Shown: one piece after another, positions 1 to 64,000 of the stretch
Position numbering within the stretch: the stretch's first letter is position 1
How the letters are laid out: each line of letters starts with the position of its first letter
NCBI GenBank assembly: GCA_045544255.1
Contig: JAZPYP010000072.1
Span: 41,764 to 105,763, forward strand
Direction: 5' to 3'
DNA length: 64,000 nucleotides
From: Eubacteriales bacterium
GTDB lineage: Bacteria > Bacillota > Clostridia > Oscillospirales > QAKW01
Notes under the pieces: generated by a model
The model's database searches: none
What the model was told of the DNA's origin: nothing
What the model saw: only the letters and a program-made list of their open reading frames with translations
Program-made: the position numbers and the translations under genes

Positions 1-1
1 A

Positions 2-622
2 GAGATCTACCAAGGCGAGAAGCGGCAGAATCCTTATCTTGCCTTCGCCCAATACCCCGACTATAGCGGCGCTATCGAGTTTCGCTCCCATCCGGGGGAC
101 CTTGGCCACCGAAGGATCGCCGAGCTCTTCTTTCGGCAGATCGAAGGCCCCCTTTCAGCCGGCTTTGCCAAAAGAGAAGCGCCCCTCTTGGAAGAGGAAG
201 CGGCTCTTTGGGAGAAAAGCGCTGAAAAGCAAAAAGAGAGCGGCCCCAAACGAAAATGGCAGCTTGATTCCTTTGAAAATCTCGGCGGCCTTTCTTTGGG
301 CGGCTTTAATCCCCGCATTGAAGAGGGGGCGCTGATCCTTGGGGCGGAAGTGGAAACGGGAGTGAGCATCGGCGGCGCTCCCGCAATAGGAGATTATTCG
401 GAATTTTTGGCAGAAGTGGCGGTGCTGGGTGTTAAAGAAACCTATCTCACCCTCTCTTTTGCCACCGATGAAGCAGAAGCCGAGCATCGGATTCTCATCA
501 CCGGCGGAAGCCTTCAAAAAATAAAGCTCCCCCTGCAAAAAGGAGAAAAAATTCTTCACTTTTCCATCCGCCCTGATGCGGTGGATTGCCTCTTAAAGGT
601 GAAGAGCATTGAATTTTGCTGA
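2..622 (+). CDS. hypothetical protein, C-terminal part (frame open to left window edge)
   Basis: Frame 2 has no stop from nt 2 and runs into the 188..622 track ORF. Composition is coding-like. No family recognised by eye. Confidence 0.4.
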   Translation, partial: EIYQGEKRQNPYLAFAQYPDYSGAIEFRSHPGDLGHRRIAELFFRQIEGPLSAGFAKREAPLLEEEAALWEKSAEKQKESGPKRKWQLDSFENLGGLSLGGFNPRIEEGALILGAEVETGVSIGGAPAIGDYSEFLAEVAVLGVKETYLTLSFATDEAEAEHRILITGGSLQKIKLPLQKGEKILHFSIRPDAVDCLLKVKSIEFC

Positions 623-653
623 TCAATAACTTTATATAAAGGAGACTAAAACA

Positions 654-1028
654 ATGAAACAAAGATTTTTCGTATGCGAGCATTGCGGTAATATGATCGC
701 CATGGTGAAGGATGCAGGTGTGCCCATTATGTGCTGCGGGCAGAAGATGACCGAGCTGATCCCCGGCACCACCGATGCAGCAGTGGAAAAGCACGTACCC
801 GTTTATACCGTTGAAGGCGGCAAGGTGCTGGTTACGGTTGGCGAAGTGGAGCATCCCATGGCCGAGGAGCATTATATTGAATGGATCTCTTTGCAGACCA
901 AAAGCGGCAACCAGAGAAAAACCCTGAAGCCCGGAGACGCTCCCAAGGTTTGCTTTGCTCTCTGCGAGGGCGATGAGGTGGAAGCAGTTTATGCTTATTG
1001 CAATCTTCATGGCCTTTGGAAAGCATAA
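654..1028 (+). CDS. dfx: desulfoferrodoxin (2Fe superoxide reductase)
   Basis: 124 aa. N-terminal desulforedoxin-like CEHCG...CCG motif plus a C-terminal SOR domain with His/Cys ligands (EKHVP, HPMAEEHYIEW, CNLHGLW). AGGAG Shine-Dalgarno (SD) sequence upstream. Confidence 0.9.
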   Translation: MKQRFFVCEHCGNMIAMVKDAGVPIMCCGQKMTELIPGTTDAAVEKHVPVYTVEGGKVLVTVGEVEHPMAEEHYIEWISLQTKSGNQRKTLKPGDAPKVCFALCEGDEVEAVYAYCNLHGLWKA

Positions 1029-1790
1029 ATGATTGAACTGTTGCTGACCGCTCTGGGCGTTGGCGGCGCCACTGTTATCGGCGCCGGACTTGGCTTTTTG
1101 ATCAAAAAGCCCTCCCATAAATTTAACGATTGCATTCTTTCTTTCGCCGCAGGGGTGATGCTGGCGGCGGCGGGGATCGGGCTGATTTTGCCCTCCTTGC
1201 AAGAAGGCGGCGGCCCAATCGGCCTGCTGATCACCATCGGCGGCATCTTTTGCGGCGCCCTTGCCCTTAATTTGATGGACCGCTTGGTGCCCCATCTGCA
1301 TAAGCTTTCGGGAGCGGAGGCGGAAACCCACCCCGAAAGCGCCGCGCGGCTGAATAAGATTTTGCTCTTTGTTATCGCCATCGGGATCCATAACCTGCCC
1401 GAAGGATTGGCGGCAGGGGTTGGCGCCGGAGGCGGTGATGGAGCGCAGGCCCTTGCAGTGGCAGGGGGCATTGCGCTGCAGAATATCCCCGAAGGAATGG
1501 TGATCATCGCGCCGATGCTCGCCTCCGGTATCAGCCGCGGGCGCACCTTTCTGATCGCCCTTTCCACAGGGCTCATTGAAGTAGTGGGCGCATTCCTCGG
1601 CTATTTTGCGGCAGGGCTCTCGGCGGCGGTGCTGCCCTTTGCCCTTGCTTTTGCAGGGGGAACCATGCTCTATGTGATCAGCGATGAGATGATCCCAGAA
1701 ACCCATGCCCATGGCCATGAGCGCGCGGCCACCTATTCCCTTTTGGCGGGCTTTTCTCTGATGCTTGCCTTTGATTTTTTAATTGGATAA
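1029..1790 (+). CDS. zupT: ZIP-family divalent metal transporter (ZupT-like)
   Basis: 253 aa polytopic protein with HNLPEGLA and IPEGM motifs typical of ZIP/ZupT. The start codon abuts the dfx stop. Confidence 0.8.
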   Translation: MIELLLTALGVGGATVIGAGLGFLIKKPSHKFNDCILSFAAGVMLAAAGIGLILPSLQEGGGPIGLLITIGGIFCGALALNLMDRLVPHLHKLSGAEAETHPESAARLNKILLFVIAIGIHNLPEGLAAGVGAGGGDGAQALAVAGGIALQNIPEGMVIIAPMLASGISRGRTFLIALSTGLIEVVGAFLGYFAAGLSAAVLPFALAFAGGTMLYVISDEMIPETHAHGHERAATYSLLAGFSLMLAFDFLIG

Positions 1791-1813
1791 AATAAAGAAA
1801 GGAATCTTTAAAA

Positions 1814-2323
1814 ATGGATCAAAAAGTACATGAATTATTAAACGACCAGATCAATAAGGAGCTTTATTCCGCTTATCTTTATCTGGATTTTTCCAACTAT
1901 TTTAAAGCCCAAGGATTAGATGGCTTTGCAAATTGGTATATGATCCAGGCTCAAGAGGAGCGGGATCATGCCATGCTTTTCTATACCTATCTGCAGAACG
2001 AAAATCAACCGGTGGAGCTGAAAGCCATCGCCAAGCCCGATAAGGTATTCACCTGCCATATGGATGTTCTGAAGGCAGGGCTTGAGCATGAGGAATATGT
2101 TACCTCTCTGATCAACGATATCTATGGGGCGGCCTATGATGTGCGGGATTTCCGCACCATGCAATTCCTCGATTGGTTTGTGAAGGAGCAGGGCGAAGAA
2201 GAGACCAACGCCAATGATCTTATCTCCAAGATGGAGCTTTTCGGCTCCGATCCCAAGAGCCTCTATATGCTCAATCAGGAGCTTGGCGCAAGAGTCTACA
2301 GTGCACCTTCCCTTGTTTTATAA
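1814..2323 (+). CDS. ftn: non-haem ferritin
   Basis: 169 aa with a ferritin-like diiron signature (ELYSAYLYL...EERDHA...EHEE). Confidence 0.85.
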   Translation: MDQKVHELLNDQINKELYSAYLYLDFSNYFKAQGLDGFANWYMIQAQEERDHAMLFYTYLQNENQPVELKAIAKPDKVFTCHMDVLKAGLEHEEYVTSLINDIYGAAYDVRDFRTMQFLDWFVKEQGEEETNANDLISKMELFGSDPKSLYMLNQELGARVYSAPSLVL

Positions 2324-2337
2324 TTAAAAAGCGCCAT

Positions 2338-2366
2338 AGGAGCCGCATTGCGGCTCCTGTTTTTTT
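2338..2366 (+). terminator. rho-independent terminator after ferritin gene
   Basis: GGAGCCGC-ATTG-CGGCTCC stem-loop followed by a T-run. Confidence 0.8.
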
Positions 2367-2436
2367 ATATTTTTATGTCTTTTTTATAAAAAATGTGGTA
2401 TTATAATAAACAGAACATTGAAAGGACTTTTGATCC

Positions 2437-3819
2437 ATGCGAATTTTAGAGATTTTCAGAGAGCTTGCCGCCATTCCCCATGGCTCGGGCAATACCAAAG
2501 CCATCAGCGATTATTGCGCCGCCTTTGCCCGCGCCAAAGGGTTTGAAGCAAAGCAGGACGAATGGAATAACTGCCTGATTTTTCTGCCTGCTTCCGCCGG
2601 AATGGAGGATCGGCCAACGGTAGTTTTACAAGGGCACTTGGATATGGTTTGCGAAAAGGAGCCCGAGAGCACCCATAATTTTGAGACCGACGGATTGGAT
2701 CTTCAAATCGAAGGGGATCGCCTTTTTGCCAAAGGCACCACCCTTGGGGGCGATGATGCTGTGGCGATTGCTTATGGCCTTGCCATTTTAGAGGATCCTT
2801 CCATCCCCCATCCCCCCATGGAGCTGCTTTTTACCTCCGATGAGGAAACAGGGATGGACGGCGCCATCGGCCTCGATGGAGATTGGATCCGCGGGCGCGT
2901 TCTTTTAAATCTGGATAGCGAAGAGGAAGGCGTTTTTATCACTTCCTGCGCCGGCGGCGGAGAGATCACCGCCCGCCTGCCCCTCACCCTTGAGCCTTGC
3001 ACCGCCCCCGTTTACCGCATCACCGTTGACGGCCTGCAGGGCGGCCATAGCGGCGCCGAGATCCATCGCAGGCTCGGCAATGCCAATATCATTCTTGCTA
3101 AAGTTTTGGCAGGGCTGAACTGCCGCCTCATCGAGATCGAAGGCGGCACCAAATCCAATGCCATTCCCCGCCTATCTTCTGCCCTTTGCGCCATGGAAAC
3201 GCCGGTGGATGCTTCCGCACTGACCGCGCTCCTTTTGCGGGAATATGGCGATCGGGAGCCCAATTTAAAGGTTACAGTGGAAACCGCAACCGCCGAAAAG
3301 CAATTAGATGAGCGCTGCTCCAAGGCCGCTATCGGCCTTCTTTCTGCCCTGCCCGACGGGGTTTATGAATGGAGCACCGAGATCGAGGGCTTGGTAGAAA
3401 CCTCTTCCAACTTAGGTATTTTGAAGACCGAAGAAAAAGAGCTTTCCCTTCTGATCTCCACCCGCAGCATGAAAAACAGAAAGCGCAATGCCTACCAAAA
3501 GCAGCTCCTTGCCCTTTTGGAAAAATTTGGCTTTGAAGCGGAAGAGGGCGGCAGCTATCCTGCATGGGAATATAAGAGCCAGTCGGCCCTGCGGCCCATT
3601 GTTGCCGATGTTTTCCGCGCCCAATATCAAAAGGAACCCTCCTTTATCGCCCTTCATGCAGGGCTGGAATGCGGCCTGCTTTCCGAAAAGATGCCGGGGC
3701 TGGATGCCGTTTCCTTCGGTCCGGATATCTCGGAAATTCATACTACCCGAGAATCCCTCTCCCTTTCCTCCTTTGAGCGCACCTTTGAATTCTTAAAAGC
3801 CATTCTGGCAAAGCTATAA
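2437..3819 (+). CDS. pepD: aminoacyl-histidine dipeptidase (M20 family, PepD)
   Basis: 460 aa. Motifs HLDMV, GTTLGGDD and SDEETGMDGA are typical of Xaa-His dipeptidase. Confidence 0.85.
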   Translation: MRILEIFRELAAIPHGSGNTKAISDYCAAFARAKGFEAKQDEWNNCLIFLPASAGMEDRPTVVLQGHLDMVCEKEPESTHNFETDGLDLQIEGDRLFAKGTTLGGDDAVAIAYGLAILEDPSIPHPPMELLFTSDEETGMDGAIGLDGDWIRGRVLLNLDSEEEGVFITSCAGGGEITARLPLTLEPCTAPVYRITVDGLQGGHSGAEIHRRLGNANIILAKVLAGLNCRLIEIEGGTKSNAIPRLSSALCAMETPVDASALTALLLREYGDREPNLKVTVETATAEKQLDERCSKAAIGLLSALPDGVYEWSTEIEGLVETSSNLGILKTEEKELSLLISTRSMKNRKRNAYQKQLLALLEKFGFEAEEGGSYPAWEYKSQSALRPIVADVFRAQYQKEPSFIALHAGLECGLLSEKMPGLDAVSFGPDISEIHTTRESLSLSSFERTFEFLKAILAKL

Positions 3820-3835
3820 TAGGATCAAGCGAAAA

Positions 3836-3870
3836 AAGGCACACTTCCCCCCCGGGGGGAAGTGTGCCTT
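3836..3870. terminator. bidirectional terminator (pepD / DUF4838 gene)
   Basis: Perfect long palindrome AAGGCACACTTCCCCCC/GGGGGGAAGTGTGCCTT flanked by an A-run and a T-run, between convergent genes. Confidence 0.8.
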
Positions 3871-3873
3871 ATT

Positions 3874-5655
3874 TTATTCAAAGATATACCACCGGTTCGG
3901 CGGGGCGGCATCGGTGCGGTTGGCAAGGGGGATCGCAATGCCATAACCCATATGATTGGCAAGGTAGCTATCAAAATGGGTTGCCATATAGGCAAGCTCA
4001 CCGGTCGGGTCTTCAAAGACCTTCGTCTTTATCCCTTTAAGGGAAACCGGATCGGTTACAGCAAGATGGCTATAGCGGAAGGCCATCCGCATCATCCGAA
4101 TATTATTGCGGGCGCGGGGATCCTCTGCTATCGCCAATGCTTCTTCAAAAAGGGCGTAGACCCTATCGGTATCGATCTGCTCGATCAGATATTTTCCGCC
4201 CTGATGGATAGACACCTGCCCCTCATAGGTCTGCTCATAGAGGGAAAGAAGCTCCTTTATTTTTGCGCCGCCCTTCCCGAAAAGGTGGGCAAAGCGCTCC
4301 ATCTGCTGCTCTACCGAAAGACCAATATCAAAGGCGGTGCGGGCAAAGCAATAAAAATTAAAGAGATTATTCCAATGATTAAAGCATTCGATCTGGGTGC
4401 CGCTCCCGCTCATGCCCCTCGCCTTCATGGCGGCAAAGATGCTCTGCATCTCATCGGCAGCGGGAACCACCCTTTGAGCATTTCCGTAGTTGCCCATATA
4501 GTATTCATAGGCCACCACATTTTTGGCAATCGCCCGATAGGCGAGGAGGTTTTCCTCATATTCGGTGCCGAGAAGATTTCCCCCATCCCTTTTTCCATAG
4601 GGGCGGAAGGTTTGGGTACACATGGCCATATCGATCAGCAGATGATCGGATAATCGGATCCCCTTTGGGCAATCCCAAAGATCCATATAAATCAGCGTAT
4701 CGATCCTGATATCCGGCCGCTCCTTTGCCATGCGGGCCGCAAGGGCGCTATTGAAATGAAGATAATTTTCGGTTTTGGTATAGGGAGCGCAGGCAGGGCA
4801 GCAGCAATCGTCGTCGCTCCCGTCGTTGGGCCAGAAGGCGATGGTATCCACCAAGGGGTTTTTCTCCAGCCAGCATAAGATATTGGCCGCCACCGCCTCA
4901 ACGCATTCTTCATTGCGGCTGCAAAGCAGCCATTGCCCATTATATAGCTTCTGATCGTCAGGAATGAACCGCCCGCCATCCGGCAGCATACGAAAATAGG
5001 CAGGATGGGCGGTGCGATAAGCGGTGGGGAACTGCGCACTGCCAAAGGGCGGCAAAAAGGTAAAGGTGGCCTGATGATGCCCCACGGTGAGGGAAAAGCC
5101 ACGCTTATAAAGCTCCTCCTCCAACCCCATCGCCTTCAGCTTTTCATAGCAGCTCACCCAGAGCAGAAGGCGATTATAGCGGTTTTTAGCCAGCCAATCA
5201 AAGAAGGGCAGAGTGAGCCCCCGATCGGCCTCCCCCGCCCATACATCGAATTGCACAATGGCAGTCCGATAAGGAAGATCGGCGGTATGGTCATAACCCT
5301 CCTCGGGCAGAGAAAGGGACTCGAGCTTTGGAATCATCTCCCCGATATTTTTATCGGGATGGGCCATTGCCCCAAAACAACAGCCCACATATCGCTCCAG
5401 AAATTCATAAACCCCATATAAAACGCTCCGTTCATTGCTGCCGGCAATGGTGATCCCCTTTTTAAAATCAAGGGAGATGCGCTCCCGCTCACCGAGAGAA
5501 GGATCCCACCGCAGCGCAATATCGATCCCTTTGCCCCGCTTCATCTGCAGGGCGCAATGGAGATAGCGCTCCAGCTCCTCTGCCGCAAAGGTCATCACAG
5601 GGGAGGCGGGATGGGAAAGGGAGAGGGTATAGCAATCCTTTTGAAAAATGATCAT
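3874..5655 (-). CDS. DUF4838-like putative glycoside hydrolase
   Basis: 593 aa with no signal peptide. N-terminal GH20/GH67-like region. Cys-rich DDDCCCPACAPY patch. Its ATG overlaps the nagA stop by 4 nt. Confidence 0.5.
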   Translation of the reverse strand: MIIFQKDCYTLSLSHPASPVMTFAAEELERYLHCALQMKRGKGIDIALRWDPSLGERERISLDFKKGITIAGSNERSVLYGVYEFLERYVGCCFGAMAHPDKNIGEMIPKLESLSLPEEGYDHTADLPYRTAIVQFDVWAGEADRGLTLPFFDWLAKNRYNRLLLWVSCYEKLKAMGLEEELYKRGFSLTVGHHQATFTFLPPFGSAQFPTAYRTAHPAYFRMLPDGGRFIPDDQKLYNGQWLLCSRNEECVEAVAANILCWLEKNPLVDTIAFWPNDGSDDDCCCPACAPYTKTENYLHFNSALAARMAKERPDIRIDTLIYMDLWDCPKGIRLSDHLLIDMAMCTQTFRPYGKRDGGNLLGTEYEENLLAYRAIAKNVVAYEYYMGNYGNAQRVVPAADEMQSIFAAMKARGMSGSGTQIECFNHWNNLFNFYCFARTAFDIGLSVEQQMERFAHLFGKGGAKIKELLSLYEQTYEGQVSIHQGGKYLIEQIDTDRVYALFEEALAIAEDPRARNNIRMMRMAFRYSHLAVTDPVSLKGIKTKVFEDPTGELAYMATHFDSYLANHMGYGIAIPLANRTDAAPPNRWYIFE

Positions 5656-6782
5656 ACTTTTTCTCCTTTTAAATAGATCTCTTTTATCCGGATGTCATCA
5701 TCAAACACAATCAGATCCGCATCTCTCCCTGCCTCAATGCGGCCCTTGGGAAGCCTCAAAATATCAGCAGGGGTGGCGGCGGCCATATAAACGCTGTCCA
5801 CCAAGGAAATGCCCGCCTTTATGCAGGTGCGCACCAGACGGTCGGCGGTAGCAATACTGCCGCAAAATCCGCTCCGATCCATCAGGCGGCAAACGCCGTT
5901 TTCCACAATGAAGGGCACACCATTCAGTTCTCCCCTCTCGCTTTCCTGCCCTGCGGCACTCAAAGCATCGGTTACCAGCGCCACCCGCTCTCTCCCCTTG
6001 GCTTTAACCACCAGTCGGATCAGATCATCGGGCAGATGGCAGCCATCGGCAATGATCTCGGCATAGAGATCATCGTTTAGCAGCGTTTCCTCCACCACTC
6101 CGGTGCGCCGATAGCCCTCCTCCCTCGTAATGGTAGAGGTGCAGGAATAGAGATGGGTGGTAAGCCGGCAGCCGTGAAGAGTCGCTTGGCGCAGCTGAGC
6201 CCCCGTGGCATCGGTATGCCCCGCCGAGGGGATCACCCCATATTGCACCAGAGTCTCGCAAAAGCTTCCGTCGTCCAGCTCGGGGGCATAGCTCCAGCGG
6301 CGGATATAAGGGCTGTATTTTTCCAAAAAGGGAAGATAATCCTCCCGAATGGGCGGGGTGATAAAAGCGGTGTTTTGCGCACCGCACTGCTTTTTGGAAA
6401 AGTAAGGGCCCTCCAGATGGATCCCCCCAATCGTTTTATCTTGCTTCAGCAGAGGAAGCAGGCGCTCAATGGCAGCGGCAAGCTCTTCTATGGGCGCGCT
6501 TGCCAGAGTCGGCAAAAGGGTGCCGCAGCCATGGGCGCGATGATAGGCGATGGCCTTGGCCGCCTCAGGGGCGGCGCATTGCCCGAAATCAAAGCCCATC
6601 CCTCCATGGAGATGCAGATCAATGAAGGCAGGAGAAAGATAATCATCGCCGCAATCAATCACCCTTTGGCAAGGTCGGGAATCCTCCCCCACCGCCAAAA
6701 TCTGCCCCTCTTCTACATAAACGCATCCGTTCAACAATCGGTCGGGCAGGATGATGCGCCTGCTTTTATAGCAAGTAATCAC
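5652..6782 (-). CDS. nagA: N-acetylglucosamine-6-phosphate deacetylase
   Basis: 376 aa amidohydrolase with motif FIDLHLHGG. Overlaps the nagB stop by 4 nt. Confidence 0.85.
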   Translation of the reverse strand: MITCYKSRRIILPDRLLNGCVYVEEGQILAVGEDSRPCQRVIDCGDDYLSPAFIDLHLHGGMGFDFGQCAAPEAAKAIAYHRAHGCGTLLPTLASAPIEELAAAIERLLPLLKQDKTIGGIHLEGPYFSKKQCGAQNTAFITPPIREDYLPFLEKYSPYIRRWSYAPELDDGSFCETLVQYGVIPSAGHTDATGAQLRQATLHGCRLTTHLYSCTSTITREEGYRRTGVVEETLLNDDLYAEIIADGCHLPDDLIRLVVKAKGRERVALVTDALSAAGQESERGELNGVPFIVENGVCRLMDRSGFCGSIATADRLVRTCIKAGISLVDSVYMAAATPADILRLPKGRIEAGRDADLIVFDDDIRIKEIYLKGEKV

Positions 6783-7540
6783 TTGAAATTCACCCCGCTT
6801 TCCTTATCGCAATAGAGAATGGCGCTCTCATGGAGGCGCAGAGCAGTGGCGGGGCAATGGGCATCGATCTGCTCGGTGGTGAGCAGTTCGGTGATGGCTG
6901 CCGCTTTGGTGGAATAAGGCACCACACAAAAGAGCTTTTTACCTGCCATCAAGGCAGGCACGGTCAGAGTAAGGGCATATTTCGGTACCTCTTCGATGGT
7001 TGCAAAGCATCCGTCGTGCACCTGCTGCCGCCTGCACTTCTCATCCAATTGAACCGACTTGACCAAAGCAGGGTCCTTAAAATCGGCCACCGGGGGATCA
7101 TTGAAGGCAATATGCCCGTTTTCTCCCACCCCCAATACCACAATATCTGCAGGGTTTTCTCTTAAAAGCTTGGTATAGCGGGCGCATTCCCTCTCTTTAT
7201 CCTCGGAAAAGGCATCGATATAGTAGATATTCTTAAAGGGAACTTTACTGAAGATATGCTCCTGAAGATAAAAGCGGAAGGCAGCCTTTGAGCCCTTCGA
7301 CAGCCCGATATATTCATCCATATGAAAGGCATTGATGCGCTCCCAGGGAATGGGATGGGTCAGCAGGGCAGCAAGGGTTGCATCCTGAGAAGGGGCAGCC
7401 GCAAAGATCATATTGATCTGCTCCTTCTCTTTTAAGGCCTCTGAAATGGCCGCCGCAATATCCGCAGCCGCCTTCTCCCCCAGCTCCCGATCAGTTTCGG
7501 CGATATAAACCTTTAAATTATCCTTAAAAAATACTCTCAT
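6779..7540 (-). CDS. nagB: glucosamine-6-phosphate deaminase
   Basis: NagB-like sequence begins at MRVFFKDNLKVY (ATG at 7540) with AGAGGGGAA SD. Motifs MDEY and GxGxNGHIAFN. The track ORF start at 7663 is an upstream extension. Confidence 0.85.
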   Translation of the reverse strand: MRVFFKDNLKVYIAETDRELGEKAAADIAAAISEALKEKEQINMIFAAAPSQDATLAALLTHPIPWERINAFHMDEYIGLSKGSKAAFRFYLQEHIFSKVPFKNIYYIDAFSEDKERECARYTKLLRENPADIVVLGVGENGHIAFNDPPVADFKDPALVKSVQLDEKCRRQQVHDGCFATIEEVPKYALTLTVPALMAGKKLFCVVPYSTKAAAITELLTTEQIDAHCPATALRLHESAILYCDKESGVNFK

Positions 7541-7661
7541 AAACCATTCCCCTCTCTTACGGTTTAAGCATACTGCAACTTTTTGCAAAATACAATGGGA
7601 AAAATGCTCAAAACACATTGCAATTCGTCTCATCAGAGGATATAATGGAATCGGTGATGAC

Positions 7662-8444
7662 ATGAAAGAATTTACGGTTCAATATAAATATCGGTATACT
7701 CCCGCTCCCGATTTCGGAGAAACCTCTCTCCATACCCATCGGCAATATGAAATTCTGCACCTAATCTCGGGCAATGCAGATCTTTTGCTGAGGGGTGAGA
7801 GGATCCCTCTCTTTCCTGATGCTCTTTTGCTAATCCCGAAAGGGGCAGAACATCATATACACCTTTTGGATTCTGCCCCCTTCACCCGAGCGGTGATCAA
7901 TTTCGAAAATCTTCCTTCGGAGATTGCCAACGAGCTCTTTTCCCGCCCGCGGGTTTTGCAGATCGAAGAGGATCAGCGGATCAAGCGGGTTTTGGAAACG
8001 ATGCGGGACTATAGCGAATATTTCGATCGGGAGACCCGCACGCTTTCTCTGGCATTATCCACCATGGAGCTGATGCTTTTGCTGCAAAAGGGAGCTTTAA
8101 AAGAAACCCCCGCTGCCCAATATGGTTTTTTTATGGAGCGGGCGCTGCGCCATATCGAAAAGCATCTTGCCGAGATCGAAGATATTGCCCATCTTTGCCG
8201 CGCTCTGCATATCAGCCGCGCCCAATTATATCGAGAATTTAACGGAGCGATGGGAATCAGCCCCAAGCAATATATCAACCAAAGGCGCCTGCAGGCGGCG
8301 CGGGAACTATTGCTGCTGGGAGAGGAAGCAACCCGCGTGGCGGAGCGGTGCGGATGGCGGGATTATTCCACCTTTTACCGCGCCTATCGGCAGGAATTTG
8401 CCTGCTCTCCCGCCCGAGCCAAGCAAGGAGAAAAGTCCAAATAG
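7662..8444 (+). CDS. AraC-family transcriptional regulator
   Basis: 260 aa with an N-terminal cupin and a C-terminal double HTH (ISPKQYINQRRL...). Divergent from the nagB-nagA-DUF4838 operon. Confidence 0.85.
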   Translation: MKEFTVQYKYRYTPAPDFGETSLHTHRQYEILHLISGNADLLLRGERIPLFPDALLLIPKGAEHHIHLLDSAPFTRAVINFENLPSEIANELFSRPRVLQIEEDQRIKRVLETMRDYSEYFDRETRTLSLALSTMELMLLLQKGALKETPAAQYGFFMERALRHIEKHLAEIEDIAHLCRALHISRAQLYREFNGAMGISPKQYINQRRLQAARELLLLGEEATRVAERCGWRDYSTFYRAYRQEFACSPARAKQGEKSK

Positions 8445-8464
8445 AAAAGGAGCAAACTGTTCTT

Positions 8465-8522
8465 CCCTTTCCCCTTTGAGCGCACCTTTGAATTTTTAAA
8501 GGCTATCCTGGCAAAGTTATAA
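8465..8522 (+). pseudogene. relic copy of the last ~58 nt of pepD
   Basis: Aligns to 3761..3819 with 5 mismatches and one 1-nt indel, including the stop codon. It is followed by its own terminator. Confidence 0.75.
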
Positions 8523-8530
8523 ATAAAAAA

Positions 8531-8556
8531 CTCGACCATTTTTGGTCGAGTTTTTT
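8531..8556 (+). terminator. rho-independent terminator
   Basis: CTCGACCA-TTTT-TGGTCGAG followed by TTTTTT. Confidence 0.8.
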
Positions 8557-8558
8557 CC

Positions 8559-8607
8559 TTCACTCTTCACTATTCACTATTCACTATTCACTATTCACTC
8601 TTCACTA
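8559..8607 (+). repeat. 7 tandem heptads TTCACT[A/C]
   Basis: Read directly: TTCACTC TTCACTA x4 TTCACTC TTCACTA, contiguous and all direct. Confidence 0.95.
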
Positions 8608-8790
8608 AAAAGAGATCCTTGATTTCTTTTTCTGTATTGGGTGGGCGTTATCGCATACTGCTCCTTGAAGCTTCGGTTGAAGCTTTAAAGAGATAAAGCA
8701 TTGGTGAAGATGGGGCGGGAAACTAAAATTTTGATTATGCTCAATCTTTAAATAATCGGGCGAACCAAAATGATTAAATTGATAGAACAT
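8605..8790 (-). pseudogene. truncated N-terminal remnant of an AraC/cupin regulator
   Basis: 61-aa ORF with ...NFSFPPHLHQCF..., resembling the cupin His motif of AraC regulators. It ends in the heptad array. It is divergent from the GH3 gene, the usual regulator position. Confidence 0.4.
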
Positions 8791-8901
8791 GGATTTCCTC
8801 TTAAAAGTAAAATATTGTCCTATAATTATATCAATTATTGCTAGAAAAGTTAAATATGATGCTATATAATAAATTTGAATGATAAACGGGAGGATCGACT
8901 A

Positions 8902-11148
8902 ATGCATTATCAGGACACAACTCTTTCCCCTGCCGAGCGGGCGGCGGATCTGCTCGCCCGTATGACGCCTGAAGAAAAGGTTGCTCAAATCGATATTATT
9001 CGCGGGGTGGAATTTTCGGAATTGACCACCCCTAAGCAGCATTGCTCCATACCGCCGGAGAGCGGGATCAAGGAAGAAAAGATGCAAGAGATCTTAGGGG
9101 ATCGGGGGATCGGCTATATCCACGATTGCTATAGCACACCCGCCATGCTCAATCGCTTTCAAAAATATCTTTTAGAGCATTCCCGCCTGCCCATCCCCTG
9201 CATCTTCACAGGAGAAGCGCTCCACGGCATCGAAGGCTTACGGGGCACCATCTTCCCTGTTCCGCTGGCGCTTTCTGCTTCCTTTGATCCTTCCCTCACC
9301 TATCGGGTGGGAGAGGCCATCGGCGCTGAAGCCCGCTCCTTGGGTATTATGGAAATCCTTGCCCCCAATTTAGATCTTGCAAGAGAGCTTCGCTGGGGCA
9401 GAGTGGAGGAGACCTTCGGAGAGGATCCCTTTCTTTCCTCTCAAATGGGTTGCGCCATTATCAAGGGGGAGCAGAAAAACGGAGAATTTGATCGCCCCGA
9501 TGCTGTGGTCTGCGAGCCCAAGCATTATTGCGTCCACGGCATCCCCGAGGGCGGCCTCAACCGCGCCACCGCAAGAGTAGGTCGGCGGGAGATCGAAAGC
9601 GATTATCTCCCCATCTTTGAAGCGGCCATCCGAGAGGCAGGGGCCATGAACGTGATGGCCTGCTATAATACAATCGATCGGGAGCCGGTCATCGCCTCCC
9701 CTTATTATCTCAAAGAAATTTTGAGAGACCGCTTTGGAATGAAAGGTGTTGTGCGAGCAGATTGGGGCGCTGTGCGGCGGATGATCAATCCCATGGGGCA
9801 CGCAGAAAATGCAAAAGAAGCCATCTGCATGACCTTTAATGCGGGCTTGGATATGCAAGGATGCTGCGATTATGATAACGCCACTTGGCAGGGCACCCTT
9901 TTGGAGCTGCTCCGTGAGGGGCGGGTCTCCATGGAGCGGCTGGATGAAGCTGTTCTTCGGGTGCTTGAAATAAAATTCCGCTTAGGGCTTTTTGAAAACC
10001 CCTATACCAATGAAGAAAAATATCAAAAGATCATCCGCAATGATCCCCATCGCGCCCTCTCCTTTGAGGCAGCGAAAAAAGCGATGACTCTTTTAAAAAA
10101 TGAGGGAATCTTGCCCCTTTCCCGCACTTTGAAAAAAATCGCCGTCATCGGCCCTAATGCCGATCGCCAGCGGGTGGGCGGCTATTCTTCGGTGCCGGAT
10201 GGATATGAAATCCCATCCGTTTTGGAAGAAATCAAGGCAACCTTGCCCGCGGCGCAGGTTTCCTATTGCCATGGTTGCTCTATCCCTGTTGGGATGCAAG
10301 CGGCGGTAATTGAGGGGCAACCACATCTCAGGGCGGTTTACGAGGATCAGCAGGAAGATGCCATTGAGGAAGCCGCAAGGATCGCCGCCGAAAGCGAGGT
10401 TGCCATCATCGTTGCAGGGGATAACACCCGCACCAGCGGCGAGGGGCACGATCGCGCCGATCTGCGCTTGGCAGGCCACCAGCGGGAATTGATCAAAGCA
10501 GTTGCCGCCACCGGCACCCCCACCATTTTGATTTTGGAAAATGGCCGCGCGGTGGATCTTTCCGAGGAAAATTCCCTTTGCGGCGCCATTCTGGCGGCAT
10601 GGTTCGGCGGCGAGCATGGAGCACGCGCCATTGTGGAGACCCTTTTCGGTGAAAATAACCCCGCCGGTCGTCTGCCCGTCTCTTTCCCTGCCGATTCCTT
10701 CCGCATTCCCTGCTATTATTCCATGCTCCATGAGAAGGGCGGAATGTTTGAGGGAGCAAGAGAGGCCCTTTATCCCTTTGGCCATGGGCTTTCCTATTCT
10801 GCCTTTGAATATGCCGATCTCTCTATCGAGCAGAAGGGAAAAACTGATTTTTCCGTCTCCTTCTCGGTAAAGAACATTAGCGAGCATGATGGTGATGAGG
10901 TGGCCCAGCTTTATCTCAACGATAAATTTTCCACCGTTGCCACTCCGCCCAAAGCCTTAAAAGGCTTTAAGCGCATTTCCTTGAAGGCAGGGGAGCAAAA
11001 GCGGATCACCCTCACCTTGGGCTTTGATGCTTTCAAGCTGATGAATGCTCGCTATCAATGGGTGGTGGAGCCCGGCGAATTTGAAATCATGATCGGCGCT
11101 TCTTCCCGCGATATCCGCCTTAAAGAAACCATCACCATCGCCCATTAG
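8902..11148 (+). CDS. GH3 family beta-glucosidase/beta-hexosaminidase-like glycosidase
   Basis: GH3 N- and C-terminal domains plus an Fn3-like end. GGGAGGA SD lies 7 nt before the ATG at 8902 (the track start at 8875 is also possible). No signal peptide. Confidence 0.85.
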   Translation: MHYQDTTLSPAERAADLLARMTPEEKVAQIDIIRGVEFSELTTPKQHCSIPPESGIKEEKMQEILGDRGIGYIHDCYSTPAMLNRFQKYLLEHSRLPIPCIFTGEALHGIEGLRGTIFPVPLALSASFDPSLTYRVGEAIGAEARSLGIMEILAPNLDLARELRWGRVEETFGEDPFLSSQMGCAIIKGEQKNGEFDRPDAVVCEPKHYCVHGIPEGGLNRATARVGRREIESDYLPIFEAAIREAGAMNVMACYNTIDREPVIASPYYLKEILRDRFGMKGVVRADWGAVRRMINPMGHAENAKEAICMTFNAGLDMQGCCDYDNATWQGTLLELLREGRVSMERLDEAVLRVLEIKFRLGLFENPYTNEEKYQKIIRNDPHRALSFEAAKKAMTLLKNEGILPLSRTLKKIAVIGPNADRQRVGGYSSVPDGYEIPSVLEEIKATLPAAQVSYCHGCSIPVGMQAAVIEGQPHLRAVYEDQQEDAIEEAARIAAESEVAIIVAGDNTRTSGEGHDRADLRLAGHQRELIKAVAATGTPTILILENGRAVDLSEENSLCGAILAAWFGGEHGARAIVETLFGENNPAGRLPVSFPADSFRIPCYYSMLHEKGGMFEGAREALYPFGHGLSYSAFEYADLSIEQKGKTDFSVSFSVKNISEHDGDEVAQLYLNDKFSTVATPPKALKGFKRISLKAGEQKRITLTLGFDAFKLMNARYQWVVEPGEFEIMIGASSRDIRLKETITIAH

Positions 11149-11227
11149 GGCAGAAAAGATAGTCCGCACCCCTCGGCGCAAAGCCTCTTCTGCATTTTAC
11201 CCCCTATTTTCAACCCCAATTCCGGCC

Positions 11228-11263
11228 CCGACTGCAAAAAAACGCAGTCGGAGCCTTCTTTTT
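11228..11263 (+). terminator. terminator after GH3 gene
   Basis: CCGACTGC-loop-GCAGTCGG hairpin with a T-rich tail a few nt downstream. Confidence 0.6.
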
Positions 11264-11273
11264 AACCCTATTT

Positions 11274-11303
11274 GATATCATGGTATCATGATATCATAAT
11301 ATC
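11274..11303. repeat. TGATATCA octamer array, 4 degenerate copies
   Basis: GATATCA TGGTATCA TGATATCA TAATATC, read directly. Intergenic. Confidence 0.9.
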
Positions 11304-11349
11304 GAGAAATGATATCCTTTTTGGACTGTTCAATTTGTGCGGATAGAAC

Positions 11350-11399
11350 AAAAGCCCCCTATGGTAGTTTCTTCTATTCTACCATAGGGGGCTTTTTTC
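11350..11399. terminator. bidirectional terminator downstream of RHH gene
   Basis: 15-bp perfect stem AGCCCCCTATGGTAG/CTACCATAGGGGGCT with an A-run before and a T-run after. Confidence 0.85.
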
Positions 11400-11457
11400 T
11401 ATTGTCCGCTTTTCCCGACCTTGCGCATTTTAAGGATACCGCTCTTTTGGTTTTCTC

Positions 11458-11682
11458 TTATTTTTGCGCCATACGCTTGAAGATGTCTCGGCGCCTCTCT
11501 GCAGGGGAATTGCCTTCCTTAATATCTTTCTCGATCAGCTCGGTCAGGTATTGATTGATGCTGAAGCCGCGCTCCTCTTTTTTTAATTTCTGCACCTTCT
11601 CAATCATATCCTCATAGGTTTTAGGCGAAAGCCGCAACGTCAACATCACTTTTTCACAGGTATATACATCGCTCTTATTCAT
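11458..11682 (-). CDS. ribbon-helix-helix (Arc/MetJ/CopG-type) DNA-binding protein, 74 aa
   Basis: AAGGAG SD lies 8 nt before the second ATG (11682). The pattern beta-strand KVMLTLRL then helix PKTYEDMIEKV then helix SINQYLTELIEKDI fits RHH. Confidence 0.7.
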   Translation of the reverse strand: MNKSDVYTCEKVMLTLRLSPKTYEDMIEKVQKLKKEERGFSINQYLTELIEKDIKEGNSPAERRRDIFKRMAQK

Positions 11683-11705
11683 CGTCCCATCTCCTTTATT
11701 CATTT

Positions 11706-11731
11706 AAGATATCATGATATCATGATATCTT
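11706..11731. promoter_or_regulatory. 26-bp perfect palindrome (3 octamers) placed as the operator of the RHH gene
   Basis: AAGATATCATGATATCATGATATCTT starts 6 nt downstream of the -10 hexamer, covering the predicted transcription start site (TSS) and early 5' UTR. Confidence 0.6.
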
Positions 11732-11737
11732 AAATTC

Positions 11738-11766
11738 ATTATAGAGAAGCTTATGAATTTTGTCAA
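11738..11766 (-). promoter_or_regulatory. consensus sigma-A-type promoter of RHH gene
   Basis: Minus strand reads TTGACA - 17 nt - TATAAT, both hexamers perfect. Confidence 0.75.
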
Positions 11767-11829
11767 GATTTATAAGGTTATCCCCTGCCTTTTCCTCATT
11801 TTTCTGCATCATTTTGCAGCTTTTCTTTT

Positions 11830-11847
11830 TTGATATCATGATATCAA
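11830..11847. repeat. TGATATCA octamer array, 2 copies (18-bp perfect palindrome)
   Basis: TTGATATCATGATATCAA, 8 nt downstream of the APH stop codon. Confidence 0.9.
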
Positions 11848-11855
11848 GCGAGAAT

Positions 11856-12641
11856 TTAGCCAAAAATTTCAAAGGCGCTGATGAGGCGGAGCTTTTCTTC
11901 CTCAATCAGATGCTTTCCATAGGCTTCCTTGAATGTTTCGGCATAAGCATCGGTATGAAGATTGAACTGCAGGGTCCAGATCGCCCAATAGAGATCAATA
12001 TGCCGATCGGCCACCCCTGCAGCGCCAAGATCGATAAAGCCGGAGAATTGCCAATCCTTCAAGAGAATATTGGGCAGGCAATAATCCCCGTGGATCAATG
12101 CTTCCTTCTTCAAAAGATGCCCCTGCTCCTCAATCAGCCGCCAAGCCTGCTCGGCGCTCTCCAAGGGAGCGGAAGGCCACCCATAGGAGAGGTCAAATTG
12201 CCTCTTTTGGTAATTCTCCTCGGCAGTTTTAAAATAAGAAGCAAGGCGATCCTGCATGGGGCAATCGGCAAAGGGCCTCTCATGCAATTCTCTTAAAATT
12301 TTTGCAAGGGTTGCTGCAAGGCGGGAGGGCTCATGGCAATAGTGAGTGCAATCCTCTCCCGCTACCGCTTCTGTCAAAAGCCAATCATATTCTTCGCTTT
12401 TATAGTCCAACACCTTGGCTGCAAGCCCCTTTTGATAAAACCATTCGGTCAGGGTGGCCTCCCTTTTCAGAGCGCCCCTCTTGCCTTGCTTTAAATAGAG
12501 CCCTTCCCCCTTCGGAATATAAAAAACCCGCGCTTCCGGAGAGCAGCTGCTATCAAAGATAGGGCCCTCTTTCAAAAGGGAATGATATTCTTTCGGAAAA
12601 TCCGCAAGGGTTGGGTGAAGCAATGTTTTTTTCATCTGCAA
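11856..12641 (-). CDS. aminoglycoside O-phosphotransferase, APH(3')-like
   Basis: 261 aa. Catalytic-loop and Mg-binding motifs HGDYCLPNILL and GFIDLGAAGVADRHIDL, in register with the APH(3') family. Size matches (~260 aa). Confidence 0.7.
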   Translation of the reverse strand: MQMKKTLLHPTLADFPKEYHSLLKEGPIFDSSCSPEARVFYIPKGEGLYLKQGKRGALKREATLTEWFYQKGLAAKVLDYKSEEYDWLLTEAVAGEDCTHYCHEPSRLAATLAKILRELHERPFADCPMQDRLASYFKTAEENYQKRQFDLSYGWPSAPLESAEQAWRLIEEQGHLLKKEALIHGDYCLPNILLKDWQFSGFIDLGAAGVADRHIDLYWAIWTLQFNLHTDAYAETFKEAYGKHLIEEEKLRLISAFEIFG

Positions 12642-12677
12642 CTCCTTTAAAAAAGGCGGCCAACGGCCGCCCTTTTA

Positions 12678-15149
12678 TTAGTTAAGTAATCCTTCCAGAA
12701 GATCGGTTTCAGCGGCGCCCTTTTCGTTCAGCCGCAAGGTCTTAATCTCATATTTCCCAAAGGAAACTTTAGTCTTTTCGCCCTTCCACTCAACGGTAGC
12801 AGTTTGCTCCTTTTCGGTGGGGTTAAAGAGCCGCAGAATAAAGCCATCCCCATCCTCGGCCTTCTTAAAGGCGGTGCAATCGATGATCTCGCTCTCCAAA
12901 AGCCAAGAGGCCTTGGGTTTCTCGCCGGTACCGGTGGGATAGAAGGAGAAAGCCATGGAAGGCTGATTGAACTGATGAGCCACTCTGCCTGCATGGTCGA
13001 GGATCTCTTCTTTTGCACCAAAGGTCAGCTTAAAGCTGAAATCCCGCTCGCCCTGCTCAATATAGGGCATATAGCGATCCTGCGGCATTACCTTGCGATC
13101 CCCAACAGGGTGGGCGCAATAGGAAGCGGAGCGCAAAAGAGTCATCTTCAAAGAGGCGCTCTTATCATCGAAGGCGGAGCCATAGGTGCCGATATTGGAA
13201 ACCTGAATAGCCTGCTCCCCATCGCTGATGGCCAGATATTTTTGAGCCACATTCTCCTTCATCTCATGGAAGAGCTCTTCTCTGCCATAGAGATGCTCAC
13301 CGATGCAGCTATCGGCCTTGAAAGCAGCGGGGATATTCCAGCGAACAAGCTCTTGCTTTTCGTTCCAATTAATGCGGATATCCACCTGCAGGCCTTCCTT
13401 ATCGGAGAGGATATATTTCACAATGGCGCGGGAGGTCTTATAACCGAAGATGGCCTCCACCACGGTGCGAACATCGCCCCCCTCAATCACATGCACCCCA
13501 TCAATAGGCGCATCCAATGCGCAGAACTCCTGCACCTCTTTGGGAGAGAGCAATTTGAAATCGCCGGTCTTTTCATACCACCCTTCCGCGTTCATATACC
13601 AAGGATCGAAATCATCTTTAAAGATCTCAAGGCCAAAGGCACCCTTTGCAAGGTAATCTTTCCCGTCCTTTTTCAGCTCGTCGATCAGGCCGGTCTTGCG
13701 GTTGATCTTCACCTTCATGCCGCCCTTATCGTAAACAAGGCAATCTCCCTCAACAGGCAGGGAGCAGCCCGGCTTTTTCTCGATGGTATCAAAAGCGCAA
13801 TCGAAGCGATTCAAAGCCATGGGGGCAAGAGTGGTATGGAAGAGGACTCTCTTTCTCCATTCCAGAGGAATGGTGCTATTCTCCTTCTCCCCTTGGGCGG
13901 GGCAGCGGTTGCCCTGATCATCATATACTACAGGCTGGAGATATTCAATATTCCAATTCTGGTCCCAGAGCATAAATTCGCAGGTGAAATCCCCTTCCAA
14001 GGGATAAGGATGGGGGTTATATACAAACATGGGGATCTTATCGGGATCGGGCTTTCTCTGGCCGCCTGCCAGAGCAAAGAAAGCTCTTGCTTTCAAGCGG
14101 GAGAGAATCTCCAGAGCATGATCTGCCATGCGAATGCCCATCTCTTCGGCAGCCTGAATAGAGCTGCCGGGGAGGATATCATGGAACTGAACGGTGAGGA
14201 TATCATAAAGCGCCTCGGCAAAATCCTTGGAGGGATATTCTATGAGGCCCTGCTCTGCCGCATGGGCGCAGATGCTCTCGGTGAAGAAATAGGTATTCTC
14301 TGCCTGGCGATATTTCTGCTTTACTCTTACCTGGCTGGTATAGCAACCGGGCGCCCAAAGATTGAGGCTCGAGTCCACCTTGGGGAAATCTCTCTTATCC
14401 TTGATGGCCTCTAAATATCCTTCGGGGGTGGAATCGATGATGTTTACACCCTCGCCAACCTCTTTGCGCAGCGCCTCGATCTTATCCAGATCCTCTTTGG
14501 AGGGGCCGCCGCCGTGGTTGCCGATTCCCCAAAGGCAGACCACGCAATCATCCTCAGGGCATTTATCCACATAGCCGCGGATCTTCTTATCTGCCTTGCC
14601 CTTGGCAGAGTTATATGCACTGGTACGAATTCCGACAACGGTAGAGCCATCATAGCCTTCCCATGTGAATTCCTTGGCGGGCAGATCCATAAAGCCGGGC
14701 CAAGGACGCATAAAGAGATAGCCCTCATAGCCGCATTTTACCATGATCTGCACAAGCCCGCGGCTATGGCCAAAGGGATCCACATTGATGCCGACCTTGG
14801 GCACCACGCCGAATTTTTCTTTAAAATATTTTCTGCCTTCATGAATCTGGCGCACCATGGCCTCGCCGGAAGGCATATTGCAATCGGGCTGGAGATGCCA
14901 GCCGCCCATGATATGCCATTTGCCTGCGGCAACCAGCTTTTTGATCCGCTCGAAGAGGGGCATATCATATTCTTCGATCCAGCGATAAAGCAGCGCCTCA
15001 TTATGGCAGAAAACAAATTTTTCATATTGCTCGCAGAAATTTGCGGCAATCCGATAAGTAGAGAGGGTTTCGGCAGCGCCTTCCTCCCATTCCCATTGCC
15101 AAACAGGATCCAGATGGGCATTGCAGATCAGATGAATATTCTTACTCAT
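12678..15149 (-). CDS. GH38 alpha-mannosidase
   Basis: 823 aa. N-terminus is NAHLDPVWQW...GGWHLQPDCNMPSGE, typical of GH38. No signal peptide. Confidence 0.85.
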   Translation of the reverse strand: MSKNIHLICNAHLDPVWQWEWEEGAAETLSTYRIAANFCEQYEKFVFCHNEALLYRWIEEYDMPLFERIKKLVAAGKWHIMGGWHLQPDCNMPSGEAMVRQIHEGRKYFKEKFGVVPKVGINVDPFGHSRGLVQIMVKCGYEGYLFMRPWPGFMDLPAKEFTWEGYDGSTVVGIRTSAYNSAKGKADKKIRGYVDKCPEDDCVVCLWGIGNHGGGPSKEDLDKIEALRKEVGEGVNIIDSTPEGYLEAIKDKRDFPKVDSSLNLWAPGCYTSQVRVKQKYRQAENTYFFTESICAHAAEQGLIEYPSKDFAEALYDILTVQFHDILPGSSIQAAEEMGIRMADHALEILSRLKARAFFALAGGQRKPDPDKIPMFVYNPHPYPLEGDFTCEFMLWDQNWNIEYLQPVVYDDQGNRCPAQGEKENSTIPLEWRKRVLFHTTLAPMALNRFDCAFDTIEKKPGCSLPVEGDCLVYDKGGMKVKINRKTGLIDELKKDGKDYLAKGAFGLEIFKDDFDPWYMNAEGWYEKTGDFKLLSPKEVQEFCALDAPIDGVHVIEGGDVRTVVEAIFGYKTSRAIVKYILSDKEGLQVDIRINWNEKQELVRWNIPAAFKADSCIGEHLYGREELFHEMKENVAQKYLAISDGEQAIQVSNIGTYGSAFDDKSASLKMTLLRSASYCAHPVGDRKVMPQDRYMPYIEQGERDFSFKLTFGAKEEILDHAGRVAHQFNQPSMAFSFYPTGTGEKPKASWLLESEIIDCTAFKKAEDGDGFILRLFNPTEKEQTATVEWKGEKTKVSFGKYEIKTLRLNEKGAAETDLLEGLLN

Positions 15150-15163
15150 GATTTTTCTCTCCT

Positions 15164-15667
15164 TTATTGAACTTTATCGCCGGGAATCGTATTCCAAACA
15201 ACAGCTTCGAATTGAGTGGTGCCGGTAGAAAGGGTATGGGTGGATCCATTCAGCATGGAAGCACCGTTTACATAGCGGCCCTTATCTTCATAATAACGCT
15301 CGGTTTCGATCGTTACCAATACATCATAGCGCAGCGCCCGCTCAATGGCCTGATAGGAACCATCGGGCATCAGCGTATCTTCCTTATGCTTTTCGATCTC
15401 TACCTTTTTGATCACACCGAGCTTCTTATTCCCCTCATAAAGGGGATCGCCTTCTTTGATGCTCATGGCAACCTGCTCCCGAAGATCGCTGCCCTGCAGC
15501 TTGATCTCGGCATGATGATATTCCACCGAAGGCGCCGGCTCCCCTTCCGGTTTGCTCCATGGCTTCGTTACCAAAAGGAGCCCGCCCACCAGCAAAACTG
15601 CCAGAGCGATCAGATCGAAAAGGTTGATCTTGCCGAACACGCGGCCTCTTTCATCTAAAATCTTCAT
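15164..15667 (-). CDS. DUF4330-like single-pass membrane protein
   Basis: 167 aa. N-terminal GKINLFDL plus a TM helix. Paralogous to the upstream gene, with a 4-nt overlap. Confidence 0.55.
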   Translation of the reverse strand: MKILDERGRVFGKINLFDLIALAVLLVGGLLLVTKPWSKPEGEPAPSVEYHHAEIKLQGSDLREQVAMSIKEGDPLYEGNKKLGVIKKVEIEKHKEDTLMPDGSYQAIERALRYDVLVTIETERYYEDKGRYVNGASMLNGSTHTLSTGTTQFEAVVWNTIPGDKVQ

Positions 15668-16161
15668 TTTGATCCTCCTTCTTCAATCTTTTCGATGGCG
15701 CAGATTTTTGCAGTAACCCTGCATTTTTCGGTTTCGGGATAGATGGTTTCGCCGATGATCAGCTTTGAGCCGTCTACCAAGAACTTTCCGTGCTCTTTTC
15801 GGCCCATTACCCGAACCTGCACCTCAACAGTCTTCTTTTGCGGGGATACCACTTCGCGGTAAATCCCCGCATTCTCATCATAGACCTCGGTTACCTTATC
15901 TTTAAGGCGCAGGGTTACAATCTCGCCCAATTCTCCCGATTGCTCATAAAAATAGAGGATATCGCCGATCTTCAGATCATTATAAGGATCTTCCATGCGT
16001 TGAGTACTCTGCAACGTTACAAGATACGGCTCTGATTCCTTCCCTTTAACAGGGGCCTTTTCCGGCTCCTCTTTGGTAAAGAGCCAAAGGCCGCCCACCA
16101 GCAGCAGCGCCACCAGCACCACGCAAAGGCCATGAACCCAATTAAGTTTGCCCTTAAGCAT
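15664..16161 (-). CDS. DUF4330-like single-pass membrane protein
   Basis: 165 aa, same architecture as 15164..15667. Confidence 0.55.
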   Translation of the reverse strand: MLKGKLNWVHGLCVVLVALLLVGGLWLFTKEEPEKAPVKGKESEPYLVTLQSTQRMEDPYNDLKIGDILYFYEQSGELGEIVTLRLKDKVTEVYDENAGIYREVVSPQKKTVEVQVRVMGRKEHGKFLVDGSKLIIGETIYPETEKCRVTAKICAIEKIEEGGSK

Positions 16162-16320
16162 TGGAAAAACCTCCTTAAGGCACCCCTCTTCTCGCGGGGC
16201 ATCAATTTTTTCTTATATTTATTATATTCTACCATATCCTCCCGCTCAATTCAATAAATATCAAGATTTTTCCAAATAAAAAAAGGAAGCCCAACATGCG
16301 GCGTTGAGCTTCCTTCCTTG

Positions 16321-17949
16321 TTAATAAATATAATGATAGGGATTTACCGGCGTTCCGTTGATCCGGATCTCAAAATGAAGATGGGGGCCGGTGCTTCGGC
16401 CGGTGGAGCCGATTCTTGCGATCTGCTGCCCTTGGGCCACATATTCGCCCACCGAAACAAGATTTTCGCTATTATGGGAATAAACCGTTACAAACCCATT
16501 CCCATGGCGCACGCGGATCACCTTGCCATAAGCGCCATCCCAGCCGGAGAAGATCACAGTGCCGCCGGCGGAAGCATAGATCGGCTTTCCGTAAGCGCCG
16601 CTCATGGAAAGATCCATGCCCTTATGGCCGCGGCCATCGCCCATATAACTTGTGATAATGCAGCGGCGGCCGATGGGATGAATGAAGGGGCTGCTGCCCG
16701 CATCGGAAGAAAAGCTGGTAGGCCATTTTTTGGTGCCCACATAAAGCTCTCTGGTTACCGGCTCTTTGGTTACCTTGGAGGAAAGGATCTTGGTTTCTGC
16801 CTTCTCCCCATCAATATAGGTTACCTCGGCGGTAATGGCCCGCACACCCTTCTGGCCGGCCACCTTCACCTTGGTTTGATTTAAATAAAGATCATCGCTG
16901 GCAATACGCTTGGTTGTATAAGAAATGCTTTCCTTATAAGATATGGTGCGCACAACCTTAACCCCAAGATAAACATCCGGCTCCGAGATCACCACTTTTC
17001 TGCCGGGGATCAGGCGGGTTTCATCCAATTCGGGGTTCAAATAATAAAGCATCTTGCGGGAAACACCGGTTTTCTCCACAATATCGCTCAGATAATCATC
17101 TTCCTCAATGGTATAATATTGGGGATCGGTGGAGCCGGCAAAAAGCTGCCGAAGCTCATTGGCATCCTTCATATCCGAGGGGGAAAAGAGCCCGTTGCGG
17201 ATCTCCACATCGCTCATAAATTCCACCCGCTCATTCTTAACTCCCGTTTCGAAGGGGGCTTTGAGCTCATCCAAAACCATTTGAATGGTTTCCGCCTTTT
17301 CGGCGGCGGCCACCAATTCGCCATCCACATAAAGGCCGAAATGGTTGCCGATCTCTTCGGTTACTGCCCGATAAGCCTGCACATAAAGGTTTTCCTCATC
17401 GGTCATCTTATTCTTGCGCACCAGAACAAATTTATATTCCGGCGCGGTATACATGCAATAGTTTTCCCCAAGAGTGGTGGCAAGGTCTTTTTCCACCTGC
17501 GTTACCGCAGAGGTAAATTCCCGCTCGTTTTTCACATAGGAGACAACCTTTCCATCTACCGATACTTCCAGCGCAACAGCATTATTTCCAAAAAAGAGCC
17601 CCACGCTGATCAGCATCACCAAGCAGAAAACCGGCGCCCAATAGCTGAAATCATGAACCAGGCTATGAGCCAGCCATACCACTACCCGCTGGGTGCCGCG
17701 GCCAATGGCGATGGAAATCTTCATTACCCGCTCCCCTAAAGAGCAGATCCATTCGAATACATTCTTCGGAGTGCAGGTTTTCAAAAACCGAATCACCGGC
17801 AGAAGAGTATACCGAAATGCAAAGATAAATAGGCTCTCAATAATCAGCCCGATCCAATAAATGAACCGCACAACAGCCATCAAGGCCGCGCCGAGCCCAC
17901 GCTTTTCCGCTCTGATTGCGCTTTCCAAAAACTTACACCTCCCTTTCAA
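16321..17949 (-). CDS. M23 peptidoglycan metalloendopeptidase with LysM and G5-like domains
   Basis: C-terminal M23 motifs HKGMDLS and GPHLHFE. LysM-like YTIEEDDYLSDIVEKTGVS. N-terminal TM helices. Confidence 0.8.
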   Translation of the reverse strand: MKGRCKFLESAIRAEKRGLGAALMAVVRFIYWIGLIIESLFIFAFRYTLLPVIRFLKTCTPKNVFEWICSLGERVMKISIAIGRGTQRVVVWLAHSLVHDFSYWAPVFCLVMLISVGLFFGNNAVALEVSVDGKVVSYVKNEREFTSAVTQVEKDLATTLGENYCMYTAPEYKFVLVRKNKMTDEENLYVQAYRAVTEEIGNHFGLYVDGELVAAAEKAETIQMVLDELKAPFETGVKNERVEFMSDVEIRNGLFSPSDMKDANELRQLFAGSTDPQYYTIEEDDYLSDIVEKTGVSRKMLYYLNPELDETRLIPGRKVVISEPDVYLGVKVVRTISYKESISYTTKRIASDDLYLNQTKVKVAGQKGVRAITAEVTYIDGEKAETKILSSKVTKEPVTRELYVGTKKWPTSFSSDAGSSPFIHPIGRRCIITSYMGDGRGHKGMDLSMSGAYGKPIYASAGGTVIFSGWDGAYGKVIRVRHGNGFVTVYSHNSENLVSVGEYVAQGQQIARIGSTGRSTGPHLHFEIRINGTPVNPYHYIY

Positions 17950-18096
17950 AATGATTACAAAATGGTTACAACGCTTTTATATCATACTCTATTTCCCTTC
18001 ATTTGTCAATAACCAAATTATGAGAGCTTCCTATTATATCTGTTATATAAAAAGGCGATCTTCCCATAATAAAGGAAAGATCGCTCTTTCTATTTT

Positions 18097-19809
18097 TTAA
18101 ACTTTTTTTGTCAGCAAGCGGTAAAGCCGCAGAATTCCCATATAGCTTCCCAAAAAGAGAGCGCCCACCAAAAGGCCGCCGATCAAGCCATAGATCAGGC
18201 GGAGCACCATGGTCAGGATCGGGGTAAAAGCATGGCAGAAGGTATTGATACCGGAGGCAAAAAGCACTGCCGCCACCGCCGATAAAATCCAGCAAAAGAG
18301 CTTGCTTCCTCCTTTGCGCCCTTGCTCATAGATCAAAAGAATCAGGCAGGGCCACCCGAAAAGGAATTCCTTGGTGCGGGGGCGGGCCAAGAGAAGCTCT
18401 GTAAGCCCATCGCGCAGGCGGGTTTCCAAAAAGGAAATGGAGCTTACATTTCCGCTTCTGATAATATAAAGCCCTGCAAGGGAGAGCCCCAGCAGCAAGA
18501 TGAGGCCATGATACCAGCGCACCTTGCCAAAAAGGCTCCGAACCGCTCCCCTCAAAGCGGCGGGGCGCAGCAGGGACCAATCGGCGCGGGTTTGCCAGAT
18601 CAGAGCAAACAGAATGGGGATCACCAACGAAAATTTTACCCCGCGGAAGGCCGCTTCATTGAGCCAATAATCCCAGCCATTCATCATCGCCCCTTGGCAT
18701 AGGCCGCAGAAAAGCAATAGCCCAAAGGCCAACAGGCAACCAAAAAGGATTCTTAAAGCAAGGCTTCCCCGCCCCTTTTGCCAAGAGATAAACTCAAAGA
18801 CCACCGCAGGGCAGAAGCACCCTGCTATAGCGGCAAAGGCGGTGGGATAAAGAAGCAGCAAAGAATCGGGAAGCAAAAGAGAGGCCCCAAAGGCAAGGCC
18901 GCTTGCCGCCAACGCGGCGGGAAGCAACCATTTTTTCTCGCCCTTTGCAGAAAGATCGATCACCGCGCCCAGCATCAAAAGGCCAATGGCCGCCACGGCC
19001 GCAGAGGGCAACCGCCGCTTGGGCGGGTAGGTTTTAAGATCGGGAGCGGGATTTGCGCTAAAGCCCTCTTCCTTTAGTTTCTGGCAGAGAAGGCTTGTGG
19101 ATTTCACCATGCGGGAAGCATTCTCCTCGGCGGAAAAGGCCTCGTCCTCCAAGGGCACCGCCAAAGGAAAGCGAATATTGCGATCCAGAACCGCGCAAAG
19201 GGTATGATAATAAGAAAAGGGATATTCCCCATTCTCGGAATAGGTGAGATTTCCGTTGGCATAGCTGCGCAGAATGCGCCCGTCGGCCGCCTTTAAATAA
19301 TCCTCAAAGCCCGCAGGATGATTATTGGAAAGCTGGGCGAGGGTTTCTGTCAGCACCAAGGTCAGCTTTTCCTTTCGGATCATCTCGCATAAAACTTTGC
19401 ATTTTTTAAGGCTGGTGGGCGACCTTTGCCAAGGATCCATATTGAGCTTTATATAGCGAACGGGATATTCCTCCATCAGCCGCTCCAACGCGGCAGAAGA
19501 GGGCTCATAAAGATCCGGCTCCGGTGCAATTTCAAGGCCGGCCTCGGCGGCCGCCTCCAATAGAGTTTTGGAAAAGGAGCCCTTTTCCTCCCGCACCACT
19601 GCCGCCGCACACCCTGCCGCCTTCATCTCTTTTAAGAAGGCCTTCAGCTTGGGGAGCGGAAGCTGGCGGGCAAAGAGGGAAGCATCCACCGCTGCGGTAT
19701 AGTAATAATTCGCTTCATCGTTGCGATGGCGGTAACCCACCGCCGGCAGAACCATGGTAACCATCAAAATGAGGGCCACTGCTCCAAAGATCCATCGCCG
19801 CAGCTTCAT
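18097..19809 (-). CDS. polytopic membrane protein with N-terminal extracytoplasmic domain (DUF5693-like)
   Basis: 570 aa. Signal-anchor, a ~270-aa soluble domain, then ~9 TM helices. Confidence 0.6.
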   Translation of the reverse strand: MKLRRWIFGAVALILMVTMVLPAVGYRHRNDEANYYYTAAVDASLFARQLPLPKLKAFLKEMKAAGCAAAVVREEKGSFSKTLLEAAAEAGLEIAPEPDLYEPSSAALERLMEEYPVRYIKLNMDPWQRSPTSLKKCKVLCEMIRKEKLTLVLTETLAQLSNNHPAGFEDYLKAADGRILRSYANGNLTYSENGEYPFSYYHTLCAVLDRNIRFPLAVPLEDEAFSAEENASRMVKSTSLLCQKLKEEGFSANPAPDLKTYPPKRRLPSAAVAAIGLLMLGAVIDLSAKGEKKWLLPAALAASGLAFGASLLLPDSLLLLYPTAFAAIAGCFCPAVVFEFISWQKGRGSLALRILFGCLLAFGLLLFCGLCQGAMMNGWDYWLNEAAFRGVKFSLVIPILFALIWQTRADWSLLRPAALRGAVRSLFGKVRWYHGLILLLGLSLAGLYIIRSGNVSSISFLETRLRDGLTELLLARPRTKEFLFGWPCLILLIYEQGRKGGSKLFCWILSAVAAVLFASGINTFCHAFTPILTMVLRLIYGLIGGLLVGALFLGSYMGILRLYRLLTKKV

Positions 19810-19843
19810 TCAGATGCGCCCTCCTTTCTTTTTTTATAAAAAT

Positions 19844-20689
19844 TCAGTTTTTGGCAACCACATAGCGCGGCAGGCCCGCAAGGTCTTGGTAAAGGGCCGC
19901 TTCCTTCAGCGCCTCTTGCATGATCGCCAAAACCCCCGCGCCGGTATCCTCACCGGTTTCCAAAACCATCTCGCCCCCCTCTTTTAAGAGGGCGGCCCAT
20001 TTTTCGGCCAAAACATGGTAATAGATCAATCCGTCCAAGCCCCCATCCAGCGCCAGCATCGGCTCCTGCTGCACTTCCGGCTGAAGCTCCTTCAGATCCG
20101 CCGATTTAATATAGGGCGGGTTGCAGAGAATCAAATCAAACCGCTCCTTTTCCATAAAGAAGGGCGGCCCCTGCAAAACATCCCATTTTTCGATCTTCAC
20201 CTCGGCTTCAAGGGCCTTTGCATTTTCTTTGGCCATCGCCAAGGCGGGATCGCTGATATCGACCAACGTAACCTCTGCTTCGGGGAGCAGTTTTTTAAGG
20301 GCGATCCCGATGCAGCCGCTTCCGGTGCAAAGATCCAGCGCCTTAATGGGGCGCCCCGCATAATGCTCCTTGGCATATTCCACCAACCATTCGGTTTCGG
20401 CCCGCGGGATCAATACATGGGGGCTGATCATAAATTCAAAGCCCATAAATTCCCAAGCGCCCAAAATATGCTGGAGCGGTTTCCGATCGCCTCTTGCCCG
20501 AATATCCTGCCAAAAGGCCAAAACCGCCTCGTCGGCAAGCTCGCTTTCTTTGGCTAAAAGCAGCTCGGCGCGGCTCATGCCAAAATGCTTAAAATGAATA
20601 TTAAAAGCATCGAAGCGGTGGTTTTCGATCCCCCGCTCCTTAAGCACAATTTCACCCTGCTTTAAAAGATCCTTTGGATTGGCTCTCAC
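19844..20689 (-). CDS. prmC: peptide chain release factor N5-glutamine methyltransferase
   Basis: 281 aa with the NPPY motif (ILCNPPYI) and SAM-binding DLCTGSG. Confidence 0.85.
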   Translation of the reverse strand: MRANPKDLLKQGEIVLKERGIENHRFDAFNIHFKHFGMSRAELLLAKESELADEAVLAFWQDIRARGDRKPLQHILGAWEFMGFEFMISPHVLIPRAETEWLVEYAKEHYAGRPIKALDLCTGSGCIGIALKKLLPEAEVTLVDISDPALAMAKENAKALEAEVKIEKWDVLQGPPFFMEKERFDLILCNPPYIKSADLKELQPEVQQEPMLALDGGLDGLIYYHVLAEKWAALLKEGGEMVLETGEDTGAGVLAIMQEALKEAALYQDLAGLPRYVVAKN

Positions 20690-21678
20690 TCCGCCGCCTC
20701 CTCTTTTTCGCCGAGGATCTCGCCATCCTCGCCCACAAAAAGTTCCTTATCCAAGGGGTATTTTTCCTCTAAAACCCCCTTCAGCGCAATCAGCGCCACA
20801 TTCAGCTGCTGCTCATCGGGCTCCCGCGTTGTGATCCGCTGGAGCCAAAGGCCGGGGGCCGAGATGATGCGGGTGAACCAATTATCATAGCGCCCTGCAA
20901 GGCGGATAAATTCATAGGCGATCCCCATTACCAAGGGCACAGTGATCAGCTTCAGGCCGGTGCGCACCAAGCGGCTGCCCCAAGGGATAAACATTGCCAC
21001 CACAATGCTGACCAGCAGCGTTAAAATAATAAAGGAAGTGCCGCAGCGGGGATGGAAGCGGCGGCTCTTTTTGGCGCATTCATTGCAAAGCTCCTCCTTC
21101 GCCTCATAGCAAAAGATGGATTTATGCTCCCCGCCATGGTATTGGAAAACGCGGCGCATATCCGGCATCAGCGAAACAAGGCTGATATAGCCAACAAAGA
21201 TCAGAATCTTCATCATGCCTTCCAAAATCGCCTTCCATGCCGCCCCTGCATTCGGCATCACCCAGCCGGTAATCAACGCAGGCAGGTAGATAAAGAGCAC
21301 CAAGGAAAGCCCCAGCCCCAGGATCATCGAAAGGGTGCCGAGGATCGCCATGCCGGCCTTTCCCATCAGCTTTTCCAAAAAGGCATCCAGCTTGGAGGGC
21401 TCTTCCGGCTCCTCCAATCCCTCCAGGGATACATCTGCGGAATACATCAGGCATTTATAACTGAGCATCATCGATTGAACAAAACTGATAACTCCGCGTA
21501 TAATCGGGATTTTATTATACCATGCGGCATTATCCGATGCCTGCTCCACCTTCATCTGGATCTTGCCATCGGCGCGGCGCACCGCGATCGCAAGGCGGCC
21601 CTTGCCCCGCATCATTACTCCTTCAATCAGGGCGCTGCCGCCGATAGAAGTATATTTTGCTTTCTTTTCTTTACTCAT
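20686..21678 (-). CDS. DUF1385 (YqhQ-like) membrane protein
   Basis: N-terminal IGGSALIEGVMMRG signature. Usual partner upstream of prmC in Firmicutes. Confidence 0.75.
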   Translation of the reverse strand: MSKEKKAKYTSIGGSALIEGVMMRGKGRLAIAVRRADGKIQMKVEQASDNAAWYNKIPIIRGVISFVQSMMLSYKCLMYSADVSLEGLEEPEEPSKLDAFLEKLMGKAGMAILGTLSMILGLGLSLVLFIYLPALITGWVMPNAGAAWKAILEGMMKILIFVGYISLVSLMPDMRRVFQYHGGEHKSIFCYEAKEELCNECAKKSRRFHPRCGTSFIILTLLVSIVVAMFIPWGSRLVRTGLKLITVPLVMGIAYEFIRLAGRYDNWFTRIISAPGLWLQRITTREPDEQQLNVALIALKGVLEEKYPLDKELFVGEDGEILGEKEEAAE

Positions 21679-21821
21679 AAATTTTCTTCTTTCCTATCAA
21701 GATGCTATCATTATACGATTTTAAAGAAGGAAAATCAACTGATTTATTCCTTAAATTATTGTAAATTATAAAAATCTATTGTATAATAAAAAAGATAAAA
21801 TTGTTGAAAAGGGTGAACCCG

Positions 21822-22367
21822 ATGAAAAAAAGATTTTTTGCTCTGTTTTTAATTGTTGTTTTGCTTCTCTCCTGCGGTTGCCATAAAGCCACTCAAGAGG
21901 GATATAAGCTTTTCCGCTCCTCGCCCATGGGCTATTCCATCGAATATCCGGAATATTGGCAAAAGGCTTCCGATCTGAAGGAAAAGGTGGCTGTTTTTGT
22001 AACTCCCATGGAGGGCTATAGCGATGAATTTATCGAAAAGGTTTCGGTTCAGCAAATAATTCCCGATGCCAAAGCCGAGGGAACCTTTGATGAATATGTA
22101 AAGGGCTATACCGCCGACCTTGCCAAAAAGATTCATAACTATAAGTTGGTAAGCGAGCAGGAAACCAAGCTGGGGGGCGAAGATGCCTACCGCATTGTTT
22201 ACGAAAGCTCTTCCGATGATGGCAAGGAGACCTTCCGCTTTATGCAGATCTTTGCGCAGCACGGAGATGCTTTTTATACCGTGATCTATCAAGCGGATTT
22301 TGTTTCTTTTGCCTATTTCCTTCCCGCGGTGGAAACCATGCTCTCCACCTTCACCTTCCTTAAATGA
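21822..22367 (+). CDS. putative lipoprotein
   Basis: ATG at 21822 gives MKKRFFALFLIVVLLLSCGC, a signal peptide with a lipobox-like Cys. The track start at 21801 is TTG. Confidence 0.6.
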   Translation: MKKRFFALFLIVVLLLSCGCHKATQEGYKLFRSSPMGYSIEYPEYWQKASDLKEKVAVFVTPMEGYSDEFIEKVSVQQIIPDAKAEGTFDEYVKGYTADLAKKIHNYKLVSEQETKLGGEDAYRIVYESSSDDGKETFRFMQIFAQHGDAFYTVIYQADFVSFAYFLPAVETMLSTFTFLK

Positions 22368-23227
22368 TGGAGGATTGGATCGATGTTGCGGCCCTGCTGA
22401 AGCAGTACGGCCTTCATACCAATAAGAATTTGGGGCAAAATTTCCTGAAAGACCGCTCTGTTTTGGAGCAGATCTGCCAAGGGGCGCTCCCCTTTGGCAA
22501 GGAAGGAATTTTAGAGATCGGCGCCGGAGTGGGGAGCCTTACCGCTCTCCTTTGCGAAGAGAGCGAGCAGGTGCTGACCGTTGAGATCGATGAAAGCCTG
22601 AAGCCCCTCCTTTTGGAGCAGGTGCCCCATCAAAATCATCAATTTTTATGGAAAGATATCCTTGCCTGCGATTATTCTGCCCTGCGCGGGGAATACTTTT
22701 CGGGAAAGCCCTTCACCATTGTTGGAAATTTGCCCTATTATATCACCGCCGAGATCCTTGATCGCCTTTTTCTTTCCGCCGATTGGAATTGCGCGGTGCT
22801 GATGGTGCAAAAAGAAGCGGCAGAGCGGCTTTTAAGCCGCCCCGGCAGCAAGGAATATCGGGCCCAAGGGGTTTTTCTTCAGGCCTTTTATGAGGGGGAG
22901 CTTCTCTTCGAAGTGCCGCCCCATTGCTTTCAGCCTGCCCCCCATGTCCGGAGTGCTGTGATCCGCTTGCTGCCCAAGGAGCCGCCGGTGGAAGATCGGG
23001 TTGGTTTTGCCAAATTTTTAAAGAGCGCCTTCCTCTCCCGCCGCAAGATGTTTGCCTCCTCTAAAGCGGTGCAGCAGCAGCTTCGCCGCTCCAGAGAGGA
23101 GCTTTCCGAAATTCTACGCTCGATAGGAATCGAGGAAAATGCCCGCGCAGAAACCTTTTCCCCCGATCAATTTGCGAAAGTATACAATCTTGCACAAAAG
23201 AACTTTCCCCAATCTCTTGAACTTTAG
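22364..23227 (+). CDS. rsmA: 16S rRNA (adenine1518/1519-N6)-dimethyltransferase
   Basis: NLGQNFL and EIGAGVGSLT motifs. 287 aa. Confidence 0.9.
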   Translation: MMEDWIDVAALLKQYGLHTNKNLGQNFLKDRSVLEQICQGALPFGKEGILEIGAGVGSLTALLCEESEQVLTVEIDESLKPLLLEQVPHQNHQFLWKDILACDYSALRGEYFSGKPFTIVGNLPYYITAEILDRLFLSADWNCAVLMVQKEAAERLLSRPGSKEYRAQGVFLQAFYEGELLFEVPPHCFQPAPHVRSAVIRLLPKEPPVEDRVGFAKFLKSAFLSRRKMFASSKAVQQQLRRSREELSEILRSIGIEENARAETFSPDQFAKVYNLAQKNFPQSLEL

Positions 23228-23307
23228 GCAAAATAGGGATTGCAATGTTGAATTGTTGCAAGTATAATAATTTTAGTTATTAATATATTATTGAAAGGAC
23301 GACCATT

Positions 23308-25089
23308 ATGACCACCAAGAACCAAGCATTATTGACCTGGATCGACGAAATGGCCGCCATCACCAAACCCGAAAAGATCGTTTGGATCGATGGTAGCGAA
23401 GAGCAGCTCGAAGCCCTGCGCGCCGAGGCTTGCTCCACCGGCGAGATCGAAAAGCTGGATCAAGAGAAGCTGCCCGGCTGCTATCTCCATCGCACCGATC
23501 CTCTGGATGTAGCCCGTGTTGAAGACCGGACCTTTATCTGCGCCCGCACCGAAAAGGATGCAGGCCCCACCAATAACTGGATGGACCCCAAGAAAGCCTA
23601 CGAAATGATGTATGGCCTGTTTGATGGCTCCATGGAAGGCAAAACCATGTATGTCATCCCCTATAGCATGGGCGTTATCGGCTCTCCCTTCTCCAAGATC
23701 GGTATTGAGCTGACCGATAGCATCTATGTTGTTTTGAATATGCATATCATGACTCGTATCGGCGCTAAAGTGCTGGAAGCACTGGGCGAAGGCGAGTTCG
23801 TTAAGGGCCTCCATTCCAGAGCCCAGATGGATGCTTCCAAGAAGTATATCATGCATTTCCCCGAGGATAATACCATTATGTCCGTAAACTCCGGTTATGG
23901 CGGCAACGTTCTCCTTGGTAAAAAGTGCTTCGCTCTGCGTATCGCTTCCTATCTTGGTAAGAATGAGGGCTGGATGGCTGAGCATATGCTGATTCTGGGC
24001 GTTGAGAATCCCGAAGGCGAAACCCGCTATATCTGCGCCGCCTTCCCCTCTGCCTGCGGTAAGACCAATCTGGCGATGCTGATCCCCCCCGAAGGCTATG
24101 CGAAGAAGGGCTATAAGGTATGGTGCGTGGGCGATGATATCTCCTGGCTGCGCATCGGCCCCGATGGCCGCCTCTATGCCATGAACCCCGAGAACGGCTT
24201 CTTCGGCGTTGCCCCCGGCACCAACGAAAAGTCCAACCCCAACGCTCTTGCTTCTACCATGAAGAATACCATCTTCACCAACGTTTGCCATACTGCTGAT
24301 AATAACGTTTGGTGGGAAGGCCTTAATAAGGAGCTGCCTGTCAATGCCATCGACTGGAAGGGCGATCCCTGGGATCCCGCAAAGTTTGTGAAGAGCGATA
24401 AGAGCACCTGCGCTGCTCATCCCAATAGCCGCTTCACCGCTCCCGCCGAGAATTGCCCCTGCATCTCCAAGGAGTTCAATAACCCCAATGGTGTGCCCGT
24501 TGATGCTATCGTATTCGGCGGCCGCCGCGCTAAAACCGCTCCCTTGGTTTATCAGTCCTTCGATTGGAACCATGGTGTGTTCGTAGGTTCTATCATGGCT
24601 TCTGAGACCACCGCTGCTGCTGCAGGCGCTGTTGGCGTTGTTCGCCGCGATCCTATGGCTATGCTGCCCTTCTGCGGCTATAATATGGGCGACTATTTCG
24701 CCCACTGGATCGAGATGGGTAAGAAAATCCCCCATGCTCCCAAGATCTTCAATGTTAACTGGTTCCGTACCGACGATGAAGGCAACTTCATCTGGCCGGG
24801 ATTTGGCGATAACCTCCGCGTTCTGGAGTGGATCCTGAACCGCTGCGCCGGTAAGGCCGATGCAGTAGAAACCGAGATCGGCTACCTGCCTAAGGCTGAA
24901 GATATCAATATCGAAGGCCTCGAGGATATCACCGTGGATACCATTAAGGGCCTCCTCTCTGTGGATAAGGACCTTTGGAAGGAAGATATCGTAGGTATCA
25001 AAGAGTTCTACTCTAAGTTTGATAAATATGATACCCTCCCCGCCGAACTCAAAAAAGAGCTGGCTGATTTCGAAGCCCGCCTCGGCTAA
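23308..25089 (+). CDS. pck: phosphoenolpyruvate carboxykinase (GTP-dependent type)
   Basis: 593 aa with GTP-PEPCK motifs (AAFPSACGKTNLAM, WMAEHMLILG). Confidence 0.9.
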   Translation: MTTKNQALLTWIDEMAAITKPEKIVWIDGSEEQLEALRAEACSTGEIEKLDQEKLPGCYLHRTDPLDVARVEDRTFICARTEKDAGPTNNWMDPKKAYEMMYGLFDGSMEGKTMYVIPYSMGVIGSPFSKIGIELTDSIYVVLNMHIMTRIGAKVLEALGEGEFVKGLHSRAQMDASKKYIMHFPEDNTIMSVNSGYGGNVLLGKKCFALRIASYLGKNEGWMAEHMLILGVENPEGETRYICAAFPSACGKTNLAMLIPPEGYAKKGYKVWCVGDDISWLRIGPDGRLYAMNPENGFFGVAPGTNEKSNPNALASTMKNTIFTNVCHTADNNVWWEGLNKELPVNAIDWKGDPWDPAKFVKSDKSTCAAHPNSRFTAPAENCPCISKEFNNPNGVPVDAIVFGGRRAKTAPLVYQSFDWNHGVFVGSIMASETTAAAAGAVGVVRRDPMAMLPFCGYNMGDYFAHWIEMGKKIPHAPKIFNVNWFRTDDEGNFIWPGFGDNLRVLEWILNRCAGKADAVETEIGYLPKAEDINIEGLEDITVDTIKGLLSVDKDLWKEDIVGIKEFYSKFDKYDTLPAELKKELADFEARLG

Positions 25090-25102
25090 TCTAAAATATC
25101 AA

Positions 25103-25139
25103 AAATCCCGAAATGCAACCTGCATTTCGGGATTTTTTT
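25103..25139 (+). terminator. pck terminator
   Basis: AATCCCGAAATGC-loop-GCATTTCGGGATT followed by TTTTTT. Confidence 0.85.
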
Positions 25140-25189
25140 ATCCTCTCGCCCTCAAATCATTTGGATCCTCACACTTTAATCCGCCAACC

Positions 25190-25453
25190 GCACAATTCAT
25201 TTGTGCACCTCAACCATTTCTACCTACCCGCACAAATCATTTGTACACCCCATCTCATTTCTGCGTAGCCGCACAATTCATTTGTGCACCCTAACTCATT
25301 TCTACGTAGCCGCACAAATCATTTGTACACCCTAACTCATTTCTGCGCAGCCGCACAATTCATTTGTGCACCCCATCTCATTTCTGCGCAGCCGCACAAT
25401 TCATTTGTGCGCCCTAACTCATTTCTGCGCAGCCGCACAAATGATTTGTGCGG
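25190..25453 (+). repeat. tandem array A: 8 copies of a 41-bp unit
   Basis: GCACAA starts at 25190, 25230, 25271, 25312, 25353, 25394 and 25435 (steps 40,41,41,41,41,41). Consensus GCACAATTCATTTGTGCACCCTAACTCATTTCTGCGCAGCC. Confidence 0.95.
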
Positions 25454-25509
25454 GTGGATTGATTTTTGAAGAAATTTATGTTATTCTTTAAAAAAAGGAT
25501 GTGATACAA

Positions 25510-25818
25510 ATGGATCAAGCAGTATTTGCACAGAGGTTAAAACAATTACGAGCACAAATGGGCGTCAGTCAGCATGAAATGAGCAAGAAATTAGGTCTTA
25601 CTCAAAACTACATCTTCAACATTGAATCCGGTTACGCCTATCCCTCCATGACCAATTTTTTTGCCATTTGTTCCTATTTAGACGTTACGCCGGAGGAATT
25701 TTTCTCCTTTGGAGAAAATCCCGATGACCAAGTACAGGAGCTTCTTTCCGTTACCCGCAATTTTTGCGGGGAAGACATGGCTCATCTGATTGATTACGCC
25801 ATCAAAATGAAATGGTGA
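25510..25818 (+). CDS. XRE-family helix-turn-helix protein
   Basis: FAQRLKQLRAQMGVSQHEMSKKLGLTQNYIFNIESG is a classic Cro/C1 HTH. The ATG at 25510 follows AAAGGA (GTG at 25501 also possible). Confidence 0.8.
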   Translation: MDQAVFAQRLKQLRAQMGVSQHEMSKKLGLTQNYIFNIESGYAYPSMTNFFAICSYLDVTPEEFFSFGENPDDQVQELLSVTRNFCGEDMAHLIDYAIKMKW

Positions 25819-25904
25819 AAGCTTTGCATAAACGCGTGTGCGTATTTTTAACCAAAAATAAATGAGATTTGGTTTCAAGTCAGACATTTTCGGAGAAAGA
25901 CACC

Positions 25905-26342
25905 ATGGATTATTCCGCTTTTGCAGATAAACTTACAAAATTCATTCCTCTCCCCATGACGGTTTTAGGCATCCTTTTTATTGGGTTGCTGATCTTTTTA
26001 TTCATTGCCTTGAAAATGAAATTTCTCAAGGAATCCTGGATTTATTTAGTCTGCGGTTTTATTGGGATTGTTTTGGCTTATTTCTTCACCATTTACCCCG
26101 TTCAGAAGGATATCCGGGAGAAAACCTATATCGAATATCACAGGAACTTTATTATTGACGAATATTACTTCACAAGTCGAAGCAGTTCTTCCACCATGAT
26201 GATTCGCTTTTCCCCATCCGAAAAAGCTGAAAAATTCAAAACCATTGAGGAATTTCACGAAATTACGCTGGGGAAAATTTATCAGGGAACCATCTGCTAC
26301 GGAAAACATTCGAAAATGATTATCGAAATAGAAATAAAATAA
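25905..26342 (+). CDS. hypothetical 2-TM membrane protein
   Basis: ATG at 25905. Two hydrophobic helices, then a ~80-aa soluble tail. AT-rich codon usage unlike its neighbours. Confidence 0.5.
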   Translation: MDYSAFADKLTKFIPLPMTVLGILFIGLLIFLFIALKMKFLKESWIYLVCGFIGIVLAYFFTIYPVQKDIREKTYIEYHRNFIIDEYYFTSRSSSSTMMIRFSPSEKAEKFKTIEEFHEITLGKIYQGTICYGKHSKMIIEIEIK

Positions 26343-26383
26343 AGATTTCTTTCAATCATGATATAAACTGCTTTTAGAGCTAC

Positions 26384-26415
26384 AGCCGCACTTTTTGATG
26401 CGGCTATTATTTTTG
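26384..26415 (+). terminator. terminator after XRE/membrane gene pair
   Basis: AGCCGCA-loop-TGCGGCT followed by ATTATTTTT. Confidence 0.55.
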
Positions 26416-26478
26416 CTTCAAAATCCGTTTTATCGGACTTTATCTATGATAAAATACCCCTAAGCAAAAAGGGTAGTG

Positions 26479-26495
26479 AAGCACAGATTGTGCTT
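26479..26495. promoter_or_regulatory. 17-bp perfect palindrome abutting the recA -35
   Basis: AAGCACA-GAT-TGTGCTT. Its last 2 nt are the first 2 nt of the TTGATT -35 hexamer. Confidence 0.5.
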
Positions 26496-26522
26496 GATTT
26501 CTTTTTGCAAATATTATATAAT
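26494..26522 (+). promoter_or_regulatory. recA promoter
   Basis: TTGATT - 17 nt - TATAAT, 43 nt upstream of the recA ATG. Confidence 0.65.
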
Positions 26523-26565
26523 TATTATATATGTAGAAAAGTTGGAAAAAAGGAGATTTTTCAAA

Positions 26566-27669
26566 ATGGCTGATAAGAAGGACGCATTAGCAAAAGCGCT
26601 GGAGCAGATTGAAAAGCAATTTGGCGAAGGCGCGGTAATGAAGCTTGGCGATAATAAGCATATGAACGTTGGTGTGATTCCCACCGGTTCTCTTTCTTTG
26701 GATTTAGCGTTGGGAATCGGCGGTGTGCCCAAGGGGCGCGTGATTGAAATCTACGGACCGGAGAGTTCCGGTAAAACCACCGTTGCTCTTCACATTGCCG
26801 CAGAGGCCCAAAAGGCCGGCGGCACGGTTGCCTTTATTGATGCGGAGCACGCGTTGGATCCTGTTTATGCTTCTGCTTTGGGTGTCAATGTGGATGAACT
26901 TTTGGTTTCTCAACCGGATTATGGCGAGCAGGCCTTGGAGATCACCGAGCAGTTGGTGCGCTCCGGTGCTATCGACTTGGTAGTTGTGGACTCGGTTGCC
27001 GCATTGGTTCCCCGCCACGAAATTGAGGGCGAGATGGGCGACAGCCATGTTGGCCTGCAGGCCCGCCTGATGAGCCAAGCGCTCAGAAAGCTGACCGGCG
27101 TTTTGGCCAAGAGCAACTGCGTTGCCATCTTTATCAACCAGCTTCGGGATAAGGTAGGCGTGATCTACGGCAGCAGCGAAACCACCACCGGTGGACGGGC
27201 GCTGAAGTTCTATTCTTCGGTTCGGATCGATGTGCGCCGCACTGAAACCCTGAAGGCCGGCACCGAGATGATCGGAAGCGCCACCAAATGCAAAATTGTG
27301 AAGAACAAGGTTGCTCCCCCCTTCAAGACTGCCACTTTCGACATTATGTATGGCGAGGGCATTTCCAAGGAAGGCGAGCTTCTGGATCTTGGCGAAAAGC
27401 TCAAGCTGGTGAAGAAGAGCGGCGCATGGTTCTCTTATAAAGAGATGCGCATCGGCCAAGGCCGCGATAATGCAAAGAATTTCCTTCGGGAGAATTTGGA
27501 GATTGCCGCCGAGTTGGAGAAAGCAATCCGCGATAATTTTGATACCCTGCGGGAGATGGACAGCAAGGTAAAGAGCCCCAAGAAGAAGGCCGCTACCCCT
27601 GCGGAGGCCCCTGCCGAGGAAGTTAAACCCGCGGTTTCTTTAGATGTTTCCGCTGATGACTTTGAATGA
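26566..27669 (+). CDS. recA: recombinase RecA
   Basis: [20 protein letters not shown]..., Walker [19 protein letters not shown] before the ATG at 26566. The track start at 26476 is an AT-rich upstream extension. Confidence 0.95.
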
Positions 27670-28291
27670 TCAACCTCTTATCACCGATCTGCTCCCCAAT
27701 GCGGAAGATCCTTCCAAACGGGATATTTATATCGACGGGGATTTTTATCTGACGGTTCCCTATCTTTTTCTGCTGGAGCAGGATCTTCATATCGGGGATC
27801 CCTTCGGGCAGGAAGAGGAGGAACGGCTGCTGATGGCCGCCCAGCTAACCCTTGCAAAGGAAAAGGCCTATCAATATTTAGGCTACGGGGATCTCTCCTT
27901 CAAAAAGCTTTATGAAAAGCTTACCCGCTTCGGCATCGAAGAGCGAGTGGCGGAGCGGGCTTGCCGGATTCTGGAAGAGCAAGGGCTGATCGACGATCGG
28001 CGCCTTGCGGAGCATTTAGCCCATCGCCTTTATGAAGGAAAGCATTATGGCCCCAAGCGGATCCTGCCCGAACTTTGCCAAAAAGGCATTCCGGCGGAGA
28101 TTGCAAAAGAGGCGGTTGATGCCCTTCCAAAGGAAGATGAGATCCATCTTTCCTATTGGATGGAGCGCAAATACGGGCGCTTCGATCTTTCTGATCCCAA
28201 AGAGCGCAATAAGGTTTTTCAAGGGCTTTGCCGCTATGGCTTTTCCTTTGATGAAATTAATCATGTTTTAAAGGATTTTATGGATGACTAA
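27644..28291 (+). CDS. recX: recombination regulator RecX
   Basis: 215 aa helical-repeat protein immediately after, and overlapping, recA. Start could be the ATG at 27644 or 27656. Confidence 0.7.
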
Positions 28292-29609
28292 AGTCGCATT
28301 TATCGGCCTCGGCTGTGAAAAAAATATTATTAATACAGAGAAGATGATGGCCACCTGCCAAAATGCAGGCTTTACCCTCACCGATGAGCTGGAGGGGGCA
28401 GATGTTGCCATCATTAATACCTGCGGCTTTATTGAAAGCGCAAAGGCGGAAGCCTTGGAAACCTTTTTTGAGGTAGCCCAGCTTAAAGCCGAGGGCAAGG
28501 TGAAAAAAATTCTTCTTGCCGGCTGCCTGGTGCAGCGCTATCAAGAGGAGATCGCAAAGGAACTGCCGGAGGCCGATGGCTTTATCGGCGTTGGCAGCTT
28601 TCAGAATGTGGCCGATGCGGTAAACGCAGTGATGGCAGAGGAGGCGGTTGCCGCCTTCGGGCCGGTGGAAGACCTGCAGCTGGAAGGGGATCGCATTCTT
28701 ACCTCTCCTACCGCCACCTCCTATCTTAAGGTGGCCGACGGGTGCTCCAATAAATGCGCCTATTGCTGCATTCCCCTTATCCGCGGCCCCTTTAAAAGCC
28801 GCCCTATGGAAAATATTATTAATGAGGCCAAAAAGCTTGCGGCGGAGGGCACCCGCGAGCTGATCTTAATTGCTCAGGATACAACAAATTACGGCTTTGA
28901 TCTTTATGGAGAGCGCAAGCTCTGCGCTCTATTAAAAGAGCTGGTAAAGATCGATGGGCTTCAATGGATTCGGCTTCTCTACCTTTACCCCGATAAGGTA
29001 ACCGAAGAGCTGATCGATCTGATGGCGAAGGAAGAAAAGATCCTTCCTTATGTGGAAATGCCGATCCAGCATGCGGCGGGCCCTGTGCTGAAGGCGATGA
29101 ATCGCCCCGGCGATGATCAAAGCCTTTTAAGGACCATCGAAGATTTTCGAAAAAAACTCCCTCAGATCACCCTGCGCACCACCCTGATTGTGGGATTTCC
29201 GGGGGAAACGGAAGAAGATTTTGAAACCCTTTGCAATTTTGTTCGCAAGGCGAAATTTGATAAACTGGGTGTTTTCACCTTCTCGCCCGAAGAGGGCACT
29301 CCTGCCTTTGAGATGGAAGATCAGATCGAAGAGGAAGTGAAGGAGCGGCGGCAAGAGATCCTGGAGATGATTCAGGCCGAGATCATGGAAGAAAAGCAAT
29401 CCGCCCTGATCGGTCAGGAGCTTACTGTTTTGGTGGAAGGCTATGATCGGTTCGGCGAATGCTGGTTTGGCCGCAGCTTTATGGAAGCCCCCGATATTGA
29501 TGGCAAGATCTTTTTTACTGCCGAGGAGCCGATGCAGATCGGAGCCTTTGCGCAGGTGGAGATCAGCGATGTGATCGATTTCGATTTAATGGGCTTTGCC
29601 AAAGGCTAA
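28284..29609 (+). CDS. rimO: ribosomal protein S12 methylthiotransferase (radical SAM MTTase)
   Basis: N-terminal UPF0004 domain (FIGLGCEKN), radical SAM CSNKCAYCCIP, C-terminal TRAM. Confidence 0.75.
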   Translation: MTKVAFIGLGCEKNIINTEKMMATCQNAGFTLTDELEGADVAIINTCGFIESAKAEALETFFEVAQLKAEGKVKKILLAGCLVQRYQEEIAKELPEADGFIGVGSFQNVADAVNAVMAEEAVAAFGPVEDLQLEGDRILTSPTATSYLKVADGCSNKCAYCCIPLIRGPFKSRPMENIINEAKKLAAEGTRELILIAQDTTNYGFDLYGERKLCALLKELVKIDGLQWIRLLYLYPDKVTEELIDLMAKEEKILPYVEMPIQHAAGPVLKAMNRPGDDQSLLRTIEDFRKKLPQITLRTTLIVGFPGETEEDFETLCNFVRKAKFDKLGVFTFSPEEGTPAFEMEDQIEEEVKERRQEILEMIQAEIMEEKQSALIGQELTVLVEGYDRFGECWFGRSFMEAPDIDGKIFFTAEEPMQIGAFAQVEISDVIDFDLMGFAKG

Positions 29610-29635
29610 AATTTAAAATTAAAGGAGAATGATCC

Positions 29636-30232
29636 ATGAATTTACCAAATAAACTCACCCTTTTGCGGGTGATCATGATTCCCGCTTTTGTGGCAGTTAT
29701 TTTGCTGGTGCCTGCCCCCTTGGGCCCTGTGATCGGCGCCGCCATCTACGCTTTGGCTTCTATTACCGACGCTCTCGACGGGCATCTGGCAAGAAAGCAT
29801 AATTTAGTTACCGATTTTGGCAAGTTTCTGGATCCCTTGGCCGATAAAATGCTGGTGATCTCTGCTCTGGTGCTGCTTCAGCATATGGGGCTGATCCATC
29901 CGGTTATTACCATTATCATCATTGCAAGAGAACTGATGGTTACCTCTATCCGCCTTATCGCCGCAAGCAGCGAGGGCAAGGTGATCGCTGCCGGCTGGTG
30001 GGGAAAGGCAAAAACAGTTACCCAAATGATCGCCACCCTGCTTTTGATGGTGGAGCCGGTTCTGCTGGGGCAGATCGAATGGGCTTGGAAGATTCCCTTC
30101 CTTACCGGCGCAACCCCCGAAACCACCGCCGCTATCGGCACCGCCCTTCTTTATGTGGCTACTCTGCTGACGATTATTTCAGGCATGGATTATCTTATTA
30201 AAAACTGGAAATACCTCGATTACCGTAAGTAA
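29636..30232 (+). CDS. pgsA: CDP-diacylglycerol--glycerol-3-phosphate 3-phosphatidyltransferase
   Basis: CDP-alcohol phosphatidyltransferase motif DALDGHLARK...DPLADK. Confidence 0.85.
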   Translation: MNLPNKLTLLRVIMIPAFVAVILLVPAPLGPVIGAAIYALASITDALDGHLARKHNLVTDFGKFLDPLADKMLVISALVLLQHMGLIHPVITIIIIARELMVTSIRLIAASSEGKVIAAGWWGKAKTVTQMIATLLLMVEPVLLGQIEWAWKIPFLTGATPETTAAIGTALLYVATLLTIISGMDYLIKNWKYLDYRK

Positions 30233-30239
30233 AAAAGTA

Positions 30240-30275
30240 AAACCGCCGATGGAACATCGGCGGTTTGCTTTTTTA
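30240..30275 (+). terminator. pgsA terminator
   Basis: AAACCGCCGATG-loop-CATCGGCGGTTT followed by GCTTTTTT. Confidence 0.85.
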
Positions 30276-30300
30276 TTAAATCCCATCTTTTTACCTTCCC

Positions 30301-30895
30301 GCACAATTCATTTGTGCACCCTAACTCATTTCTTTGCCGCCACACAATTCATTTGTACACCCTAACTCATTTCTGCGTAGCCGCATAATTCATTTGTACA
30401 CCCTAACCCATTTCTGCGTAGCTGCACAATTCATTTGTGCACCCCAACCCATTTCTGCGCAGCCGCACAAATCATTTGTACACCCCCAACCCATTTCTGC
30501 GCAGCTGCACAATTCATTTGTACATCCTAACCCATTTCTGCGCAGCCGCACAATTCATTTGTACTCCCTATCCCATTTCTGCGCAGCCGCACAATTCATT
30601 TGTGCACCCTAACCCATTTCTGCCCAGCTGCACAATTCATTTGTGCACCCCAACTCATTTCTTTGCCGCCGCACAATTCATTTGTACACCCTAACCCATT
30701 TCTGCGCAGCTGCACAATTCATTTGTACACCCTAACTCATTTCTGCGCAGCCGCACAATTCATTTGTACACCCCAACTCATTTCTGCGCAACCGCACAAT
30801 TCATTTGTGCACCCCAACTTATTTCTGCGCAGCCGCACAATTCATTTGTGCACCCCAACTCATTTCTTTGCCGCCGCACAATTCATTTGTGCACC
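30301..30895 (+). repeat. tandem array B: 15 copies of the same 41-bp unit
   Basis: Unit starts at 30301, 30342, 30383, 30424, 30465, 30507, 30548, 30589, 30630, 30671, 30712, 30753, 30794, 30835 and 30876 (all steps 41 except one of 42). Same orientation as array A. Confidence 0.95.
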
Positions 30896-30951
30896 TGATT
30901 TCTTTGCAATGATCAACCCAAATCATTTGGGTTTTGGGGTGATTGACATTT

Positions 30952-30980
30952 TTTGAGGAGAGGTGTATACTTTTTGAGAA
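30952..30980 (+). promoter_or_regulatory. promoter of riboswitch-DUF4430 operon
   Basis: TTGACA - 17 nt - TATACT. Confidence 0.6.
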
Positions 30981-30986
30981 GCGAAG

Positions 30987-31290
30987 CTATGCTTTTCTTG
31001 GCAGGGCATAAATGCCTTGCCGCAAGGAAGAGGGGTGAGATTCCCCCGCGAACTCGTCGCCGTGATAGGTGAGGGTTCTCCCTGAAATGCCACTGAGGAA
31101 GCGATTCCTTGGGAAGGCGGGAGAAACCGCAATCAGCCTTCAGCCGGAATATTTGGAGCATAGAAAAATCCATAAGCTTGCTACGAGTGCTTAGCCTTTC
31201 AATAAGGGCTCTGCTGCCGGCAGAGGGCAGCGAAGGCTTTATGGGAAGCAGAAAAGGGCTTTTTGGATTTCCCGCTTTAGAAAATTTAAA
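30987..31290 (+). promoter_or_regulatory. cobalamin (B12) riboswitch leader
   Basis: Conserved cobalamin-riboswitch blocks in the expected order: GGGGTGAGATTCC, GCCACTG (31098..31104), GGGAAGGC (31120..31127) and a B12-box-like CAGCCGGAATATTTGG. The downstream genes are types commonly under B12 riboswitches. Confidence 0.65.
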
Positions 31291-31302
31291 AGGAGATAAA
31301 AA

Positions 31303-31695
31303 ATGAGCAAAAAGCAAAAGCTGCTAACGATCGTTGGCGGCGTCATTCTGATTGCCCTTGCGGCAGTTGCTTTGCTCCTTTGGAATGGTTTCTCTGCCAA
31401 GCCGGAAGAAGGAAATAAGCAAATTACATTTGAACTGATCGATAAAGACGGCAGTTCTAAGGAATTCAGCATCAAAACCGATGCCGAATATTTGGCAGAT
31501 GCCTTGGTAGAGGAAAAGCTGATCACCTACGATAAAGGCGGCCTTTATACCACCATCAACGGCATCACCTGCGATTGGGAAAAAGACCAAGCCTATTGGG
31601 CCATTTCCATCGACGGGGAATATGCGATGGTTGGCATGAATGAGATTCCCATTAAAGATGGGGGACATTATGAAGCAACCTATACAAAAGGGTAA
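31303..31695 (+). CDS. DUF4430 (transcobalamin-like) membrane-anchored binding protein
   Basis: 130 aa with an N-terminal anchor and a DUF4430-like core (YWAISIDGEYAMVGMNEIPIKDGGHY). Confidence 0.6.
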   Translation: MSKKQKLLTIVGGVILIALAAVALLLWNGFSAKPEEGNKQITFELIDKDGSSKEFSIKTDAEYLADALVEEKLITYDKGGLYTTINGITCDWEKDQAYWAISIDGEYAMVGMNEIPIKDGGHYEATYTKG

Positions 31696-32176
31696 GGCCC
31701 TGCAGGATCTGACCGCTCTGGCGGTATTTGCGGCGCTATTGATCGCGGTGCAGGTGGGGCTTTCTTTTCTGCCAAATATAGAGCTGGTTACACTATTGAT
31801 TATTTTAATGACCAAGCGCTTTGGCTGGAAGAGCATGCTCTCTGTTTGGGTATTTGTTTTGGTGGAAGGGCTGATCTACGGAGTGCACATTTGGTGGATC
31901 AATTATCTTTATATCTGGCCCCTTTTGGTGATTTCAGTTTTGCTTTTCAAAAAGCTTGATCATCCCCTGCCCTTTGCAATTCTGGCGGGAGGCTATGGGC
32001 TGCTCTTCGGCACCCTTTGCTCCATTCCCTATTTTTTAACCGGCGGCCTTGGGGCAGGCTTTGGCTATATAATCAGCGGCATTCCCTTTGATCTGATCCA
32101 TTGCATCAGCAACTTTTTATTGGTGCTGCTTCTTTATAAGCCTCTGACCTTTACCTTAAATAAGATTCTGCATTAA
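31670..32176 (+). CDS. putative ECF-transporter S component (possible cobalamin-specific, CbrT-like)
   Basis: ~168 aa with 5-6 TM helices. ATG at 31670 after a GGGGGA SD, overlapping the DUF4430 end. Sits behind a B12 riboswitch. Confidence 0.45.
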   Translation: MKQPIQKGKALQDLTALAVFAALLIAVQVGLSFLPNIELVTLLIILMTKRFGWKSMLSVWVFVLVEGLIYGVHIWWINYLYIWPLLVISVLLFKKLDHPLPFAILAGGYGLLFGTLCSIPYFLTGGLGAGFGYIISGIPFDLIHCISNFLLVLLLYKPLTFTLNKILH

Positions 32177-32215
32177 AAAATCCCGAAGCGGTTCTCCGCT
32201 TCGGGATTTTCTTTT
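32177..32215. terminator. bidirectional terminator (ECF-S / SLH protein)
   Basis: AAATCCCGAAGCGG-loop-CCGCTTCGGGATTT with an A-run before and a T-run after, between convergent genes. Confidence 0.85.
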
Positions 32216-32224
32216 ATTGCATAA

Positions 32225-34102
32225 TTACAAAATGTTATCAGGATACAAGATGTTGCTTACAAGCTGAGCAACTTCGTTTCTGGTAATGGTAGCGGTAGGT
32301 TTAATATAGCCGTTATCACCGTTTACATAGCCTAAATAGATGGCAGTATAGGTGCCGGGTCTTGCCCATTTTGCAACCTTATCCAGATCCTTGAAGCCCA
32401 TTTCTTTCACTGTATTATCAATGCTTTCCTTGAATACGGCATAATAGGCGTCCACATCGCCCACTTGAGAATTCATCAATGCGCGGAAAACTTCGTTGCG
32501 GGTGGCCTCTTTATTTCCGAAGAAATAAGTGGTAGATTCATTGGTTTCAGTATTGGTTACTTTAGTACCTTCCATCAGGCCATTCAGCCAAGCAGCTTTG
32601 GCATAGCGAGCGCCCCAACCGCTGATCTTTTCATCAAAGGGGTTCTCTGCCTTGGTATAAAGATTTGCGTTAATGAACTTCATTCTGCAAAGAAGGGCTG
32701 CCAGCTCATAACGAGTAAATTTGCCTTTCCCGTTGAATTCGCCCTTTTCATTGCCCTTGAGCAGGCCAAGGCCGCTTTCAGCAAGGTTTCTGATAGCCGT
32801 TGCTGCCCATTTTACCTGATTATCGGTATATTCATTAAAGATCGGGCAGGCAATCACGATAGGAATAACCAACTCATCCCCGCGGTTATTCATCAGATGG
32901 GCATAAAGAACAGTAATGCCGCTATCCAATTTGATTTTGGTATTATTCTTTACAACAACGTTTGCATAAAGATCGGCATAAACAGTTACGCTATAGCCGC
33001 CAAGAGCCATTACTTCCAGATTATAGGTTTCGGTGCCTTCGGGAGGCATTACTTCTATACCGCCGAAGAGGAAAGATTCTGCGCCGCCCCGCACATAAAG
33101 CAGATCGGTGCCGCCCATGGGCAGGGGAGCCGCTGCATCATCATCGGCAGGGTCTGCGGTGGTATTGATAATCAGCTTATGAGCTTTGGACTCTGTAACT
33201 CCATCGGAAGCCGTTACAACCAAATATACAACGGTCGTTGCTTCCTTCAGCTTCAGATTATGATTAGAAATTTCTTCTGCGCATTCTTCGTCTGTATAAA
33301 GAGTAACGGTAGCACCTTCCGGAACGGTTGCATTTACAAGGAAGGTATTATATGCGGTATTTGCAATATAGGCATCTTCTGCTGCGTTGAACTCCGCATC
33401 GTCGATCCCCGAAAGGGTGCAATTATCATTTCCCCTGGAAACAACAACTCCAATAAACCATTCTTCGGTGGCAACGCCATCATGAGCGGTAACCTTGGCG
33501 ATCAGGAAATCATTTTTTGCAACAGTATATACCCCATCCTTGGGAGCAATCAACTGGCCCATTTCATTCTTAATGATTACAGATGCGCCAACAGAAAGAT
33601 CCAAACCAAAAGATACAGCCTGCCCTTCCTCTTGGGATTCCAAAAGGAAATTATTTCCATCTCTCATTAGGGTAAAGCCGGTACCGGTTACCTCTTCAAT
33701 TTTGGTTTCATCATTATAAAGGCGCTGCAGCTTCAGTTCATAAACATTGGTGCCGTTCTCATCGCTCAGCTCAATATAATAGGTATAAACCGAATATTGG
33801 CGAAGAGGAACAGAATATACACCGCCATTCGCAATGATTTCTGCGCCCAACCGATTCTTTACAGCAACGGTAACGCCCTCATCAACAGAGAGCGAAAACT
33901 CAAAATCATCGTTCCAATAACCAACCTGATAAAAATAAGTATTTCCCTCTACAGACTCGCTGCGGATATACATATCATCAGCGGGATTCAACTCATTCAG
34001 TTCGGGAAGAGCGCCCTCTGCAGAAGCGACCATCGGTACCATGGATACCAACATTACTACTGCGAGAACCATGCTCAACAGTTTAGTTGAAATTTTTGCC
34101 AT
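32225..34102 (-). CDS. cell-surface protein with cadherin-like beta-sandwich repeats and C-terminal SLH domains
   Basis: ATG at 34102 after a GGAGG SD gives the signal peptide MAKISTKLLSMVLAVVMLVSMVPMVASA. C-terminal SLH-like repeats (FTRYELAALLCRM, ATRNEVFRAL, ITRNEVAQLV). Confidence 0.75.
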   Translation of the reverse strand: MAKISTKLLSMVLAVVMLVSMVPMVASAEGALPELNELNPADDMYIRSESVEGNTYFYQVGYWNDDFEFSLSVDEGVTVAVKNRLGAEIIANGGVYSVPLRQYSVYTYYIELSDENGTNVYELKLQRLYNDETKIEEVTGTGFTLMRDGNNFLLESQEEGQAVSFGLDLSVGASVIIKNEMGQLIAPKDGVYTVAKNDFLIAKVTAHDGVATEEWFIGVVVSRGNDNCTLSGIDDAEFNAAEDAYIANTAYNTFLVNATVPEGATVTLYTDEECAEEISNHNLKLKEATTVVYLVVTASDGVTESKAHKLIINTTADPADDDAAAPLPMGGTDLLYVRGGAESFLFGGIEVMPPEGTETYNLEVMALGGYSVTVYADLYANVVVKNNTKIKLDSGITVLYAHLMNNRGDELVIPIVIACPIFNEYTDNQVKWAATAIRNLAESGLGLLKGNEKGEFNGKGKFTRYELAALLCRMKFINANLYTKAENPFDEKISGWGARYAKAAWLNGLMEGTKVTNTETNESTTYFFGNKEATRNEVFRALMNSQVGDVDAYYAVFKESIDNTVKEMGFKDLDKVAKWARPGTYTAIYLGYVNGDNGYIKPTATITRNEVAQLVSNILYPDNIL

Positions 34103-34276
34103 ATCTTTTGCCTCCATTTTCAAGAAAAGATATTCAAGCAAGGGCGAAAATCCGAGCCTTGCTTCAAGAAGCGGATTTTCGCTACTGCTTCATTTAAAAT
34201 TATAACAAAAGGCCTCTTATTTAGATATAACCTTATGTTGTTCTTTTACCACAATTTGTGGACATTTAAAACTACC

Positions 34277-36766
34277 TTATTCCTCAGCGGCAGTTTCTTC
34301 GGGTTCTGGCTCTTCTTCCTCTCTTGCGGCCAGCGCAATATCGATCACCTGCACCCCTTCTCCCATTCTTACCACGCGAACCCCTTGAGTGGAGCGGCCG
34401 AGAGTGGGAATTTCTTCGGTATGAGTGCGTATGATAATGCCGCCGGAGCTGATGGCCAGAAGGTCCTCGCCATCCTCAACCATCTTGATGGCTGCGATCT
34501 TGCCGGTCTTTTCGGTAACATTATAGTTGGTAATTCCCTTACCACCGCGGGTTTGCAGGCGATATTCTTCAAATTCTGTGCGCTTACCATAGCCGTTTTC
34601 GGTGATGGAAAGCAGATTTTTGCCCTCAACGGGAATTGCCATACCAATCAGATAATCTCCATCTTTCAGGCGAATGCCCCGCACACCCTTGGTGGCGCGG
34701 CCCATGCTCCGCACATCCTCCTCCGCAAAGCGGATGGCCTTACCCTCATGGGAGGCGAGCATAACCATATCCTCGCCGCTTGTACGCATTACTTCGATCA
34801 GATCATCATCCTCTTCCAATACAATAGCGATCACACCGCTCTTGCGGATATTGCTGTATTCAGAAAGGGGCGTCTTTTTCACAGTACCGTTGCGGGTGGC
34901 CATGATCAGATTGCCGCCTTGCTCGAAGCTTTCGATGCGGATCATGGCATTGACCTTCTCATCGCTCTCGATGGGCAGAAGATTAACCACATTAGTACCC
35001 TTGGCAACCCTGCTGCTTTCCGGCACTTCATAGCCCTTCAGGCGATAGACCCGCCCTCTGGTTGTAAAGAACAGAATGGTATCATGGGTAGAGGCAGAGA
35101 AGAGGCTCTTGACCACATCTTCTTCCTTGGTCTTCATACCGGTGATGCCTCTGCCGCCCCGATGCTGGGCTTTATAGGTATCCACTGTCTGCCGCTTGAT
35201 ATAGCCGGCTTCGGTAAGAGTAAAGATGCAATCTTCAACGGGGATCAGGTCCTCATCCTCCAGCCCGATCTCGCCATGGCCGATCTCGGTGCGGCGGTCA
35301 TCGCCGAATTTGCGGGCCACTTCCGAAAGATCGGTTTTCAAAATATCCACAACCCGATAATCGTTTGCAAGGATATCCTTCAGATCGGCAATTTTAGCGG
35401 AGATTTCTTTGTATTCATTCTCCAGCTTTTCCCGCTCCAGACCGGAAAGCTGACCAAGCTTCATATCAACGATCGCCTGCGCCTGAATTTCATCCAATTC
35501 AAACCGCGCCATTAATTTTTCTTTGGCATCGGCAATATGCTTACTGCCGCGGATAATGGCAATCACTTCATCGATATGATCGATCGCCTTCAGAAGACCT
35601 TCCAAAATATGGGCTCTGGCTTCCGCCTTTTTGATCTCAAAAGCGGTGCGGCGGCGGATAACCTCCTTTTGGTGGAGAAGATATTGCTCCAACATCTGCT
35701 TTAAGGAGAGAACCTTGGGCTCGCCGTTGACCAGCGCCAGCATGATTACCGAGCAGGTAACCTGCATATCGGTATATTTATAAAGCTGATTTAAGATCAC
35801 TTGGGGATTGGCCTCTTTTTTCAGCTCAACCACAAAGCGAAGGCCATCCTTATCGGTTTCATCCCGAATATCGGAGATGCCCTCGATGCGGCCGGTTTTT
35901 ACTTCATCGGCGATCTTTTCAATCAAAGCAGCCTTGCGCACCATATAGGGAATTTCATTGACTACGATTTTATAGCGGCCATCTCTCCATTCCTCGATCT
36001 CGGCTCTGGCCCGCACATAGATCTTGCCGCGGCCGGTGCGATAGGCATTGCGGATCCCGCTTCTGCCCATAATGATCGCGCCGGTGGGAAAATCAGGGCC
36101 TTTGATATATTCGCAAAGCTCATCCACATCCATTTCCGGATTATCCAGAAGAGCAACCGCGCCATCTACCACTTCTCTGAGGTTATGGGGCGGAATATCG
36201 GTAGCCATACCAACGGCAATACCGGAGGAGCCATTTACCAGAAGATTGGGGTATCTGGCGGGGAGAACCCGCGGCTCTTTTCTTGTTTCATCAAAGTTGG
36301 GATCCCAATCGATGGTATCTTTTTCAATATCCTTGAGCATCTCATTAGAGATCTTGCTCATTCTTGCCTCGGTATAACGATAAGCCGCGGCAGGATCACC
36401 GTCGATAGAACCAAAGTTGCCATGGCCATCTACCAAAGGATAGCGCAGGGAGAAGGGCTGAGCCAAGCGCACCAGCGCATCATAAACAGAGGCATCGCCA
36501 TGGGGATGATAGCGGCCCAATACATCGCCCACGCAGGTGGCCGATTTTCTGAAGGGCTTATCGCTGGTCAGATTGTCTTCATACATAGCATAAAGAATCC
36601 GGCGGTGCACAGGCTTCAGGCCATCGCGCACATCAGGAAGAGCGCGGCCGACGATAACCGACATGGCATAGTCGATATAGGAGGTTTTCATCTCCTTTTC
36701 CAGATCGACGGGGACAATATATTGATTTTCATAACTGCTGGTATCAAATTGATCATATTTAGCCAT
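34277..36766 (-). CDS. gyrA: DNA gyrase subunit A
   Basis: 829 aa. [16 protein letters not shown], and the active-site region AAYRYTE. Confidence 0.95.
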
Positions 36767-36783
36767 TTTTCACGCACCTCCTT

Positions 36784-38724
36784 TTATACATCAAGATTCA
36801 TCACATACTTGGCATTTTCTTCGATAAATGCCTTTCTGGGCTCTACCTTTTCGCCCATCAAAATAGAAAATGTCTGATCGGCGGCGATGGCATCGCCCAA
36901 TGTGAATTGCTTTAAGGTTCGGGTTTCGGGATCCATGGTGGTGGCCCAAAGCTCTTTGGCATCCATCTCACCAAGACCCTTATTGCGGCTGATCTCTACC
37001 TTGCCCTTGCCATCCTCGCCGCGGAGCTCTGCAGAGATTTTATCTCTTTCTTCATCGGAATAGGCATAGCGGGTTTCCTTGCCCTTCACTAATTTATAAA
37101 GGGGAGGCACCGCGGTATAAACATAGCCGCCTTCAATGAGGGGGCGCATAAAGCGGAAGAAGAAGGTCAGCAGAAGGGTGCGGATATGCGCACCATCCAC
37201 GTCCGCATCCGCCATGATAATAACCTTACCATAGCGCAGCTTTTCAATATCGAAATCGGCGCCGATATTAGTGCCCAGCGCGGCGATCACCGGCTGAAGC
37301 TTATCGTTATTATAAACCTTATCCAAGCGGGATTTTTCAACATTGAGCATCTTGCCCCAAAGGGAAAGGATCGCTTGGAAGCGGCGATCGCGGCCATCCT
37401 TGGCGGAGCCGCCTGCCGAATCTCCCTCTACGATATAGATTTCGCTATACTTGGTATCCTTGCTCTGGCAATCGGCCAGCTTACCGGGGAGGGAAAGAGA
37501 GGTGGAAAGGGCGCTCTTTCTTGCGCTCTCTCTTGCCTTTCTTGCCGCCTCTCTTGCCTGAGAGGCCGAGACTGCCTTGCTGATAATGGTTTTGGCAACC
37601 TTGGGATTTTCTTCAAAAAATTCGGTAAGCTTCTCGGTGATGATGGAGCTGACTAAGCCCCGCACCTCACTATTGCCCAGCTTGGTTTTGGTCTGGCCCT
37701 CAAATTGAGCCTCTTCCACCTTCACACTGATGATCACCGTTAAGCCTTCCCGCACATCCTCGCTGGAAAGGTTGGCATCCTTTTCCTTAAGATAATTATT
37801 TTTGCGGGCATAGGAATTGATCACATTGGTCATCGCCGCCTTAAAGCCGGTCTCATGGGTACCGCCTTCGGTGGTATTGATATCATTAGCAAAGGAGATG
37901 AGGGTTTCATCATATTTGGTGGTATATTGCATGGCGATCTCCGCCATGGAAGTGCCCTTCATCCCGCTTACATAGATGACCTCTTCATGGATCGGCTCCT
38001 TGCTCTTATTGAGATAAGTAACAAACTCGCGGATACCGCCCTCATAGCAGAGGTTCTTGCTCTTTTTATTCTCTTCATCTCGCAGATCTTCAAAAACAAT
38101 CCGAAGGCCTGCATTGAGAAACGCCTGCTCCCGCAGCCGCTTTAAGAGCACATCATATTCATATTCCAACGTTTCAAAAATCTGATCATCCGCCAAAAAG
38201 CGCACTTTGGTGCCGGTCTTTTCGGTTTCGCCTGTGATCTTCAATGAGCCGGTGGAATGGCCCCGCTCATAGCGCTGGGAATGGATCTTGCCATCATGGT
38301 GAACCTCTACCTCTAACCATTCGGAAAGGGCATTAACAACCGATGCGCCAACACCATGCAAGCCGCCGGAAACCTTATATCCGCCGCCGCCGAATTTACC
38401 GCCGGCATGGAGAATGGTAAAGACCACCTCAACAGTCGGAATTCCCATCTTGGGATGAATGCCCACAGGGATACCGCGGCCATTATCCTCCACTTCGATG
38501 ATATTGCCCGGCAAAATGCGCACACTGATGGTATCGCAATAGCCGGCCAGCGCCTCATCGATGGAGTTATCCACGATTTCATATACCAGATGATGAAGAC
38601 CGCGAATAGAAGTGGACCCGATATACATACCTGGGCGCTTTCTTACTGCCTCCAGCCCTTCCAATACCTGAATGGAAGATTCATCGTATTGGTTGGTTAC
38701 TTTTTGTTGATCCATTTTTTTCAA
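36784..38724 (-). CDS. gyrB: DNA gyrase subunit B
   Basis: 646 aa with GHKL ATPase, [21 protein letters not shown] and [11 protein letters not shown]-type motifs. Confidence 0.95.
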
Positions 38725-38760
38725 CTTTCCTTTCGTTACTTTCTTAATCAGAAAATGTTT

Positions 38761-39030
38761 TTATATATAAGAAATTTTTTTAATATAGTTGCAGCGTTTG
38801 AGCAAGGTTTGGGCGGAGATTTGGGAGATATAGACCACCACATCCATTCCCCAGTTGCATACGATGAAGGATTTTGGAATATCGGTGGCCACATTGATCA
38901 GCTTAAATTCCTTTTCCTTGGCCTTTAAAAAATCTCTTGTTCGCTTTGATACAGTGGCTTTATCCATATCAAAGATGCCGATAATATGCTCCTTTTTAAT
39001 GAGCACATCCTGCCCCAGATGGAGATACAC
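38761..39030 (-). CDS. DUF370 (RemB/YaaB-like) small protein
   Basis: GTG at 39030 gives VYLHLGQDVLIKKEHIIGIFDMD...YISQISAQTLLKR, a DUF370 pattern. Conserved position between recF and gyrB. The track start at 39186 overlaps recF. Confidence 0.6.
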   Translation of the reverse strand: MYLHLGQDVLIKKEHIIGIFDMDKATVSKRTRDFLKAKEKEFKLINVATDIPKSFIVCNWGMDVVVYISQISAQTLLKRCNYIKKISYI

Positions 39031-40129
39031 GCTCCCTTGCCACCTTTCCTTCTTTAATAAAAAATACTTTATCGCCTTTTTTACGGATCTTTCCAAGCTC
39101 GCAGGTGGAAAGCACTGTTTGATGCCCTTCCATGCGGGAAAAGATGAATTTTTGGCGATTGGCATCCAGTTCCGATAAAATATCATCCAGCAATAATACA
39201 GGGAAATGGCCGCACCTTTTTTTCACAACTTCGGCTTCTGCCAATTTCATTGCCAGAACCGCCGAGCGGATCTGCCCTTGAGAGCCGAAAAATTTCATGC
39301 TCTTTCCGGCAAGAAGGATCAAAATATCATCTTTATGCACCCCGCAAAGGGTTTGCCCCATGGCAAGATCCTGCTCCTGCATCCGCTCCAAGCGGGATAA
39401 AAATAATTCTTTATATTCCTGCTCGCTATGAGCATCTTTTGAAAATTGGTTCAGATAAATGAGCTTTAATTTTTCTGCGCCCTTCGAGATCTCGCCATAA
39501 AATTCCTTGGCATATTGATCCAGCTCCAAAAGATAATCCTGCCGCGCCTTTGCAATACAGGCCCCTGCTTCGGCAAGCTTTTCATTCCAGATAGAAAGCA
39601 TTTCCGCCAAGGAAGGGTTTTCTTTGCATTGGTTTAAAAGGGCATTTCGGTTTTTAATGATCTTTTGGTAATTTAAAAGCTGATCGGTATAATGAAGATC
39701 CAAGGAGCAAAGGGCCATATCCAAAAAATTGCGGCGCTTATTGGGCCCTTCTTTAATCAGATTAAGATGATCGGGCGTAAAGATCACCGATTGAAAATTA
39801 CCGAGCAGATCTCGGAGCCTTCCAACCACAAGCCCATTATAGCGGTATTCTTTAGGCCGATCTTTCTTAAAGAGGATCTGCAGCTGCTCCGCGCTGCCTT
39901 CCACTTCAAAATCCAATGTAATCGCCGCTTCTTCTTTTCCAAAGCGGATCAACTGCTCCTCTCTTTTTACCCGATAGCTTTTCAGGCAGGTGCAAAAATA
40001 GATGGCTTCGATGCAGTTTGTTTTCCCTTGGGCATTATTGCCCGCAAGAATATTGATTCCATCGTTAAAAGAAAGAGTGGTATCTTCAAAATTCCGAAAA
40101 TTTTCAAGCCTTAATGCTTTGATCTTCAT
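38996..40129 (-). CDS. recF: DNA replication/repair protein RecF
   Basis: MKIKALRLENFRNF, Walker A GNNAQGKTN, signature LLLDDILSELD. Confidence 0.9.
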   Translation of the reverse strand: MKIKALRLENFRNFEDTTLSFNDGINILAGNNAQGKTNCIEAIYFCTCLKSYRVKREEQLIRFGKEEAAITLDFEVEGSAEQLQILFKKDRPKEYRYNGLVVGRLRDLLGNFQSVIFTPDHLNLIKEGPNKRRNFLDMALCSLDLHYTDQLLNYQKIIKNRNALLNQCKENPSLAEMLSIWNEKLAEAGACIAKARQDYLLELDQYAKEFYGEISKGAEKLKLIYLNQFSKDAHSEQEYKELFLSRLERMQEQDLAMGQTLCGVHKDDILILLAGKSMKFFGSQGQIRSAVLAMKLAEAEVVKKRCGHFPVLLLDDILSELDANRQKFIFSRMEGHQTVLSTCELGKIRKKGDKVFFIKEGKVARERVSPSGAGCAH

Positions 40130-40335
40130 CTTACAATTTTAAATTCTTCATTCATAATCGAAAAAGAATCCTCTTCATAAAGCTTTTTGCCCTTCATCAG
40201 GCATACCTCACCATTGACCAAAACCTGCCCATCTAAAATCAGCAGCTTGGCATGGCCGCCGGTTTCTGCGATACCGCAAAGCTTCAAAGCATCGCAAAGG
40301 CGGATATATTCATCTTTAATTAAAAGCTTATTCAT
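40126..40335 (-). CDS. S4-domain RNA-binding protein (YaaA/RlbA-like)
   Basis: 69 aa. Conserved slot between dnaN and recF. S4-like GGHAKLLILDGQVLVNGE. Confidence 0.7.
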   Translation of the reverse strand: MNKLLIKDEYIRLCDALKLCGIAETGGHAKLLILDGQVLVNGEVCLMKGKKLYEEDSFSIMNEEFKIVR

Positions 40336-40338
40336 CTC

Positions 40339-41460
40339 TTATTCCTTCATTCGAAGAGGCAATACCAAGAAAAGATAATCCTCTTTATCCATAGGGCGCA
40401 AAATAATGGGCGCCAGATTGCTCTGCAGCTCGATCATGATCTCTTCATCATCGCAGGCGGCAAGAGCGGCCAGCATATATTTATAGTTGAAGCCGATCAC
40501 CATCTTTTCGGAAAATTCTTCGCATTCAATTGAATCTTCAAATTTACCGATATTGGAAGCGGTGGAAATATCAATATGATCAAAATCAAAGCTGCAGCGA
40601 ATGGGGCTGATAATGGAAGCATTGGCCATCAGGGAAGCCCGCTCGATCACCTTTTCAAAATCCCGCACATTGGTTTTAACGCGGAATTTATAATTTTTGG
40701 GGATCGCAGCCTTATAATCCAAAAATTCCCCTTCCAGCAAGCGGGAAACAAGCTGCACACTATCGTATTTAAAGGAAACAAAGCTTCCGCTATGGCGGAT
40801 CTCAATGGTCTCCTCTTCGCTATCGGGAAGGATCTTTAAAAGCTCATTCAGCGCGCGGGAAGGAATCACCACTTTAGAGAAATTTCCCTGCACCTGCTCA
40901 AAGGGTACCTTGCGGATCGCCAAGCGGAAATTATCCACTGCTACTGCAGAAATATTTCCCTCTTCCTTATTCAGCTCGAAAAGTACACCGGTTAAGATCG
41001 GCTTCAGATCGGTGATGGAAACGGCAAAAATAGTCTGCCGCACCATAGTTTTGAAATTGGAATAGGTCAGCACAATGCCATCCTCGCTGAGCACTCCGGG
41101 AAGCTCCGGAAAATTCTCATCGCTCATGCCGGTAATGGTAAAGTTGGAATTACCGCCGTTGATATGGGTCAGATAAGTTCTGTTATCTGCCTCAACAGTA
41201 ACGGTGCAGGAGGGCAATTTCCGAATGATATCGCCAAAGATGCGGGAATTTAAGATAATAACGCCCCGCTCGGTATCCTCGGCATCAATTTCATAAGAGA
41301 TCGAAATATTTTGGTCATAGGCGCTGAGCAAAACCTTGCCGCTATCGGAGATTTCAATTAAGATGCCTTCCAATGCGGGAATGGTGGATTTAGCGCTTGC
41401 TGCTTTGGATACAATATTGATGGCTTCATTGAGAACAGAACGGTCACAAGAAAATTTCAT
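40339..41460 (-). CDS. dnaN: DNA polymerase III beta sliding clamp
   Basis: 373 aa, three-domain beta-clamp pattern, immediately downstream of dnaA. Confidence 0.9.
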   Translation of the reverse strand: MKFSCDRSVLNEAINIVSKAASAKSTIPALEGILIEISDSGKVLLSAYDQNISISYEIDAEDTERGVIILNSRIFGDIIRKLPSCTVTVEADNRTYLTHINGGNSNFTITGMSDENFPELPGVLSEDGIVLTYSNFKTMVRQTIFAVSITDLKPILTGVLFELNKEEGNISAVAVDNFRLAIRKVPFEQVQGNFSKVVIPSRALNELLKILPDSEEETIEIRHSGSFVSFKYDSVQLVSRLLEGEFLDYKAAIPKNYKFRVKTNVRDFEKVIERASLMANASIISPIRCSFDFDHIDISTASNIGKFEDSIECEEFSEKMVIGFNYKYMLAALAACDDEEIMIELQSNLAPIILRPMDKEDYLFLVLPLRMKE

Positions 41461-41681
41461 AGCAGATCAGTCCTTTCTTTTCTTTCTTTGATGAAGTAGA
41501 TGTTGTTGGTCTGTGTAAAACAAGGAAAACTTCAGTTTTGCCCATGGGGGCGCTGAAATTGCCTTGTTAAATCGCTGTTGATTTGCAAAATAATTTTAAA
41601 AGGGATTGAACATTGTTATGTAAACAAATGTCCCCCTTGTTAAAACTGTTGAAAAAAATCTGTTAAATTCTGAAAAAACTG

Positions 41682-43046
41682 TTAATAGGATTTTTTGATA
41701 TTTTCAGTCAGCTCCGCAACAATTTTGGTAATATTGGGATCCTGCTTAATGGCATCTTCCAGCTGGCGGATATTATAAAGAACAGTGGTATGATTTTTTC
41801 CGCCCATTTCCTTGCCGATCTCCGGCAAAGAAAGATCGGTATTTTCGCGGATCATATACATAGCCATTCTTCTTGCCGGCATAATATCGCCGCTTCTCTT
41901 TTCCCCTTTGATCTGCTCGGGGGTAACATTATAATAGCGGCAAACATGGTCGATGATGGAGGCGGGAGTAACAGCATTTTTGGTATGATCCCAAACCACG
42001 GCTTCCATTGCGGTTTTGGCAAGGGCGATGGAAGGAGTTTGGCCCCAAAGGGAATTATAAGCTTTAAGCTTTTTAATGGTGCCCTCCAGCTCCCGAATAT
42101 TGGTTTTGATTTTTGAAGCGATCAGCTCGGTAACCTCATCGGAGATATTCAGGTTATAAAGCTTGGCCTTTCTTTTAATGATCGCCACTCTGGTTTCGTA
42201 TTCAGGGGGCTGCACATCTGCGATCAAGCCCATAGAAAAGCGGGATTGAAGCCGCTCTTCCAAAGTAACCAGCTCTTTGGGAGGCCGGTCGGAGGTTAAA
42301 ATAATCTGCTTCCCTGCTTCATAGAGGGCATCAAAGGTATGAAAAAGCTCCTCCTGAATGGCATTTTTACCGCTGATGAACTGCACATCGTCCATCAGCA
42401 GCATATCGGCCATGCGGTATTTATTTTTAAATTGCCGCTGGGCATTATGCTGAATGGCATCGATCAGCTCGCTGGTAAATTCATCGCCCTTCACATAGAG
42501 GATCTTCATCTCCGGATGCATCTCTTTGATCTTATTGGCAATAGCATTGATCAGATGGGTTTTGCCAAGGCCGCTATGGCCATAAAGGAAGAATGGATTA
42601 TAGGCCGAGGCGGGATTATTGGCAATGGCCAAGGCTGCTGCATGGGCAAATTCATTTTCCTTGCCGATAACGAAATTTTCAAAGGTCAGATTGCTTTTGG
42701 CATCAAAGGCTCTGAATTCCTGGTCTACCTGCTCCAGCATGGAGGAGGTTACCTCTTCATTCTTTTTTTGGGCCGCTTCGCGGAATCCGGGGGGCACTTC
42801 CTCTTCGGTCATCACCTTCATCTCAACATCAAAGCCGATGGAATCGGAAATAGCCTCTTCGATCTGGGTTTTATATTTTTTATCAATAATACTCTTTTGA
42901 AAAAGAGTTGACACGCAAAAATAAGCGGTATCGTTTTCCATTTTCATGGGAATCAGCAGCTTGATCCATGTTTCAAAAGAAGTGGAATTCAAATCATGCT
43001 CCAGCTTCATAAGCGCTTTATCCCAAACATCCTTAAATGATTGCAT
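41682..43046 (-). CDS. dnaA: chromosomal replication initiator DnaA
   Basis: 454 aa. Walker A GHSGLGKTHL, and a C-terminal DNA-binding helix region. Confidence 0.95.
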   Translation of the reverse strand: MQSFKDVWDKALMKLEHDLNSTSFETWIKLLIPMKMENDTAYFCVSTLFQKSIIDKKYKTQIEEAISDSIGFDVEMKVMTEEEVPPGFREAAQKKNEEVTSSMLEQVDQEFRAFDAKSNLTFENFVIGKENEFAHAAALAIANNPASAYNPFFLYGHSGLGKTHLINAIANKIKEMHPEMKILYVKGDEFTSELIDAIQHNAQRQFKNKYRMADMLLMDDVQFISGKNAIQEELFHTFDALYEAGKQIILTSDRPPKELVTLEERLQSRFSMGLIADVQPPEYETRVAIIKRKAKLYNLNISDEVTELIASKIKTNIRELEGTIKKLKAYNSLWGQTPSIALAKTAMEAVVWDHTKNAVTPASIIDHVCRYYNVTPEQIKGEKRSGDIMPARRMAMYMIRENTDLSLPEIGKEMGGKNHTTVLYNIRQLEDAIKQDPNITKIVAELTENIKKSY

Positions 43047-43200
43047 CTCTTATCCCCCTTTGTAGAAAACTTGTGCAAAACTTATAAGACAACAGTATTA
43101 CACCCTATTTTAACATAGATTTTTTTTAATTTCAATATCTATTTATATAATTATACTAATAATATAGTATCATTATTTAAATAAGGAGAGGAGGGAAAAT
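43047..43200. other. putative oriC segment with AT-rich unwinding region
   Basis: Position between divergent dnaA and the rpmH-side genes. ~80-nt very AT-rich stretch at 43107..43184. Only degenerate DnaA-box-like 9-mers (TTATCCCCC 43050..43058, TGTGCAAAA 43072..43080). Confidence 0.45.
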
Positions 43201-43204
43201 TATG

Positions 43205-43233
43205 TTGACAATATTTTTTTTTCGATATATAAT
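43205..43233 (+). promoter_or_regulatory. glyQS promoter
   Basis: TTGACA - 17 nt - TATAAT, both hexamers perfect, 33 nt before the ATG. Confidence 0.65.
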
Positions 43234-43265
43234 GAGTTTTTAGATAATAATAGGAGGGTGAACCT

Positions 43266-44648
43266 ATGAAAAATACAGAAAAAACAATGGAGCAGGTTGT
43301 AAATCTCTGCAAGAGCCGCGGCTTTGTTTATAGCGGCAGCGAAATCTACGGCGGCCTTTCCAATTCTTGGGATTATGGTCCTTTAGGGGTGGAGCTGAAG
43401 AACAATGTGAAGAAGGCTTGGTGGCAGAAATTTGTGCAGGAATCTCCCTATAATGTGGGCCTTGATTCCGCTATTATCATGAACCCCGAAACCTGGGTAA
43501 CCAGCGGCCATGTGGGCGGATTTTCCGATCCCTTGATGGATTGCAAGGAATGCCATGCCCGCCACAGAGCCGATAAGCTCATCGAGGATGATGGCGGCCA
43601 TGCCGAGGGCATGACCTTTGAGCAGATGGAAGAATATATCAGGGAAAAGGGCCTTGTTTGCCCCGATTGCGGCAAGGCAAACTTTACCGATATCCGCAAA
43701 TTTAACCTGATGTTTAAAACCTTCATCGGCGTTACGGAAGACGCTAAAAATGAGGTTTATCTGCGGCCGGAAACTGCCCAGGGCATCTTTGTAAACTATG
43801 CCAATATTCAGCGCACCACCCGCAAAAAGCTGCCCTTCGGTGTTTGCCAGATTGGTAAATCCTTCCGCAATGAGATCACTCCCGGCAACTTTGTTTTCCG
43901 CACCCGCGAATTTGAGCAGATGGAATGCGAATTCTTCTGCAAACCCGATACTGATCTGGATTGGTTCTATTATTGGAAAGATTTCTGCAAGAATTGGCTG
44001 ATCGCTCTTGGCATGAAGGAAGAAAATATGCGCCTGAGGGATCATGAGAAGGAAGAGCTTTCCTTCTATTCCAAGGCCACTACCGATATTGAATTCCTCT
44101 TCCCCTTCGGTTGGGGCGAGCTTTGGGGCATTGCCGACCGCACCAATTATGATCTTGGCCGCCATCAGGAAGCCAGCGGAAAATCCTTGGAATATTTCGA
44201 TCCCGAAACCAATGAGCGGTATATCCCTTATGTGGTGGAGCCCTCTTTGGGCGCCGATCGGGTGCTGCTTGCTTTCCTTTGCGATGCTTATGATGAGGAA
44301 GTTCTGGATGCAGAGAAGAATGATACCCGCGTTGTTTTGCGGCTGCATCCTGCGCTGGCGCCTGTGAAGGCGGCGGTTCTTCCCCTTTCCAAGAAGCTTT
44401 CCGATGCTGCAATGGAAAAGGTTTATAATGTGCTTTGCAAAGAATTCAATGTGGAATTCGATGATGCAGGCTCTATCGGTAAGCGCTATCGCCGGCAGGA
44501 TGAGATCGGCACTCCCTTCTCCATCTGCTATGATTTTGATAGCGAAGAGGATGGCTGCGTTACCATTCGTTTCAGAGATACCATGGAGCAAAAGCGGGTT
44601 AAAATCGAAGAATTGGTAGAATTTATCCGCAATAGTCTTAAATTTTAA
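43266..44648 (+). CDS. glyQS: glycine--tRNA ligase (class II, homodimeric type)
   Basis: 460 aa. N-terminus [24 protein letters not shown] and class II motifs. Confidence 0.9.
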
Positions 44649-44658
44649 ATAATTTTTG

Positions 44659-44687
44659 TTGACAAATTATGTTTACCAATATATAAT
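44659..44687 (+). promoter_or_regulatory. rpmH promoter
   Basis: TTGACA - 17 nt - TATAAT, both perfect. Confidence 0.7.
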
Positions 44688-44744
44688 GGATTGTGCTCAA
44701 AAATGATTTATGATATCGATGCGATATAAAAGGAGGATTGAAAA

Positions 44745-44879
44745 ATGGTTCGGACTTATCAGCCTAAGAAGCGCCAGAGAAGCAAAGTTCATGGCTTCAG
44801 AAAGAGAATGAAGACTGCTAACGGACAAAAGGTTTTGGCCAGAAGAAGGGCAAAAGGCAGAAAAAGATTAACTCACTAA
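44745..44879 (+). CDS. rpmH: 50S ribosomal protein L34
   Basis: Not in the ORF track (44 aa). My translation is [44 protein letters not shown], with AAGGAGG SD upstream. Confidence 0.95.
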
Positions 44880-44888
44880 ATGATAATG

Positions 44889-44919
44889 AAGGCCGCAAAG
44901 ATATTTTGTGGCCTTTTTT
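44889..44919 (+). terminator. hairpin/attenuator between rpmH and rnpA
   Basis: AAGGCCGCAAA-loop-TTTGTGGCCTT followed by TTTT. Confidence 0.6.
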
Positions 44920-44948
44920 ATTGAAGGAGAGCAGAAAAGAGATACGCA

Positions 44949-45266
44949 ATGAGAATCGAAAGCGTTAAAGAAAATGTGAATTTCAGGCGGGCTTATCATC
45001 AGGGGAAATCCTTTGTGGCCAAAGAAATGGTGGTCTATTGGAGAAAGAACCGCATGGGCAAAGAGCGATTGGGGATCACTGTCAGCAAAAAGCTGGGCAA
45101 TTCCCCAAAGCGCAATCGGGTCCGCCGCATCATTCGCGAGGCCATTCGGGCCAATCGGGAGATCTTACCCCGCGGCTGCGATATCATTGTTGTGGCAAGA
45201 AGCCGCGCTCTTTTTTGCAAAAGCACCGATCTTGCTAAAATTTTAAAGGAGCATTTTTCAGCGTGA
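44949..45266 (+). CDS. rnpA: ribonuclease P protein component
   Basis: 105 aa basic protein with the KLGNSPKRNRVRRIIRE RNR motif, after rpmH. Confidence 0.9.
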   Translation: MRIESVKENVNFRRAYHQGKSFVAKEMVVYWRKNRMGKERLGITVSKKLGNSPKRNRVRRIIREAIRANREILPRGCDIIVVARSRALFCKSTDLAKILKEHFSA

Positions 45267-45517
45267 GCAAACTGGAAAAAATCAGAAAAATCCTGATCCT
45301 GCCGATCTTGGCTTATCAGAAATGGATCTCTCCTTTATTTCCGGCAAGATGCAAATTTTACCCCACCTGCTCTGCATACGCCTCAACGGCGATCTTGCGC
45401 TACGGCATATTCATTGGCGGAGCCTTGGCCATCTGGCGCATTCTGCGCTGCAATCCATGGTCGAAGGGTGGAATCGATCCGGTTCCGGATCAACTTTTTA
45501 AAAGGAGAAAAAAATGA
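45263..45517 (+). CDS. yidD: membrane protein insertion efficiency factor YidD
   Basis: YQKWISPLFPARCKFYPTCSAYA signature. GTG start overlapping the rnpA stop. Confidence 0.85.
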   Translation: MSKLEKIRKILILPILAYQKWISPLFPARCKFYPTCSAYASTAILRYGIFIGGALAIWRILRCNPWSKGGIDPVPDQLFKRRKK

Positions 45518-46509
45518 GTATTTGGAGTTATTTGGTCGCGCCTTTCGCGTGGATCATGCAGACCTTTTATGATCTGCTTTTCAATAACTATACCTTGGCG
45601 TTGATCGCCTATGCGGTCGTTGTTAAAATCCTGCTGTTCCCTCTCTCGATGAAGCAGCAGAAGAATTCTCTGAATATGGTGCGCCTGAAGCCTTATCAGG
45701 ATGCCCTGCAGAAAAAATACGGAAATAATCGGGAAAAATACAGTATGGAGCTGCAAAAGCTTTACCAAAGAGAGGGCTATAACCCCATGAGCTCTTGCAC
45801 CCCAATGCTGATTCAGCTTCCGCTGATCTTGGTGATCTATAATGTTGTGCGCCATCCTTTGAGCTTTATCGGCATTAACGGGAAGAATTCCCTCTTTTCC
45901 GCCAATATGAAGGAGGCGGTTTTGGAGCTTGCCAATAAGGTGAAGGATCATCTTCCCGCCAATATGCTGGATAAGAGCGGCCAGATCGCCGAAAAGGTTG
46001 CAGGAAAGATCGGCGATTATGAGCTGCAGATCTATAATGCTGCCAATGCGGCAGGGGTTGATGTTGGCATCGGGGGCAGCAAGCTCTTCGGTGTGATCGA
46101 CCTTTCGGCCACCCCTTCCAATGATTTTTGGTCTTGGATGCTGCTGATCCCCATTGTTTGCTGCCTGACCAGCTTTTTGGTATCCTGGGTTTCTCAAAAA
46201 TATAGCCCCATGCAGCAAAATGCCGATCCTTCTGCCCAAGGAAGCAATAAAATGATGCTTTATATGATGCCCTTGATGTCCTTGATCTTTACCTATTCAT
46301 TAAACTGCGCCCTCGGCGTATATTGGATCATCGGTAATATCCTGAGCATCGGCCAAACCTTCCTTTTGAATAAGATCTATGATCCCAAAAAGGTTTTAGA
46401 TGAGGTTTATGCCAAAATGGAGCATGAAAAAACAGTGAAGAAAGAAAAGCGCAGCGCTGCCGCTGCGAAAAAGGCGGCTGCCATTGCCGCCTCCAAGAAG
46501 AAAAAGTGA
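45514..46509 (+). CDS. yidC: membrane protein insertase YidC/Oxa1 family
   Basis: 331 aa polytopic protein with a lysine-rich C-tail. Conserved position. Confidence 0.85.
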   Translation: MSIWSYLVAPFAWIMQTFYDLLFNNYTLALIAYAVVVKILLFPLSMKQQKNSLNMVRLKPYQDALQKKYGNNREKYSMELQKLYQREGYNPMSSCTPMLIQLPLILVIYNVVRHPLSFIGINGKNSLFSANMKEAVLELANKVKDHLPANMLDKSGQIAEKVAGKIGDYELQIYNAANAAGVDVGIGGSKLFGVIDLSATPSNDFWSWMLLIPIVCCLTSFLVSWVSQKYSPMQQNADPSAQGSNKMMLYMMPLMSLIFTYSLNCALGVYWIIGNILSIGQTFLLNKIYDPKKVLDEVYAKMEHEKTVKKEKRSAAAAKKAAAIAASKKKK

Positions 46510-46518
46510 GGATAAATT

Positions 46519-47358
46519 ATGGCTATTAAAGAATTATTTTTCGAGGGAAAGACCATTGAAGCGGCAGTTGAAAAAGCGGCTGAAGAGCTTCATGAAGATA
46601 AAGATCTGCTTTCCTATTTTGTGGAAGAAACTCCTTCCAAGGGAATCTTCGGCATCGGCGCAACCCCTGCTAAAATCAAGGTTGAGATCGAAGTGCCCGA
46701 TGAAGAGGTAAAGGAAGAGCCTAAAAAAGAAGAGCCCAAAAAGAATTTGAAAATCCCTGCTTGGGAGCCCGAAAAGCTTTCCGGCAAGGGCGCATCCACC
46801 AAAAAGGATGCTCCCAAAAAGAGCGCCAAGAAAGATGCCCCCAAGAAAGAAAAGGTCCATGAGCCGATCCTGCCGGAGGTTGCTAAAAATCCGGTCGACG
46901 ATGAGCATTCCCAAAAGATCCATGCCTTTTTGCTGGGCCTTTTGCCCCATATCGGCGCCGAAGAAGATGGCGCGGTGAAGGTGGAGCTCGGGGAAGATGG
47001 CCATTATTATGCAGAGGTCAGCGGCGCCAAGATGGGTGTGCTGATCGGCAGAAGAGGCGAAACCCTCGATGCAGTGCAGTATCTTTGCAATCTGGTGGTC
47101 AATAAGGGCCGCAGCGAAAAGATTCGCGTTACTGTGGATACCGAAAATTATCGGGCAAAGCGGATCCGCACTCTGGAAGCCTTGGCCGAAAAGAATGCCC
47201 AGAAAGCCATCAAATATAAGAGAAATATCACCATGGAGCCCATGAGCCCCTATGAGCGCCGCATCATTCATGCAGCGCTGACCGGCAGAGAGGATATTAC
47301 AACCTTCTCCGTTGGGAGCGAGCCCAAGCGCCGCGTAGTTGTAAGCTATAAAAAGTAA
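46519..47358 (+). CDS. jag: Jag/KhpB RNA-binding protein (Jag_N, KH, R3H)
   Basis: C-terminal KH/R3H (GRRGETLDAVQYL, PMSPYERRIIH). Lys/Glu-rich linker. Confidence 0.85.
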   Translation: MAIKELFFEGKTIEAAVEKAAEELHEDKDLLSYFVEETPSKGIFGIGATPAKIKVEIEVPDEEVKEEPKKEEPKKNLKIPAWEPEKLSGKGASTKKDAPKKSAKKDAPKKEKVHEPILPEVAKNPVDDEHSQKIHAFLLGLLPHIGAEEDGAVKVELGEDGHYYAEVSGAKMGVLIGRRGETLDAVQYLCNLVVNKGRSEKIRVTVDTENYRAKRIRTLEALAEKNAQKAIKYKRNITMEPMSPYERRIIHAALTGREDITTFSVGSEPKRRVVVSYKK

Positions 47359-47372
47359 TCTTTCAAAAAGTT

Positions 47373-47407
47373 GAGAGCTGAAAAAATCTTTTCAGCTCTC
47401 TCTTTTT
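47373..47407 (+). terminator. jag terminator
   Basis: GAGAGCTGAAAA-loop-TTTTCAGCTCTC followed by TCTTTTT. Confidence 0.8.
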
Positions 47408-47414
47408 ATCCCCA

Positions 47415-47444
47415 TTTTGATATCATGATATCATGATATCAAAA
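47415..47444. repeat. 30-bp perfect palindrome, 3 TGATATCA octamers
   Basis: TTTTGATATCATGATATCATGATATCAAAA, identical to 57239..57268. Lies between two convergent terminators. Confidence 0.95.
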
Positions 47445-47473
47445 TAGAGGGGTACCTTTTAAAAAAGAGAGCA

Positions 47474-47512
47474 AAAAGAAAAAAGAGCCGAAAGGGATTT
47501 CCTTTCGGCTCT
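47474..47512 (-). terminator. GH20 gene terminator
   Basis: AGAGCCGAAAGG-loop-CCTTTCGGCTCT with a T-run on the minus strand. Confidence 0.8.
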
Positions 47513-47527
47513 TTTCGGATATTTGCA

Positions 47528-49351
47528 TTAGTTTACAACGCCGGTAACAATCAGAGACCAACGATTTTTGGGGTTAGCGCCTTCCAGAAGGTGCTCCTCC
47601 AGCTGAGGAATCTCATCGATCTTGCCGTTCAGATAATCCTTTAAGGTCAGAGCAATGGAAGCAAGGCGCTCCTTGAGACCGCCGATCCGCATTTCCACCA
47701 CATCGAAGCCATAGGTCTTATTATCCTCATACCATTCTGCTCTGGCGGCAGGCAGATAATTTTCCAGCGCCTTAATGGTGGCGGGGATACGGGTATTTGC
47801 GATCTCCTCTAAGGTGCTCCGATCATCGCCATGATAAGCGGCGCGGATCTCCAAGGCGAGGGTGGATTTTAAGGTCAGCACATCGCAAAGGAGAGCGGCA
47901 GATTTAAAGAGATAGCTAAATGGATTTTCAGAAACTTCATGAAGGGTTTTTGCTTTCTCGGCATATTCCGAAGCAAAAGAGGGTTTGATGCACCAATCCA
48001 GCCAGCTTGCCATGCCATCGCTATAGAGCAGATGCTTGGAATTGAGCTTATCGCGGCGCTGCTCCGGATTATCGGAAAGAAGAGCAGGGCTATCCAGCAG
48101 AAGGAAGGTATCGAAGGGGATCTTGAAGGTTTCTTCAAAGCGTTTTGCCACCCATGCCCGATCCTCGCCCTTTGCATAGCAATATTCCGCATACTGCTGC
48201 AGGGTGGGCAGGATAGAGAATTGGCTGGCCTCGGCTCCATTATCGCCCCAGGCGGTGGCGATCACCATAGGCACCCGCTCTTCGCGGGAGACCTTCAGGT
48301 GGATATCGTTGACCTTCAGGGAGAAGAAATTATAGGGAGTCATTCCGGACCATTTCCAGGCGCCTCCTGCAAAGATCATGGGATTTTTAAACTGCTTATG
48401 GCAATGGACCATGTGGCGGAAGATCTTTTCGTTTTCGCTATAATAATCCCAATACACAAGGGAGAGATTTTCGGGCACCAGATCGATCACCTTTTGCTCG
48501 ATCTCCCCTTCTTCCACATAGTAATGCCCATCGAATTGGATACGGAAGAACATATCGCTCCACATCATCGGCTCAAAATCATACTCGGCGCACATTTTGC
48601 AGCATTTTTGCAGATGCTCCAAGAGGATCTCGGAGCGGGGGCGATAACCATTTTGATCTAAATATTTACCGGAGCCCAAAAGATGCGCCTCATCCATGCC
48701 GATATGGATCTTTTTGGTGCGGAAGACCTTCCGAAGGGAGCGGAGCATGGCATCAAGGAGCTGATAGGTCTTTTCTTCGCCGACCAGAAGAATATCTCCC
48801 ACATCGGTAACCTCCCCAAAGCAAGACCAGCGGAGCGCCGCATTCAGATGAGCCAGCATCTGGATGCAGGGGATCACTTCGATGCCGAAAGAAGCGGCAT
48901 AATCATCGATCTCTTTGAGCTCTTCTTGAGAAAAGCGGCCTCTTTGGTAGCCAAAGAAGGGATATTCGGGGATCTCATAGGTATCTTCTGTATAGAGCAT
49001 AAAGGAGGTGAAGCCCATCAGGGCCAGCGCGCGGATCATCTTCTTGGCGCCCTTCATATTGAAGACCGCGTTGCGGGAGCAATCGCTCATCAGGCAAAGA
49101 TCCTCATGGGCGGGCGCTTCCTCATAAAAGCCTTCCAAATGGGAAGGAAGCAGGGTTAAAAGGCGGAAGAATTCCACCCTTTTATGATAGGTGAGCAAAA
49201 TTTCCTCTTGGGTTGCATCGATAGAGGGCTTCTCTCCCATTTGCACCCGAACGGCTCTTCCATCTGCTGCAATAGCAAAGGAGAGCTGCCCTTCGATCTC
49301 CTTTAAAGGTGCTTTCAATTCTTCGGGCAGGTTGATCAGATTGAATTTCAT
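47528..49351 (-). CDS. GH20 family beta-N-acetylhexosaminidase-like glycosidase
   Basis: ATG at 49351 after an AGGAGG SD. Catalytic HIGMDEA (H-x-G-x-D-E) motif. No signal peptide. Confidence 0.7.
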   Translation of the reverse strand: MKFNLINLPEELKAPLKEIEGQLSFAIAADGRAVRVQMGEKPSIDATQEEILLTYHKRVEFFRLLTLLPSHLEGFYEEAPAHEDLCLMSDCSRNAVFNMKGAKKMIRALALMGFTSFMLYTEDTYEIPEYPFFGYQRGRFSQEELKEIDDYAASFGIEVIPCIQMLAHLNAALRWSCFGEVTDVGDILLVGEEKTYQLLDAMLRSLRKVFRTKKIHIGMDEAHLLGSGKYLDQNGYRPRSEILLEHLQKCCKMCAEYDFEPMMWSDMFFRIQFDGHYYVEEGEIEQKVIDLVPENLSLVYWDYYSENEKIFRHMVHCHKQFKNPMIFAGGAWKWSGMTPYNFFSLKVNDIHLKVSREERVPMVIATAWGDNGAEASQFSILPTLQQYAEYCYAKGEDRAWVAKRFEETFKIPFDTFLLLDSPALLSDNPEQRRDKLNSKHLLYSDGMASWLDWCIKPSFASEYAEKAKTLHEVSENPFSYLFKSAALLCDVLTLKSTLALEIRAAYHGDDRSTLEEIANTRIPATIKALENYLPAARAEWYEDNKTYGFDVVEMRIGGLKERLASIALTLKDYLNGKIDEIPQLEEHLLEGANPKNRWSLIVTGVVN

Positions 49352-49465
49352 GGTTTTGCCTCCTTTAATCAGCAAAAATATAATGGCGAAGCGGAATCTT
49401 CCGCCTCGCCATCATTATAACACGATGTTCTTTTTTTTCAATAAAAAAACTAAAAACATAAAAAT

Positions 49466-50944
49466 TTAAGCCAAAAAGATCACAGGGATATAAAGAGGTA
49501 CACTCCGCCCCTCTGCCACCACCTCTAAAACGCAGCGGTTTTGAGGCGCAAGAGTTTCTCCTGCCGAGAGGGTATATTGGAGGGTTGCAATCGGCAGGTG
49601 ATGGCTATTTTTATTATTAAGGATAGCGGTTTGCCGCCCCTTTACCGAAAAACCCTCCGGCAGCCACCAGCGCAGGTTGAGGTTTTTCAGCTCATCCCCC
49701 ATGCACCAGCGGTACCCGATGGTAATGGTCAGGTTCTTTTCCTCCATGGGTGCAATATCGATGCCGTCGTCGTATTTCAAGGTAGCGGTCAGCAGGGTGG
49801 ATTCAAATTCAGCGGTATAAGGGGTGAGAGGATTTTCCTCTCGCAGCAGAATGCACTGCTCTTCAAGATATTCTGCGGCGCCTTTTTCCATAAATGAATC
49901 CCCGAAGGAAACATTCGGCTGCATCTCAAAGAGGACATGAGGCGCCTGCCGGATTACCCGTTCGGAAAGCTCGGTGCAGGTTTCGGGCACCGAGCGGCCG
50001 GTGCGGCCATCGCCCTTATTGATAGAGATGGTGATGATCTTATCGCCGATATATTCCTTCCAATCGGCAGGGATCACCTGATTGCCGCCCAAAATGCCGA
50101 GGGTGGCACCAACGGTGGCGCCGGTGCAATCGGTATCGTCGCCGCAGTTGATGGCGGTGATCATACTCTTTTTGAAATCGCCCTCCCCCCAAAGGAGGCC
50201 GATCAAAGCGTAGGCCACATTAGAAGGCGCCTCAAACCAGCCATCGCCGATATCAGAATTTCTCTGCTGAATGGCATTTCGGGCATAAAGCCAATCCTTG
50301 CCCTCATCATAGCAGGCGAGGATAAATCGCACCGAATCGGCCATCCGACTCTTTTCGGGGATAGTCAGGAGCGCAAGATCGATGCACTTGCGGATATCCT
50401 GATAAAGAAATGCTGCCGATTGCATGGCGGCAACAAATGCGGCGGCAGGAGTGCCCTCTCCGCTGCCATGATCGACCTTTGCATCTTCCATCGCATATTT
50501 GGCGGCCAGAGCAGGGGCGCCGGGCGCCATGCAGGCCCAAACCTCGGTGCGAATCCAGGCACCATTGGAATGCTTCCAGCTATTTTCATAATCTCCGGAA
50601 AGGGGAGCCTGCAGGCCGCGGCGCATATTATTTTTGCCGATGCCGTATTCATTCCAGTTGGGCGGGATCAACCCCAGCCAAAGCTCGCCCAAGGAGGCAG
50701 CGTTGATGGCCTTGGGGCCCAGCTGTTCCATGCCATGCAGCCAGATGAGCTGCAGATCCAAGTCATCATTGGGGAGGGGCTCGCCGGGCGCAGTAGTAAA
50801 GCCCTTAATATCAAGAACCTCTTTTTTGCCCTCAAAGGGGCCGCCCATGGTGCCGCCGATATTTTTGCCGATCCAGCAGGCATAAACCCGATCCCGATAG
50901 AAATCAAAATCGATTTTAATTTGGGGAATTTTCTTTTTAGCCAT
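49466..50944 (-). CDS. ADP-ribosylglycohydrolase-family protein with ~170-aa C-terminal extension
   Basis: ATG at 50944 after a GGAGG SD. ARH motifs (GGTMGGPFEG, CGDDTDCTGATVGATLG). The extra C-terminal domain is unassigned. Confidence 0.7.
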   Translation of the reverse strand: MAKKKIPQIKIDFDFYRDRVYACWIGKNIGGTMGGPFEGKKEVLDIKGFTTAPGEPLPNDDLDLQLIWLHGMEQLGPKAINAASLGELWLGLIPPNWNEYGIGKNNMRRGLQAPLSGDYENSWKHSNGAWIRTEVWACMAPGAPALAAKYAMEDAKVDHGSGEGTPAAAFVAAMQSAAFLYQDIRKCIDLALLTIPEKSRMADSVRFILACYDEGKDWLYARNAIQQRNSDIGDGWFEAPSNVAYALIGLLWGEGDFKKSMITAINCGDDTDCTGATVGATLGILGGNQVIPADWKEYIGDKIITISINKGDGRTGRSVPETCTELSERVIRQAPHVLFEMQPNVSFGDSFMEKGAAEYLEEQCILLREENPLTPYTAEFESTLLTATLKYDDGIDIAPMEEKNLTITIGYRWCMGDELKNLNLRWWLPEGFSVKGRQTAILNNKNSHHLPIATLQYTLSAGETLAPQNRCVLEVVAEGRSVPLYIPVIFLA

Positions 50945-51033
50945 AATAAAAACCTCCGTGATTTGATAATTCCATTTTATCAAACCGCGAAGGCTTTAAA
51001 TAGGTGATATTTTTACCAATCAGAGGGGGATTT

Positions 51034-51864
51034 TTACTTTTTGCGAAAATCTTTGGGATTGGCACCAAGATATTTTTGGAAGGCTTTGGTGCAGGCCGCC
51101 CGATCGGCAAAGCCGCATTGCTCGCTGATCTCCTCGATGGAGAGAGAACCGGCGGCAAGCAGTTCTTTGGCATGGTTCAGCCGCTTTCTGGTGATATACT
51201 CGGTTAAGGTTAAGCCAAATTTTTCCTTAAAGCAACGGCTGAAATAAGAGGGGTTATAAAAGCATTTTTCCGCAAGGGCAGAAAGGGTGAGCCTGCTGCC
51301 GAGATTTTCGTCGATATATTGGGAAAGCCCCTGCCACATAGCGCTCAGCTCCCGCTCCTCTATTCCCTGCTCCGCCTTGCGAAGCATCTTTAGGAGAAGG
51401 GTATGGAGCCCGTTGGAGAGGATCTCCTCCCAATGGGGCTTTTTCTCTTTAAATTCCTTCAGCATCGAAAGGATGGCGGCCTCTATCTCGCTCCGCTCCT
51501 CCCCAAAGAAGGAAAGCTTGCCAAAGGCCGCATCATGGCGCAGCTCATTAAAAGCCGAGAGGGAAAGAAGGGGCAAGGGATTTTCGCTCTCCCCCAAAAC
51601 CTCCGGCGAGAAAAGGAGATTGATATAGGTATATTTTTCGTTGGAATAAAAAGCATGGGTGCAGCCGGGGCTCATGAAAAGGATATCGCCCCGCTGCAAA
51701 AGATATTGCTGCCCATCAATCTCGTGGGTTACCTGCCCCGAGAGGATATAAACCAGCTCGATAAACTCGTGGCCGTGGGGCGGCTCGGCACGGGAGGTGC
51801 TGTATTTGCCAATAAAAATCGTTTTTCCGGAATTGATGAATTCTTTTTTGGTATAGATTTTCAT
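51034..51864 (-). CDS. AraC-family transcriptional regulator
   Basis: 276 aa with a cupin N-terminus (PPHGHEFIE) and a C-terminal AraC HTH. Confidence 0.85.
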   Translation of the reverse strand: MKIYTKKEFINSGKTIFIGKYSTSRAEPPHGHEFIELVYILSGQVTHEIDGQQYLLQRGDILFMSPGCTHAFYSNEKYTYINLLFSPEVLGESENPLPLLSLSAFNELRHDAAFGKLSFFGEERSEIEAAILSMLKEFKEKKPHWEEILSNGLHTLLLKMLRKAEQGIEERELSAMWQGLSQYIDENLGSRLTLSALAEKCFYNPSYFSRCFKEKFGLTLTEYITRKRLNHAKELLAAGSLSIEEISEQCGFADRAACTKAFQKYLGANPKDFRKK

Positions 51865-51989
51865 GGTTTACGCCTCCCCTCTTTTTCTTTATTCTATCAT
51901 CTTTTTTCGGAAAAGGCAAAAGGAACTTGCAAGTTTTTTATAAATGATGTAAAATAAAATATTATTGAATGTTTATCAGAGGTATTATC

Positions 51990-53342
51990 ATGAGCCAAAC
52001 CATCTGCGCCATCTCCACCGCCCCTGCCACCGCGGCCTTGGGGCTGATCCGCATCAGCGGGCCGGAAACCTTTTCCATTCTGGAAGGAATCCTTAAAAAG
52101 AAAAACGGAGCGCCCTTTACCCTTGCCCATGGGAAGGCCGCTCTTTATCGCATTGAGGAAAATGGCCAACCGCTGGATGAAGCGATGGTTACCTGCTTTA
52201 TCGGCCCCCGCTCCTATACCGGCGAGGATACCGCCGAGCTTTGTTGCCATGGGGGGCTTTTTGTTTTGCAAAGCGTATTGGAATTGTTGATCAAGGGCGG
52301 CTGCGCCATGGCAGGGCCGGGGGATTTTTCCAAGCGTGCTTTTTTGAACGGAAAATTGGATCTCATCTCGGCCAAAGCGGTGATCGAGCTGATCGAAGCC
52401 ACCAGCGCCGCCCAGCAGAAAAACGCCCTCTCCCGCATGGAAGGAAAGCTTTCTAAAAAAATTCAAGGTCTTTATGAGCGGCTGGTGGATCTGAATACTG
52501 CGCTGATGGCTTATGTGGATTTCCCTGAAGAGATCGATGAACCGGCAGAGGATTATCTCCCTGCCCTTAAAGAGATAGAGCAGGAGCTTTCCGCTCTGGC
52601 AGAAAGCACCAAAACAGGGCGGCTGATCCGAGAGGGGCTTTCCATTGCCATTGTGGGGGCCCCGAATGTGGGCAAGAGCACCCTTTTAAATCAGCTCCTT
52701 GGTTATGACCGAAGCATTGTTTCTTCCATTCCCGGTACCACGCGGGATATGGTGCGGGAAGGCTGCCGCCTTGGGGATCTGACCTGCCATCTTTCCGATA
52801 CCGCAGGCATGCGCCAAACTTCCGATCCTATCGAGCAGCAGGGCATTGAGATCGCCCGAAAAGAAGCGGAAAGCGCTAAGGTTGTCTTTGCGGTTTTCGA
52901 TGGCTCCCGCCCCTTAACCGAAGATGATCATGCCCTGATCAAGGAATTCGGCGGCCAAGAGAATCTGGCCATCATTAATAAGGCCGATCTCTCCCAAAAA
53001 ATCGACGAAGAGTATATTTCAAATCATTTTAAACATATTGTAAAGCTTTCTGCCCAAAATGGCGATGGCTGCGCCCAACTGGATCAGTGGGTAAGGCAGA
53101 ATTTCTCGGTGGCAGATGCGGCGGAAAGCGGTGTGCTGACCGATGCCGCCCAGCTCGCCGATCTGCTTGCCGCCCTTTCTTCGGTCCAATCCGCAACCGC
53201 CGGCCTTTCCTCCGGCTTTACCCCCGACCTGATCTCTATCGATATTACCGAAGCCGCAAGCGCGCTCGGCGGGATCACCGGTCAAGAGGTGGCAGACGAG
53301 ATGATTGATCGGATATTCTCCAAATTCTGTGTTGGAAAATAA
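51990..53342 (+). CDS. mnmE: tRNA modification GTPase MnmE
   Basis: MSQTICAISTAPATAALGLIRISG start (ATG 51990, AGAGG SD). G-domain GAPNVGKSTLLN. C-terminal FCVGK. Confidence 0.9.
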   Translation: MSQTICAISTAPATAALGLIRISGPETFSILEGILKKKNGAPFTLAHGKAALYRIEENGQPLDEAMVTCFIGPRSYTGEDTAELCCHGGLFVLQSVLELLIKGGCAMAGPGDFSKRAFLNGKLDLISAKAVIELIEATSAAQQKNALSRMEGKLSKKIQGLYERLVDLNTALMAYVDFPEEIDEPAEDYLPALKEIEQELSALAESTKTGRLIREGLSIAIVGAPNVGKSTLLNQLLGYDRSIVSSIPGTTRDMVREGCRLGDLTCHLSDTAGMRQTSDPIEQQGIEIARKEAESAKVVFAVFDGSRPLTEDDHALIKEFGGQENLAIINKADLSQKIDEEYISNHFKHIVKLSAQNGDGCAQLDQWVRQNFSVADAAESGVLTDAAQLADLLAALSSVQSATAGLSSGFTPDLISIDITEAASALGGITGQEVADEMIDRIFSKFCVGK

Positions 53343-53469
53343 TAAGCGGATCTTTTTGGCTCTTTTTCCTTTTTCCTCACTCGGCGTATCAATATACGCC
53401 TTCGTTCGGAGAAAAGAAAAAATAACTCAAAAATCTCTCGCTTATTATGATCGCTTAATAGTAGAAAAT

Positions 53470-53620
53470 ATAAATATAAATATTTATATAAATGCTGTAA
53501 TTACAAAAAGTTATAAATACAAATTTTTATAACTTGGATCAAATAAACCGAAATGTTATAAATATAAATTTTTATAACATCATCAGAGGGTCAAAAAGTT
53601 ATAAATATAAATATTTATAT
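53470..53620. repeat. four ~20-24-bp AT-rich palindromic elements spaced 43-45 bp
   Basis: ATAAATATAAATATTTATAT at 53470 and 53601 (identical). GTTATAAATA[C/T]AAATTTTTATAAC at 53510 and 53555. Confidence 0.85.
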
Positions 53621-53635
53621 CGAAAAGGAATGGAT

Positions 53636-55522
53636 ATGGAAAAATATTTTGTTGAAAATTTGGATATTGCGGTGATTGGCGCGGGGCATGCAGGAATTGA
53701 AGCGGCCCTTGCGGCGGCGCGGCTTGGGTGCAAGGTTGGGATTTTTACCATTTGCCTTGATGCAGTTGGCAACATGCCCTGCAACCCTTCCATCGGCGGA
53801 ACGGCCAAGGGCCATCTTGTTTGCGAGATTGATGCGCTCGGGGGCGAGATGGGTAAGGCGGCGGATGCCACCTTTTTGCAGAGCAGAATGCTTAATTTAG
53901 GCAAAGGGCCGGCGGTGCATTCTTTGCGGGTGCAATCGGATCGGCGGGCCTACAGCGCTTATATGAAGCATGCTTTGGAGCGGCAAGAAAATTTGATGCT
54001 GATTCAAGGCGAGATCATCGAAATTGAAGAAAAAGAGGGGCGCGTTGCAGGGGTGGTTACCCATCTTGGCGCCCAATACGGGGCCAAGGCGGTTATTCTT
54101 GCCACCGGCACCTATTTAAAGGGCGAGATCATCATTGGGGAAAGCCATGTACCCGGCGGGCCGGACGGAATGTTCCCCGCCAATCAGCTCAGCGATTGCC
54201 TTGAAAAGTTAGGGGTGCCTTTGCGGCGGTTTAAAACCGGAACCCCTGCAAGGGTGAATCGCCGCTCTTTGGATTTTTCGGTGATGAGCATTCAGGAGGG
54301 CGACGAAGAGATCATTCCCTTCTCTTTTGAAAACGAAGAGATCGGGGAAAACCAAGTGGTTTGCTATCTGACCGGCACCAACGAGGAAACCCACCGCATT
54401 ATTCGGGATAATATCCATCTCTCCCCCATTTATAGCGGCCAGATTAAAGGCATCGGGCCCCGCTATTGCCCCAGCATTGAAGATAAGGTGATGCGGTTTA
54501 AGGAAAAGAACACCCATCAGCTGTTTGTGGAGCCTTGCGGGAAGGATACGGAAGAGATGTATCTGCAGGGGCTTTCTTCCTCTTTGCCTGAATTTGTGCA
54601 AAGAGAATTTATTCATTCCATTAAAGGGTTGGAAAAGGCCGAGATCATGCGGGTGGCCTATGCCATTCAATATGATTGCGTGGATCCCCAAGCCCTCTAC
54701 CCCACCCTTGAATTTAAAAATATCGGCGGCCTTTATGGAGCGGGGCAGTTCAATGGTTCCTCGGGCTATGAGGAAGCGGCGGCCCAAGGCCTTATTGCGG
54801 GCATCAATGCCGCAAGAGCCCTCCAAGGGCAGGAGCCCATTATTTTGGATCGGGCCTCTTCCTATATCGGCACCTTAATTGATGATCTTGTAACCAAGGG
54901 CACCCCCGAACCCTACCGAATGATGACCAGCCGCAGCGAATACCGCCTTCTTTTAAGGCAGGATAATGCCGATCTGCGGCTTACCCCCAAGGGATACGAG
55001 ATCGGCCTGATTGATGAGGCCCGCTATCAGCGTTTTTTAGAAAAAAAGGCAAGAATTGAGGGCGAAATTGAGCGGCTGCGCCATACCCATGTTTCCGGCG
55101 CCAAGGGCACCAACGAAATTTTAGAGCGCTGCGGCACAGCGCCCCTCTCCGGCGGCGCTTCTTTAGCGGAGCTGATCGCGCGGCCGCAGGTGGGCTATTT
55201 GGATCTTGCGCCGGTGGATCCTGCCCGCCCCATCTTAAAGCGGGCGGAATGGAAGCAGGCAGAGATCTCTTTGAAATATGAAGGCTATATTGAAAAGCAG
55301 GTTGCAAAGGTGAAGGAATTCCAAAAGCTTGAAAATCGGCGGTTGCCTGAAGATATGGATTACCAAAGCATCGAGGGCCTTCGGCTGGAAGCGCGGCAGA
55401 AGCTTTCTCAGGTGCGGCCTGTGAGCATCGGGCAGGCCAGCCGCATCAGCGGAGTGAGCCCTGCGGATATCAGCGTTTTGATGATTGCCATGGAGCAAAG
55501 GAGGCGGGAGCAAAATGGATGA
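53636..55522 (+). CDS. mnmG: tRNA uridine 5-carboxymethylaminomethyl modification enzyme MnmG
   Basis: [27 protein letters not shown]-binding N-terminus. Start at 53636 (or 53630). The track start at 53534 runs through the AT-rich repeats. Confidence 0.9.
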
Positions 55523-56234
55523 AAGAATGAAGGCGCTTCTTGATCTTTTGGAAAAAGAAGGGCTCTCTTTACCAAAGGAATTTATTCCAAATCTGCTTGC
55601 CTTTGAGGAGCGGCTTTTGGAAACCAACAAGGTGATGAACCTTACCGCCATTACCGAGCCTTGGGAGATGATGAAAAAGCATTATTGGGATAGCATCTAT
55701 CCCCTCTCCCTTGGTTGCTTTTCCGATGGGGAGCGGGTGATCGATGTGGGCTGCGGGGGTGGATTTCCTTCCATGCCTTTAAAGATTGCAAACCCCGCCT
55801 TGGATATAACCATGATGGATTCCCTGCAAAAGCGGCTCACCTTTTTAGATGGCGCTATAGAAGCCCTTGCCCTTCGGGATATTCGCACCCTTCATTTAAG
55901 AGCAGAGGATGCAGGAAAAAATCCCGCCCATCGGGAGCAATATGATAAGGTGGTATCCCGCGCGGTGGCAGAGCTTTCCAAGCTATGCGAATATTGCCTT
56001 CCCCTTTGCAAGGTGGGCGGCGCGCTGATCGCTTATAAGGGCGCCTCTGCCGAGGAGGAGCTGGAGCGGGCAAGAAATGCCATCGGCCAGATGGGCGGCA
56101 AAGTGGAGAAGATCCATCTTTATACCCTACCGGAGGAGGAAGATAAGCGGGCGATCATCATCATTCGCAAAAAGAAGGCCACTCCCAAGCAATTCCCCCG
56201 AAGCCCCAAGCAGATCAAGGATCGACCCCTCTAA
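55515..56234 (+). CDS. rsmG: 16S rRNA (guanine527-N7)-methyltransferase
   Basis: ATG at 55515 after an AAAGGAGG SD. GidB-like [11 protein letters not shown] motif. Confidence 0.9.
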
Positions 56235-56240
56235 AATAAT

Positions 56241-56266
56241 AATCGGGATGCATTTGCATCCCGATT
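56241..56266 (+). terminator. hairpin after rsmG
   Basis: AATCGGGATGC-ATTT-GCATCCCGATT, with no clear T-run. Confidence 0.45.
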
Positions 56267-56322
56267 CCCTTATAGGAGGCAAAGGCTTTAGCTCATATTT
56301 TGGTTGCGAAAACACTATATTG

Positions 56323-56360
56323 AAAACGCCCGTAATGCTGACGCATTACGGGCGTTTTTT
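56323..56360. terminator. bidirectional terminator (rsmG side / AraC gene)
   Basis: AAAACGCCCGTAATGC-TGAC-GCATTACGGGCGTTTTTT. Confidence 0.85.
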
Positions 56361-56363
56361 GAT

Positions 56364-57164
56364 CTATTTCTTTTTCCGATATTCTCTCGGTGTGCAGCCG
56401 ATCTGCTCTTTAAAGAGTTTTGAAAAATAGCTGGGGCTTTCAATGCCGCAGGAAGCGCTGATCTGCTCTATGGACTCATCGGAAAAGCGGAGCATACGGC
56501 AGGCTTTTTCGATGCGGATCCGCTTGAGCTGATCCATCACCGTTTCCCTGCAATGCTCCTGATAATAATGGCAAAGGGAATAGCGGCTCATATGGACCGC
56601 GCTTGCGATCTGCTCCAAGGAAAGCTCCTCGGCAAAATGGGCTTCCAGATAGCGCCGAACCTGCACCTCAACGGGTGCGCTTGCGGAAAAATGATCATGG
56701 AGCCAATCATTGAGCCATGAATAGCCGGCGGCAGAGCGGGTAAGAAGGGTGCTGTTGCCGGAGCAGAAATCGATAAGGGATTGGGTGGAGCGCATCAAAA
56801 CATTAGATGCCTCAAAAATAAAGCTTTGGCCGATGCCATAATAATCCAGAACACTCTCGCCCCCCAAAAAGGTAACCCATAGGGTGGAAAGGCGGCCTTG
56901 GGGATCATAGGAGTGGGGAACATCTTTGCGCATAAAAAATCCTTGCCCCGCCGAGAGCAGAAACCGCTTTCCTGCCACTTCAAAATACCCCGAACCGCCG
57001 GTAACGATCAGCAGATGATGCTCCGGAAAGCCCTTCGGGCGCTCCTGCTTCCGCTCGGCAACGGTGGAGCCGGCGGTAGTAACAATAAAAGGAAAAAGCA
57101 AGGGCTCCTTAAAATATTTTTTTCGAATTTCTGCAAACATAGGCAATATCCTGCTATCTTTCAT
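56364..57164 (-). CDS. AraC-family transcriptional regulator
   Basis: 266 aa with a cupin N-terminus and a C-terminal AraC HTH (SPSYFSKLFKEQIGCTPREYR). Confidence 0.85.
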   Translation of the reverse strand: MKDSRILPMFAEIRKKYFKEPLLFPFIVTTAGSTVAERKQERPKGFPEHHLLIVTGGSGYFEVAGKRFLLSAGQGFFMRKDVPHSYDPQGRLSTLWVTFLGGESVLDYYGIGQSFIFEASNVLMRSTQSLIDFCSGNSTLLTRSAAGYSWLNDWLHDHFSASAPVEVQVRRYLEAHFAEELSLEQIASAVHMSRYSLCHYYQEHCRETVMDQLKRIRIEKACRMLRFSDESIEQISASCGIESPSYFSKLFKEQIGCTPREYRKKK

Positions 57165-57238
57165 TAAGAATTTTTCGAAAAATCAAGTTTCTAAGCAAAA
57201 TTATTATATACCTCGCTATGCGATCTGTAAAGAAATAA

Positions 57239-57268
57239 TTTTGATATCATGATATCATGATATCAAAA
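57239..57268. repeat. 30-bp perfect palindrome, 3 TGATATCA octamers
   Basis: TTTTGATATCATGATATCATGATATCAAAA, identical to 47415..47444. Lies a few nt upstream of a TTTACA-17-TATAAT promoter-like element for the AraC gene (minus strand). Confidence 0.95.
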
Positions 57269-57271
57269 CAC

Positions 57272-57329
57272 ACGAAAAATAAGAGCCATAAGTTTGCCGG
57301 GTGCACCCTATAAGCTTATGGCTCTTATT
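57272..57329 (-). terminator. terminator of Na/Pi cotransporter gene
   Basis: 15-bp arms AATAAGAGCCATAAG/CTTATGGCTCTTATT, with a T-run on the minus strand. Confidence 0.7.
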
Positions 57330-57332
57330 GAT

Positions 57333-59078
57333 TTAAATTTTATATTCTGCTTTGAATTGCTCAAAGAGGCGGTTAAATTCATCGCCGCCACTTTTGACCT
57401 TTTGCAGATATTGATGGATCGCCATCTCTTTATGGGCCATCTCCAAAAGGCAGCCTGCAATATTGGAGCAATGGTCGCTCACCCGCTCCAGATTGGTAAG
57501 CAGATCGGTTAGAATAAAGCCAAGCTCGATGGTGCAATCGCCCTTTTGCAGCCGCTCGATATGGGAGGCTTTGATGGTATCCTTCAGATCATCAACCACC
57601 TGCTCCAACGGTTCCACTTGGGCGGCGGCCGCCAGATCGCGATTTACAAAAGCATTCAAAGAAAGATCCACAATTTTTTCCACTGCGCGGAGCATCACTC
57701 CGATCTCTTCCCTTGCCGAGCCGGAAAATTGCAGTTTTTTATCTTGGATCTCTTCTGCCGATTGAAGAATATTGACCGCATGGTCGGAAATACGCTCAAA
57801 ATCATTAATAAGATGCAAAAGTGTGGTGATCTCCATGCTATCTTCATCGGTCAGCTCTTGGGAGGAGACCTTCACAAGATATGAGCCCAGCCGATCCTCA
57901 TAGCGATCGGCCTTTTCCTCCCCTGCAACAACCCTTTGGGCAAGGGGCTCATGATATTGATCCAGCAGAGAAAAGGCATCATGAATGGTGGCGGCAGAGA
58001 TCTCTGCCATCTTTTCGGCCACAGCGCGGCACCGATCCACCGCGATCGCAGGGGTAGAGAGCAGGCGCTCATCCAGCATTTCATATTGCTCCTGCTCTTC
58101 ATGATCCCGCACGGTGATACAAGCGAGTTTTTCCAAAAGGCCTGCAAAGGGCAGCCAAAGAAGGGTGCAGATCAGGTTAAAGGCGGTATGGACCACTGCG
58201 ATCCAGAATTCATCGATCATCATGGTATCCAGAAATCCAAGGCCGAGCGCGGCTTTGGCAATGGAAAAGAGGGCGAGCAAAACAACGGTGCCGATCACAT
58301 TGAAATAAAGATGAACAAAAGCGGTGCGCTTTGCATTTTTATTGGCGCCGATGCAAGAGAGCAGCGCGGTGGCGCAGGTGCCGATATTCTGGCCCATGAT
58401 GATGGGCACCGCCGCGCCGAAAGAGATGGCGCCGGTGGAGGATAAGGCCTGCAGGATACCTACCGATGCAGAAGAGGATTGGATAATAGCGGTGAGCACA
58501 GCGCCTGCCAGAACGCCCAAGATCGGATTGGTAAAAAGAGTAAGAATATTGGCAAAAGCCGGCACATCTTTAAGCCCTTCTACCGCGCCGGACATGGCTT
58601 CCATTCCGGTCATCAAAGTGGCAAAGCCCAAAAGGATAACGCCGGTATCCTTCTTTTTATTGCTTTTTAAAAATACAAAGAAGATCACACCGATCATCGC
58701 AAGGATCGGCACAAAAGAGCTTGGTTTAAAAATTTGAATATACCAGGCATCGCCCGAAACCCCTATCAGGCTCAGGATCCAAGCGGTAATGGTGGTGCCG
58801 ATATTGGAGCCCATAATGATAAAGATGGCTTGGCGAAGCTTCATGATGCCGGAATTAACAAATCCAACCACCATAACTGTTGTGGCAGAAGAGGATTGAA
58901 TAACGCAGGTAACCAAAAGCCCCAGCAGAAAGCCGGTAAGGGGGCGCTCGGTCATCTTCTCCAAAATGGTTTTCAGGCCGCCGCCTGCCTTTTTCTCTAA
59001 AGCATTGCCCATCAGCTGCATGCCGAAAAGAAAGAGGGCAAGGCCGCCGAGAAGGGATAAAATATCAAAAAAATTCAT
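57333..59078 (-). CDS. Na+/phosphate cotransporter family protein with PhoU-like C-terminal domains
   Basis: 581 aa. N-terminal NptA-type membrane repeats (QSSSATT, QSSSASV) and C-terminal PhoU-like helices. Confidence 0.8.
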   Translation of the reverse strand: MNFFDILSLLGGLALFLFGMQLMGNALEKKAGGGLKTILEKMTERPLTGFLLGLLVTCVIQSSSATTVMVVGFVNSGIMKLRQAIFIIMGSNIGTTITAWILSLIGVSGDAWYIQIFKPSSFVPILAMIGVIFFVFLKSNKKKDTGVILLGFATLMTGMEAMSGAVEGLKDVPAFANILTLFTNPILGVLAGAVLTAIIQSSSASVGILQALSSTGAISFGAAVPIIMGQNIGTCATALLSCIGANKNAKRTAFVHLYFNVIGTVVLLALFSIAKAALGLGFLDTMMIDEFWIAVVHTAFNLICTLLWLPFAGLLEKLACITVRDHEEQEQYEMLDERLLSTPAIAVDRCRAVAEKMAEISAATIHDAFSLLDQYHEPLAQRVVAGEEKADRYEDRLGSYLVKVSSQELTDEDSMEITTLLHLINDFERISDHAVNILQSAEEIQDKKLQFSGSAREEIGVMLRAVEKIVDLSLNAFVNRDLAAAAQVEPLEQVVDDLKDTIKASHIERLQKGDCTIELGFILTDLLTNLERVSDHCSNIAGCLLEMAHKEMAIHQYLQKVKSGGDEFNRLFEQFKAEYKI

Positions 59079-59183
59079 GTGATTTACCTCGCTATTTTAA
59101 CAGATCCCTATTAGTTTTAAAAAAATGATCTTCTTTTATCCCTACAGAAGAAAGGTTTTCGGCGGGATATGAGGCCTTCCCTA

Positions 59184-60875
59184 TTATTTTTTCTGGGTTC
59201 CGGGAAAGATCATGACCTGCGCGCCGGCGGCCGCGGAAAGGGGCGCGGTGGCGCGGATCTTGATCTGATAGCTTCCCTCTTGCATCTCATCAAGATGAAG
59301 CTTTACAGAAGAGAGCTTTTCAACCTCTCCCTTGCAAACCGATTGAAAATCGGTGCCGTCAAAGCAGAGCAGTTCATATTCCCCTGCCCCTTCCATCAGG
59401 AAGCGCACATAATTGAAGGGATAGATTCCGCCGAAATGCACAGTCATTTCCTTTAGATCCTCCGAAAGGGAGACCTTTGCGGCGGAAAGCTCCGCCAAAT
59501 TCATGCCGATCATGGAAAGAGGGGCTTCCTCTTCGGCATCCTCGAAATAATGAAGGCCGAGGGAGCGCAACGCGGGCTCGGCCTGCCCTTCAAGGGTGAG
59601 CCGCAGGCGGCGGTAGGCTTTTTCGGGCAGTTTGCAGGCGCGAAGGTGCCCCACCGAGCTGCCCTCAAAAAGGAGCAGATCGCCCTCATCGGTGATCTCT
59701 TCCAAGCGGAAAGCGCTGATCCGCTCCCCCAGCTCGATCACTTCTTGAAGAAGGAGGGTATTGCAGCGCTGCTCTTTGGGAAGAGCCAGCTCCAGAACTG
59801 CCTTTTTGGCGCCCTTTTCGGGAGCATAGAAAAGGCGATCATCGGCAAGAAGCGCTTTATCGGGGGAGCAGGCGGGGCAAAGGCAGGAATCAGCGGAAAT
59901 CTTTGCATCGGAAGCATAATTGACCGCCAGCATCCTTTGAATGCGGCGATGGGATTCCATGGCGTTGGCAAGATCCTTTTCATGGAGCAGGCCTCTTTGG
60001 TCCGGCGGGAAATTCAGCAAAAGCTGGGAATTGCGCCCCACCGATTCAAACCAAATTTGATTGAGCTTGCAAACAGATTTTACCTGCTCATCCTGCTCCT
60101 TGCGATAAAACCAGCCCGGCCGAATGGAAACATCGGTTTCGGAAGGGATATAATGGGCCGCTCCCTGCCGGCCGGTATAAAGGCGGCGGGTATCTTCTGC
60201 CTCCAACGCTTCCAGATCAATGGAGGCATAGTGATTTTCGCTGCAACGCCCCTGCTCATTTCCCACCCAATGGAGGTCCACATAGGGGGAAGCGCCCAAA
60301 GAGCCGAAAATAGCCGCATTGGGCTGCAAGGAGCGAATTAATTTGGCCCAGCGGGCCCAATCATAGGTGGTTTCGGTGCTGCCTGCTCCATCCCACCAAA
60401 TCTCATAGATCTCTCCATAGTTGGTGAGCAGCTCGGTGAGCTGGGCGGCATAATAATCATTATAGCGATCATCGCCCCAATAGGGGGAATTGCGATCCCA
60501 TGGGGAAAGGTAAAGGCCTGCCCTAACACCGTATTCCCTGCAGGCATCGGTAAATTCTTTCACCACATCGCCCCCATAAGGGCTATTCTTAACCGAATGT
60601 TCGCTCACTTTAGTGGGCCAAAGGCAAAAGCCATCATGATGCTTGGCGGTAAGAATAATCAGCTCAAATCCGCAAGCCTTCAGGGAGCGCACCCATTGGC
60701 GGGCATCTAAAGCGGAAGGGTTGAAGTTTTTGGGTTCTTCCGAGCCATTGCCCCATTCGCAGTTGGTAAAGGTATTCATACCAAAATGAATAAAGGCTTT
60801 TTTGGCAAAGCCAAAGTGCATCAGTTGGCGCTCATTAGGGGTGGCGCCAAAGGGAGCAAGTCCATGAAAGTTCAT
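59184..60875 (-). CDS. GH29 alpha-L-fucosidase
   Basis: ATG at 60875 after an AAGGAGGAG SD. GH29 pattern HFGMNTF...AKHHDGFCLWPT...WWDG. C-terminal beta-sandwich. No signal peptide. Confidence 0.8.
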   Translation of the reverse strand: MNFHGLAPFGATPNERQLMHFGFAKKAFIHFGMNTFTNCEWGNGSEEPKNFNPSALDARQWVRSLKACGFELIILTAKHHDGFCLWPTKVSEHSVKNSPYGGDVVKEFTDACREYGVRAGLYLSPWDRNSPYWGDDRYNDYYAAQLTELLTNYGEIYEIWWDGAGSTETTYDWARWAKLIRSLQPNAAIFGSLGASPYVDLHWVGNEQGRCSENHYASIDLEALEAEDTRRLYTGRQGAAHYIPSETDVSIRPGWFYRKEQDEQVKSVCKLNQIWFESVGRNSQLLLNFPPDQRGLLHEKDLANAMESHRRIQRMLAVNYASDAKISADSCLCPACSPDKALLADDRLFYAPEKGAKKAVLELALPKEQRCNTLLLQEVIELGERISAFRLEEITDEGDLLLFEGSSVGHLRACKLPEKAYRRLRLTLEGQAEPALRSLGLHYFEDAEEEAPLSMIGMNLAELSAAKVSLSEDLKEMTVHFGGIYPFNYVRFLMEGAGEYELLCFDGTDFQSVCKGEVEKLSSVKLHLDEMQEGSYQIKIRATAPLSAAAGAQVMIFPGTQKK

Positions 60876-60902
60876 ATTTTTCTCCTCCTTAAAAGGGCGA
60901 AT

Positions 60903-60941
60903 AAAAAAGCGGAGCAACCGATCGGCTGCTCCGCTTTTTTA
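60903..60941. terminator. bidirectional terminator (fucosidase / rny)
   Basis: AAAAAAGCGGAGCA-loop-TGCTCCGCTTTTTT. It lies immediately downstream of rny (stop at 60946). It sits upstream of the revised fucosidase start (60875), inside the ORF-track N-terminal extension (to 60917), so for that gene it is upstream, not a terminator. Confidence 0.8.
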
Positions 60942-60945
60942 TTGA

Positions 60946-62499
60946 TTATTTGGCAAAATCGATGGCGCGGCTCTCGCGAATCAGATGAACTTTGATTTGG
61001 CCGGGATATTCCAGCTCGGATTCAATTTTCTTCACAATGTCATGAGAAAGAACAGTCAGCTTATCATCGGAAATCTTTTCGGGATTTACCATGATGCGGA
61101 TCTCGCGACCGGCCTGAATAGCGAAGGTTTTCTCCACTCCGGGGAAGGAATTGGCGATCTCTTCCAGCTTCTCCAAGCGCTTGATATAGTTCTCCAGATT
61201 CTCTCTGCGAGCGCCGGGGCGGGCGGCAGAGATGGCATCGGCAGCCTGCACGATCGCATCATAAACGGTGATGGTTTCCACATCTCCATGATGAGCGGCA
61301 ATGGCATGCACGATCTTTTCGTTCTCTTTATATTTCTTGGCAATATCCACACCGATCTGGATATGGGAGCCTTCCATCTCGAAATCAACACTCTTGCCGA
61401 TATCATGCAAAAGGCCGGCTCTCTTGGCCATGGTAACATCTGCGCCGAGCTCTGCGGCAAGCAGGCCGGAAAGCTGGGAAACTTCGATAGAATGGAGCAA
61501 TACATTTTGCCCATAGCTGGTGCGGTATTTTTGCCGCCCGAGAAGCTTCACCAAATCGGGATGCAACCCATGCACACCGGTTTCGAAGGTGGCGCGCTCG
61601 CCTTCCTTCTTCATGGAGATCTCCAGATCGCGGCGCACCTTTTCCACTGTTTCCTCAATGCGGGCGGGATGGATGCGGCCATCGGAGATCAGCTTCTCCA
61701 GAGTCTGCCGCGCAACCTCGCGGCGAATGGGATCAAAGCTGGAGAGGGTGATGGCCTCAGGAGTATCATCAATAATGAGATCCACTCCGGTGATGGTTTC
61801 AAGGGCGCGGATATTGCGGCCCTCGCGGCCGATGATGCGGCCCTTCATTTCATCGCTGGGCAATGCCACAACCGAAACAGTGGATTCCACCACATGATCG
61901 GCGGCGCATTTTTGAATGGCAAGGGAGAGGAGCATTCTGCTCTTCTCATCAAGGTTTTCCTTAAAGCGATCTTCATATTCGGTGATCCGATGGGCATATT
62001 CATGCTCCAGCTCGGAATCCATCATATGCAAAAGCTCGGCTTTGGCGGCCTCGGCGGTATAGCCGGAGATCCGCTCTAAAACAGCGATCTGAGATTGCTT
62101 AACAGTTTCAACCTCTTCTTGCAAAAGCTCAACCTTGCGGGTTTTTTCAGCAAGGGCTTCTTCCTTGCGGTCGATATTATCATACTTTTTATCGAGAATT
62201 TCTTCTCTTTGCTGCAATCGTTTTTCTTGCCGCGATACCTCATTTCGACGCTCTTTCAGGTCTTTCTCCTGCTCGGTACGCTCCTTATGAAGCTCTTCTC
62301 TTGCTTCCAGAAGCATTTCTTTTTTCTTCGTATCAGCAGTTCTGACCGCGTCGTTAATGATGCGCTTTGCCTCTTCCTTAGCAGAACCGATCTGCTTTTC
62401 GCCGACTTTTTTGCGATATAAAAAGCCGAAAATAAAGGCAATAAACCCAACCAGAATCGCAACAACTCCAACGATGAGCGCAACAAGCCATGTTTCCAT
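60946..62499 (-). CDS. rny: ribonuclease Y
   Basis: 517 aa with an N-terminal TM helix, coiled coil, KH domain and HD domain (LLHDIGK). Confidence 0.95.
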
Positions 62500-62609
62500 T
62501 TTTCGTGCCTCCTTATGAAATTGTTGATCATTTTAAAATATATCAGAAGATTTTCTGCAAAATATCTTGCCTTATATTTTGTTGAAAATATACTAATACA
62601 CCAAAATAA

Positions 62610-62638
62610 ATTATAGGCGTTTTCTGTCAATCTGTCAA
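62610..62638 (-). promoter_or_regulatory. rny promoter
   Basis: Minus strand reads TTGACA - 17 nt - TATAAT. A second TTGACA lies in the tandem TCTGTCAA TCTGTCAA. Confidence 0.6.
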
Positions 62639-62651
62639 GTGAAAAAACATA

Positions 62652-62680
62652 TTGAAATAAAATTATTATAATGATATAAT
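62652..62680 (+). promoter_or_regulatory. uppP promoter
   Basis: TTGAAA - 17 nt - TATAAT. Confidence 0.55.
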
Positions 62681-62719
62681 AGTATTTATTATGGATACAT
62701 ATGCTCCGGAGGCAGAAAT

Positions 62720-63538
62720 ATGGACTACATATATGGATTAATAGAAGGTCTTTTGAAGGGCCTTGGGGAGTTTCTTCCCCTCTCCTCTTCCGGCCATCGA
62801 TTAATTTTAAAAAATTGGATCACCCTTCCGGCCCAAGGCTCCTTGGCCCTTTTTGCCGAGATCGGCGCCCTGCTGGCGGCGCTCCTTTTATGCCGCAAAA
62901 CTTTGGCGGGCATGATCAAGGGGATCGGCGACGCGGCGGAAAAAGCAAAAAAAGGAAGATTTCGCCGCAAGAAGGCGCCCAAAGAGCTGATGCTTCTTGG
63001 TTTTCTTCTTTTGGCTTCCCTTCCCCCTGCGGCGGCTGCCGTTATCAGGCATTTTCATGATTTTACCGCTTCCATCAGCGCAAGCCTTCTTTGGGCGGGA
63101 ATCGGATTTTTGCTGAACGGAGGGCTTCTCTTTATTGGCAGCCATAGCCTCTGCCGCAAATGGGAGGTTATGGATATGAAGGGCGGCCATGCTCTGAAGC
63201 TTGGCCTTTTCCGCGCTGTTGCGGGAATGGTGCCGGGGCTCTCCCCCTTTGGCGCTACCGCCGCCATGGCCATGAATATGGGCTTTGAGCCCACCTTTGC
63301 GGCAGAGTTTTCCATTTTGATGGCGATCCCCTCTTTGCTGGGCTCCATTCTTTGGAGGATCGGCAGCGTGGGCAGCATCTTTTGGGGCCCTGCCCTGATC
63401 AGCCTGATTTCTGCGGCGGTTGCAGGGGCTCTCGCGACCTTTTTGGTGCGAATTTTGGTAAAAAAAGAAAAATTCGGGCTTTTTATGTTCTATTCCCTTG
63501 CGGCAGGGATCGCCGCCTTCATCTTAAATGCAATCTGA
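62720..63538 (+). CDS. uppP: undecaprenyl-diphosphate phosphatase
   Basis: GEFLPLSSSGH signature. 272 aa polytopic protein. Confidence 0.9.
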   Translation: MDYIYGLIEGLLKGLGEFLPLSSSGHRLILKNWITLPAQGSLALFAEIGALLAALLLCRKTLAGMIKGIGDAAEKAKKGRFRRKKAPKELMLLGFLLLASLPPAAAAVIRHFHDFTASISASLLWAGIGFLLNGGLLFIGSHSLCRKWEVMDMKGGHALKLGLFRAVAGMVPGLSPFGATAAMAMNMGFEPTFAAEFSILMAIPSLLGSILWRIGSVGSIFWGPALISLISAAVAGALATFLVRILVKKEKFGLFMFYSLAAGIAAFILNAI

Positions 63539-63567
63539 ATTAAACTATAGGAAAAGGAGGGGTTCTC

Positions 63568-64000
63568 TTGCCCCGTAAATCGAAAAAGCAATTAGCAGAA
63601 GAGAAAAAAGCAAAGGCCATGCAGCAAAAGGCGGCCACCCATCGCAGCATTATGGCAGTGGTCTTCTTTGCTTTCGCTCTTCTTTTGGCTGTATATATCT
63701 ATCTGCCGGTGGAAGTGCCTTTAAAGAATTTTCTGGTAGACCATTTTCTCTATGGTCTTTTTGGGTTTGCCTCCTTCCTGCTGCCCCTCTTTTTGGGTTG
63801 GCTCGGAGTGGATGCCTTGAAAGAGAAAAAGACCTTCTCCACCAATGCAAAGATCTGGATGGGCTTGGTGCTGGGCATTGTGGTCTCCGCCTTTGGCTAT
63901 CTCTTTTTCTATCCCGGCGATTATTCCTTCAGCGGCTTCTTTACTGAAGGCCTTGCCGATTTCTGGCAGATGGGCATGGAGCTAAAGGGCGGCCTTTTGG
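63568..64000 (+). CDS. ftsK: DNA translocase FtsK/SpoIIIE, N-terminal membrane part (truncated by window end)
   Basis: Not in the ORF track. TTG at 63568 after an AAAAGGAGGGG SD. My translation shows a basic N-terminus followed by TM helices with LFGFASFLLPLFLGWLG, typical of the FtsK N-terminal domain. Frame open to the window end. Confidence 0.6.
   Translation, partial: MPRKSKKQLAEEKKAKAMQQKAATHRSIMAVVFFAFALLLAVYIYLPVEVPLKNFLVDHFLYGLFGFASFLLPLFLGWLGVDALKEKKTFSTNAKIWMGLVLGIVVSAFGYLFFYPGDYSFSGFFTEGLADFWQMGMELKGGLL

Follow-up and report, generated by a model that had tools for sequence, protein, structure and literature searches.

Two intergenic regions of the window (the 64,000-nucleotide stretch of DNA that we analyzed) contain tandem arrays of the same 41-bp unit. 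Comparative genomic evidence suggests that both of them, array A and array B, probably consist of operators, amplified in tandem, for the XRE-family regulator (102 aa) encoded immediately downstream of array A. Bacterial transcription factors normally use one to a few operators. The regulator belongs to a clade whose members are preceded by 4–16 tandem copies of a presumed operator, and the number of copies varies between strains.

Two arrays of one 41-bp unit

Array A lies between the terminator of pck (a GTP-type PEPCK gene, identified by Pfam PF00821/PF17297) and the next promoter, as the initial annotation had described, and its presence is confirmed by Tandem Repeats Finder (TRF) and by motif counts (Table 1). 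TRF placed the array at 25188–25451, with a period of 41, 6.5 copies, 88% matches, and a score of 381. When up to one mismatch was allowed, GCACAANNCATTTGT matched 23 times in the 64-kb window versus 0.13 times expected, and the 11-nt core CAAWTSAWTTG had 23 exact matches versus 0.61 expected. All 23 of these exact cores fall inside array A or array B, and none is found elsewhere in the window, so the array is present in the sequence at a level far above chance.

The eight core sites of array A start at 25153, 25193, 25233, 25274, 25315, 25356, 25397, and 25438 (spacings of 40, 40, 41, 41, 41, 41, and 41). Six of these sites belong to full units, the first to a degenerate leading unit, and the last to a terminal palindrome, and the eight copies counted in the initial annotation are therefore defensible. 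The inverted repeat GCACAA-N5-TTGTGC had been assigned to each unit, but it is perfect in only four of the six full units of array A; the perfect 6-5-6 repeat is present in 10/20 units in the window and in 2/12 units in a sister strain. The terminal palindrome (25433–25453) is perfect, with a 10-1-10 layout (given as 9-3-9 in the initial annotation). As had also been noted, it ends 5 nt before the TTGATT hexamer (25459), and its center is 16 bp before this −35 hexamer. The same terminal arrangement recurs at six further related loci. The putative promoter itself scores under the threshold of a promoter consensus scan. A proposed division of each unit into halves of about 20.5 bp, repeating every two helical turns, did not hold: the offsets of the TCATTT sub-repeat are 18 and 23 bp, and TRF reported sub-periods of 23 and 18 in array A.

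Table 1. Coordinates of the features of arrays A and B and of their neighborhoods in the window
Feature	Position	Strand	Remarks
Terminator hairpin of pck (GTP-type PEPCK) with a T-run after it	25101..25137	+	upstream edge of the intergenic region
Degenerate leading unit, core CAAATCATTTG at 25153-25163	25148..25187	+	palindrome arms 6/10; kept in strain L031
Array A full units (n = 6), 40-41 bp	25188..25432	+	each with imperfect palindrome CCGCACAAWTCATTTGTRCAC (arms 7-8/10) and spacer CCYWACTCATTTCTNNNNNN
Array A terminal palindrome CCGCACAAATGATTTGTGCGG, presumed primary operator	25433..25453	.	perfect, 21 bp, 10-1-10; center 25443
Putative XRE-gene promoter, TTGATT - 17-nt spacer - TATTCT	25459..25487	+	position and sequence kept in L048, L046, L047, and L036
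XRE-family HTH regulator, 102 aa, presumed array binder	25510..25818	+	Pfam HTH_3, E = 1.9e-15; exact protein P0002
pgsA terminator hairpin	30240..30266	+	upstream of array B
Array B, 14.5 copies of the 41-bp unit of array A, 15 sites	30299..30895	+	same strand as array A; TRF
Array B promoter-proximal palindrome AACCCAAATCATTTGGGTT	30916..30934	.	near-perfect; closes array B; center 30924
Cobalamin-riboswitch operon promoter, TTGACA - 17-nt spacer - TATACT	30943..30971	+	11/12 consensus match
Cobalamin riboswitch	30979..31170	+	Rfam RF00174, 58.9 bits

The initial annotation of array A had left an array of the same unit at 30299–30895 unlinked to it. Arrays A and B have all their units in a single orientation, and some spacer variants are common to both. 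When its promoter-proximal palindrome is included, array B contains about 16 sites over 30299–30934. The center of this palindrome is 19 bp before the −35 hexamer, and its flanks are of the CCC/GGG type, as in the XRE operator of the relatives L046 and L047. The cobalamin riboswitch starts 8 nt downstream of the TTGACA/TATACT promoter and leads a DUF4430 gene (31303–31695; Pfam) and a gene for a 178-aa membrane protein (31640–32176). We rejected conserved XRE control of the cobalamin operon: the operon promoter has no sites in L080 and L083, and L034 has no site there. The placement of an array at the cobalamin promoter is thus specific to the species of the window. Neither array B nor the L008 array has an adjoining XRE gene, a point against the operator reading.

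A regulator clade with arrays at its promoters

In the AlphaFold model of the XRE protein (pLDDT 90.5), a five-helix HTH domain is followed by two C-terminal helices. The full-length fold matches of the model include SinR (1b0n_A) and 3ivp. Among solved structures, its HTH domain is nearest, in sequence and in fold, to the controller (C) proteins of restriction-modification systems (C.BclI, C.AhdI, and C.Esp1396I). C genes lie within restriction-modification operons, C proteins control their own expression by binding a palindromic operator that immediately precedes their promoter, and C-boxes comprise two adjacent dimer sites. The likeness to C proteins is limited to the HTH domain, and the XRE protein has two additional C-terminal helices; the sites also differ, with 4–16 units at about 41 bp (8–16 sites in the window arrays) in place of two, and a Pfam search of 53 window ORFs found no restriction-modification genes near the arrays. 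SinR of Bacillus subtilis, whose tetramers bind several sites at target promoters, shares with the XRE protein an XRE-type HTH domain and a short helical C-terminal oligomerization domain. However, sequence similarity to SinR is confined to the HTH domain, SinR sites are a few 7-bp motifs and not long regular tandem arrays, and no SinI-like partner gene is evident beside the XRE gene. Two features of an autoregulated XRE/Cro-CI-type transcription factor with a palindromic operator are present at the window locus: the HTH_3 domain and a dyad-symmetric site at the protein's own promoter.

Nine XRE relatives with at least 48% identity could be assigned a genomic context (P0002, P0010, P0011, P0012, P0013, P0014, P0016, P0017, and P0074), and in every one of them a tandem array immediately precedes the gene on its 5′ side. 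These arrays have periods of 39–47 bp and about 4–11 units, each of which holds a palindrome with a CAAAT(C/G)ATTTG core. None of the 12 distinct, more distant proteins (25–47% identity; 31 viral-contig loci and P0015) has an array. The association between array and clade is significant by Fisher's exact test when uncorrected for phylogeny (p = 3.4e-6), and it may count as a single evolutionary event because all nine proteins with arrays belong to the same clade.

The palindrome core is the only part of the unit that is conserved whichever two lineages are compared; the proportion of matched spacer positions is 0.27–0.6 outside sister-lineage pairs. Seven lineages were measured, and in each of them the promoter-proximal palindrome has its center 15–16 bp ahead of the −35 hexamer. 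This site is perfect (10/10) in five of the six cases scored and also in L080, versus 6–9/10 for the array units. The fixed position of the proximal site relative to the promoter points to transcription control, as for a transcription factor. The orientation of the XRE gene with respect to recA is reversed in L034–L036, with the array still on the 5′ side of the XRE gene; the gene and its array move as one module. The array period ranges across lineages from 39 to 49 bp, which indicates that strict helical phasing of neighboring sites is not conserved. Extra single or paired sites, or arrays, lie at other promoters, including the cobalamin riboswitch of the window, an intergenic pair in L040, and, in L080, L083, and L008, the stretches that precede Na/Ala symporter genes. 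Their positions at other promoter regions look regulon-like.

The number of units differs between strains, which makes the arrays VNTRs or minisatellites in a descriptive sense that is silent on function. In short-read assemblies, from which copy numbers are approximate, array A has six full units in the window versus nine in L031, with flanks that are 97–98% identical, and the arrays have 7.7 copies in L034/L035 versus 9.7 in L036–L039. The occurrence of the arrays in independent assemblies of the same species indicates that they are not the product of one assembly. L031 spans array A fully; the starts of L013 and L033 fall within array A or at its terminal palindrome, and the ends of L013, L032, and L031 fall within array B.

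This variation bears on the possibility that the promoter-proximal palindrome is the sole functional operator and that the rest is a neutral minisatellite, seeded by the operator (e.g., through slippage or a template switch where the DNA is palindromic or has bound protein) and homogenized by unequal crossing-over. The array units match at 6–9 of 10 arm positions next to a perfect terminal site, copy number and unit order vary freely between strains that are 97–98% identical, and the period is not fixed across lineages (39–49 bp), all of which would fit such an origin; the spacer variants common to arrays A and B are what recombinational homogenization would give. However, each of the nine clade members examined, even at 48% protein identity, is preceded by an array of four units or more, and some lineages should have lost a neutral array or let it degenerate. 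Nearly every unit retains an intact core even though the spacers are mostly unrelated between lineages, and arrays are found at other promoters too. We therefore regard neutrality of the upstream units as unlikely.

Possible other binders, chromosome organization, and nucleic-acid structure

The Fur box is a 7-1-7 dyad with an AAT-N-ATT core that is conserved across species. The AAAT-N-ATTT dyad core of the units also resembles Fur-family boxes, and for this reason we considered whether another conserved protein, most plausibly of the Fur family (Fur/Zur/PerR), might bind the sites, with the XRE gene as its target. The motif of the Zur-like Fur_1691 of C. thermocellum (TGCAAATcATTTGCA; PMC8457756), which has the identical 11-nt core, and the operator crystallized with Magnetospirillum Fur (TTGCAAATCATTTGCAA; PMC4506495) both contain the CAAATCATTTG core of the units. 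In contrast to Fur boxes, the flanks of the sites differ between close relatives (GCAC, ACAC, ACCC, CCCC, and TACC) and partly track the XRE recognition helix, which would be unexpected for a conserved Fur-family protein. Arrays occur upstream of the XRE clade only, no Fur-family gene was found among the 53 window ORFs scanned with Pfam, and, with the exception of the cobalamin operon, the flanking genes have no evident link to metal homeostasis. No tandem arrays of this kind are reported in PMC8457756 or PMC4506495. A Fur-family binder is improbable.

The recognition helix and the flanks of the sites partially co-vary, which favors the XRE protein as the binder. The recognition helix Y[IV][FY]NIE is common to all array-linked proteins, and array-less relatives have YINNIE. 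Twelve more proteins with the Y[IV][FY]NIE helix are predicted members of the clade (P0018–P0021, P0030, P0034, P0038, P0041, P0053, P0077, P0109, and P0111). P0014 and P0017 share both LADSY.FNIE and identical 21-nt sites. The TQN, TKN, and THN helix variants accompany CAC or CCC flanks, but P0012 pairs the TQN helix of the window protein with a CCCC-type site, indicating that any specificity code between helix and site is imperfect.

The sopC centromere of the F plasmid has 12 copies of a 43-bp direct repeat, and in each copy a 16-bp inverted repeat binds one dimer of the HTH protein SopB (PMC3177203). Its period, its copy number, and its single palindrome per unit resemble those of the arrays (41 bp, with 8 and 16 sites), and this match in architecture raises the possibility that the arrays are centromere-like or chromosome-organizing sites near the replication origin, with the XRE protein as the site-binder. 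Arrays A and B are 11–18 kb from dnaA, and no noc, parA, or parB genes follow rsmG in the window. However, sopC is paired with the SopA/SopB partition operon, and none accompanies the XRE gene. CbiA/ParA, ParM, TubZ, and ParB domains were absent from the window and from the neighborhood of the XRE gene in eight other lineages, and no ParA-, ParM-, or TubZ-type NTPase or conserved partner gene lies beside the XRE gene in any lineage. The presumed binder is a 102-aa Cro/CI-type HTH protein and not a ParB, and the proximal site is fixed at 15–16 bp from the −35 hexamer, in the manner of a transcription factor site. The proximity to the origin in the window, L031, and L034–L039 is explained by shared synteny, and nothing places the L040, L080, L082, and L083 loci near an origin. 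A centromere-like role consequently seems remote. No clustering of DnaA boxes was evident near arrays A and B. Replication iterons are direct repeats of 17–22 bp located next to a rep gene, with an AT-rich region or DnaA boxes alongside. We rejected plasmid or phage iterons: no rep gene is nearby, and the units are 41 bp long and dyad-symmetric.

The unit had been described as hairpin-bearing, and we considered whether the element might work through nucleic-acid structure, as REP/BIME-like mRNA stabilizers, processed RNA, cruciforms, or intrinsic curvature. Whole-array folds are far more stable than those of shuffled sequences (z = −9.8 for the + strand and −6.8 for the − strand), and units of the GTGCAC type form a DNA hairpin (−5.3 kcal/mol). 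The strong whole-array scores are trivial, however, because tandem quasi-palindromes pair with each other. A hairpin is not supported as the function of the unit: in at least half of the units, a G-to-A polymorphism at position 18 disrupts the stem with no compensating change at position 4, and stem-broken units fail to fold (z = −0.3). Each array has a strong terminator on its upstream side and the next promoter on its downstream side. An RNA or hairpin function was rejected, with no covariation seen and the arrays following terminators. No Rfam family matched an array at the gathering threshold (the best match by E value scored 22 bits versus a cutoff of 175 bits).

The predicted intrinsic curvature was not supported either. 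In a wedge model, arrays A and B were at or below both the genomic background and arrays of shuffled units. The end-to-end/contour ratios of the arrays were 0.92–0.94 in the model trajectory, and local curvature was 4–5 degrees per turn in the arrays versus about 7.6 in the flanks; these values are indicative only. All units are in direct orientation, and the window contains no RAYT gene. Taken with the broken stems, these results make it very improbable that the element acts through structure.

REP/BIME elements are dispersed in many extragenic copies, often in alternating orientation, and RAYT is a Y1 transposase of the IS200/IS605 type. The arrays resemble REP/BIME elements and MIRU-type VNTRs in being intergenic and imperfectly palindromic, in their strain-variable copy number, and in their placement between terminator and promoter. 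They differ in that their units are direct-oriented and occupy only two loci in 64 kb, and in that they accompany a single regulator clade in different species, with only the palindrome core conserved; no RAYT gene was found among the window ORFs. The initial annotation was right to set aside CRISPR, as the half of the unit between palindromes that would be the “spacer” is itself conserved (positions 22–41 are 67–100% identical over 30 units), and a Pfam scan of 53 window ORFs revealed no cas genes. It was also right that the unit is not a protein repeat: the period is not a multiple of 3, and units on the + strand contain TAA stops in CCTAAC. Coding arrays were rejected, the ORFs through array B being short frame-hopping artifacts.

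Operator copy number and occurrence of the arrays

The suggestion that the repeats form a regular protein-binding lattice, with the neighboring XRE protein as a candidate binder, is strongly backed by the comparative genomics, and the following scheme would accommodate it. Each unit would be one dyad-symmetric site, with a CAAAT-N-ATTTG core and species-specific flanks, fit for an HTH dimer. The promoter-proximal 21-bp palindrome would be the primary autoregulatory operator; its center precedes the −35 hexamer by about 16 bp, at roughly position −51, so that the site would abut the polymerase binding region. The 6–15 upstream copies would be weaker, imperfect sites, 40–41 bp apart from center to center, that load further dimers, and these dimers might contact each other via the two C-terminal helices in a SinR-like layout. 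Either a cooperative higher-order complex would form, or the copies would serve the regulator as a local sink. Unequal recombination or slippage would shift the number of units and thereby re-tune the system between strains.

A broader proposal, which we offer tentatively, is that the strain-variable arrays of its own operator serve this XRE clade of Oscillospirales-type Clostridia as an evolvable device, acting as a cooperative nucleoprotein scaffold, as a titrating sink that sets the threshold of the regulator, or, most boldly, as a sopC-like origin-proximal organizer of the chromosome with a non-ParB protein as its binder. Regulation by the number of sites is known mainly from synthetic lacO/tetO arrays, plasmid centromeres (sopC), and eukaryotic promoter VNTRs. 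If the extra copies matter, the arrays would be a natural case of regulation by binding-site number, through cooperativity, local concentration, or titration. The protein-site pair, with its apparent specificity variants (CAC, CCC, and ACC flanks), may also be useful for studying the evolution of HTH specificity.

The initial annotation recognized no described repeat family, and we found none in Rfam, in phage and plasmid collections, or in the literature searched. Literature searches by motif, by XRE protein with repeats, and by bacterial intergenic minisatellites returned no description of an XRE-linked tandem operator array. A BLASTN search of the arrays against plasmids and phages gave no match, and four patterns searched in viral contigs returned nothing related to the arrays. 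A paired-site pattern had 15 matches in JGI metagenomes, all of them to unrelated repeats.

Many family members are on contigs of 0.5–2 kb, and L013, L031, L032, L033, L040, and L080 each have a start or an end within an array. The arrays break short-read assemblies and are therefore likely to be under-reported in metagenome-assembled genomes. An exact scan of 185,579 species genomes for the 19-mer GCACAAWTCATTTGTRCAC gave 11 matches. Nine of these were isolated and at chance level (about 17 are expected from base counts); L005 has two adjacent sites, and only L008 has a related array, with a period of 49 bp.

Tandem arrays in the window and in other strains

A tandem array is genuinely present at 25188–25453, upstream of the XRE-family gene, where the initial annotation had described eight copies of a 41-bp unit. 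Tandem Repeats Finder (TRF) gave a period of 41, 6.5 copies, 88% matches, and a score of 381, and GCACAANNCATTTGT, with at most one mismatch, matched the window 23 times against 0.13 expected. The 11-nt dyad core CAAWTSAWTTG also occurs 23 times (0.61 expected), and eight of these core sites, at spacings of 40, 40, 41, 41, 41, 41, and 41 bp, account for the eight copies in this array (array A). Six full units follow a degenerate leading one, and the array closes with CCGCACAAATGATTTGTGCGG, a perfect 10-1-10 palindrome (9-3-9 in the initial annotation) that has TTGATT 5 nt beyond its end. Two finer details were not borne out. The 6-5-6 inverted repeat ascribed to each unit survives intact in only four of the six full array A units, in 10 of the 20 units across the window, and in 2 of the 12 from a sister strain. 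The internal sub-repeat, described as two halves of ~20.5 bp, has offsets of 18 and 23 bp.

Array A is flanked by the terminator of the GTP-type PEPCK gene on one side and by the weak but conserved XRE promoter on the other. The XRE gene is followed by a small membrane-protein gene, recA, recX, rimO, and pgsA, and then by a terminator, a second and larger array of the same unit (array B), and a strong promoter (TTGACA-17 nt-TATACT) serving a cobalamin riboswitch (RF00174), a DUF4430 gene, and a membrane-protein gene. Array B is peculiar to the window species; in relatives, the promoter of the same operon has no sites.

Other assemblies of the same species carry the arrays between flanks that are 97–98.7% identical, which rules out an assembly artefact. 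Contig L031 covers pck to pgsA, with nine full units in array A closed by the same terminal palindrome; copy numbers taken from short-read assemblies call for caution. The start of contigs L013 and L033 falls in array A or on the palindrome that ends it, and L013, L032, and L031 terminate inside array B. Strains with conserved flanks differ in unit number and order, and spacer variants such as ...TTTGCCG and ...CTACCCAC are common to both arrays; the variable units and common spacers fit recombinational turnover. The small membrane-protein gene is missing in strain L013 and is thus not a conserved partner of the XRE regulator. Three other same-species assemblies (L012, L014, and L015) carry an IS3-family element within the hairpin of the pgsA terminator, a short distance 5' of the start of array B; the L012 copy has genes with rve and HTH_Tnp_1 domains.

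Association of the arrays with a clade of XRE proteins

A single-sequence search found seven close relatives of the XRE protein at E ≤ 1e-5, and a profile search revealed a large family of ~101–103-aa proteins. Genomic context was available for nine family members of 48% identity or more, and all nine have a tandem array directly 5' of the gene. Neither arrays nor core sites were found at 12 distinct distant relatives of 25–47% identity (P0015 and 31 viral-contig loci); the resulting Fisher p of 3.4e-6 overstates independence, because the nine array-linked proteins form one clade.

Arrays 5' of XRE-family genes
Protein	Identity	Locus	Period	Extent	Site
P0002 (window protein)	100%	window, L031	41 bp	6-9 units	GCACAAWTCATTTGTRC
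P0010	86%	L048	40 bp	partial array	palindrome resembles window's
P0011	84%	L046, also right after pck	42-44 bp	7 units	ACCCAAATGRTTTGGGT
P0012	80%	L047	43-44 bp	4 sites	CCCCAAWTSATTTGGGG
P0013	70%	L034-L039	43 bp	7.7-9.7 units	ACACAAATGATTTGTGT
P0016	54%	L080	46 bp	>10.7 units	CCCCAAATCATTTGGGG
P0074	52%	L082	46 bp, 39 bp	3.7, 4.6 units	GCCCAAATGAATTGGGC, TACCAAATGAATTGGTA
P0014	50%	L040	42 bp	>5.8 units	TACCAAATCATTTGGTA
P0017	48%	L083	41 bp	8.4 units	TACCAAATCATTTGGTA

The palindrome core is the only part conserved in every lineage pair; spacer identity is 0.27–0.6 outside sister lineages and 0.65–0.86 in a few related pairs. Sites are spaced 40–44 bp apart in six lineages and 39–47 bp apart in the remainder. 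At all seven loci measured, the promoter-proximal site is centred 15–16 bp 5' of the −35 hexamer (TTGATT or TTGACA). In five of six scored loci this site forms a perfect 21-bp palindrome, against 6–9 of 10 arm matches for the array units there, and that of L080, with 13-bp arms, is perfect too. Relative to recA, the XRE gene of L034–L036 has the opposite orientation to that in the window, with the array still 5' of it, so array and gene behave as one module. Of the evidence on the arrays, we regard this comparative part as decisive.

The predicted recognition helix reads Y[IV][FY]NIE in all array-linked proteins and YINNIE in the family's array-less majority. P0014 and P0017 have LADSY.FNIE in common and identical 21-nt sites, and CAC or CCC flanks accompany proteins with TQN, TKN, THN, or TEN. 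P0012 pairs the TQN helix of the window protein with a CCCC-type site, so the apparent helix-site code is imperfect. The AlphaFold model of the XRE protein (pLDDT 90.5) places two C-terminal helices after an HTH domain of five helices, a layout that would be compatible with dimerisation or tetramerisation. The nearest solved HTH domains are those of the restriction-modification controller proteins C.BclI and C.AhdI, and full-length matches include SinR and the C. difficile protein 3ivp. Array geometry, association with the regulator, partial co-variation, and copy-number variation are all established.

Predicted operator function and its alternatives

The adjacent XRE regulator probably uses the units as its operators. 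The main site of autoregulation would be the perfect palindrome nearest the promoter, which is centred at about −51, right against the region bound by polymerase. The imperfect sites upstream would attract further dimers, giving either a higher-order cooperative complex or a sink that acts locally, and a change in unit number through unequal recombination would re-tune the system. That the XRE protein binds, in which direction it regulates, and what the extra copies do are our inferences. The main rival is that the terminal operator is functional and the remaining array is a neutral minisatellite, which we think unlikely because arrays with intact cores persist in all nine lineages despite spacer turnover. 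Binding by a Fur-family protein is distinctly improbable: the core resembles published Zur and Fur sites (PMC8457756, PMC4506495), but the lineage-specific flanks do not fit.

The window includes the replication-origin region, with dnaA, dnaN, recF, gyrB, and gyrA on the minus strand at 34–43 kb, rnpA, yidC, jag, mnmE, mnmG, and rsmG on the plus strand, and a cumulative GC-skew minimum at ~40–42 kb; no clear DnaA-box cluster was seen in the window. The arrays therefore lie 11–18 kb from dnaA. This proximity would suit a sopC-like centromere, as would the architecture, to which F-plasmid sopC is the closest likeness (PMC3177203), but any partner NTPase is lacking and we give the idea little credence. 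Within the window, noc/parA/parB are absent after rsmG, which is followed by an AraC regulator, an Na/Pi cotransporter, and a fucosidase, and cas, RAYT, Rep, Par, and Fur-family genes are absent from the 53 ORFs scanned.

Roles based on nucleic-acid structure are the least credible, as they fail hairpin, structured-RNA, and curvature tests. The units had been called hairpin-bearing, but the stem is not maintained: position 18 is G in 11 and A in 19 of 30 units, opposite an invariant C at position 4. GTGCAC units fold at −5.3 kcal/mol and GTACAC units have no significant fold. Whole-array folds give large z-scores, which arise from tandem quasi-palindromes pairing with one another. Rfam returned nothing near threshold. 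The predicted intrinsic curvature is not supported either: the wedge-model trajectory, which is indicative only, is no more curved than background or shuffled-unit arrays.

The exclusion of CRISPR and of a coding repeat holds, as conservation extends to the "spacer" half of the unit and the units contain stop codons. The arrays fail membership tests for CRISPR, iteron, and C-box systems and, with no Par genes, for a partition centromere; their copy distribution and orientation within the window do not match REP/BIME. Nothing related was found by BLASTN against plasmids and phages or by pattern scans of viral contigs. The arrays fit VNTRs descriptively and are alike in logic to Cro/CI-type and C-protein autoregulated operators. 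The searchable literature yielded no account of operator arrays linked to a clade of XRE proteins, and the initial annotation had likewise recognised no described repeat family. Such operators are themselves of a known kind; we rate as new the occurrence of predicted transcription-factor operator sites as conserved, strain-variable tandem arrays.

Sites away from XRE genes and other repeats

In two other species, Na/Ala-symporter genes have arrays upstream of them: the second array of L080, and that of L008, which is separated from its gene by a terminator-like hairpin, a promoter, and a glycine riboswitch. L040 has two neighbouring sites in another intergenic region. Together with array B and the L083 palindrome, these sites look like a small transcription-factor regulon and not a chromosome-partition system.

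Coordinates of features
Feature	Sequence	Position	Remarks
Array A core sites	window	25153-25438 (starts)	
XRE-family gene	window	25510-25818	102 aa
Array B	window	30299-30895	14.5 copies of array A's unit (TRF)
Near-perfect palindrome AACCCAAATCATTTGGGTT	window	30916-30934	after array B
Origin-region genes	window	34277-47358, 51969-56234	
L080 second array	L080	3666-4173	two palindromes per unit, TACCAAATGATTTGGTA + GCACAATATTTTTGTGC
L008 array	L008	227-538	two palindromes per unit, GCACAATTCATTTGTGC + ACACAATTTAATTGTAC
Single perfect palindrome	L083	8986-9006	place equivalent to L080/L008 symporter arrays
Small membrane-protein gene region	window	25820-26458	
Equivalent without the gene	L013	419-814	
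IS3-family element	L012	3767-5300	insertion equivalent to window ~30251
lexA	L035	16461-17069	
Spot equivalent to L035 lexA	window	22367	
mnmE-mnmG inverted repeats	window	53469-53619	TRF 43 bp x 3.4
TGATATCA x3	window	11273-11303, 11708-11729, 11831-11846, 47418-47441, 57242-57265	e.g. TTTTGATATCATGATATCATGATATCAAAA
21/42-bp arrays	L007	390-818	
62-nt direct repeat	window	3758-3819, 8461-8522	85% identical

Between mnmE and mnmG are four AT-rich inverted repeats of GTTATAAATATAAATTTTTATAAC type, ~43 bp apart, which may be a second, unrelated protein-binding array of similar period. A triple 8-bp repeat occurs at five places, several adjoining glycoside-hydrolase or AraC-type regulator genes, and is probably another regulator's binding site. 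A 62-nt direct repeat ending in TAA is found at the 3' end of an M20-peptidase gene and just downstream of an AraC-family gene. In a related species (L035), lexA lies between a PsbP-like gene and rsmA, a spot with no gene in the window species. A MAG from an unrelated phylum, Acidobacteriota (L007), has three successive tandem arrays, opening with TGCACAAA-type units; their likeness to the window unit is probably chance, but the 21/42-bp organisation is notable.

Follow-up and report, generated by a model that had tools for sequence, protein, structure and literature searches.

Tandem arrays of a palindromic site accompany an XRE-type regulator gene in uncultured Clostridia and are candidate operator arrays

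Organization of the locus

The window, by which we mean the whole 64-kb stretch of DNA analysed here, contains two tandem arrays of a 41-bp unit; it was compared with short contigs of relatives. The genes found between 21.8 and 32.2 kb are those for a PsbP-like protein, ksgA, PEPCK, an XRE regulator, a 145-aa protein, recA, recX, rimO, pgsA, a DUF4430 protein and a 178-aa ORF. The features of the locus are listed below.

23308-25089: PEPCK gene, ending before the terminator that precedes array A
25101-25146 (+): rho-independent-type terminator of the PEPCK gene, directly before array A
25153-25163: degenerate leftmost site CAAATCATTTG, 40 bp to the left of array A's first full unit and in register with it
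25188-25451 (+): array A (TRF: period 41, 6.5 copies, 88% matches)
25433-25453: perfect 21-bp palindrome CCGCACAAATGATTTGTGCGG, proposed as the primary operator; centre 25443, 15 nt before the -35
25459-25487 (+): putative XRE promoter TTGATT-17-TATTCT, read from the sequence and under the promoter-scan threshold
25510-25818 (+): XRE/Cro-C1-type HTH regulator, 102 aa, proposed to bind the palindromes of the arrays; recognition helix LTQNYIFNIE
25905-26342 (+): hypothetical protein, 145 aa, hydrophobic on the N-terminal side, no Pfam match
26566-27669 (+): recA, first gene of the bracketed housekeeping cluster (26566-30232)
27644-28291 (+): recX
28284-29609 (+): rimO
29636-30232 (+): pgsA
30240-30275 (+): terminator after pgsA, a 12-pair hairpin (30240-30266) with T run, directly before array B
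30299-30895 (+): array B (TRF: period 41, 14.5 copies, 89% matches; one unit of 42 bp)
30917-30931: terminal site CCCAAATCATTTGGG at array B, in register, 40 bp past the last unit
30943-30971 (+): promoter TTGACA-17-TATACT of the riboswitch-controlled operon, strong (11/12 matches)
30979-31170 (+): cobalamin riboswitch (Rfam RF00174, 58.9 bits)
31303-31695: DUF4430 gene (Pfam), after the riboswitch
31640-32176: 178-aa ORF, no Pfam or NCBIfam match
41682-43046 (-): dnaA, 10.8-17.6 kb from the arrays

The initial annotation described two arrays of the same orientation, 4.85 kb apart, enclosing the XRE gene, a membrane protein gene and recA-recX-rimO-pgsA. TRF and Pfam agree with this: the gap from the end of array A to the start of array B is 4848 bp, and the products encoded between them are HTH_3/XRE, the 145-aa protein, RecA, RecX, a RimO-type radical SAM protein and a CDP-alcohol phosphatidyltransferase. 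Each array also lies, as described, between a terminator (hairpins 25101-25137 and 30240-30266) and a promoter (25459-25487 and 30943-30971). The hairpin behind the PEPCK gene has 17 pairs and a T run and was called on the minus strand; its stem is palindromic and the plus strand has a T run of its own. The distance to dnaA, given earlier as 12-18 kb, measures 10.8-17.6 kb.

Each 41-bp unit, which the two arrays share in the same orientation, carries a 17-bp near-palindrome with the core CAAwTsAwTTG. In array A the unit consists of the near-palindrome GCACAAwTCATTTGTrC and a half-site-like TCATTTCTGCGCAG. With the flanking copies counted, array A has 8 core sites, spaced 40-41 bp; array B has 15 in its units, or 16 with its terminal site. 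All 23 occurrences of CAAWTSAWTTG in the window lie in or at the arrays and in register, with 0.6 expected by chance in 64 kb, and no further copies of the 41-bp repeat were found outside the arrays within the 64 kb. Divergence among the units is about 10%, some polymorphisms recurring as a mosaic in both arrays and strains, and the units are less symmetric than the promoter-proximal site. The arrays were earlier called near-identical, which is too strong: their best in-register identity is about 84% and their longest common exact run 49 bp.

The units are intergenic, head to tail and placed between terminator and promoter, as in a minisatellite or VNTR locus. The arrays are unlike a CRISPR array, the units being contiguous without spacers, with no cas genes among the ORFs scanned. 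Rfam gave no match over the arrays, its sole match in the window being the cobalamin riboswitch.

The XRE regulator and its neighbour

The 102-aa protein matches Pfam HTH_3 (PF01381) with 57 bits against a cut-off of 23 (E = 2e-15) and thus belongs to the XRE/Cro-C1 type. Its AF2 model (pLDDT 84) has a five-helix HTH followed by two C-terminal helices. It is an ordinary HTH protein of the dimeric type. Among solved structures it comes closest to C.BclI and C.AhdI, which are self-regulating controller proteins, to 3ivp and to SinR, and its PDB neighbours are all of XRE type. No ParB, RHH or TubR match was obtained for this protein adjacent to the array. Close relatives are few (7 at E<=1e-8 among 5.8e9 proteins).

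The gene for the 145-aa hypothetical protein is absent beside the XRE gene in every other lineage examined, so this protein is probably not part of the array-XRE module.

Conservation of arrays beside the XRE gene

A tandem array lies directly upstream of the XRE gene in 10 of the 10 lineages looked up in the subclade with the recognition helix YI[FY]NIE, at 49-100% protein identity and with units of 38-46 bp. Besides the window these are as follows (XRE identity to the window; array).

L007: identical, different strain; 41 bp, 11 sites
L145: 86%; 41-bp array
L146: 84%; about 44 bp x 8
L147: 80%; about 44 bp x 4
L010: 70%; 43 bp x 7.7
L179: 54%; 46 bp x at least 10.7
L181: 52%; 46 bp x 3.7 and about 39 bp x 4.6
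L015: 50%; 42 bp x at least 6
L182: 49%; about 7 sites

In the sister subclade (YINNIE) no array was found at P0007 or at 31 viral-contig loci. Arrays therefore go with the YI[FY]NIE type and with none of the YINNIE-type relatives examined. The initial annotation had regarded the arrays as organised around recA; instead they track the XRE gene in all ten lineages, and three or more of the contexts are without recA.

When the lineage consensus units were compared, conservation was confined to an 11-bp core. To either side of it, 3-5 bases are symmetric yet lineage-specific, and the remaining unit has no similarity. A hairpin or cruciform would likewise show symmetric arm changes between lineages, which is a counterpoint to reading the sites as operators. 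In six lineages (the window, L145, L146, L147, L010 and L179) the copy nearest the promoter forms a perfect 21-bp palindrome; in these and in L015 the centre of this copy is 14-16 nt upstream of the -35. The XRE promoter TTGATT-17-TATTCT is kept in L145 and L147. Spacing ranges from 38 to 46 bp among lineages, so the sites do not keep to a strict helical phase.

The recognition helices of P0001 and P0004 are identical, yet the arms of their palindromes differ (GCA vs CCC), so the obvious residues leave arm specificity unexplained. A remote array without an XRE gene lies at 3666-4154 of L179, between a terminator and a promoter; its palindrome type is that of a second XRE paralogue from the same samples.

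The comparison of related strains, proposed earlier for copy number and recA context, gave an answer for the first: the window has 8 sites at array A and L007 has 11, where the XRE protein is identical and the degenerate leftmost site CAAATCATTTG is kept. The arrays thus behave as minisatellites whose copy number varies between strains, as VNTR loci do. Slippage in replication alone might expand an operator-containing unit to 8-16 copies, a further counterpoint to an operator reading.

Array B and the recA cluster

As for recA context, the XRE-array pair lies beside the recA cluster in three lineages (the window, L010 and L182). In L010 and L182 the recA and XRE promoters diverge, with the array between them. 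For the window and L182, identity is 86% in RecA and 49% in XRE, so the neighbourhood they have in common fits inherited synteny; the recA adjacency looks like just that. In two other strains (L002 and L007), where the recA-recX-rimO-pgsA gene calls were also made, the same arrangement is intact. No contig joining array A to array B was seen among a handful of contigs.

A second array after pgsA is absent in L010 and L182, though both have the array at the XRE gene, and in L010 a riboswitch directly follows pgsA. Among the lineages compared, array B occurs only in that of the window. Array B is thus plausibly a secondary copy of array A, and, judged from these comparisons, is best read as a second array, specific to this lineage and of later date, made of the same sites. 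The earlier proposal that an array-plus-promoter module had been duplicated gains from this as far as the array is concerned. It gains little at the right junctions, where the similarity of A and B is weak (local alignment score 21, reached by 1-2.5% of shuffles or genomic windows). The centre of the terminal site CCCAAATCATTTGGG lies 18 nt before the -35, and its arms are of the type used by L146, L147 and L179. Set against an operator reading is that this site is 18 nt, not 15, from the -35 and has different arms from the site at the XRE promoter.

Comparison with known repeat systems

By both sequence and structure the nearest relatives of the XRE protein are C proteins (C.BclI, C.AhdI, C.Esp1396I), small HTH dimers which regulate their own genes through palindromic operators upstream of or overlapping their -35. 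The XRE protein differs in its two extra C-terminal helices and in the lack of R-M genes, none of which was found beside XRE in the window or the nine other lineages. A C-box consists of two adjacent palindromes in an R-M operon, whereas the present arrays have 8-16 sites about 41 bp apart. Upstream of the XRE promoter lie a single perfect palindrome, 15 nt before the -35, and seven more sites spaced 40-41 bp; nothing like the second palindrome of an OL/OR operator overlaps the -35.

Mycobacterial MIRUs are intergenic minisatellites, or VNTR loci, with tandem units of 40-100 bp. Like them, the arrays described here are intergenic, occur at more than one locus and vary in copy number by strain. 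MIRUs are not known to be linked to any one regulator gene or to contain a conserved palindromic core found together with a protein subfamily.

In the sopC centromere of F a 43-bp direct repeat occurs 12 times, and SopB binds the 16-bp inverted repeat that every copy contains (PMC3177203). The arrays resemble it in having many tandem units of about 41-46 bp, each with a single palindromic site, beside the gene of the presumed binder. However, SopB is a ParB-family protein working with the SopA ATPase, and the protein here is a 102-aa Cro/C1 HTH without an NTPase partner: no ParB, RHH or TubR match was obtained beside the array, and an NTPase gene (ParA, ParM or TubZ) was found neither within 21.8-32.2 kb nor at the related loci. 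In addition, sopC lies on a plasmid downstream of sopB, whereas the array here is chromosomal, upstream of its gene, and ends at a promoter. The heptad arrays of pSM19035 omega are repeat-array operators and centromeres of small plasmid regulators (PMC9499535). Like these and the ParR/parC iterons, the present arrays put many sites ahead of promoters, that of the regulator itself among them, with several arrays per replicon. In omega and ParR-parC the several arrays combine regulation with the formation of higher-order complexes. Unlike our arrays, those consist of contiguous 7-11-bp repeats, are bound by ribbon-helix-helix proteins, work with ParA or ParM as partner, and belong to plasmids.

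Tandem decoys of transcription-factor sites have been made synthetically (PMC3322331), and natural decoy sites are known for response regulators (PMC8599769). As in these cases, many copies of a site away from a promoter can sequester the factor and reshape its dose-response, and a decoy-like role is proposed here for the non-proximal units and array B. The known cases differ in being synthetic or dispersed single sites. Our topical literature search found no natural, conserved case in bacteria of tandem decoys next to the gene of the factor concerned.

Possible roles of the arrays

We read the arrays as XRE binding-site arrays because the palindromic site travels with the regulator gene over at least 10 related lineages. 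It is rather likely, as far as sequence comparison can tell, that both are tandemly amplified operator arrays of an autoregulated 102-aa XRE protein encoded downstream of array A. The sequences show how the locus is laid out, that sites and gene occur together, that the core is conserved and that copy number varies; that the XRE protein binds the sites, in which direction it regulates and what the many copies are for are what we infer.

The same copy-number behaviour would be seen in a functionally neutral minisatellite, with one real XRE operator in a unit prone to slippage and unequal crossing-over, and with array B a copy transposed or duplicated by chance. The difference of 8 vs 11 sites, the roughly 10% divergence of the units with mosaic polymorphisms common to arrays and strains, their lower symmetry relative to the promoter-proximal site and the missing array B in related lineages all fit such an origin. 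We nevertheless consider it unlikely, given that an array is present in 10/10 lineages at 49-100% identity despite complete turnover outside the core and that the core is retained in nearly every unit; loss or decay in some lineages would be expected. XRE dimers on origin-proximal arrays might instead build a large nucleoprotein complex, a centromere-like or chromosome-organising landmark for segregation, anchoring or domain insulation, as do sopC/SopB or RacA/ram. Tandem 41-46-bp units with one inverted repeat each closely resemble F sopC (PMC3177203), the arrays of the window lie 11-18 kb from dnaA, the module is near gyrA in L009-L012, and there are several arrays per genome. This seems quite improbable, as the protein is a plain Cro/C1 HTH and neither a ParB-fold protein nor a partner of the ParA, ParM or TubZ type lies adjacent in the window or at related loci. 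The module lies in unrelated contexts in other lineages, and the terminal site keeps a fixed place with respect to the -35, which suggests control of transcription.

The initial annotation had also raised recombination between the arrays as direct repeats, which would amplify or excise the recA-recX-rimO-pgsA segment. Their common orientation, the 4.85-kb distance, common exact runs of up to 49 bp and the adjacency of the XRE-array to the recA cluster in three lineages are compatible with this. Such a role is very doubtful all the same, because the second array occurs in the window lineage only, contigs of other strains have the arrangement intact, arrays are equally present at XRE genes far from any recA, and the RecA and XRE identities between the window and L182 (86% vs 49%) fit inherited synteny. 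Excision would also take out recA and pgsA, the latter normally essential. We give as little credence to a role of the repeats as RNA or single-strand hairpins, for example as a structured transcript or a REP-like RNA stabiliser or terminator. Each unit could form a 6-8-bp hairpin, the arms vary symmetrically between lineages, and the common G-to-A variant (GTGCAC to GTACAC) would keep a G-U pair on the minus-strand transcript. The arrays, however, sit past terminators and ahead of promoters, their loop-side core is conserved in sequence beyond pairing, and Rfam matches nothing but the neighbouring riboswitch. Transcription of the array DNA is not expected in L010 and L182, where it lies between diverging promoters, which favours a DNA-level over an RNA role.

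If the arrays are operators of the XRE protein, the palindromic site in each 41-bp unit, with its core CAAwTsAwTTG and lineage-specific symmetric arms, would suit an HTH dimer. The perfect 21-bp palindrome about 15 nt upstream of the -35 would be the primary autoregulatory operator. The units upstream of it, as slightly degenerate operator copies about four helical turns apart, may load many further dimers, forming a cooperative nucleoprotein array, a reservoir that titrates the regulator, or both. Array B, between the pgsA terminator and the promoter of the B12-riboswitch operon, would either put that promoter under XRE or only add binding capacity, and the bracketing of recA would be a by-product of where the module lies. 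Array A, the proposed operator, the promoter and the XRE gene form a module conserved in a small clade of uncultured Clostridia.

Organization of the arrays

Two tandem arrays of one 41-bp unit, both on the same strand, were located with Tandem Repeats Finder (TRF). The initial annotation had described them as lying in the same orientation about 4.85 kb apart, each after a terminator and before a promoter, close to dnaA and around the XRE gene, a membrane-protein gene, recA, recX, rimO and pgsA. This arrangement was borne out by TRF, with 4848 bp between the arrays, and by Pfam, which identified HTH_3/XRE, a 145-aa protein without family, RecA, RecX, a RimO-type radical-SAM enzyme and a CDP-alcohol phosphatidyltransferase (pgsA) between them and a PEPCK gene upstream of array A. 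The features are as follows.

25101-25137, terminator-like hairpin and T run before array A
25188-25451, array A, 6.5 copies, 88% matches
25459-25487, putative XRE promoter, TTGATT-17-TATTCT
25510-25818, plus strand, XRE gene, start codon at 25510
30240-30266, terminator-like hairpin and T run before array B
30299-30895, array B, same strand as array A, 14.5 copies, 89% matches
30943-30971, promoter after array B, TTGACA-17-TATACT, 11/12 match
30979-31170, cobalamin riboswitch, 58.9 bits
43046-34277, minus strand, dnaA-dnaN-recF-gyrB-gyrA

Both hairpins end 30 to 50 bp before the start of their array, and the measured distance from the arrays to dnaA is 10.8 to 17.6 kb.

The consensus of the unit is CCGCACAATTCATTTGTaCACCCTAACTCATTTCTGCGCAG, and no copy occurs outside arrays A and B within the 64-kb window. 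Each unit contains a 17-bp near-palindrome, GCACAAwTCATTTGTrC, together with a second, half-site-like TCATTTCTGCGCAG, which explains the sub-periods of 18 and 23 given by TRF. The 11-bp core CAAWTSAWTTG is present 23 times in the window against 0.6 expected, every time in or at the arrays. Three solo copies of this core are in register with the arrays, at 25153 (40 bp before the first unit of array A), 25438 (the last copy of array A) and 30919 (40 bp after the last unit of array B), so that the number of sites is 8 in array A and 16 in array B. The last copy of array A is a perfect 21-bp palindrome, CCGCACAAATGATTTGTGCGG, at 25433-25453, with its centre 15 nt before the -35 of the XRE promoter. 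The final site of array B has another arm type, CCCAAATCATTTGGG, and is located 18 nt, not 15 nt, before a consensus -35.

The XRE protein

The AF2 model of XRE (pLDDT 84) has a five-helix HTH fold followed by two more C-terminal helices. The nearest solved proteins are the restriction-modification (R-M) controllers C.BclI (38% identity over the HTH) and C.AhdI, and then 3ivp, SinR and ClgR. NCBIfam, PADLOC and PHROGs gave generic XRE matches only, all under the curated cut-offs. When XRE was compared with plasmids and phages by tblastn, only distant relatives were obtained (at most 35% identity at full length and 49% for partial matches), so there is no sign of a plasmid or phage origin.

Among 5.8 billion proteins only seven relatives were found at E<=1e-8. 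Relatives come from metagenome-assembled genomes (MAGs) named "Clostridia bacterium" and "Oscillospiraceae bacterium". A profile search revealed a large family with members of about 101 aa, which the recognition helix divides into a small YI[FY]NIE group containing the window XRE and a large QSxGYINNIE group. The YI[FY]NIE helix was present in only 3 of the best 149 matches in a library of 1.84 billion representatives.

Linkage of the array to the YI[FY]NIE genes

In every YI[FY]NIE lineage looked up, a tandem array lies directly 5' of the gene, as shown in the table.

Arrays upstream of XRE genes in contigs of other lineages (contig; identity of its XRE to the window XRE; units; palindrome; context)
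L145; 86%; 41-bp units; TGCACAAT.CATTTGTG; 921-bp contig
L146; 84%; ~44 bp x 8; ACCCAAATGATTTGGGT; behind PEPCK and a terminator, like the window
L147; 80%; ~44 bp x 4; ACCCCAAATGATTTGGGGT; behind an AraC-type gene
L010; 70%; 43 bp x 7.7; ACACAAATGATTTGTGT; diverging from recA
L179; 54%; 46 bp x at least 10.7; ACCCCAAATCATTTGGGGT; recG 4 kb downstream, contig starts in the array
L181; 52%; 46 bp x 3.7 and ~39 bp x 4.6; two arm types; citrate-lyase neighbourhood
L015; 50%; 42 bp x at least 6; TACCAAATCATTTGGTA; context unrelated
L182; 49%; ~7 sites; CCGCACAAATGAATTGTGCGG; diverging from recA

Aligning the lineage consensus units on the palindrome centre showed that only the 11-bp core is conserved between lineages. 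The flanking 3 to 5 positions on each side are symmetric yet lineage-specific, and nothing else in the unit has been retained, not even its length (38-46 bp). In six lineages the copy nearest the promoter forms a perfect 21-bp palindrome, and in these six and L015 the centre of that copy is located 14 to 16 nt before the -35. No array was found upstream of the gene for the related YINNIE-type protein P0007 (46% identity), nor at any of 31 viral-contig loci encoding YINNIE-type relatives. The 145-aa membrane protein was considered as a partner of XRE and rejected: it is next to XRE only in the window species and thus stands outside the module.

We also searched for the unit itself. A scan of a genome collection for two consecutive units gave only two matches, a 2-copy 54-bp repeat in Dorea phocaeensis, which is unrelated, and a single match on a Nitrososphaeraceae archaeon MAG contig, taken as unrelated. 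The strict unit pattern had zero matches in JGI metagenomes and in viral contigs. A relaxed core-pair pattern gave two matches in viral contigs, both due to chance, and at least 120 loci in metagenomes, mostly with 2 copies. Among the metagenome matches listed, seven are real arrays with the core (L126, L082, L143, L112, L074, L064 and L054); hmmsearch found no homologue of XRE near any of them, and several look non-bacterial. We treated these seven as unrelated repeats that happen to fit the pattern.

Copy number and history of the arrays

Contigs of the same species were found by exact-protein look-ups, and ERZ27227533 and SRR28204440 are among the samples containing it. L002 consists of precisely the segment between the arrays, with its ends falling inside both of them. 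The 10.7-kb contig L007 extends from PEPCK to pgsA and then runs into array B, with array A fully assembled. The copy-number change for which comparison of related strains had been suggested was found here, array A having 11 sites in L007 against 8 in the window. The two contigs show that the arrays are not an assembly artefact, that the arrangement is common to strains and that copy number varies. At the DNA level arrays A and B qualify as an intergenic minisatellite of variable copy number. In three contigs from other strains of the species, an insertion sequence (IS) with rve and HTH_Tnp_1 transposase genes is located inside the pgsA terminator loop (L001 3765-5370 and the ends of L003 and L004), at the site just before the start of array B in the window; the sequence past it is unrelated to the window in all three, which are uninformative on array B.

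Duplication of an array-plus-promoter module had been proposed as the origin of the two loci. It is at most possible: the terminal arm type and the 18-nt spacing of array B differ from those of array A, and the right junctions, which had been called homologous, align weakly (local score 21, reached by 2.5% of shuffles and by 0.9% of other window segments). The arrays had further been regarded as near-identical direct repeats that could delete or amplify the segment bearing recA. Their best in-register identity is 84%, with a longest exact shared run of 49 bp, and units diverge by about 10% within arrays as well as between A and B. The same columns are polymorphic in both arrays and in a second strain, and A and B arrays have no unit type in common. 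No support was seen for a programmed process that would excise or amplify the segment between the arrays, pgsA included.

L010 has the pgsA-riboswitch-DUF4430 order of the window without an array between pgsA and the riboswitch, and L182 has no array past pgsA, which indicates that array B is a later gain of the window lineage. A remote array without an XRE gene also occurs at L179 3666-4154 (46 bp x 10.2), with a terminator on one side and the next gene's promoter on the other. Its arm type matches that of a second paralogue, P0006, which originates from the same two samples. This remote array is interrupted by CCCCAATATTTTTGGGG palindromes, and the interval between it and a Na/Ala symporter gene (3540-3640, minus strand) contains three short GC-rich hairpins with CATGAATTG after each.

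The recA neighbourhood

The XRE gene and array are next to recA-recX-rimO-pgsA in the window, L010 and L182; at least three lineages have both of them without recA. Comparison of the window with L182 gives 86% identity for RecA and 49% for XRE. We read the adjacency to recA as inherited synteny; a regulatory link to recA is possible.

Some further sequences were observed here. A palindrome, AGCACAGATTGTGCT, at 26479-26493 of the window abuts the -35 (TTGATT, 26494) of the recA promoter; its outer arms GCACA/TGTGC are those of the array palindrome, with a centre of 3 nt against 7 nt in the array. By eye, no palindrome of this type was present in the recA promoters of L010 and L182. In L010 an 11-bp repeat (TTCAAAGTGGT x3.5, 9518-9556) lies between the recA promoter and the XRE-linked array. 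The LexA (Cheo) box GAAC-N4-GTTC has zero matches in the whole window. L010 encodes lexA (LexA_DNA_bind and Peptidase_S24) between a PsbP-like gene and ksgA (15632-17613), while the window has the two overlapping (21801-22367 and 22364-23227) and no lexA there.

Other repeats in the window

The 22-mer GATATCATGATATCATGATATC ((GATATCAT)x3) occurs in four intergenic places (11274-11303, 11708-11729, 47419-47440 and 57243-57264). Three of these copies are exact, and the number expected by chance is 0. Among the genes nearby are GH3, APH, jag/KhpB, GH20, AraC and Na/Pi-PhoU, and the 22-mer has the appearance of a second dispersed element, operator-like or a repeat. A 43-bp repeat that is AT-rich and present in 3.4 copies (TATAAATATAAATTTTTATAA..., 53469-53619) is directly 5' of and over the listed start of mnmG/gidA, and a heptamer array, (TTCACTA)x7, at 8559-8607 is upstream of the GH3 gene 8875-11148. 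A 62-nt direct repeat (3758-3819 and 8461-8522, 85% identical) ends in TAA in both copies. The first, which ends at the stop codon of ORF 2437-3819, may encode a shared C-terminal segment; the second is found downstream of ORF 7662-8444 and in none of the listed ORFs.

Interpretation of the arrays

The conserved palindromic core, the constant linkage to one DNA-binding subfamily and the fixed register to the -35 argue that the arrays are a tandemly amplified operator of a dimeric helix-turn-helix protein, and we infer that XRE is this protein. In L010 and L182 the promoters of recA and XRE diverge with the array between them; a transcript is not expected there, which speaks against a role as RNA. 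In form, the nearest analogue is sopC of F, with 12 copies of 43 bp, each carrying a 16-bp inverted repeat for SopB (PMC3177203). Partition loci, however, have a ParB-, RHH- or TubR-type binder and a partner NTPase, and neither was found beside the arrays. XRE resembles the R-M controller proteins, but here there are no R-M genes and no two-palindrome C-box. We place the module, as a variant, among the arrays of operators or iterons that belong to small DNA-binding proteins. Searches of the literature on XRE with tandem repeats and on decoy arrays gave no account of a conserved module made up of an XRE gene and an operator minisatellite, and the motif string matched primers only.

By analogy with controller proteins, an XRE dimer just 5' of the -35 might switch on the weak TTGATT/TATTCT promoter or at least subject it to autoregulation, and dimers might contact one another through the extra C-terminal helices, as in SinR. 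Of the mechanisms that may keep many copies in place, we consider two the likeliest, cooperative loading and titration of the regulator. For titration there is experimental precedent, both in synthetic arrays (PMC3322331) and in decoys that are natural and dispersed (PMC8599769). A bolder proposal, which we hold to be unlikely, is that XRE and its arrays are a new kind of chromosomal nucleoprotein device of an uncultured Clostridia clade. A minisatellite of 8 to 16 operators near the origin and beside recA would then load tens of dimers and act either as a titration or bistability element or as a ParB-free centromere-like or anchoring landmark, its behaviour tuned by the strain-variable copy number.

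In this clade the arrays interrupt short-read assemblies exactly at the recA locus, which is relevant to MAG completeness and to the use of recA as a marker gene. To our knowledge, most studies of how repeated sites act as decoys for a factor or titrate it have until now used synthetic arrays. If XRE binds the units, the module would be an example from nature, maintained in evolution, of a transcription factor with its operator multiplied into a tandem array of variable copy number next to the factor's gene and with another such array at a second place. Consisting of one 102-aa protein and one 21-bp palindrome, the module is compact and would allow the effect of site number and spacing on autoregulation to be tested.

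Follow-up and report, generated by a model that had tools for sequence, protein, structure and literature searches.

In plasmids and phages, the gene of a DNA-binding protein can have an array of that protein's repeated sites at its promoter. R1 parC/ParR, the omega sites of pSM19035 and the incC/incA iterons of P1 combine autoregulation with a second role, and in P1 two arrays flank the gene, one of them a titrating control locus. The MIRU-type VNTR minisatellites of Mycobacterium are intergenic tandem repeats of 40-100 bp with strain-variable copy number, dispersed over many loci and lacking a cognate regulator gene or a promoter-fixed palindrome. In synthetic biology, decoy arrays create thresholds and alter noise; natural chromosomal decoy arrays tied to a specific regulator are, to our knowledge, rare. 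Synthetic tandem decoy sites sharpen dose-response curves (excerpt of PMC3322331), and tandem decoy sites titrate bacterial regulators (excerpt of PMC8599769). By architecture, the closest analogue of the locus described here is sopC of the F plasmid, part of a type Ia partition system, which is described as a row of 12 direct 43-bp repeats; SopB binds a 16-bp inverted repeat present in every one of them (PMC3177203).

We analyzed a chromosomal locus within a 64-kb stretch of DNA (the window) that contains two arrays of one palindromic repeat unit, A and B. The features of the locus are as follows (no strand is given for symmetric elements):

25101-25137, bidirectional terminator hairpin after the PEPCK gene, directly upstream of array A (terminator scan; PEPCK by Pfam)
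25150-25166, degenerate solitary palindrome CTCAAATCATTTGGA, lying 40 bp ahead of the first array A core (motif scans)
25188-25451, plus strand, array A, 7 palindromic sites of the array B unit at 40-41 bp spacing (TRF, 6.5 copies; core scan)
25435-25451, promoter-proximal perfect palindrome GCACAAATGATTTGTGC, 9/9 symmetric with flanks, putative primary operator
25459-25487, plus strand, putative XRE promoter TTGATT-17-TATTCT with TGn ahead (extended -10; seven-lineage alignment)
25510-25818, plus strand, 102-aa XRE-family HTH gene, proposed array binder (Pfam HTH_3, 2e-15)
30240-30266, bidirectional terminator hairpin behind pgsA (terminator scan)
30299-30895, plus strand, array B, 14 full 41/42-bp units and a 15th palindrome, each unit being GCACAAWTCATTTGTRC followed by the linker ACCCYAACYCATTTCTGCGCAGCC
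30915-30933, terminal perfect palindrome AACCCAAATCATTTGGGTT, centre 30924, 19 bp before the -35 box
30943-30971, plus strand, promoter of the B12-riboswitch operon, TTGACA-17-TATACT (consensus scan, 11/12 matches)
30979-31170, plus strand, cobalamin riboswitch, context outside the array (Rfam RF00174, 58.9 bits)
31303-32176, plus strand, DUF4430 protein and 178-aa membrane protein, forming the operon that follows array B (Pfam)

Like R1 parC, pSM19035 and P1, this locus has repeated sites at the promoter of the presumed binder's gene, but those systems use RHH or Rep initiator proteins on plasmids or phages and direct repeats of 7-22 bp, whereas here 17-bp palindromes recur every 41 bp at a locus without replication or partition genes. 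SinR and the controller (C) proteins of restriction-modification (R-M) systems offer a second comparison: they too are small XRE HTH proteins with an oligomerisation tail and have palindromes or repeats upstream of their own or target promoters (binding here is predicted), with cooperativity between adjacent dimers (here proposed). They act at two to three operators, compared with 4-15 phased units here, and no R-M genes and no SinI-like partner lie near the present XRE gene; specifically, no methyltransferase or endonuclease gene was adjacent in the window, L019, L027, L069 or L071. DnaA-box clusters such as datA, and lacO/tetO arrays, resemble the locus as clusters of one protein's sites acting as a sink, the role proposed here. 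However, datA has few, irregularly spaced boxes and lacO/tetO arrays are artificial, whereas the present array is natural, regular and linked to the gene of its presumed binder. Array B approaches sopC most closely, with 15 tandem units of 41 bp against 12 of ~43 bp and one 16-17 bp inverted repeat per unit as the site of an HTH protein, helically phased so that a large nucleoprotein complex can form, as excerpted for F (PMC3177203) and predicted here. It differs from sopC in being chromosomal, in the linked protein (a 102-aa XRE/HTH_3 protein rather than ParB, with no ParA partner seen), in the position of the array upstream of the binder's own promoter at a fixed operator-promoter spacing, and in sequence.

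Analysis of array B with TRF revealed a period of 41 and 14.5 copies (89% matches, score 877), and a fuzzy scan placed 15 copies of a 19-nt core at 30301, 30342 and so on to 30876. Both bear out the description in an earlier note made from the letters alone, namely 15 tandem copies of a 41-bp unit with the unit and orientation of array A, lying intergenically between a terminator and a promoter. The same note counted fourteen 41-bp steps and one 42-bp step; the 15 cores in fact leave 14 steps, 13 of them 41 bp long and the other 42 bp, and the 15th unit is the palindrome half only. Its total of 23 units for both arrays should likewise read 22 cores (7 in A and 15 in B) and two flanking related palindromes. 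Each array B unit carries a solitary 17-bp palindrome, and the 24-nt intervals between palindromes are ~91% identical from unit to unit. All of the reported point variants were present (GTGCAC/GTACAC, CTAAC/CCAAC and a single AAATC, which lies in unit 5), as was the linker variant of units 1, 9 and 14, TTTCTTTGCCGCC. Unit 14 is an exact copy of unit 9, and a 1-nt difference separates unit 1 from both; the higher-order duplication suggested on this basis was weak, with a mean unit difference of 3.67 at lag 5 compared with 4.0-5.75 at other lags. The commonest change within the arrays was GTGCAC to GTACAC. Across the window's arrays the palindrome varied less than the linker (14/323 versus 42/456 cells, Fisher p = 0.011; p = 9e-6 once the one polymorphic position is left out). 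Most units are imperfect palindromes with 6-8 of 9 positions symmetric, unlike the proximal site. Matches to the core motif CAAWTSATTTG numbered 29 in the 64-kb window, where 0.62 would be expected; 0/100 shuffles reached 29, and every match lay in or beside arrays A and B, the rest of the window being free of the motif. Three forward ORFs do cross array B, and their dismissal as by-products of the repeat holds; among the unit lengths of related arrays, only 39 is divisible by three.

Array A lies directly upstream of the 102-aa XRE/HTH_3 gene, and array B ~5 kb from it. The earlier note did not remark on a link between the arrays and this gene. Comparison of related genomes revealed XRE orthologues at 86, 84, 80, 70, 54, 52 and 50% identity, each with its own tandem array upstream. 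These comprised at least 5 sites in L037 (86%), 8 sites at 42-44 bp spacing in L035 (84%), 4 sites at 43-44 bp in L036 (80%), 9-11 sites at 43 bp in L019-L024 (70%), at least 10.7 units of 46 bp in L069 (54%), 3.7 units of 46 bp and 4.6 units of 39 bp in L071 (52%), and at least 6 sites at 41-42 bp in L027 (50%). The pairing of gene and array was observed in at least eight lineages of related uncultured Clostridia, with a period of 39-46 bp (unit lengths up to 49), or about four helical turns. In the 70%-identity species, array and gene are inverted as one block relative to recA, and in L027, L069 and L071 the genes beside the module are unrelated; the linkage therefore survives changes of context. 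In L069 a second array (10.2 units of 46 bp) lies 3-5 kb downstream of the XRE gene. Palindrome pairs were also present at ordinary intergenic sites in L027 and L005, as expected of a transcription-factor motif. XRE relatives at 40-49% identity (P0007, P0030 and 31 viral loci) had no array; arrays are therefore not a property of the whole XRE protein family.

The geometry of the proximal site was equally constant. In every array lineage this site is a perfect 9/9 palindrome, and in seven lineages its centre lies 15-17 bp before a conserved -35 box and TGnTAT..T promoter; in the window the centre of GCACAAATGATTTGTGC, at 25443, is 16 bp before the -35 box, and at array B the distance is 19 bp. 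The XRE promoter itself scores under the threshold of the consensus scan and was called from the conservation of its hexamers and TGnTAT..T element in the seven-lineage alignment. A position fixed relative to the promoter across orthologous loci is what a transcription-factor operator would have, as is a dyad-symmetric duplex site of 14-20 bp with conserved half-sites, which was also found.

An AlphaFold model of the XRE protein (pLDDT 89.7) combined an HTH_3 domain with two extra C-terminal helices in a SinR-like layout. Fold searches matched 3ivp, C.BclI, C.AhdI and SinR, and the matches to 3ivp and SinR were full-length, with a similar HTH-plus-helices layout; by sequence and fold together, the closest solved relatives were C.BclI (2b5a), C.AhdI (1y7y), SinR (1b0n) and 3ivp. 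Searches of NCBIfam and PHROGs gave only generic XRE/repressor matches under the cut-offs (curated ones for NCBIfam). No clear changes in the recognition helix tracked changes in the outer arms of the sites, and lineages with Q33 have both CAC and CCC arm types. Linkage and geometry make this protein the candidate binder of the array sites.

Taken together, these data make it fairly likely that array B is a tandem, helically phased duplex-DNA operator array for the SinR-like XRE regulator encoded at 25510-25818, with array A as the ancestral form and array B as a younger copy. Each 41-bp unit, about four helical turns long, would present one 17-bp imperfect palindrome (half-site NCACAAWT) on the same helix face, and array B would end in one perfect palindrome just upstream of a -35 box. 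The ancestral module, represented by array A, would run from operator array to perfect proximal operator, promoter and XRE gene, and array B would be a second copy placed before the promoter of the B12-riboswitch operon in this species only. XRE dimers, or perhaps tetramers formed via the C-terminal helices, may occupy the sites cooperatively. The protein-coated tract could then autoregulate the XRE promoter, impose XRE control on the neighbouring promoter and serve as a high-capacity sink that sets a threshold of free regulator, tunable by repeat gain or loss. We infer that titration, cooperative coating or looping could each convey an effect of array B on expression. If this reading is correct, the locus would represent a natural regulator gene with a long, phased and copy-number-variable array of its own operators, and a second such array recruited to another promoter. 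The module is compact and testable, consisting of one 102-aa protein and one 17-bp site.

The surroundings of array B agreed with most of what had been reported. The palindrome at 30915-30933 was found and is AACCCAAATCATTTGGGTT, in phase with the array at 40 bp past the last core; its CCCAAAT-type site composes the arrays of L035 and L036. The TTGACA-17-TATACT promoter exists as described, but at 30943-30971 and not at 30952. Each array lies past a terminator and ahead of a promoter and is therefore probably not transcribed from either flanking gene. In L069 the DUF4430 and membrane-protein gene pair adjoins the XRE gene (tblastn, Rfam). A regulatory link between XRE and the B12 operon was considered from this adjacency and rejected; the riboswitch there has its own promoter, located inside the XRE terminator and without a palindrome, so that the adjacency may be plain synteny. 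An exact-protein look-up of the DUF4430 gene gave no match.

To weigh the operator reading against alternatives, we examined how the sites have changed. Across lineages the core half-site CAAAT is nearly invariant (as CAAAT.ATTTG), the outer arms change symmetrically and the linkers are unrelated. At column pair 5/17, 30 distinct sites had A-T, another 30 had C-G and 1 was unpaired, and covariation at the outer positions scored 0.377 compared with 0.120 in shuffles (0/500 as high; slid controls <=0.13). Symmetry reached position +/-1, which was T/A in 57/63 distinct sites; from +/-1 to +/-9, 81% of cells were paired compared with 66% in shuffles, a percentage inflated by pre-filtering of the collection for at least 6/9 symmetric positions. 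The earlier note proposed looking for compensatory changes in a GCACAA/TTGTGC stem as a sign of RNA or cruciform selection, and for conservation of loop and linker as a sign of protein binding. Compensation was absent within the window, where palindrome changes are single-sided, and took the form of symmetric arm changes between lineages; the inner sequence is kept, but the linker has no conservation between lineages. Position +/-1, which cannot pair in a hairpin, is symmetric as well. The pattern as a whole speaks more for duplex DNA recognised by a dimeric protein than for a stem in RNA or a cruciform. An array of structured RNA or single-strand hairpins, transcribed or extruded as cruciforms or ssDNA and functional through these stems and their 5-nt loops (for example as a protein-sponge RNA), could account for the covariation between lineages. 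It would also suit the folding of a four-unit stretch, more stable than that of shuffles on either strand (z = -4.7 and -3.7), and the GTACAC variant, whose retained minus-strand G-U wobble would fit an RNA stem as well as neutral drift. However, symmetry at +/-1 and +/-2 is of no use to a hairpin loop, the inner sequence is invariant without covariation, and the MFE fold has hairpins only at perfect-stem units and none at GTACAC units. Moreover, species 1 and species 2 carry the asymmetric half (CAATTCATTTG versus CAAATGAATTG) in opposite orientations with respect to the gene, and in every lineage the array lies downstream of a terminator and upstream of a conserved promoter. Rfam 15 at the gathering score had no match over the array, its sole match in the window being the cobalamin riboswitch, and folding of both strands gave nothing informative beyond the palindromes themselves. 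We consider the RNA explanation extremely improbable, and read array B as a DNA-level element, neither RNA nor coding. Regularly spaced palindromic repeats crossed by ORFs also recall a CRISPR array, a MITE or REP element, plasmid or phage iterons, or a repeat-protein gene, to which we give practically no credence. The 'spacers' are conserved rather than unique and no cas-like gene was among the neighbours checked; terminal inverted repeats and target duplications are lacking, and the positions of the arrays are orthologous. Replication iterons would have an adjacent Rep initiator gene and an AT-rich unwinding element on a replicon; the arrays here lie among chromosomal housekeeping genes without a Rep gene, array DNA had no match by blastn in plasmid and phage collections, and a scan of viral contigs for the 19-nt core gave 0 matches. 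The 41-bp period is not a multiple of three, and by eye no ribosome-binding site precedes the ORFs.

Copy number and distribution bear on a different alternative, a neutral minisatellite. In this view slippage or unequal recombination would lengthen and shorten the segment with the operators ahead of the XRE gene, one copy of which reached the pgsA/B12 region; regulator binding would be incidental or none, and array B a VNTR-like by-product without selected function. Between strains whose flanking DNA is ~98% identical, the array A count differs, with 7 sites in the window and 10 in L025; strains of the sister species have 9 and 11. These differences come from short-read metagenome assemblies, which can misassemble repeats. 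The arrays thus occupy the same loci among strains with varying copy number, a comparison of length that the earlier note had called for, and subject to the same assembly limits. Concerted evolution is suggested by units that have been homogenised inside each lineage but are unrelated from one lineage to the next, and higher-order structure is weak. In the sister species (70% identity) array B is absent, and the pgsA terminator runs straight into the riboswitch promoter; absence from close relatives was named in the earlier note as weighing against its proposal, and it indicates that array B arose secondarily. With array B also lying away from the XRE gene, its own function may be nil. In contrast, at least eight lineages, with protein identity as low as 50%, have kept their arrays through full linker turnover. 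Although unit sequences differ, the period remains at about four helical turns (39-46 bp), and within arrays the palindrome is conserved significantly above the linker; the promoter distance of the final site is fixed, and this site is perfect in all cases. A period and site quality kept in this way would not be expected from neutral expansion by itself, and the MIRU loci, similar in being intergenic, of comparable unit length and variable among strains, differ in the regulator gene and promoter-fixed palindrome noted above. A purely neutral origin is unlikely, though plausible enough to be taken seriously. The resemblance to sopC raises the further possibility of a centromere-like or chromosome-organising element, in which XRE-coated arrays, as at sopC or parC, would form a large nucleoprotein complex for positioning of the origin region, bridging, looping or a transcription/replication barrier instead of gene regulation. 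In addition to an architecture nearly that of F sopC, the arrays lie 12 and 18 kb from oriC (at ~41-43 kb of the window, from dnaA, dnaN, recF, gyrB, gyrA and the cumulative GC-skew minimum), two arrays bracket a segment of 3-5 kb in two lineages (the window and L069), and in the model the SinR-like C-terminal helices could bridge dimers. However, the genes at 22-32 kb (rsmA, PEPCK, XRE, a membrane ORF, recA, recX, MiaB-like, pgsA and DUF4430) include no partition NTPase of the ParA/SopA, ParM or TubZ type, and the linked protein has HTH_3/XRE matches only, with no ParB domain, and is not RHH. The modules of L027, L069 and L071 sit amid metabolic genes without origin markers in view, and the fixed operator-promoter spacing points to transcriptional control. 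We regard this explanation as very unlikely. A bolder proposal, distinctly unlikely in our judgement, is that XRE gene and arrays form a previously undescribed chromosomal module in which the regulator coats two arrays 3-5 kb apart and bridges them into a protein-held loop or barrier near oriC, here enclosing the recA-recX-pgsA operon. Repeat gain or loss would then act as a heritable threshold rheostat, making the module a natural equivalent of lacO/tetO decoys or a partition-independent sopC-like complex.

We also searched for the array sites more widely. When 185,579 species genomes were scanned for exact copies of the 19-nt core, 11 single matches turned up, about as many as the ~17 estimated by chance; of the 11, only L008 and, more weakly, L005 were related. 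A metagenome scan for two cores 20-45 nt apart yielded 3 unrelated, eukaryotic-looking tandem repeats, which were discarded. A match to a described repeat family had been named as a point that would count against the array; none was found in Rfam, the plasmid and phage collections or the literature, and a literature search on natural tandem operator or decoy arrays with XRE regulators and on intergenic palindromic tandem repeats in Clostridia did not find the module described. Several contigs end within arrays, including array B in other strains (L013 and L025), and many XRE relatives lie on contigs of 0.5-2 kb; the arrays probably explain these breaks in short-read assemblies. In practical terms, the arrays could serve as ready-made VNTR markers for typing strains of these organisms. 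Finally, an IS3 insertion was present within the pgsA terminator in L012, L014 and L015.

Tandem Repeats Finder assigned arrays A and B one common 41-bp consensus in a single orientation, bearing out the proposal that array B is built from array A's unit. The surrounding features are listed below.

Features around the two arrays
Left of array A: rsmA and PEPCK gene (Pfam), then a terminator
25188-25451: array A, 6.5 copies (Tandem Repeats Finder)
25510-25818: XRE/HTH_3 gene (XRE), 102 aa, directly after array A (Pfam)
XRE to array B: 157-aa membrane ORF, recA, recX, MiaB-like radical-SAM gene, pgsA (Pfam), then a terminator
30299-30895: array B, 14.5 copies, 89% matches, score 877 (Tandem Repeats Finder)
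30943-30971: TTGACA-17-TATACT promoter, placed by the earlier note at 30952
30979-31170: cobalamin riboswitch (Rfam), followed by DUF4430 and a 178-aa membrane protein
34277-43270, minus strand: origin region right of array B, with gyrA, gyrB, recF, dnaN and dnaA

Each unit pairs an imperfect 17-bp palindrome, GCACAAWTCATTTGTRC, with a 24-nt linker downstream, ACCCYAACYCATTTCTGCGCAGCC. A fuzzy search with the 19-nt core GCACAATTCATTTGTGCAC identified 7 copies in array A and 15 in array B, and the core CAAWTSATTTG matched 29 times in the window versus 0.62 expected by chance, always within or adjoining the arrays. Array B advances in 41-bp steps with one of 42 bp (30465 to 30507), as described in the earlier note, but the 41-bp steps number 13 rather than 14. 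The unit variants listed there were present in the unit sequences, as was the linker variant TTTCTTTGCCGCC in units 1, 9 and 14; the suspected higher-order duplication corresponded to a periodicity that was weak. Compensatory stem changes were absent within the window's arrays, where palindrome changes were one-sided. The palindrome was less variable than the linker (14/323 versus 42/456 cells, p = 0.011), and we consider it unlikely that the repeats are a purely neutral minisatellite, a reading that is most plausible for array B.

Array B reproduces the plan of array A-type loci, with a perfect palindrome near the promoter -35 at the array end. Array A closes with a perfect palindrome (25435-25451, GCACAAATGATTTGTGC), centred 16 bp before a TTGATT-17-TATTCT promoter reading into the XRE gene. 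At array B, the perfect palindrome AACCCAAATCATTTGGGTT lies in phase, 40 bp past the 15th core, and its centre precedes the riboswitch operon's -35 by 19 bp.

The dnaA-gyr gene block, together with a cumulative GC skew minimum at 40-44 kb of the window, places the arrays on a chromosome, approximately 12 and 18 kb from oriC; an AT-rich region lies upstream of dnaA (43047-43265). The recA-pgsA block (26-30 kb) has a locally positive GC skew and is transcribed towards the presumed origin, and would therefore meet replication forks head-on.

A protein search gave few close relatives of XRE and a profile search more, and the DNA around these relatives was then inspected. At the inspected loci, each relative at least 50% identical to XRE had its own tandem array directly upstream.

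Arrays upstream of XRE relatives (locus; identity to XRE; array)
L037; 86%; at least 5 sites, the one nearest the promoter being GCACAATTCAATTGTGC
L035; 84%; 8 ACCCAAATGRTTTGGGT sites, one every 42-44 bp, likewise after PEPCK
L036; 80%; 4 ACCCCAAWTSATTTGGGGT sites, one every 43-44 bp
L019-L024; 70%; 9 or 11 ACACAAATGAWTTGTGT sites, one every 43 bp
L069; 54%; at least 10.7 units of 46 bp, GACCCCAAATCATTTGGGGT
L071; 52%; 3.7 units of 46 bp and 4.6 units of 39 bp
L027; 50%; at least 6 TACCAAATCATTTGGTA sites, one every 41-42 bp

Relative to recA, XRE and its array form a single inverted block in the 70% species, and in L027, L069 and L071 the genes around XRE are unrelated to the window's neighbours; the array thus travels with the XRE gene. 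No array was found at relatives of 40-49% identity (P0007, P0030 and 31 loci in viral contigs). The broader family (6109 matches in the profile search) is typical of mobile-element regulators. For many of its members in the profile-search list the only known contigs measure 0.5-2 kb, consistent with flanking arrays breaking short-read assemblies.

In the sister species (70% XRE identity), the pgsA terminator is followed directly by the riboswitch promoter, and array B is thus an addition specific to this lineage. Another strain of the window's species, approximately 98% identical in flanking DNA, also carries array B (6.6 units or more); it has 10 array A sites against the window's 7, and the order of unit variants differs. 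Three other assemblies of this species carry an IS3-family element (rve and HTH_Tnp_1; L012 3767-5300, L014 and L015) within the pgsA terminator stem, exactly where the window's array B starts. In one strain (L013 419-814 versus window 25820-26458) the 157-aa membrane ORF is apparently missing; its XRE-recA gap has no called gene and is approximately 245 bp shorter. L069 independently shows a second array (3666-4154, 10.2 units of 46 bp, approximately 2.8 kb downstream of XRE). Each 46-bp unit there holds two palindromes, CTACCAAATCATTTGGTAC and a decaying GCACAAAAATATTGTGC, and public annotation calls the array as a 204-aa gene, probably spuriously.

Linkers are unrelated between lineages, while the period is kept at 39-46 bp, about four helical turns. 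The promoter-proximal site is a perfect 9/9 palindrome in every lineage, and 15-17 bp separate its centre from the conserved -35 of a downstream promoter that also has a TGnTAT..T extended -10. Across 63 distinct sites the inner C-A-A-A-T was nearly invariant and the outer positions covaried symmetrically; A-T and C-G each accounted for 30 sites at column pair 5/17, with 1 site unpaired. The covariation score, 0.377, exceeded those of shuffles (0.120) and slid controls (no more than 0.13). Because only sites with at least 6/9 symmetric positions entered the set, the overall percentage paired is inflated; the informative part is the by-position pattern.

This evidence favours a unit that is predicted to act as duplex DNA bound by a dimer. 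That the stems instead function as RNA or hairpins is highly improbable. The dyad symmetry reaches the +/-1 positions (T/A in 57/63 sites), at the centre, where a hairpin cannot pair, and the inner bases show conservation instead of covariation. Arrays in all lineages are flanked by a terminator and by a promoter directed away from them; relative to the gene, the asymmetric unit has opposite orientations in species 1 and species 2. In RNA folds only perfect-stem units formed the hairpin, and Rfam gave no match. One hint in favour of RNA is that, on the minus strand, the common GTACAC variant would form a G-U pair.

The XRE AlphaFold model (pLDDT 89.7) has a five-helix XRE domain and two C-terminal helices (residues 71-81 and 87-101), a predicted small dimeric or tetrameric operator-binding layout. 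For the HTH domain the best solved relatives were C.BclI and C.AhdI, both restriction-modification controller proteins, and over the full length they were 3ivp and SinR; no curated protein family claims XRE. Alongside the observed anatomy, array-gene linkage, geometry and conservation pattern, we propose that XRE dimers would occupy phased sites on one helix face. The proximal perfect site would control the adjacent promoter, and the imperfect upstream sites may add cooperative or sink capacity, which could be tuned by repeat gain and loss. Decoy tandem sites are known to turn graded responses into sigmoidal ones (PMC3322331) and to titrate bacterial regulators (PMC8599769).

The arrays are best grouped with repeated operator arrays or arrays of centromere-like sites, which are already known; what would be new is their linkage, in uncultured Clostridia, to a small XRE regulator encoded on the chromosome. 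The literature searched held no description of the XRE-array module, and plasmid, phage, viral and metagenome collections gave no other match. Arrays embedded in promoters are found in parC/ParR and P1 iterons, which the arrays here also resemble. The closest architecture is F sopC (PMC3177203), where 12 repeats of 43 bp each contain a 16-bp inverted repeat to which SopB binds; the repeats here are 41 bp, also with an inverted repeat in each. A sopC-like organising role is nonetheless improbable, as no partner NTPase was found among the genes at 22-32 kb; the partners that define sopC, parC/ParR and P1 iterons (ParB, ParA or Rep) and their plasmid context are absent here.

Related palindromes also occurred elsewhere. 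L027 and L005 have pairs of the array palindrome in ordinary intergenic positions, which hints at additional, conventional targets of the XRE regulator. L008, a Eubacteriales metagenome-assembled genome, carries a related array at a contig end where no XRE gene is visible (227-538 and 743-831; 6.3 units of 49 bp, ending in CCCAATTCATTTGGGG). Its unit has two palindromes, GCACAATTCATTTGTGC and ACACAATTTAATTGTAC, 21 and 28 bp apart, and the array lies approximately 200 bp from a glycine riboswitch pointing away from it. Short runs of very similar palindromes (GTGCACAAATCATTTGTGCAC...) in metagenome-assembled Tannerella and Acidobacteriota (L006 2819-2860, L007 300-400) may be convergent or due to chance. 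In two lineages (L027 2790-2880 and 3070-3135; L069 3547-3613), the palindrome sites or the second array are bordered by triplets of a GC-rich hairpin then AATTCAT, plus the inverse; these triplets are a separate small repeat family with no member in the window. Within the window, four AT-rich palindromes TTATAAATATAAATWTTTATAA lie approximately 43 bp apart between mnmE and mnmG (53469-53619), approximately 10 kb right of dnaA, as a further phased site array, and TTCACTA is repeated seven times in tandem directly after a terminator hairpin (8559-8607).
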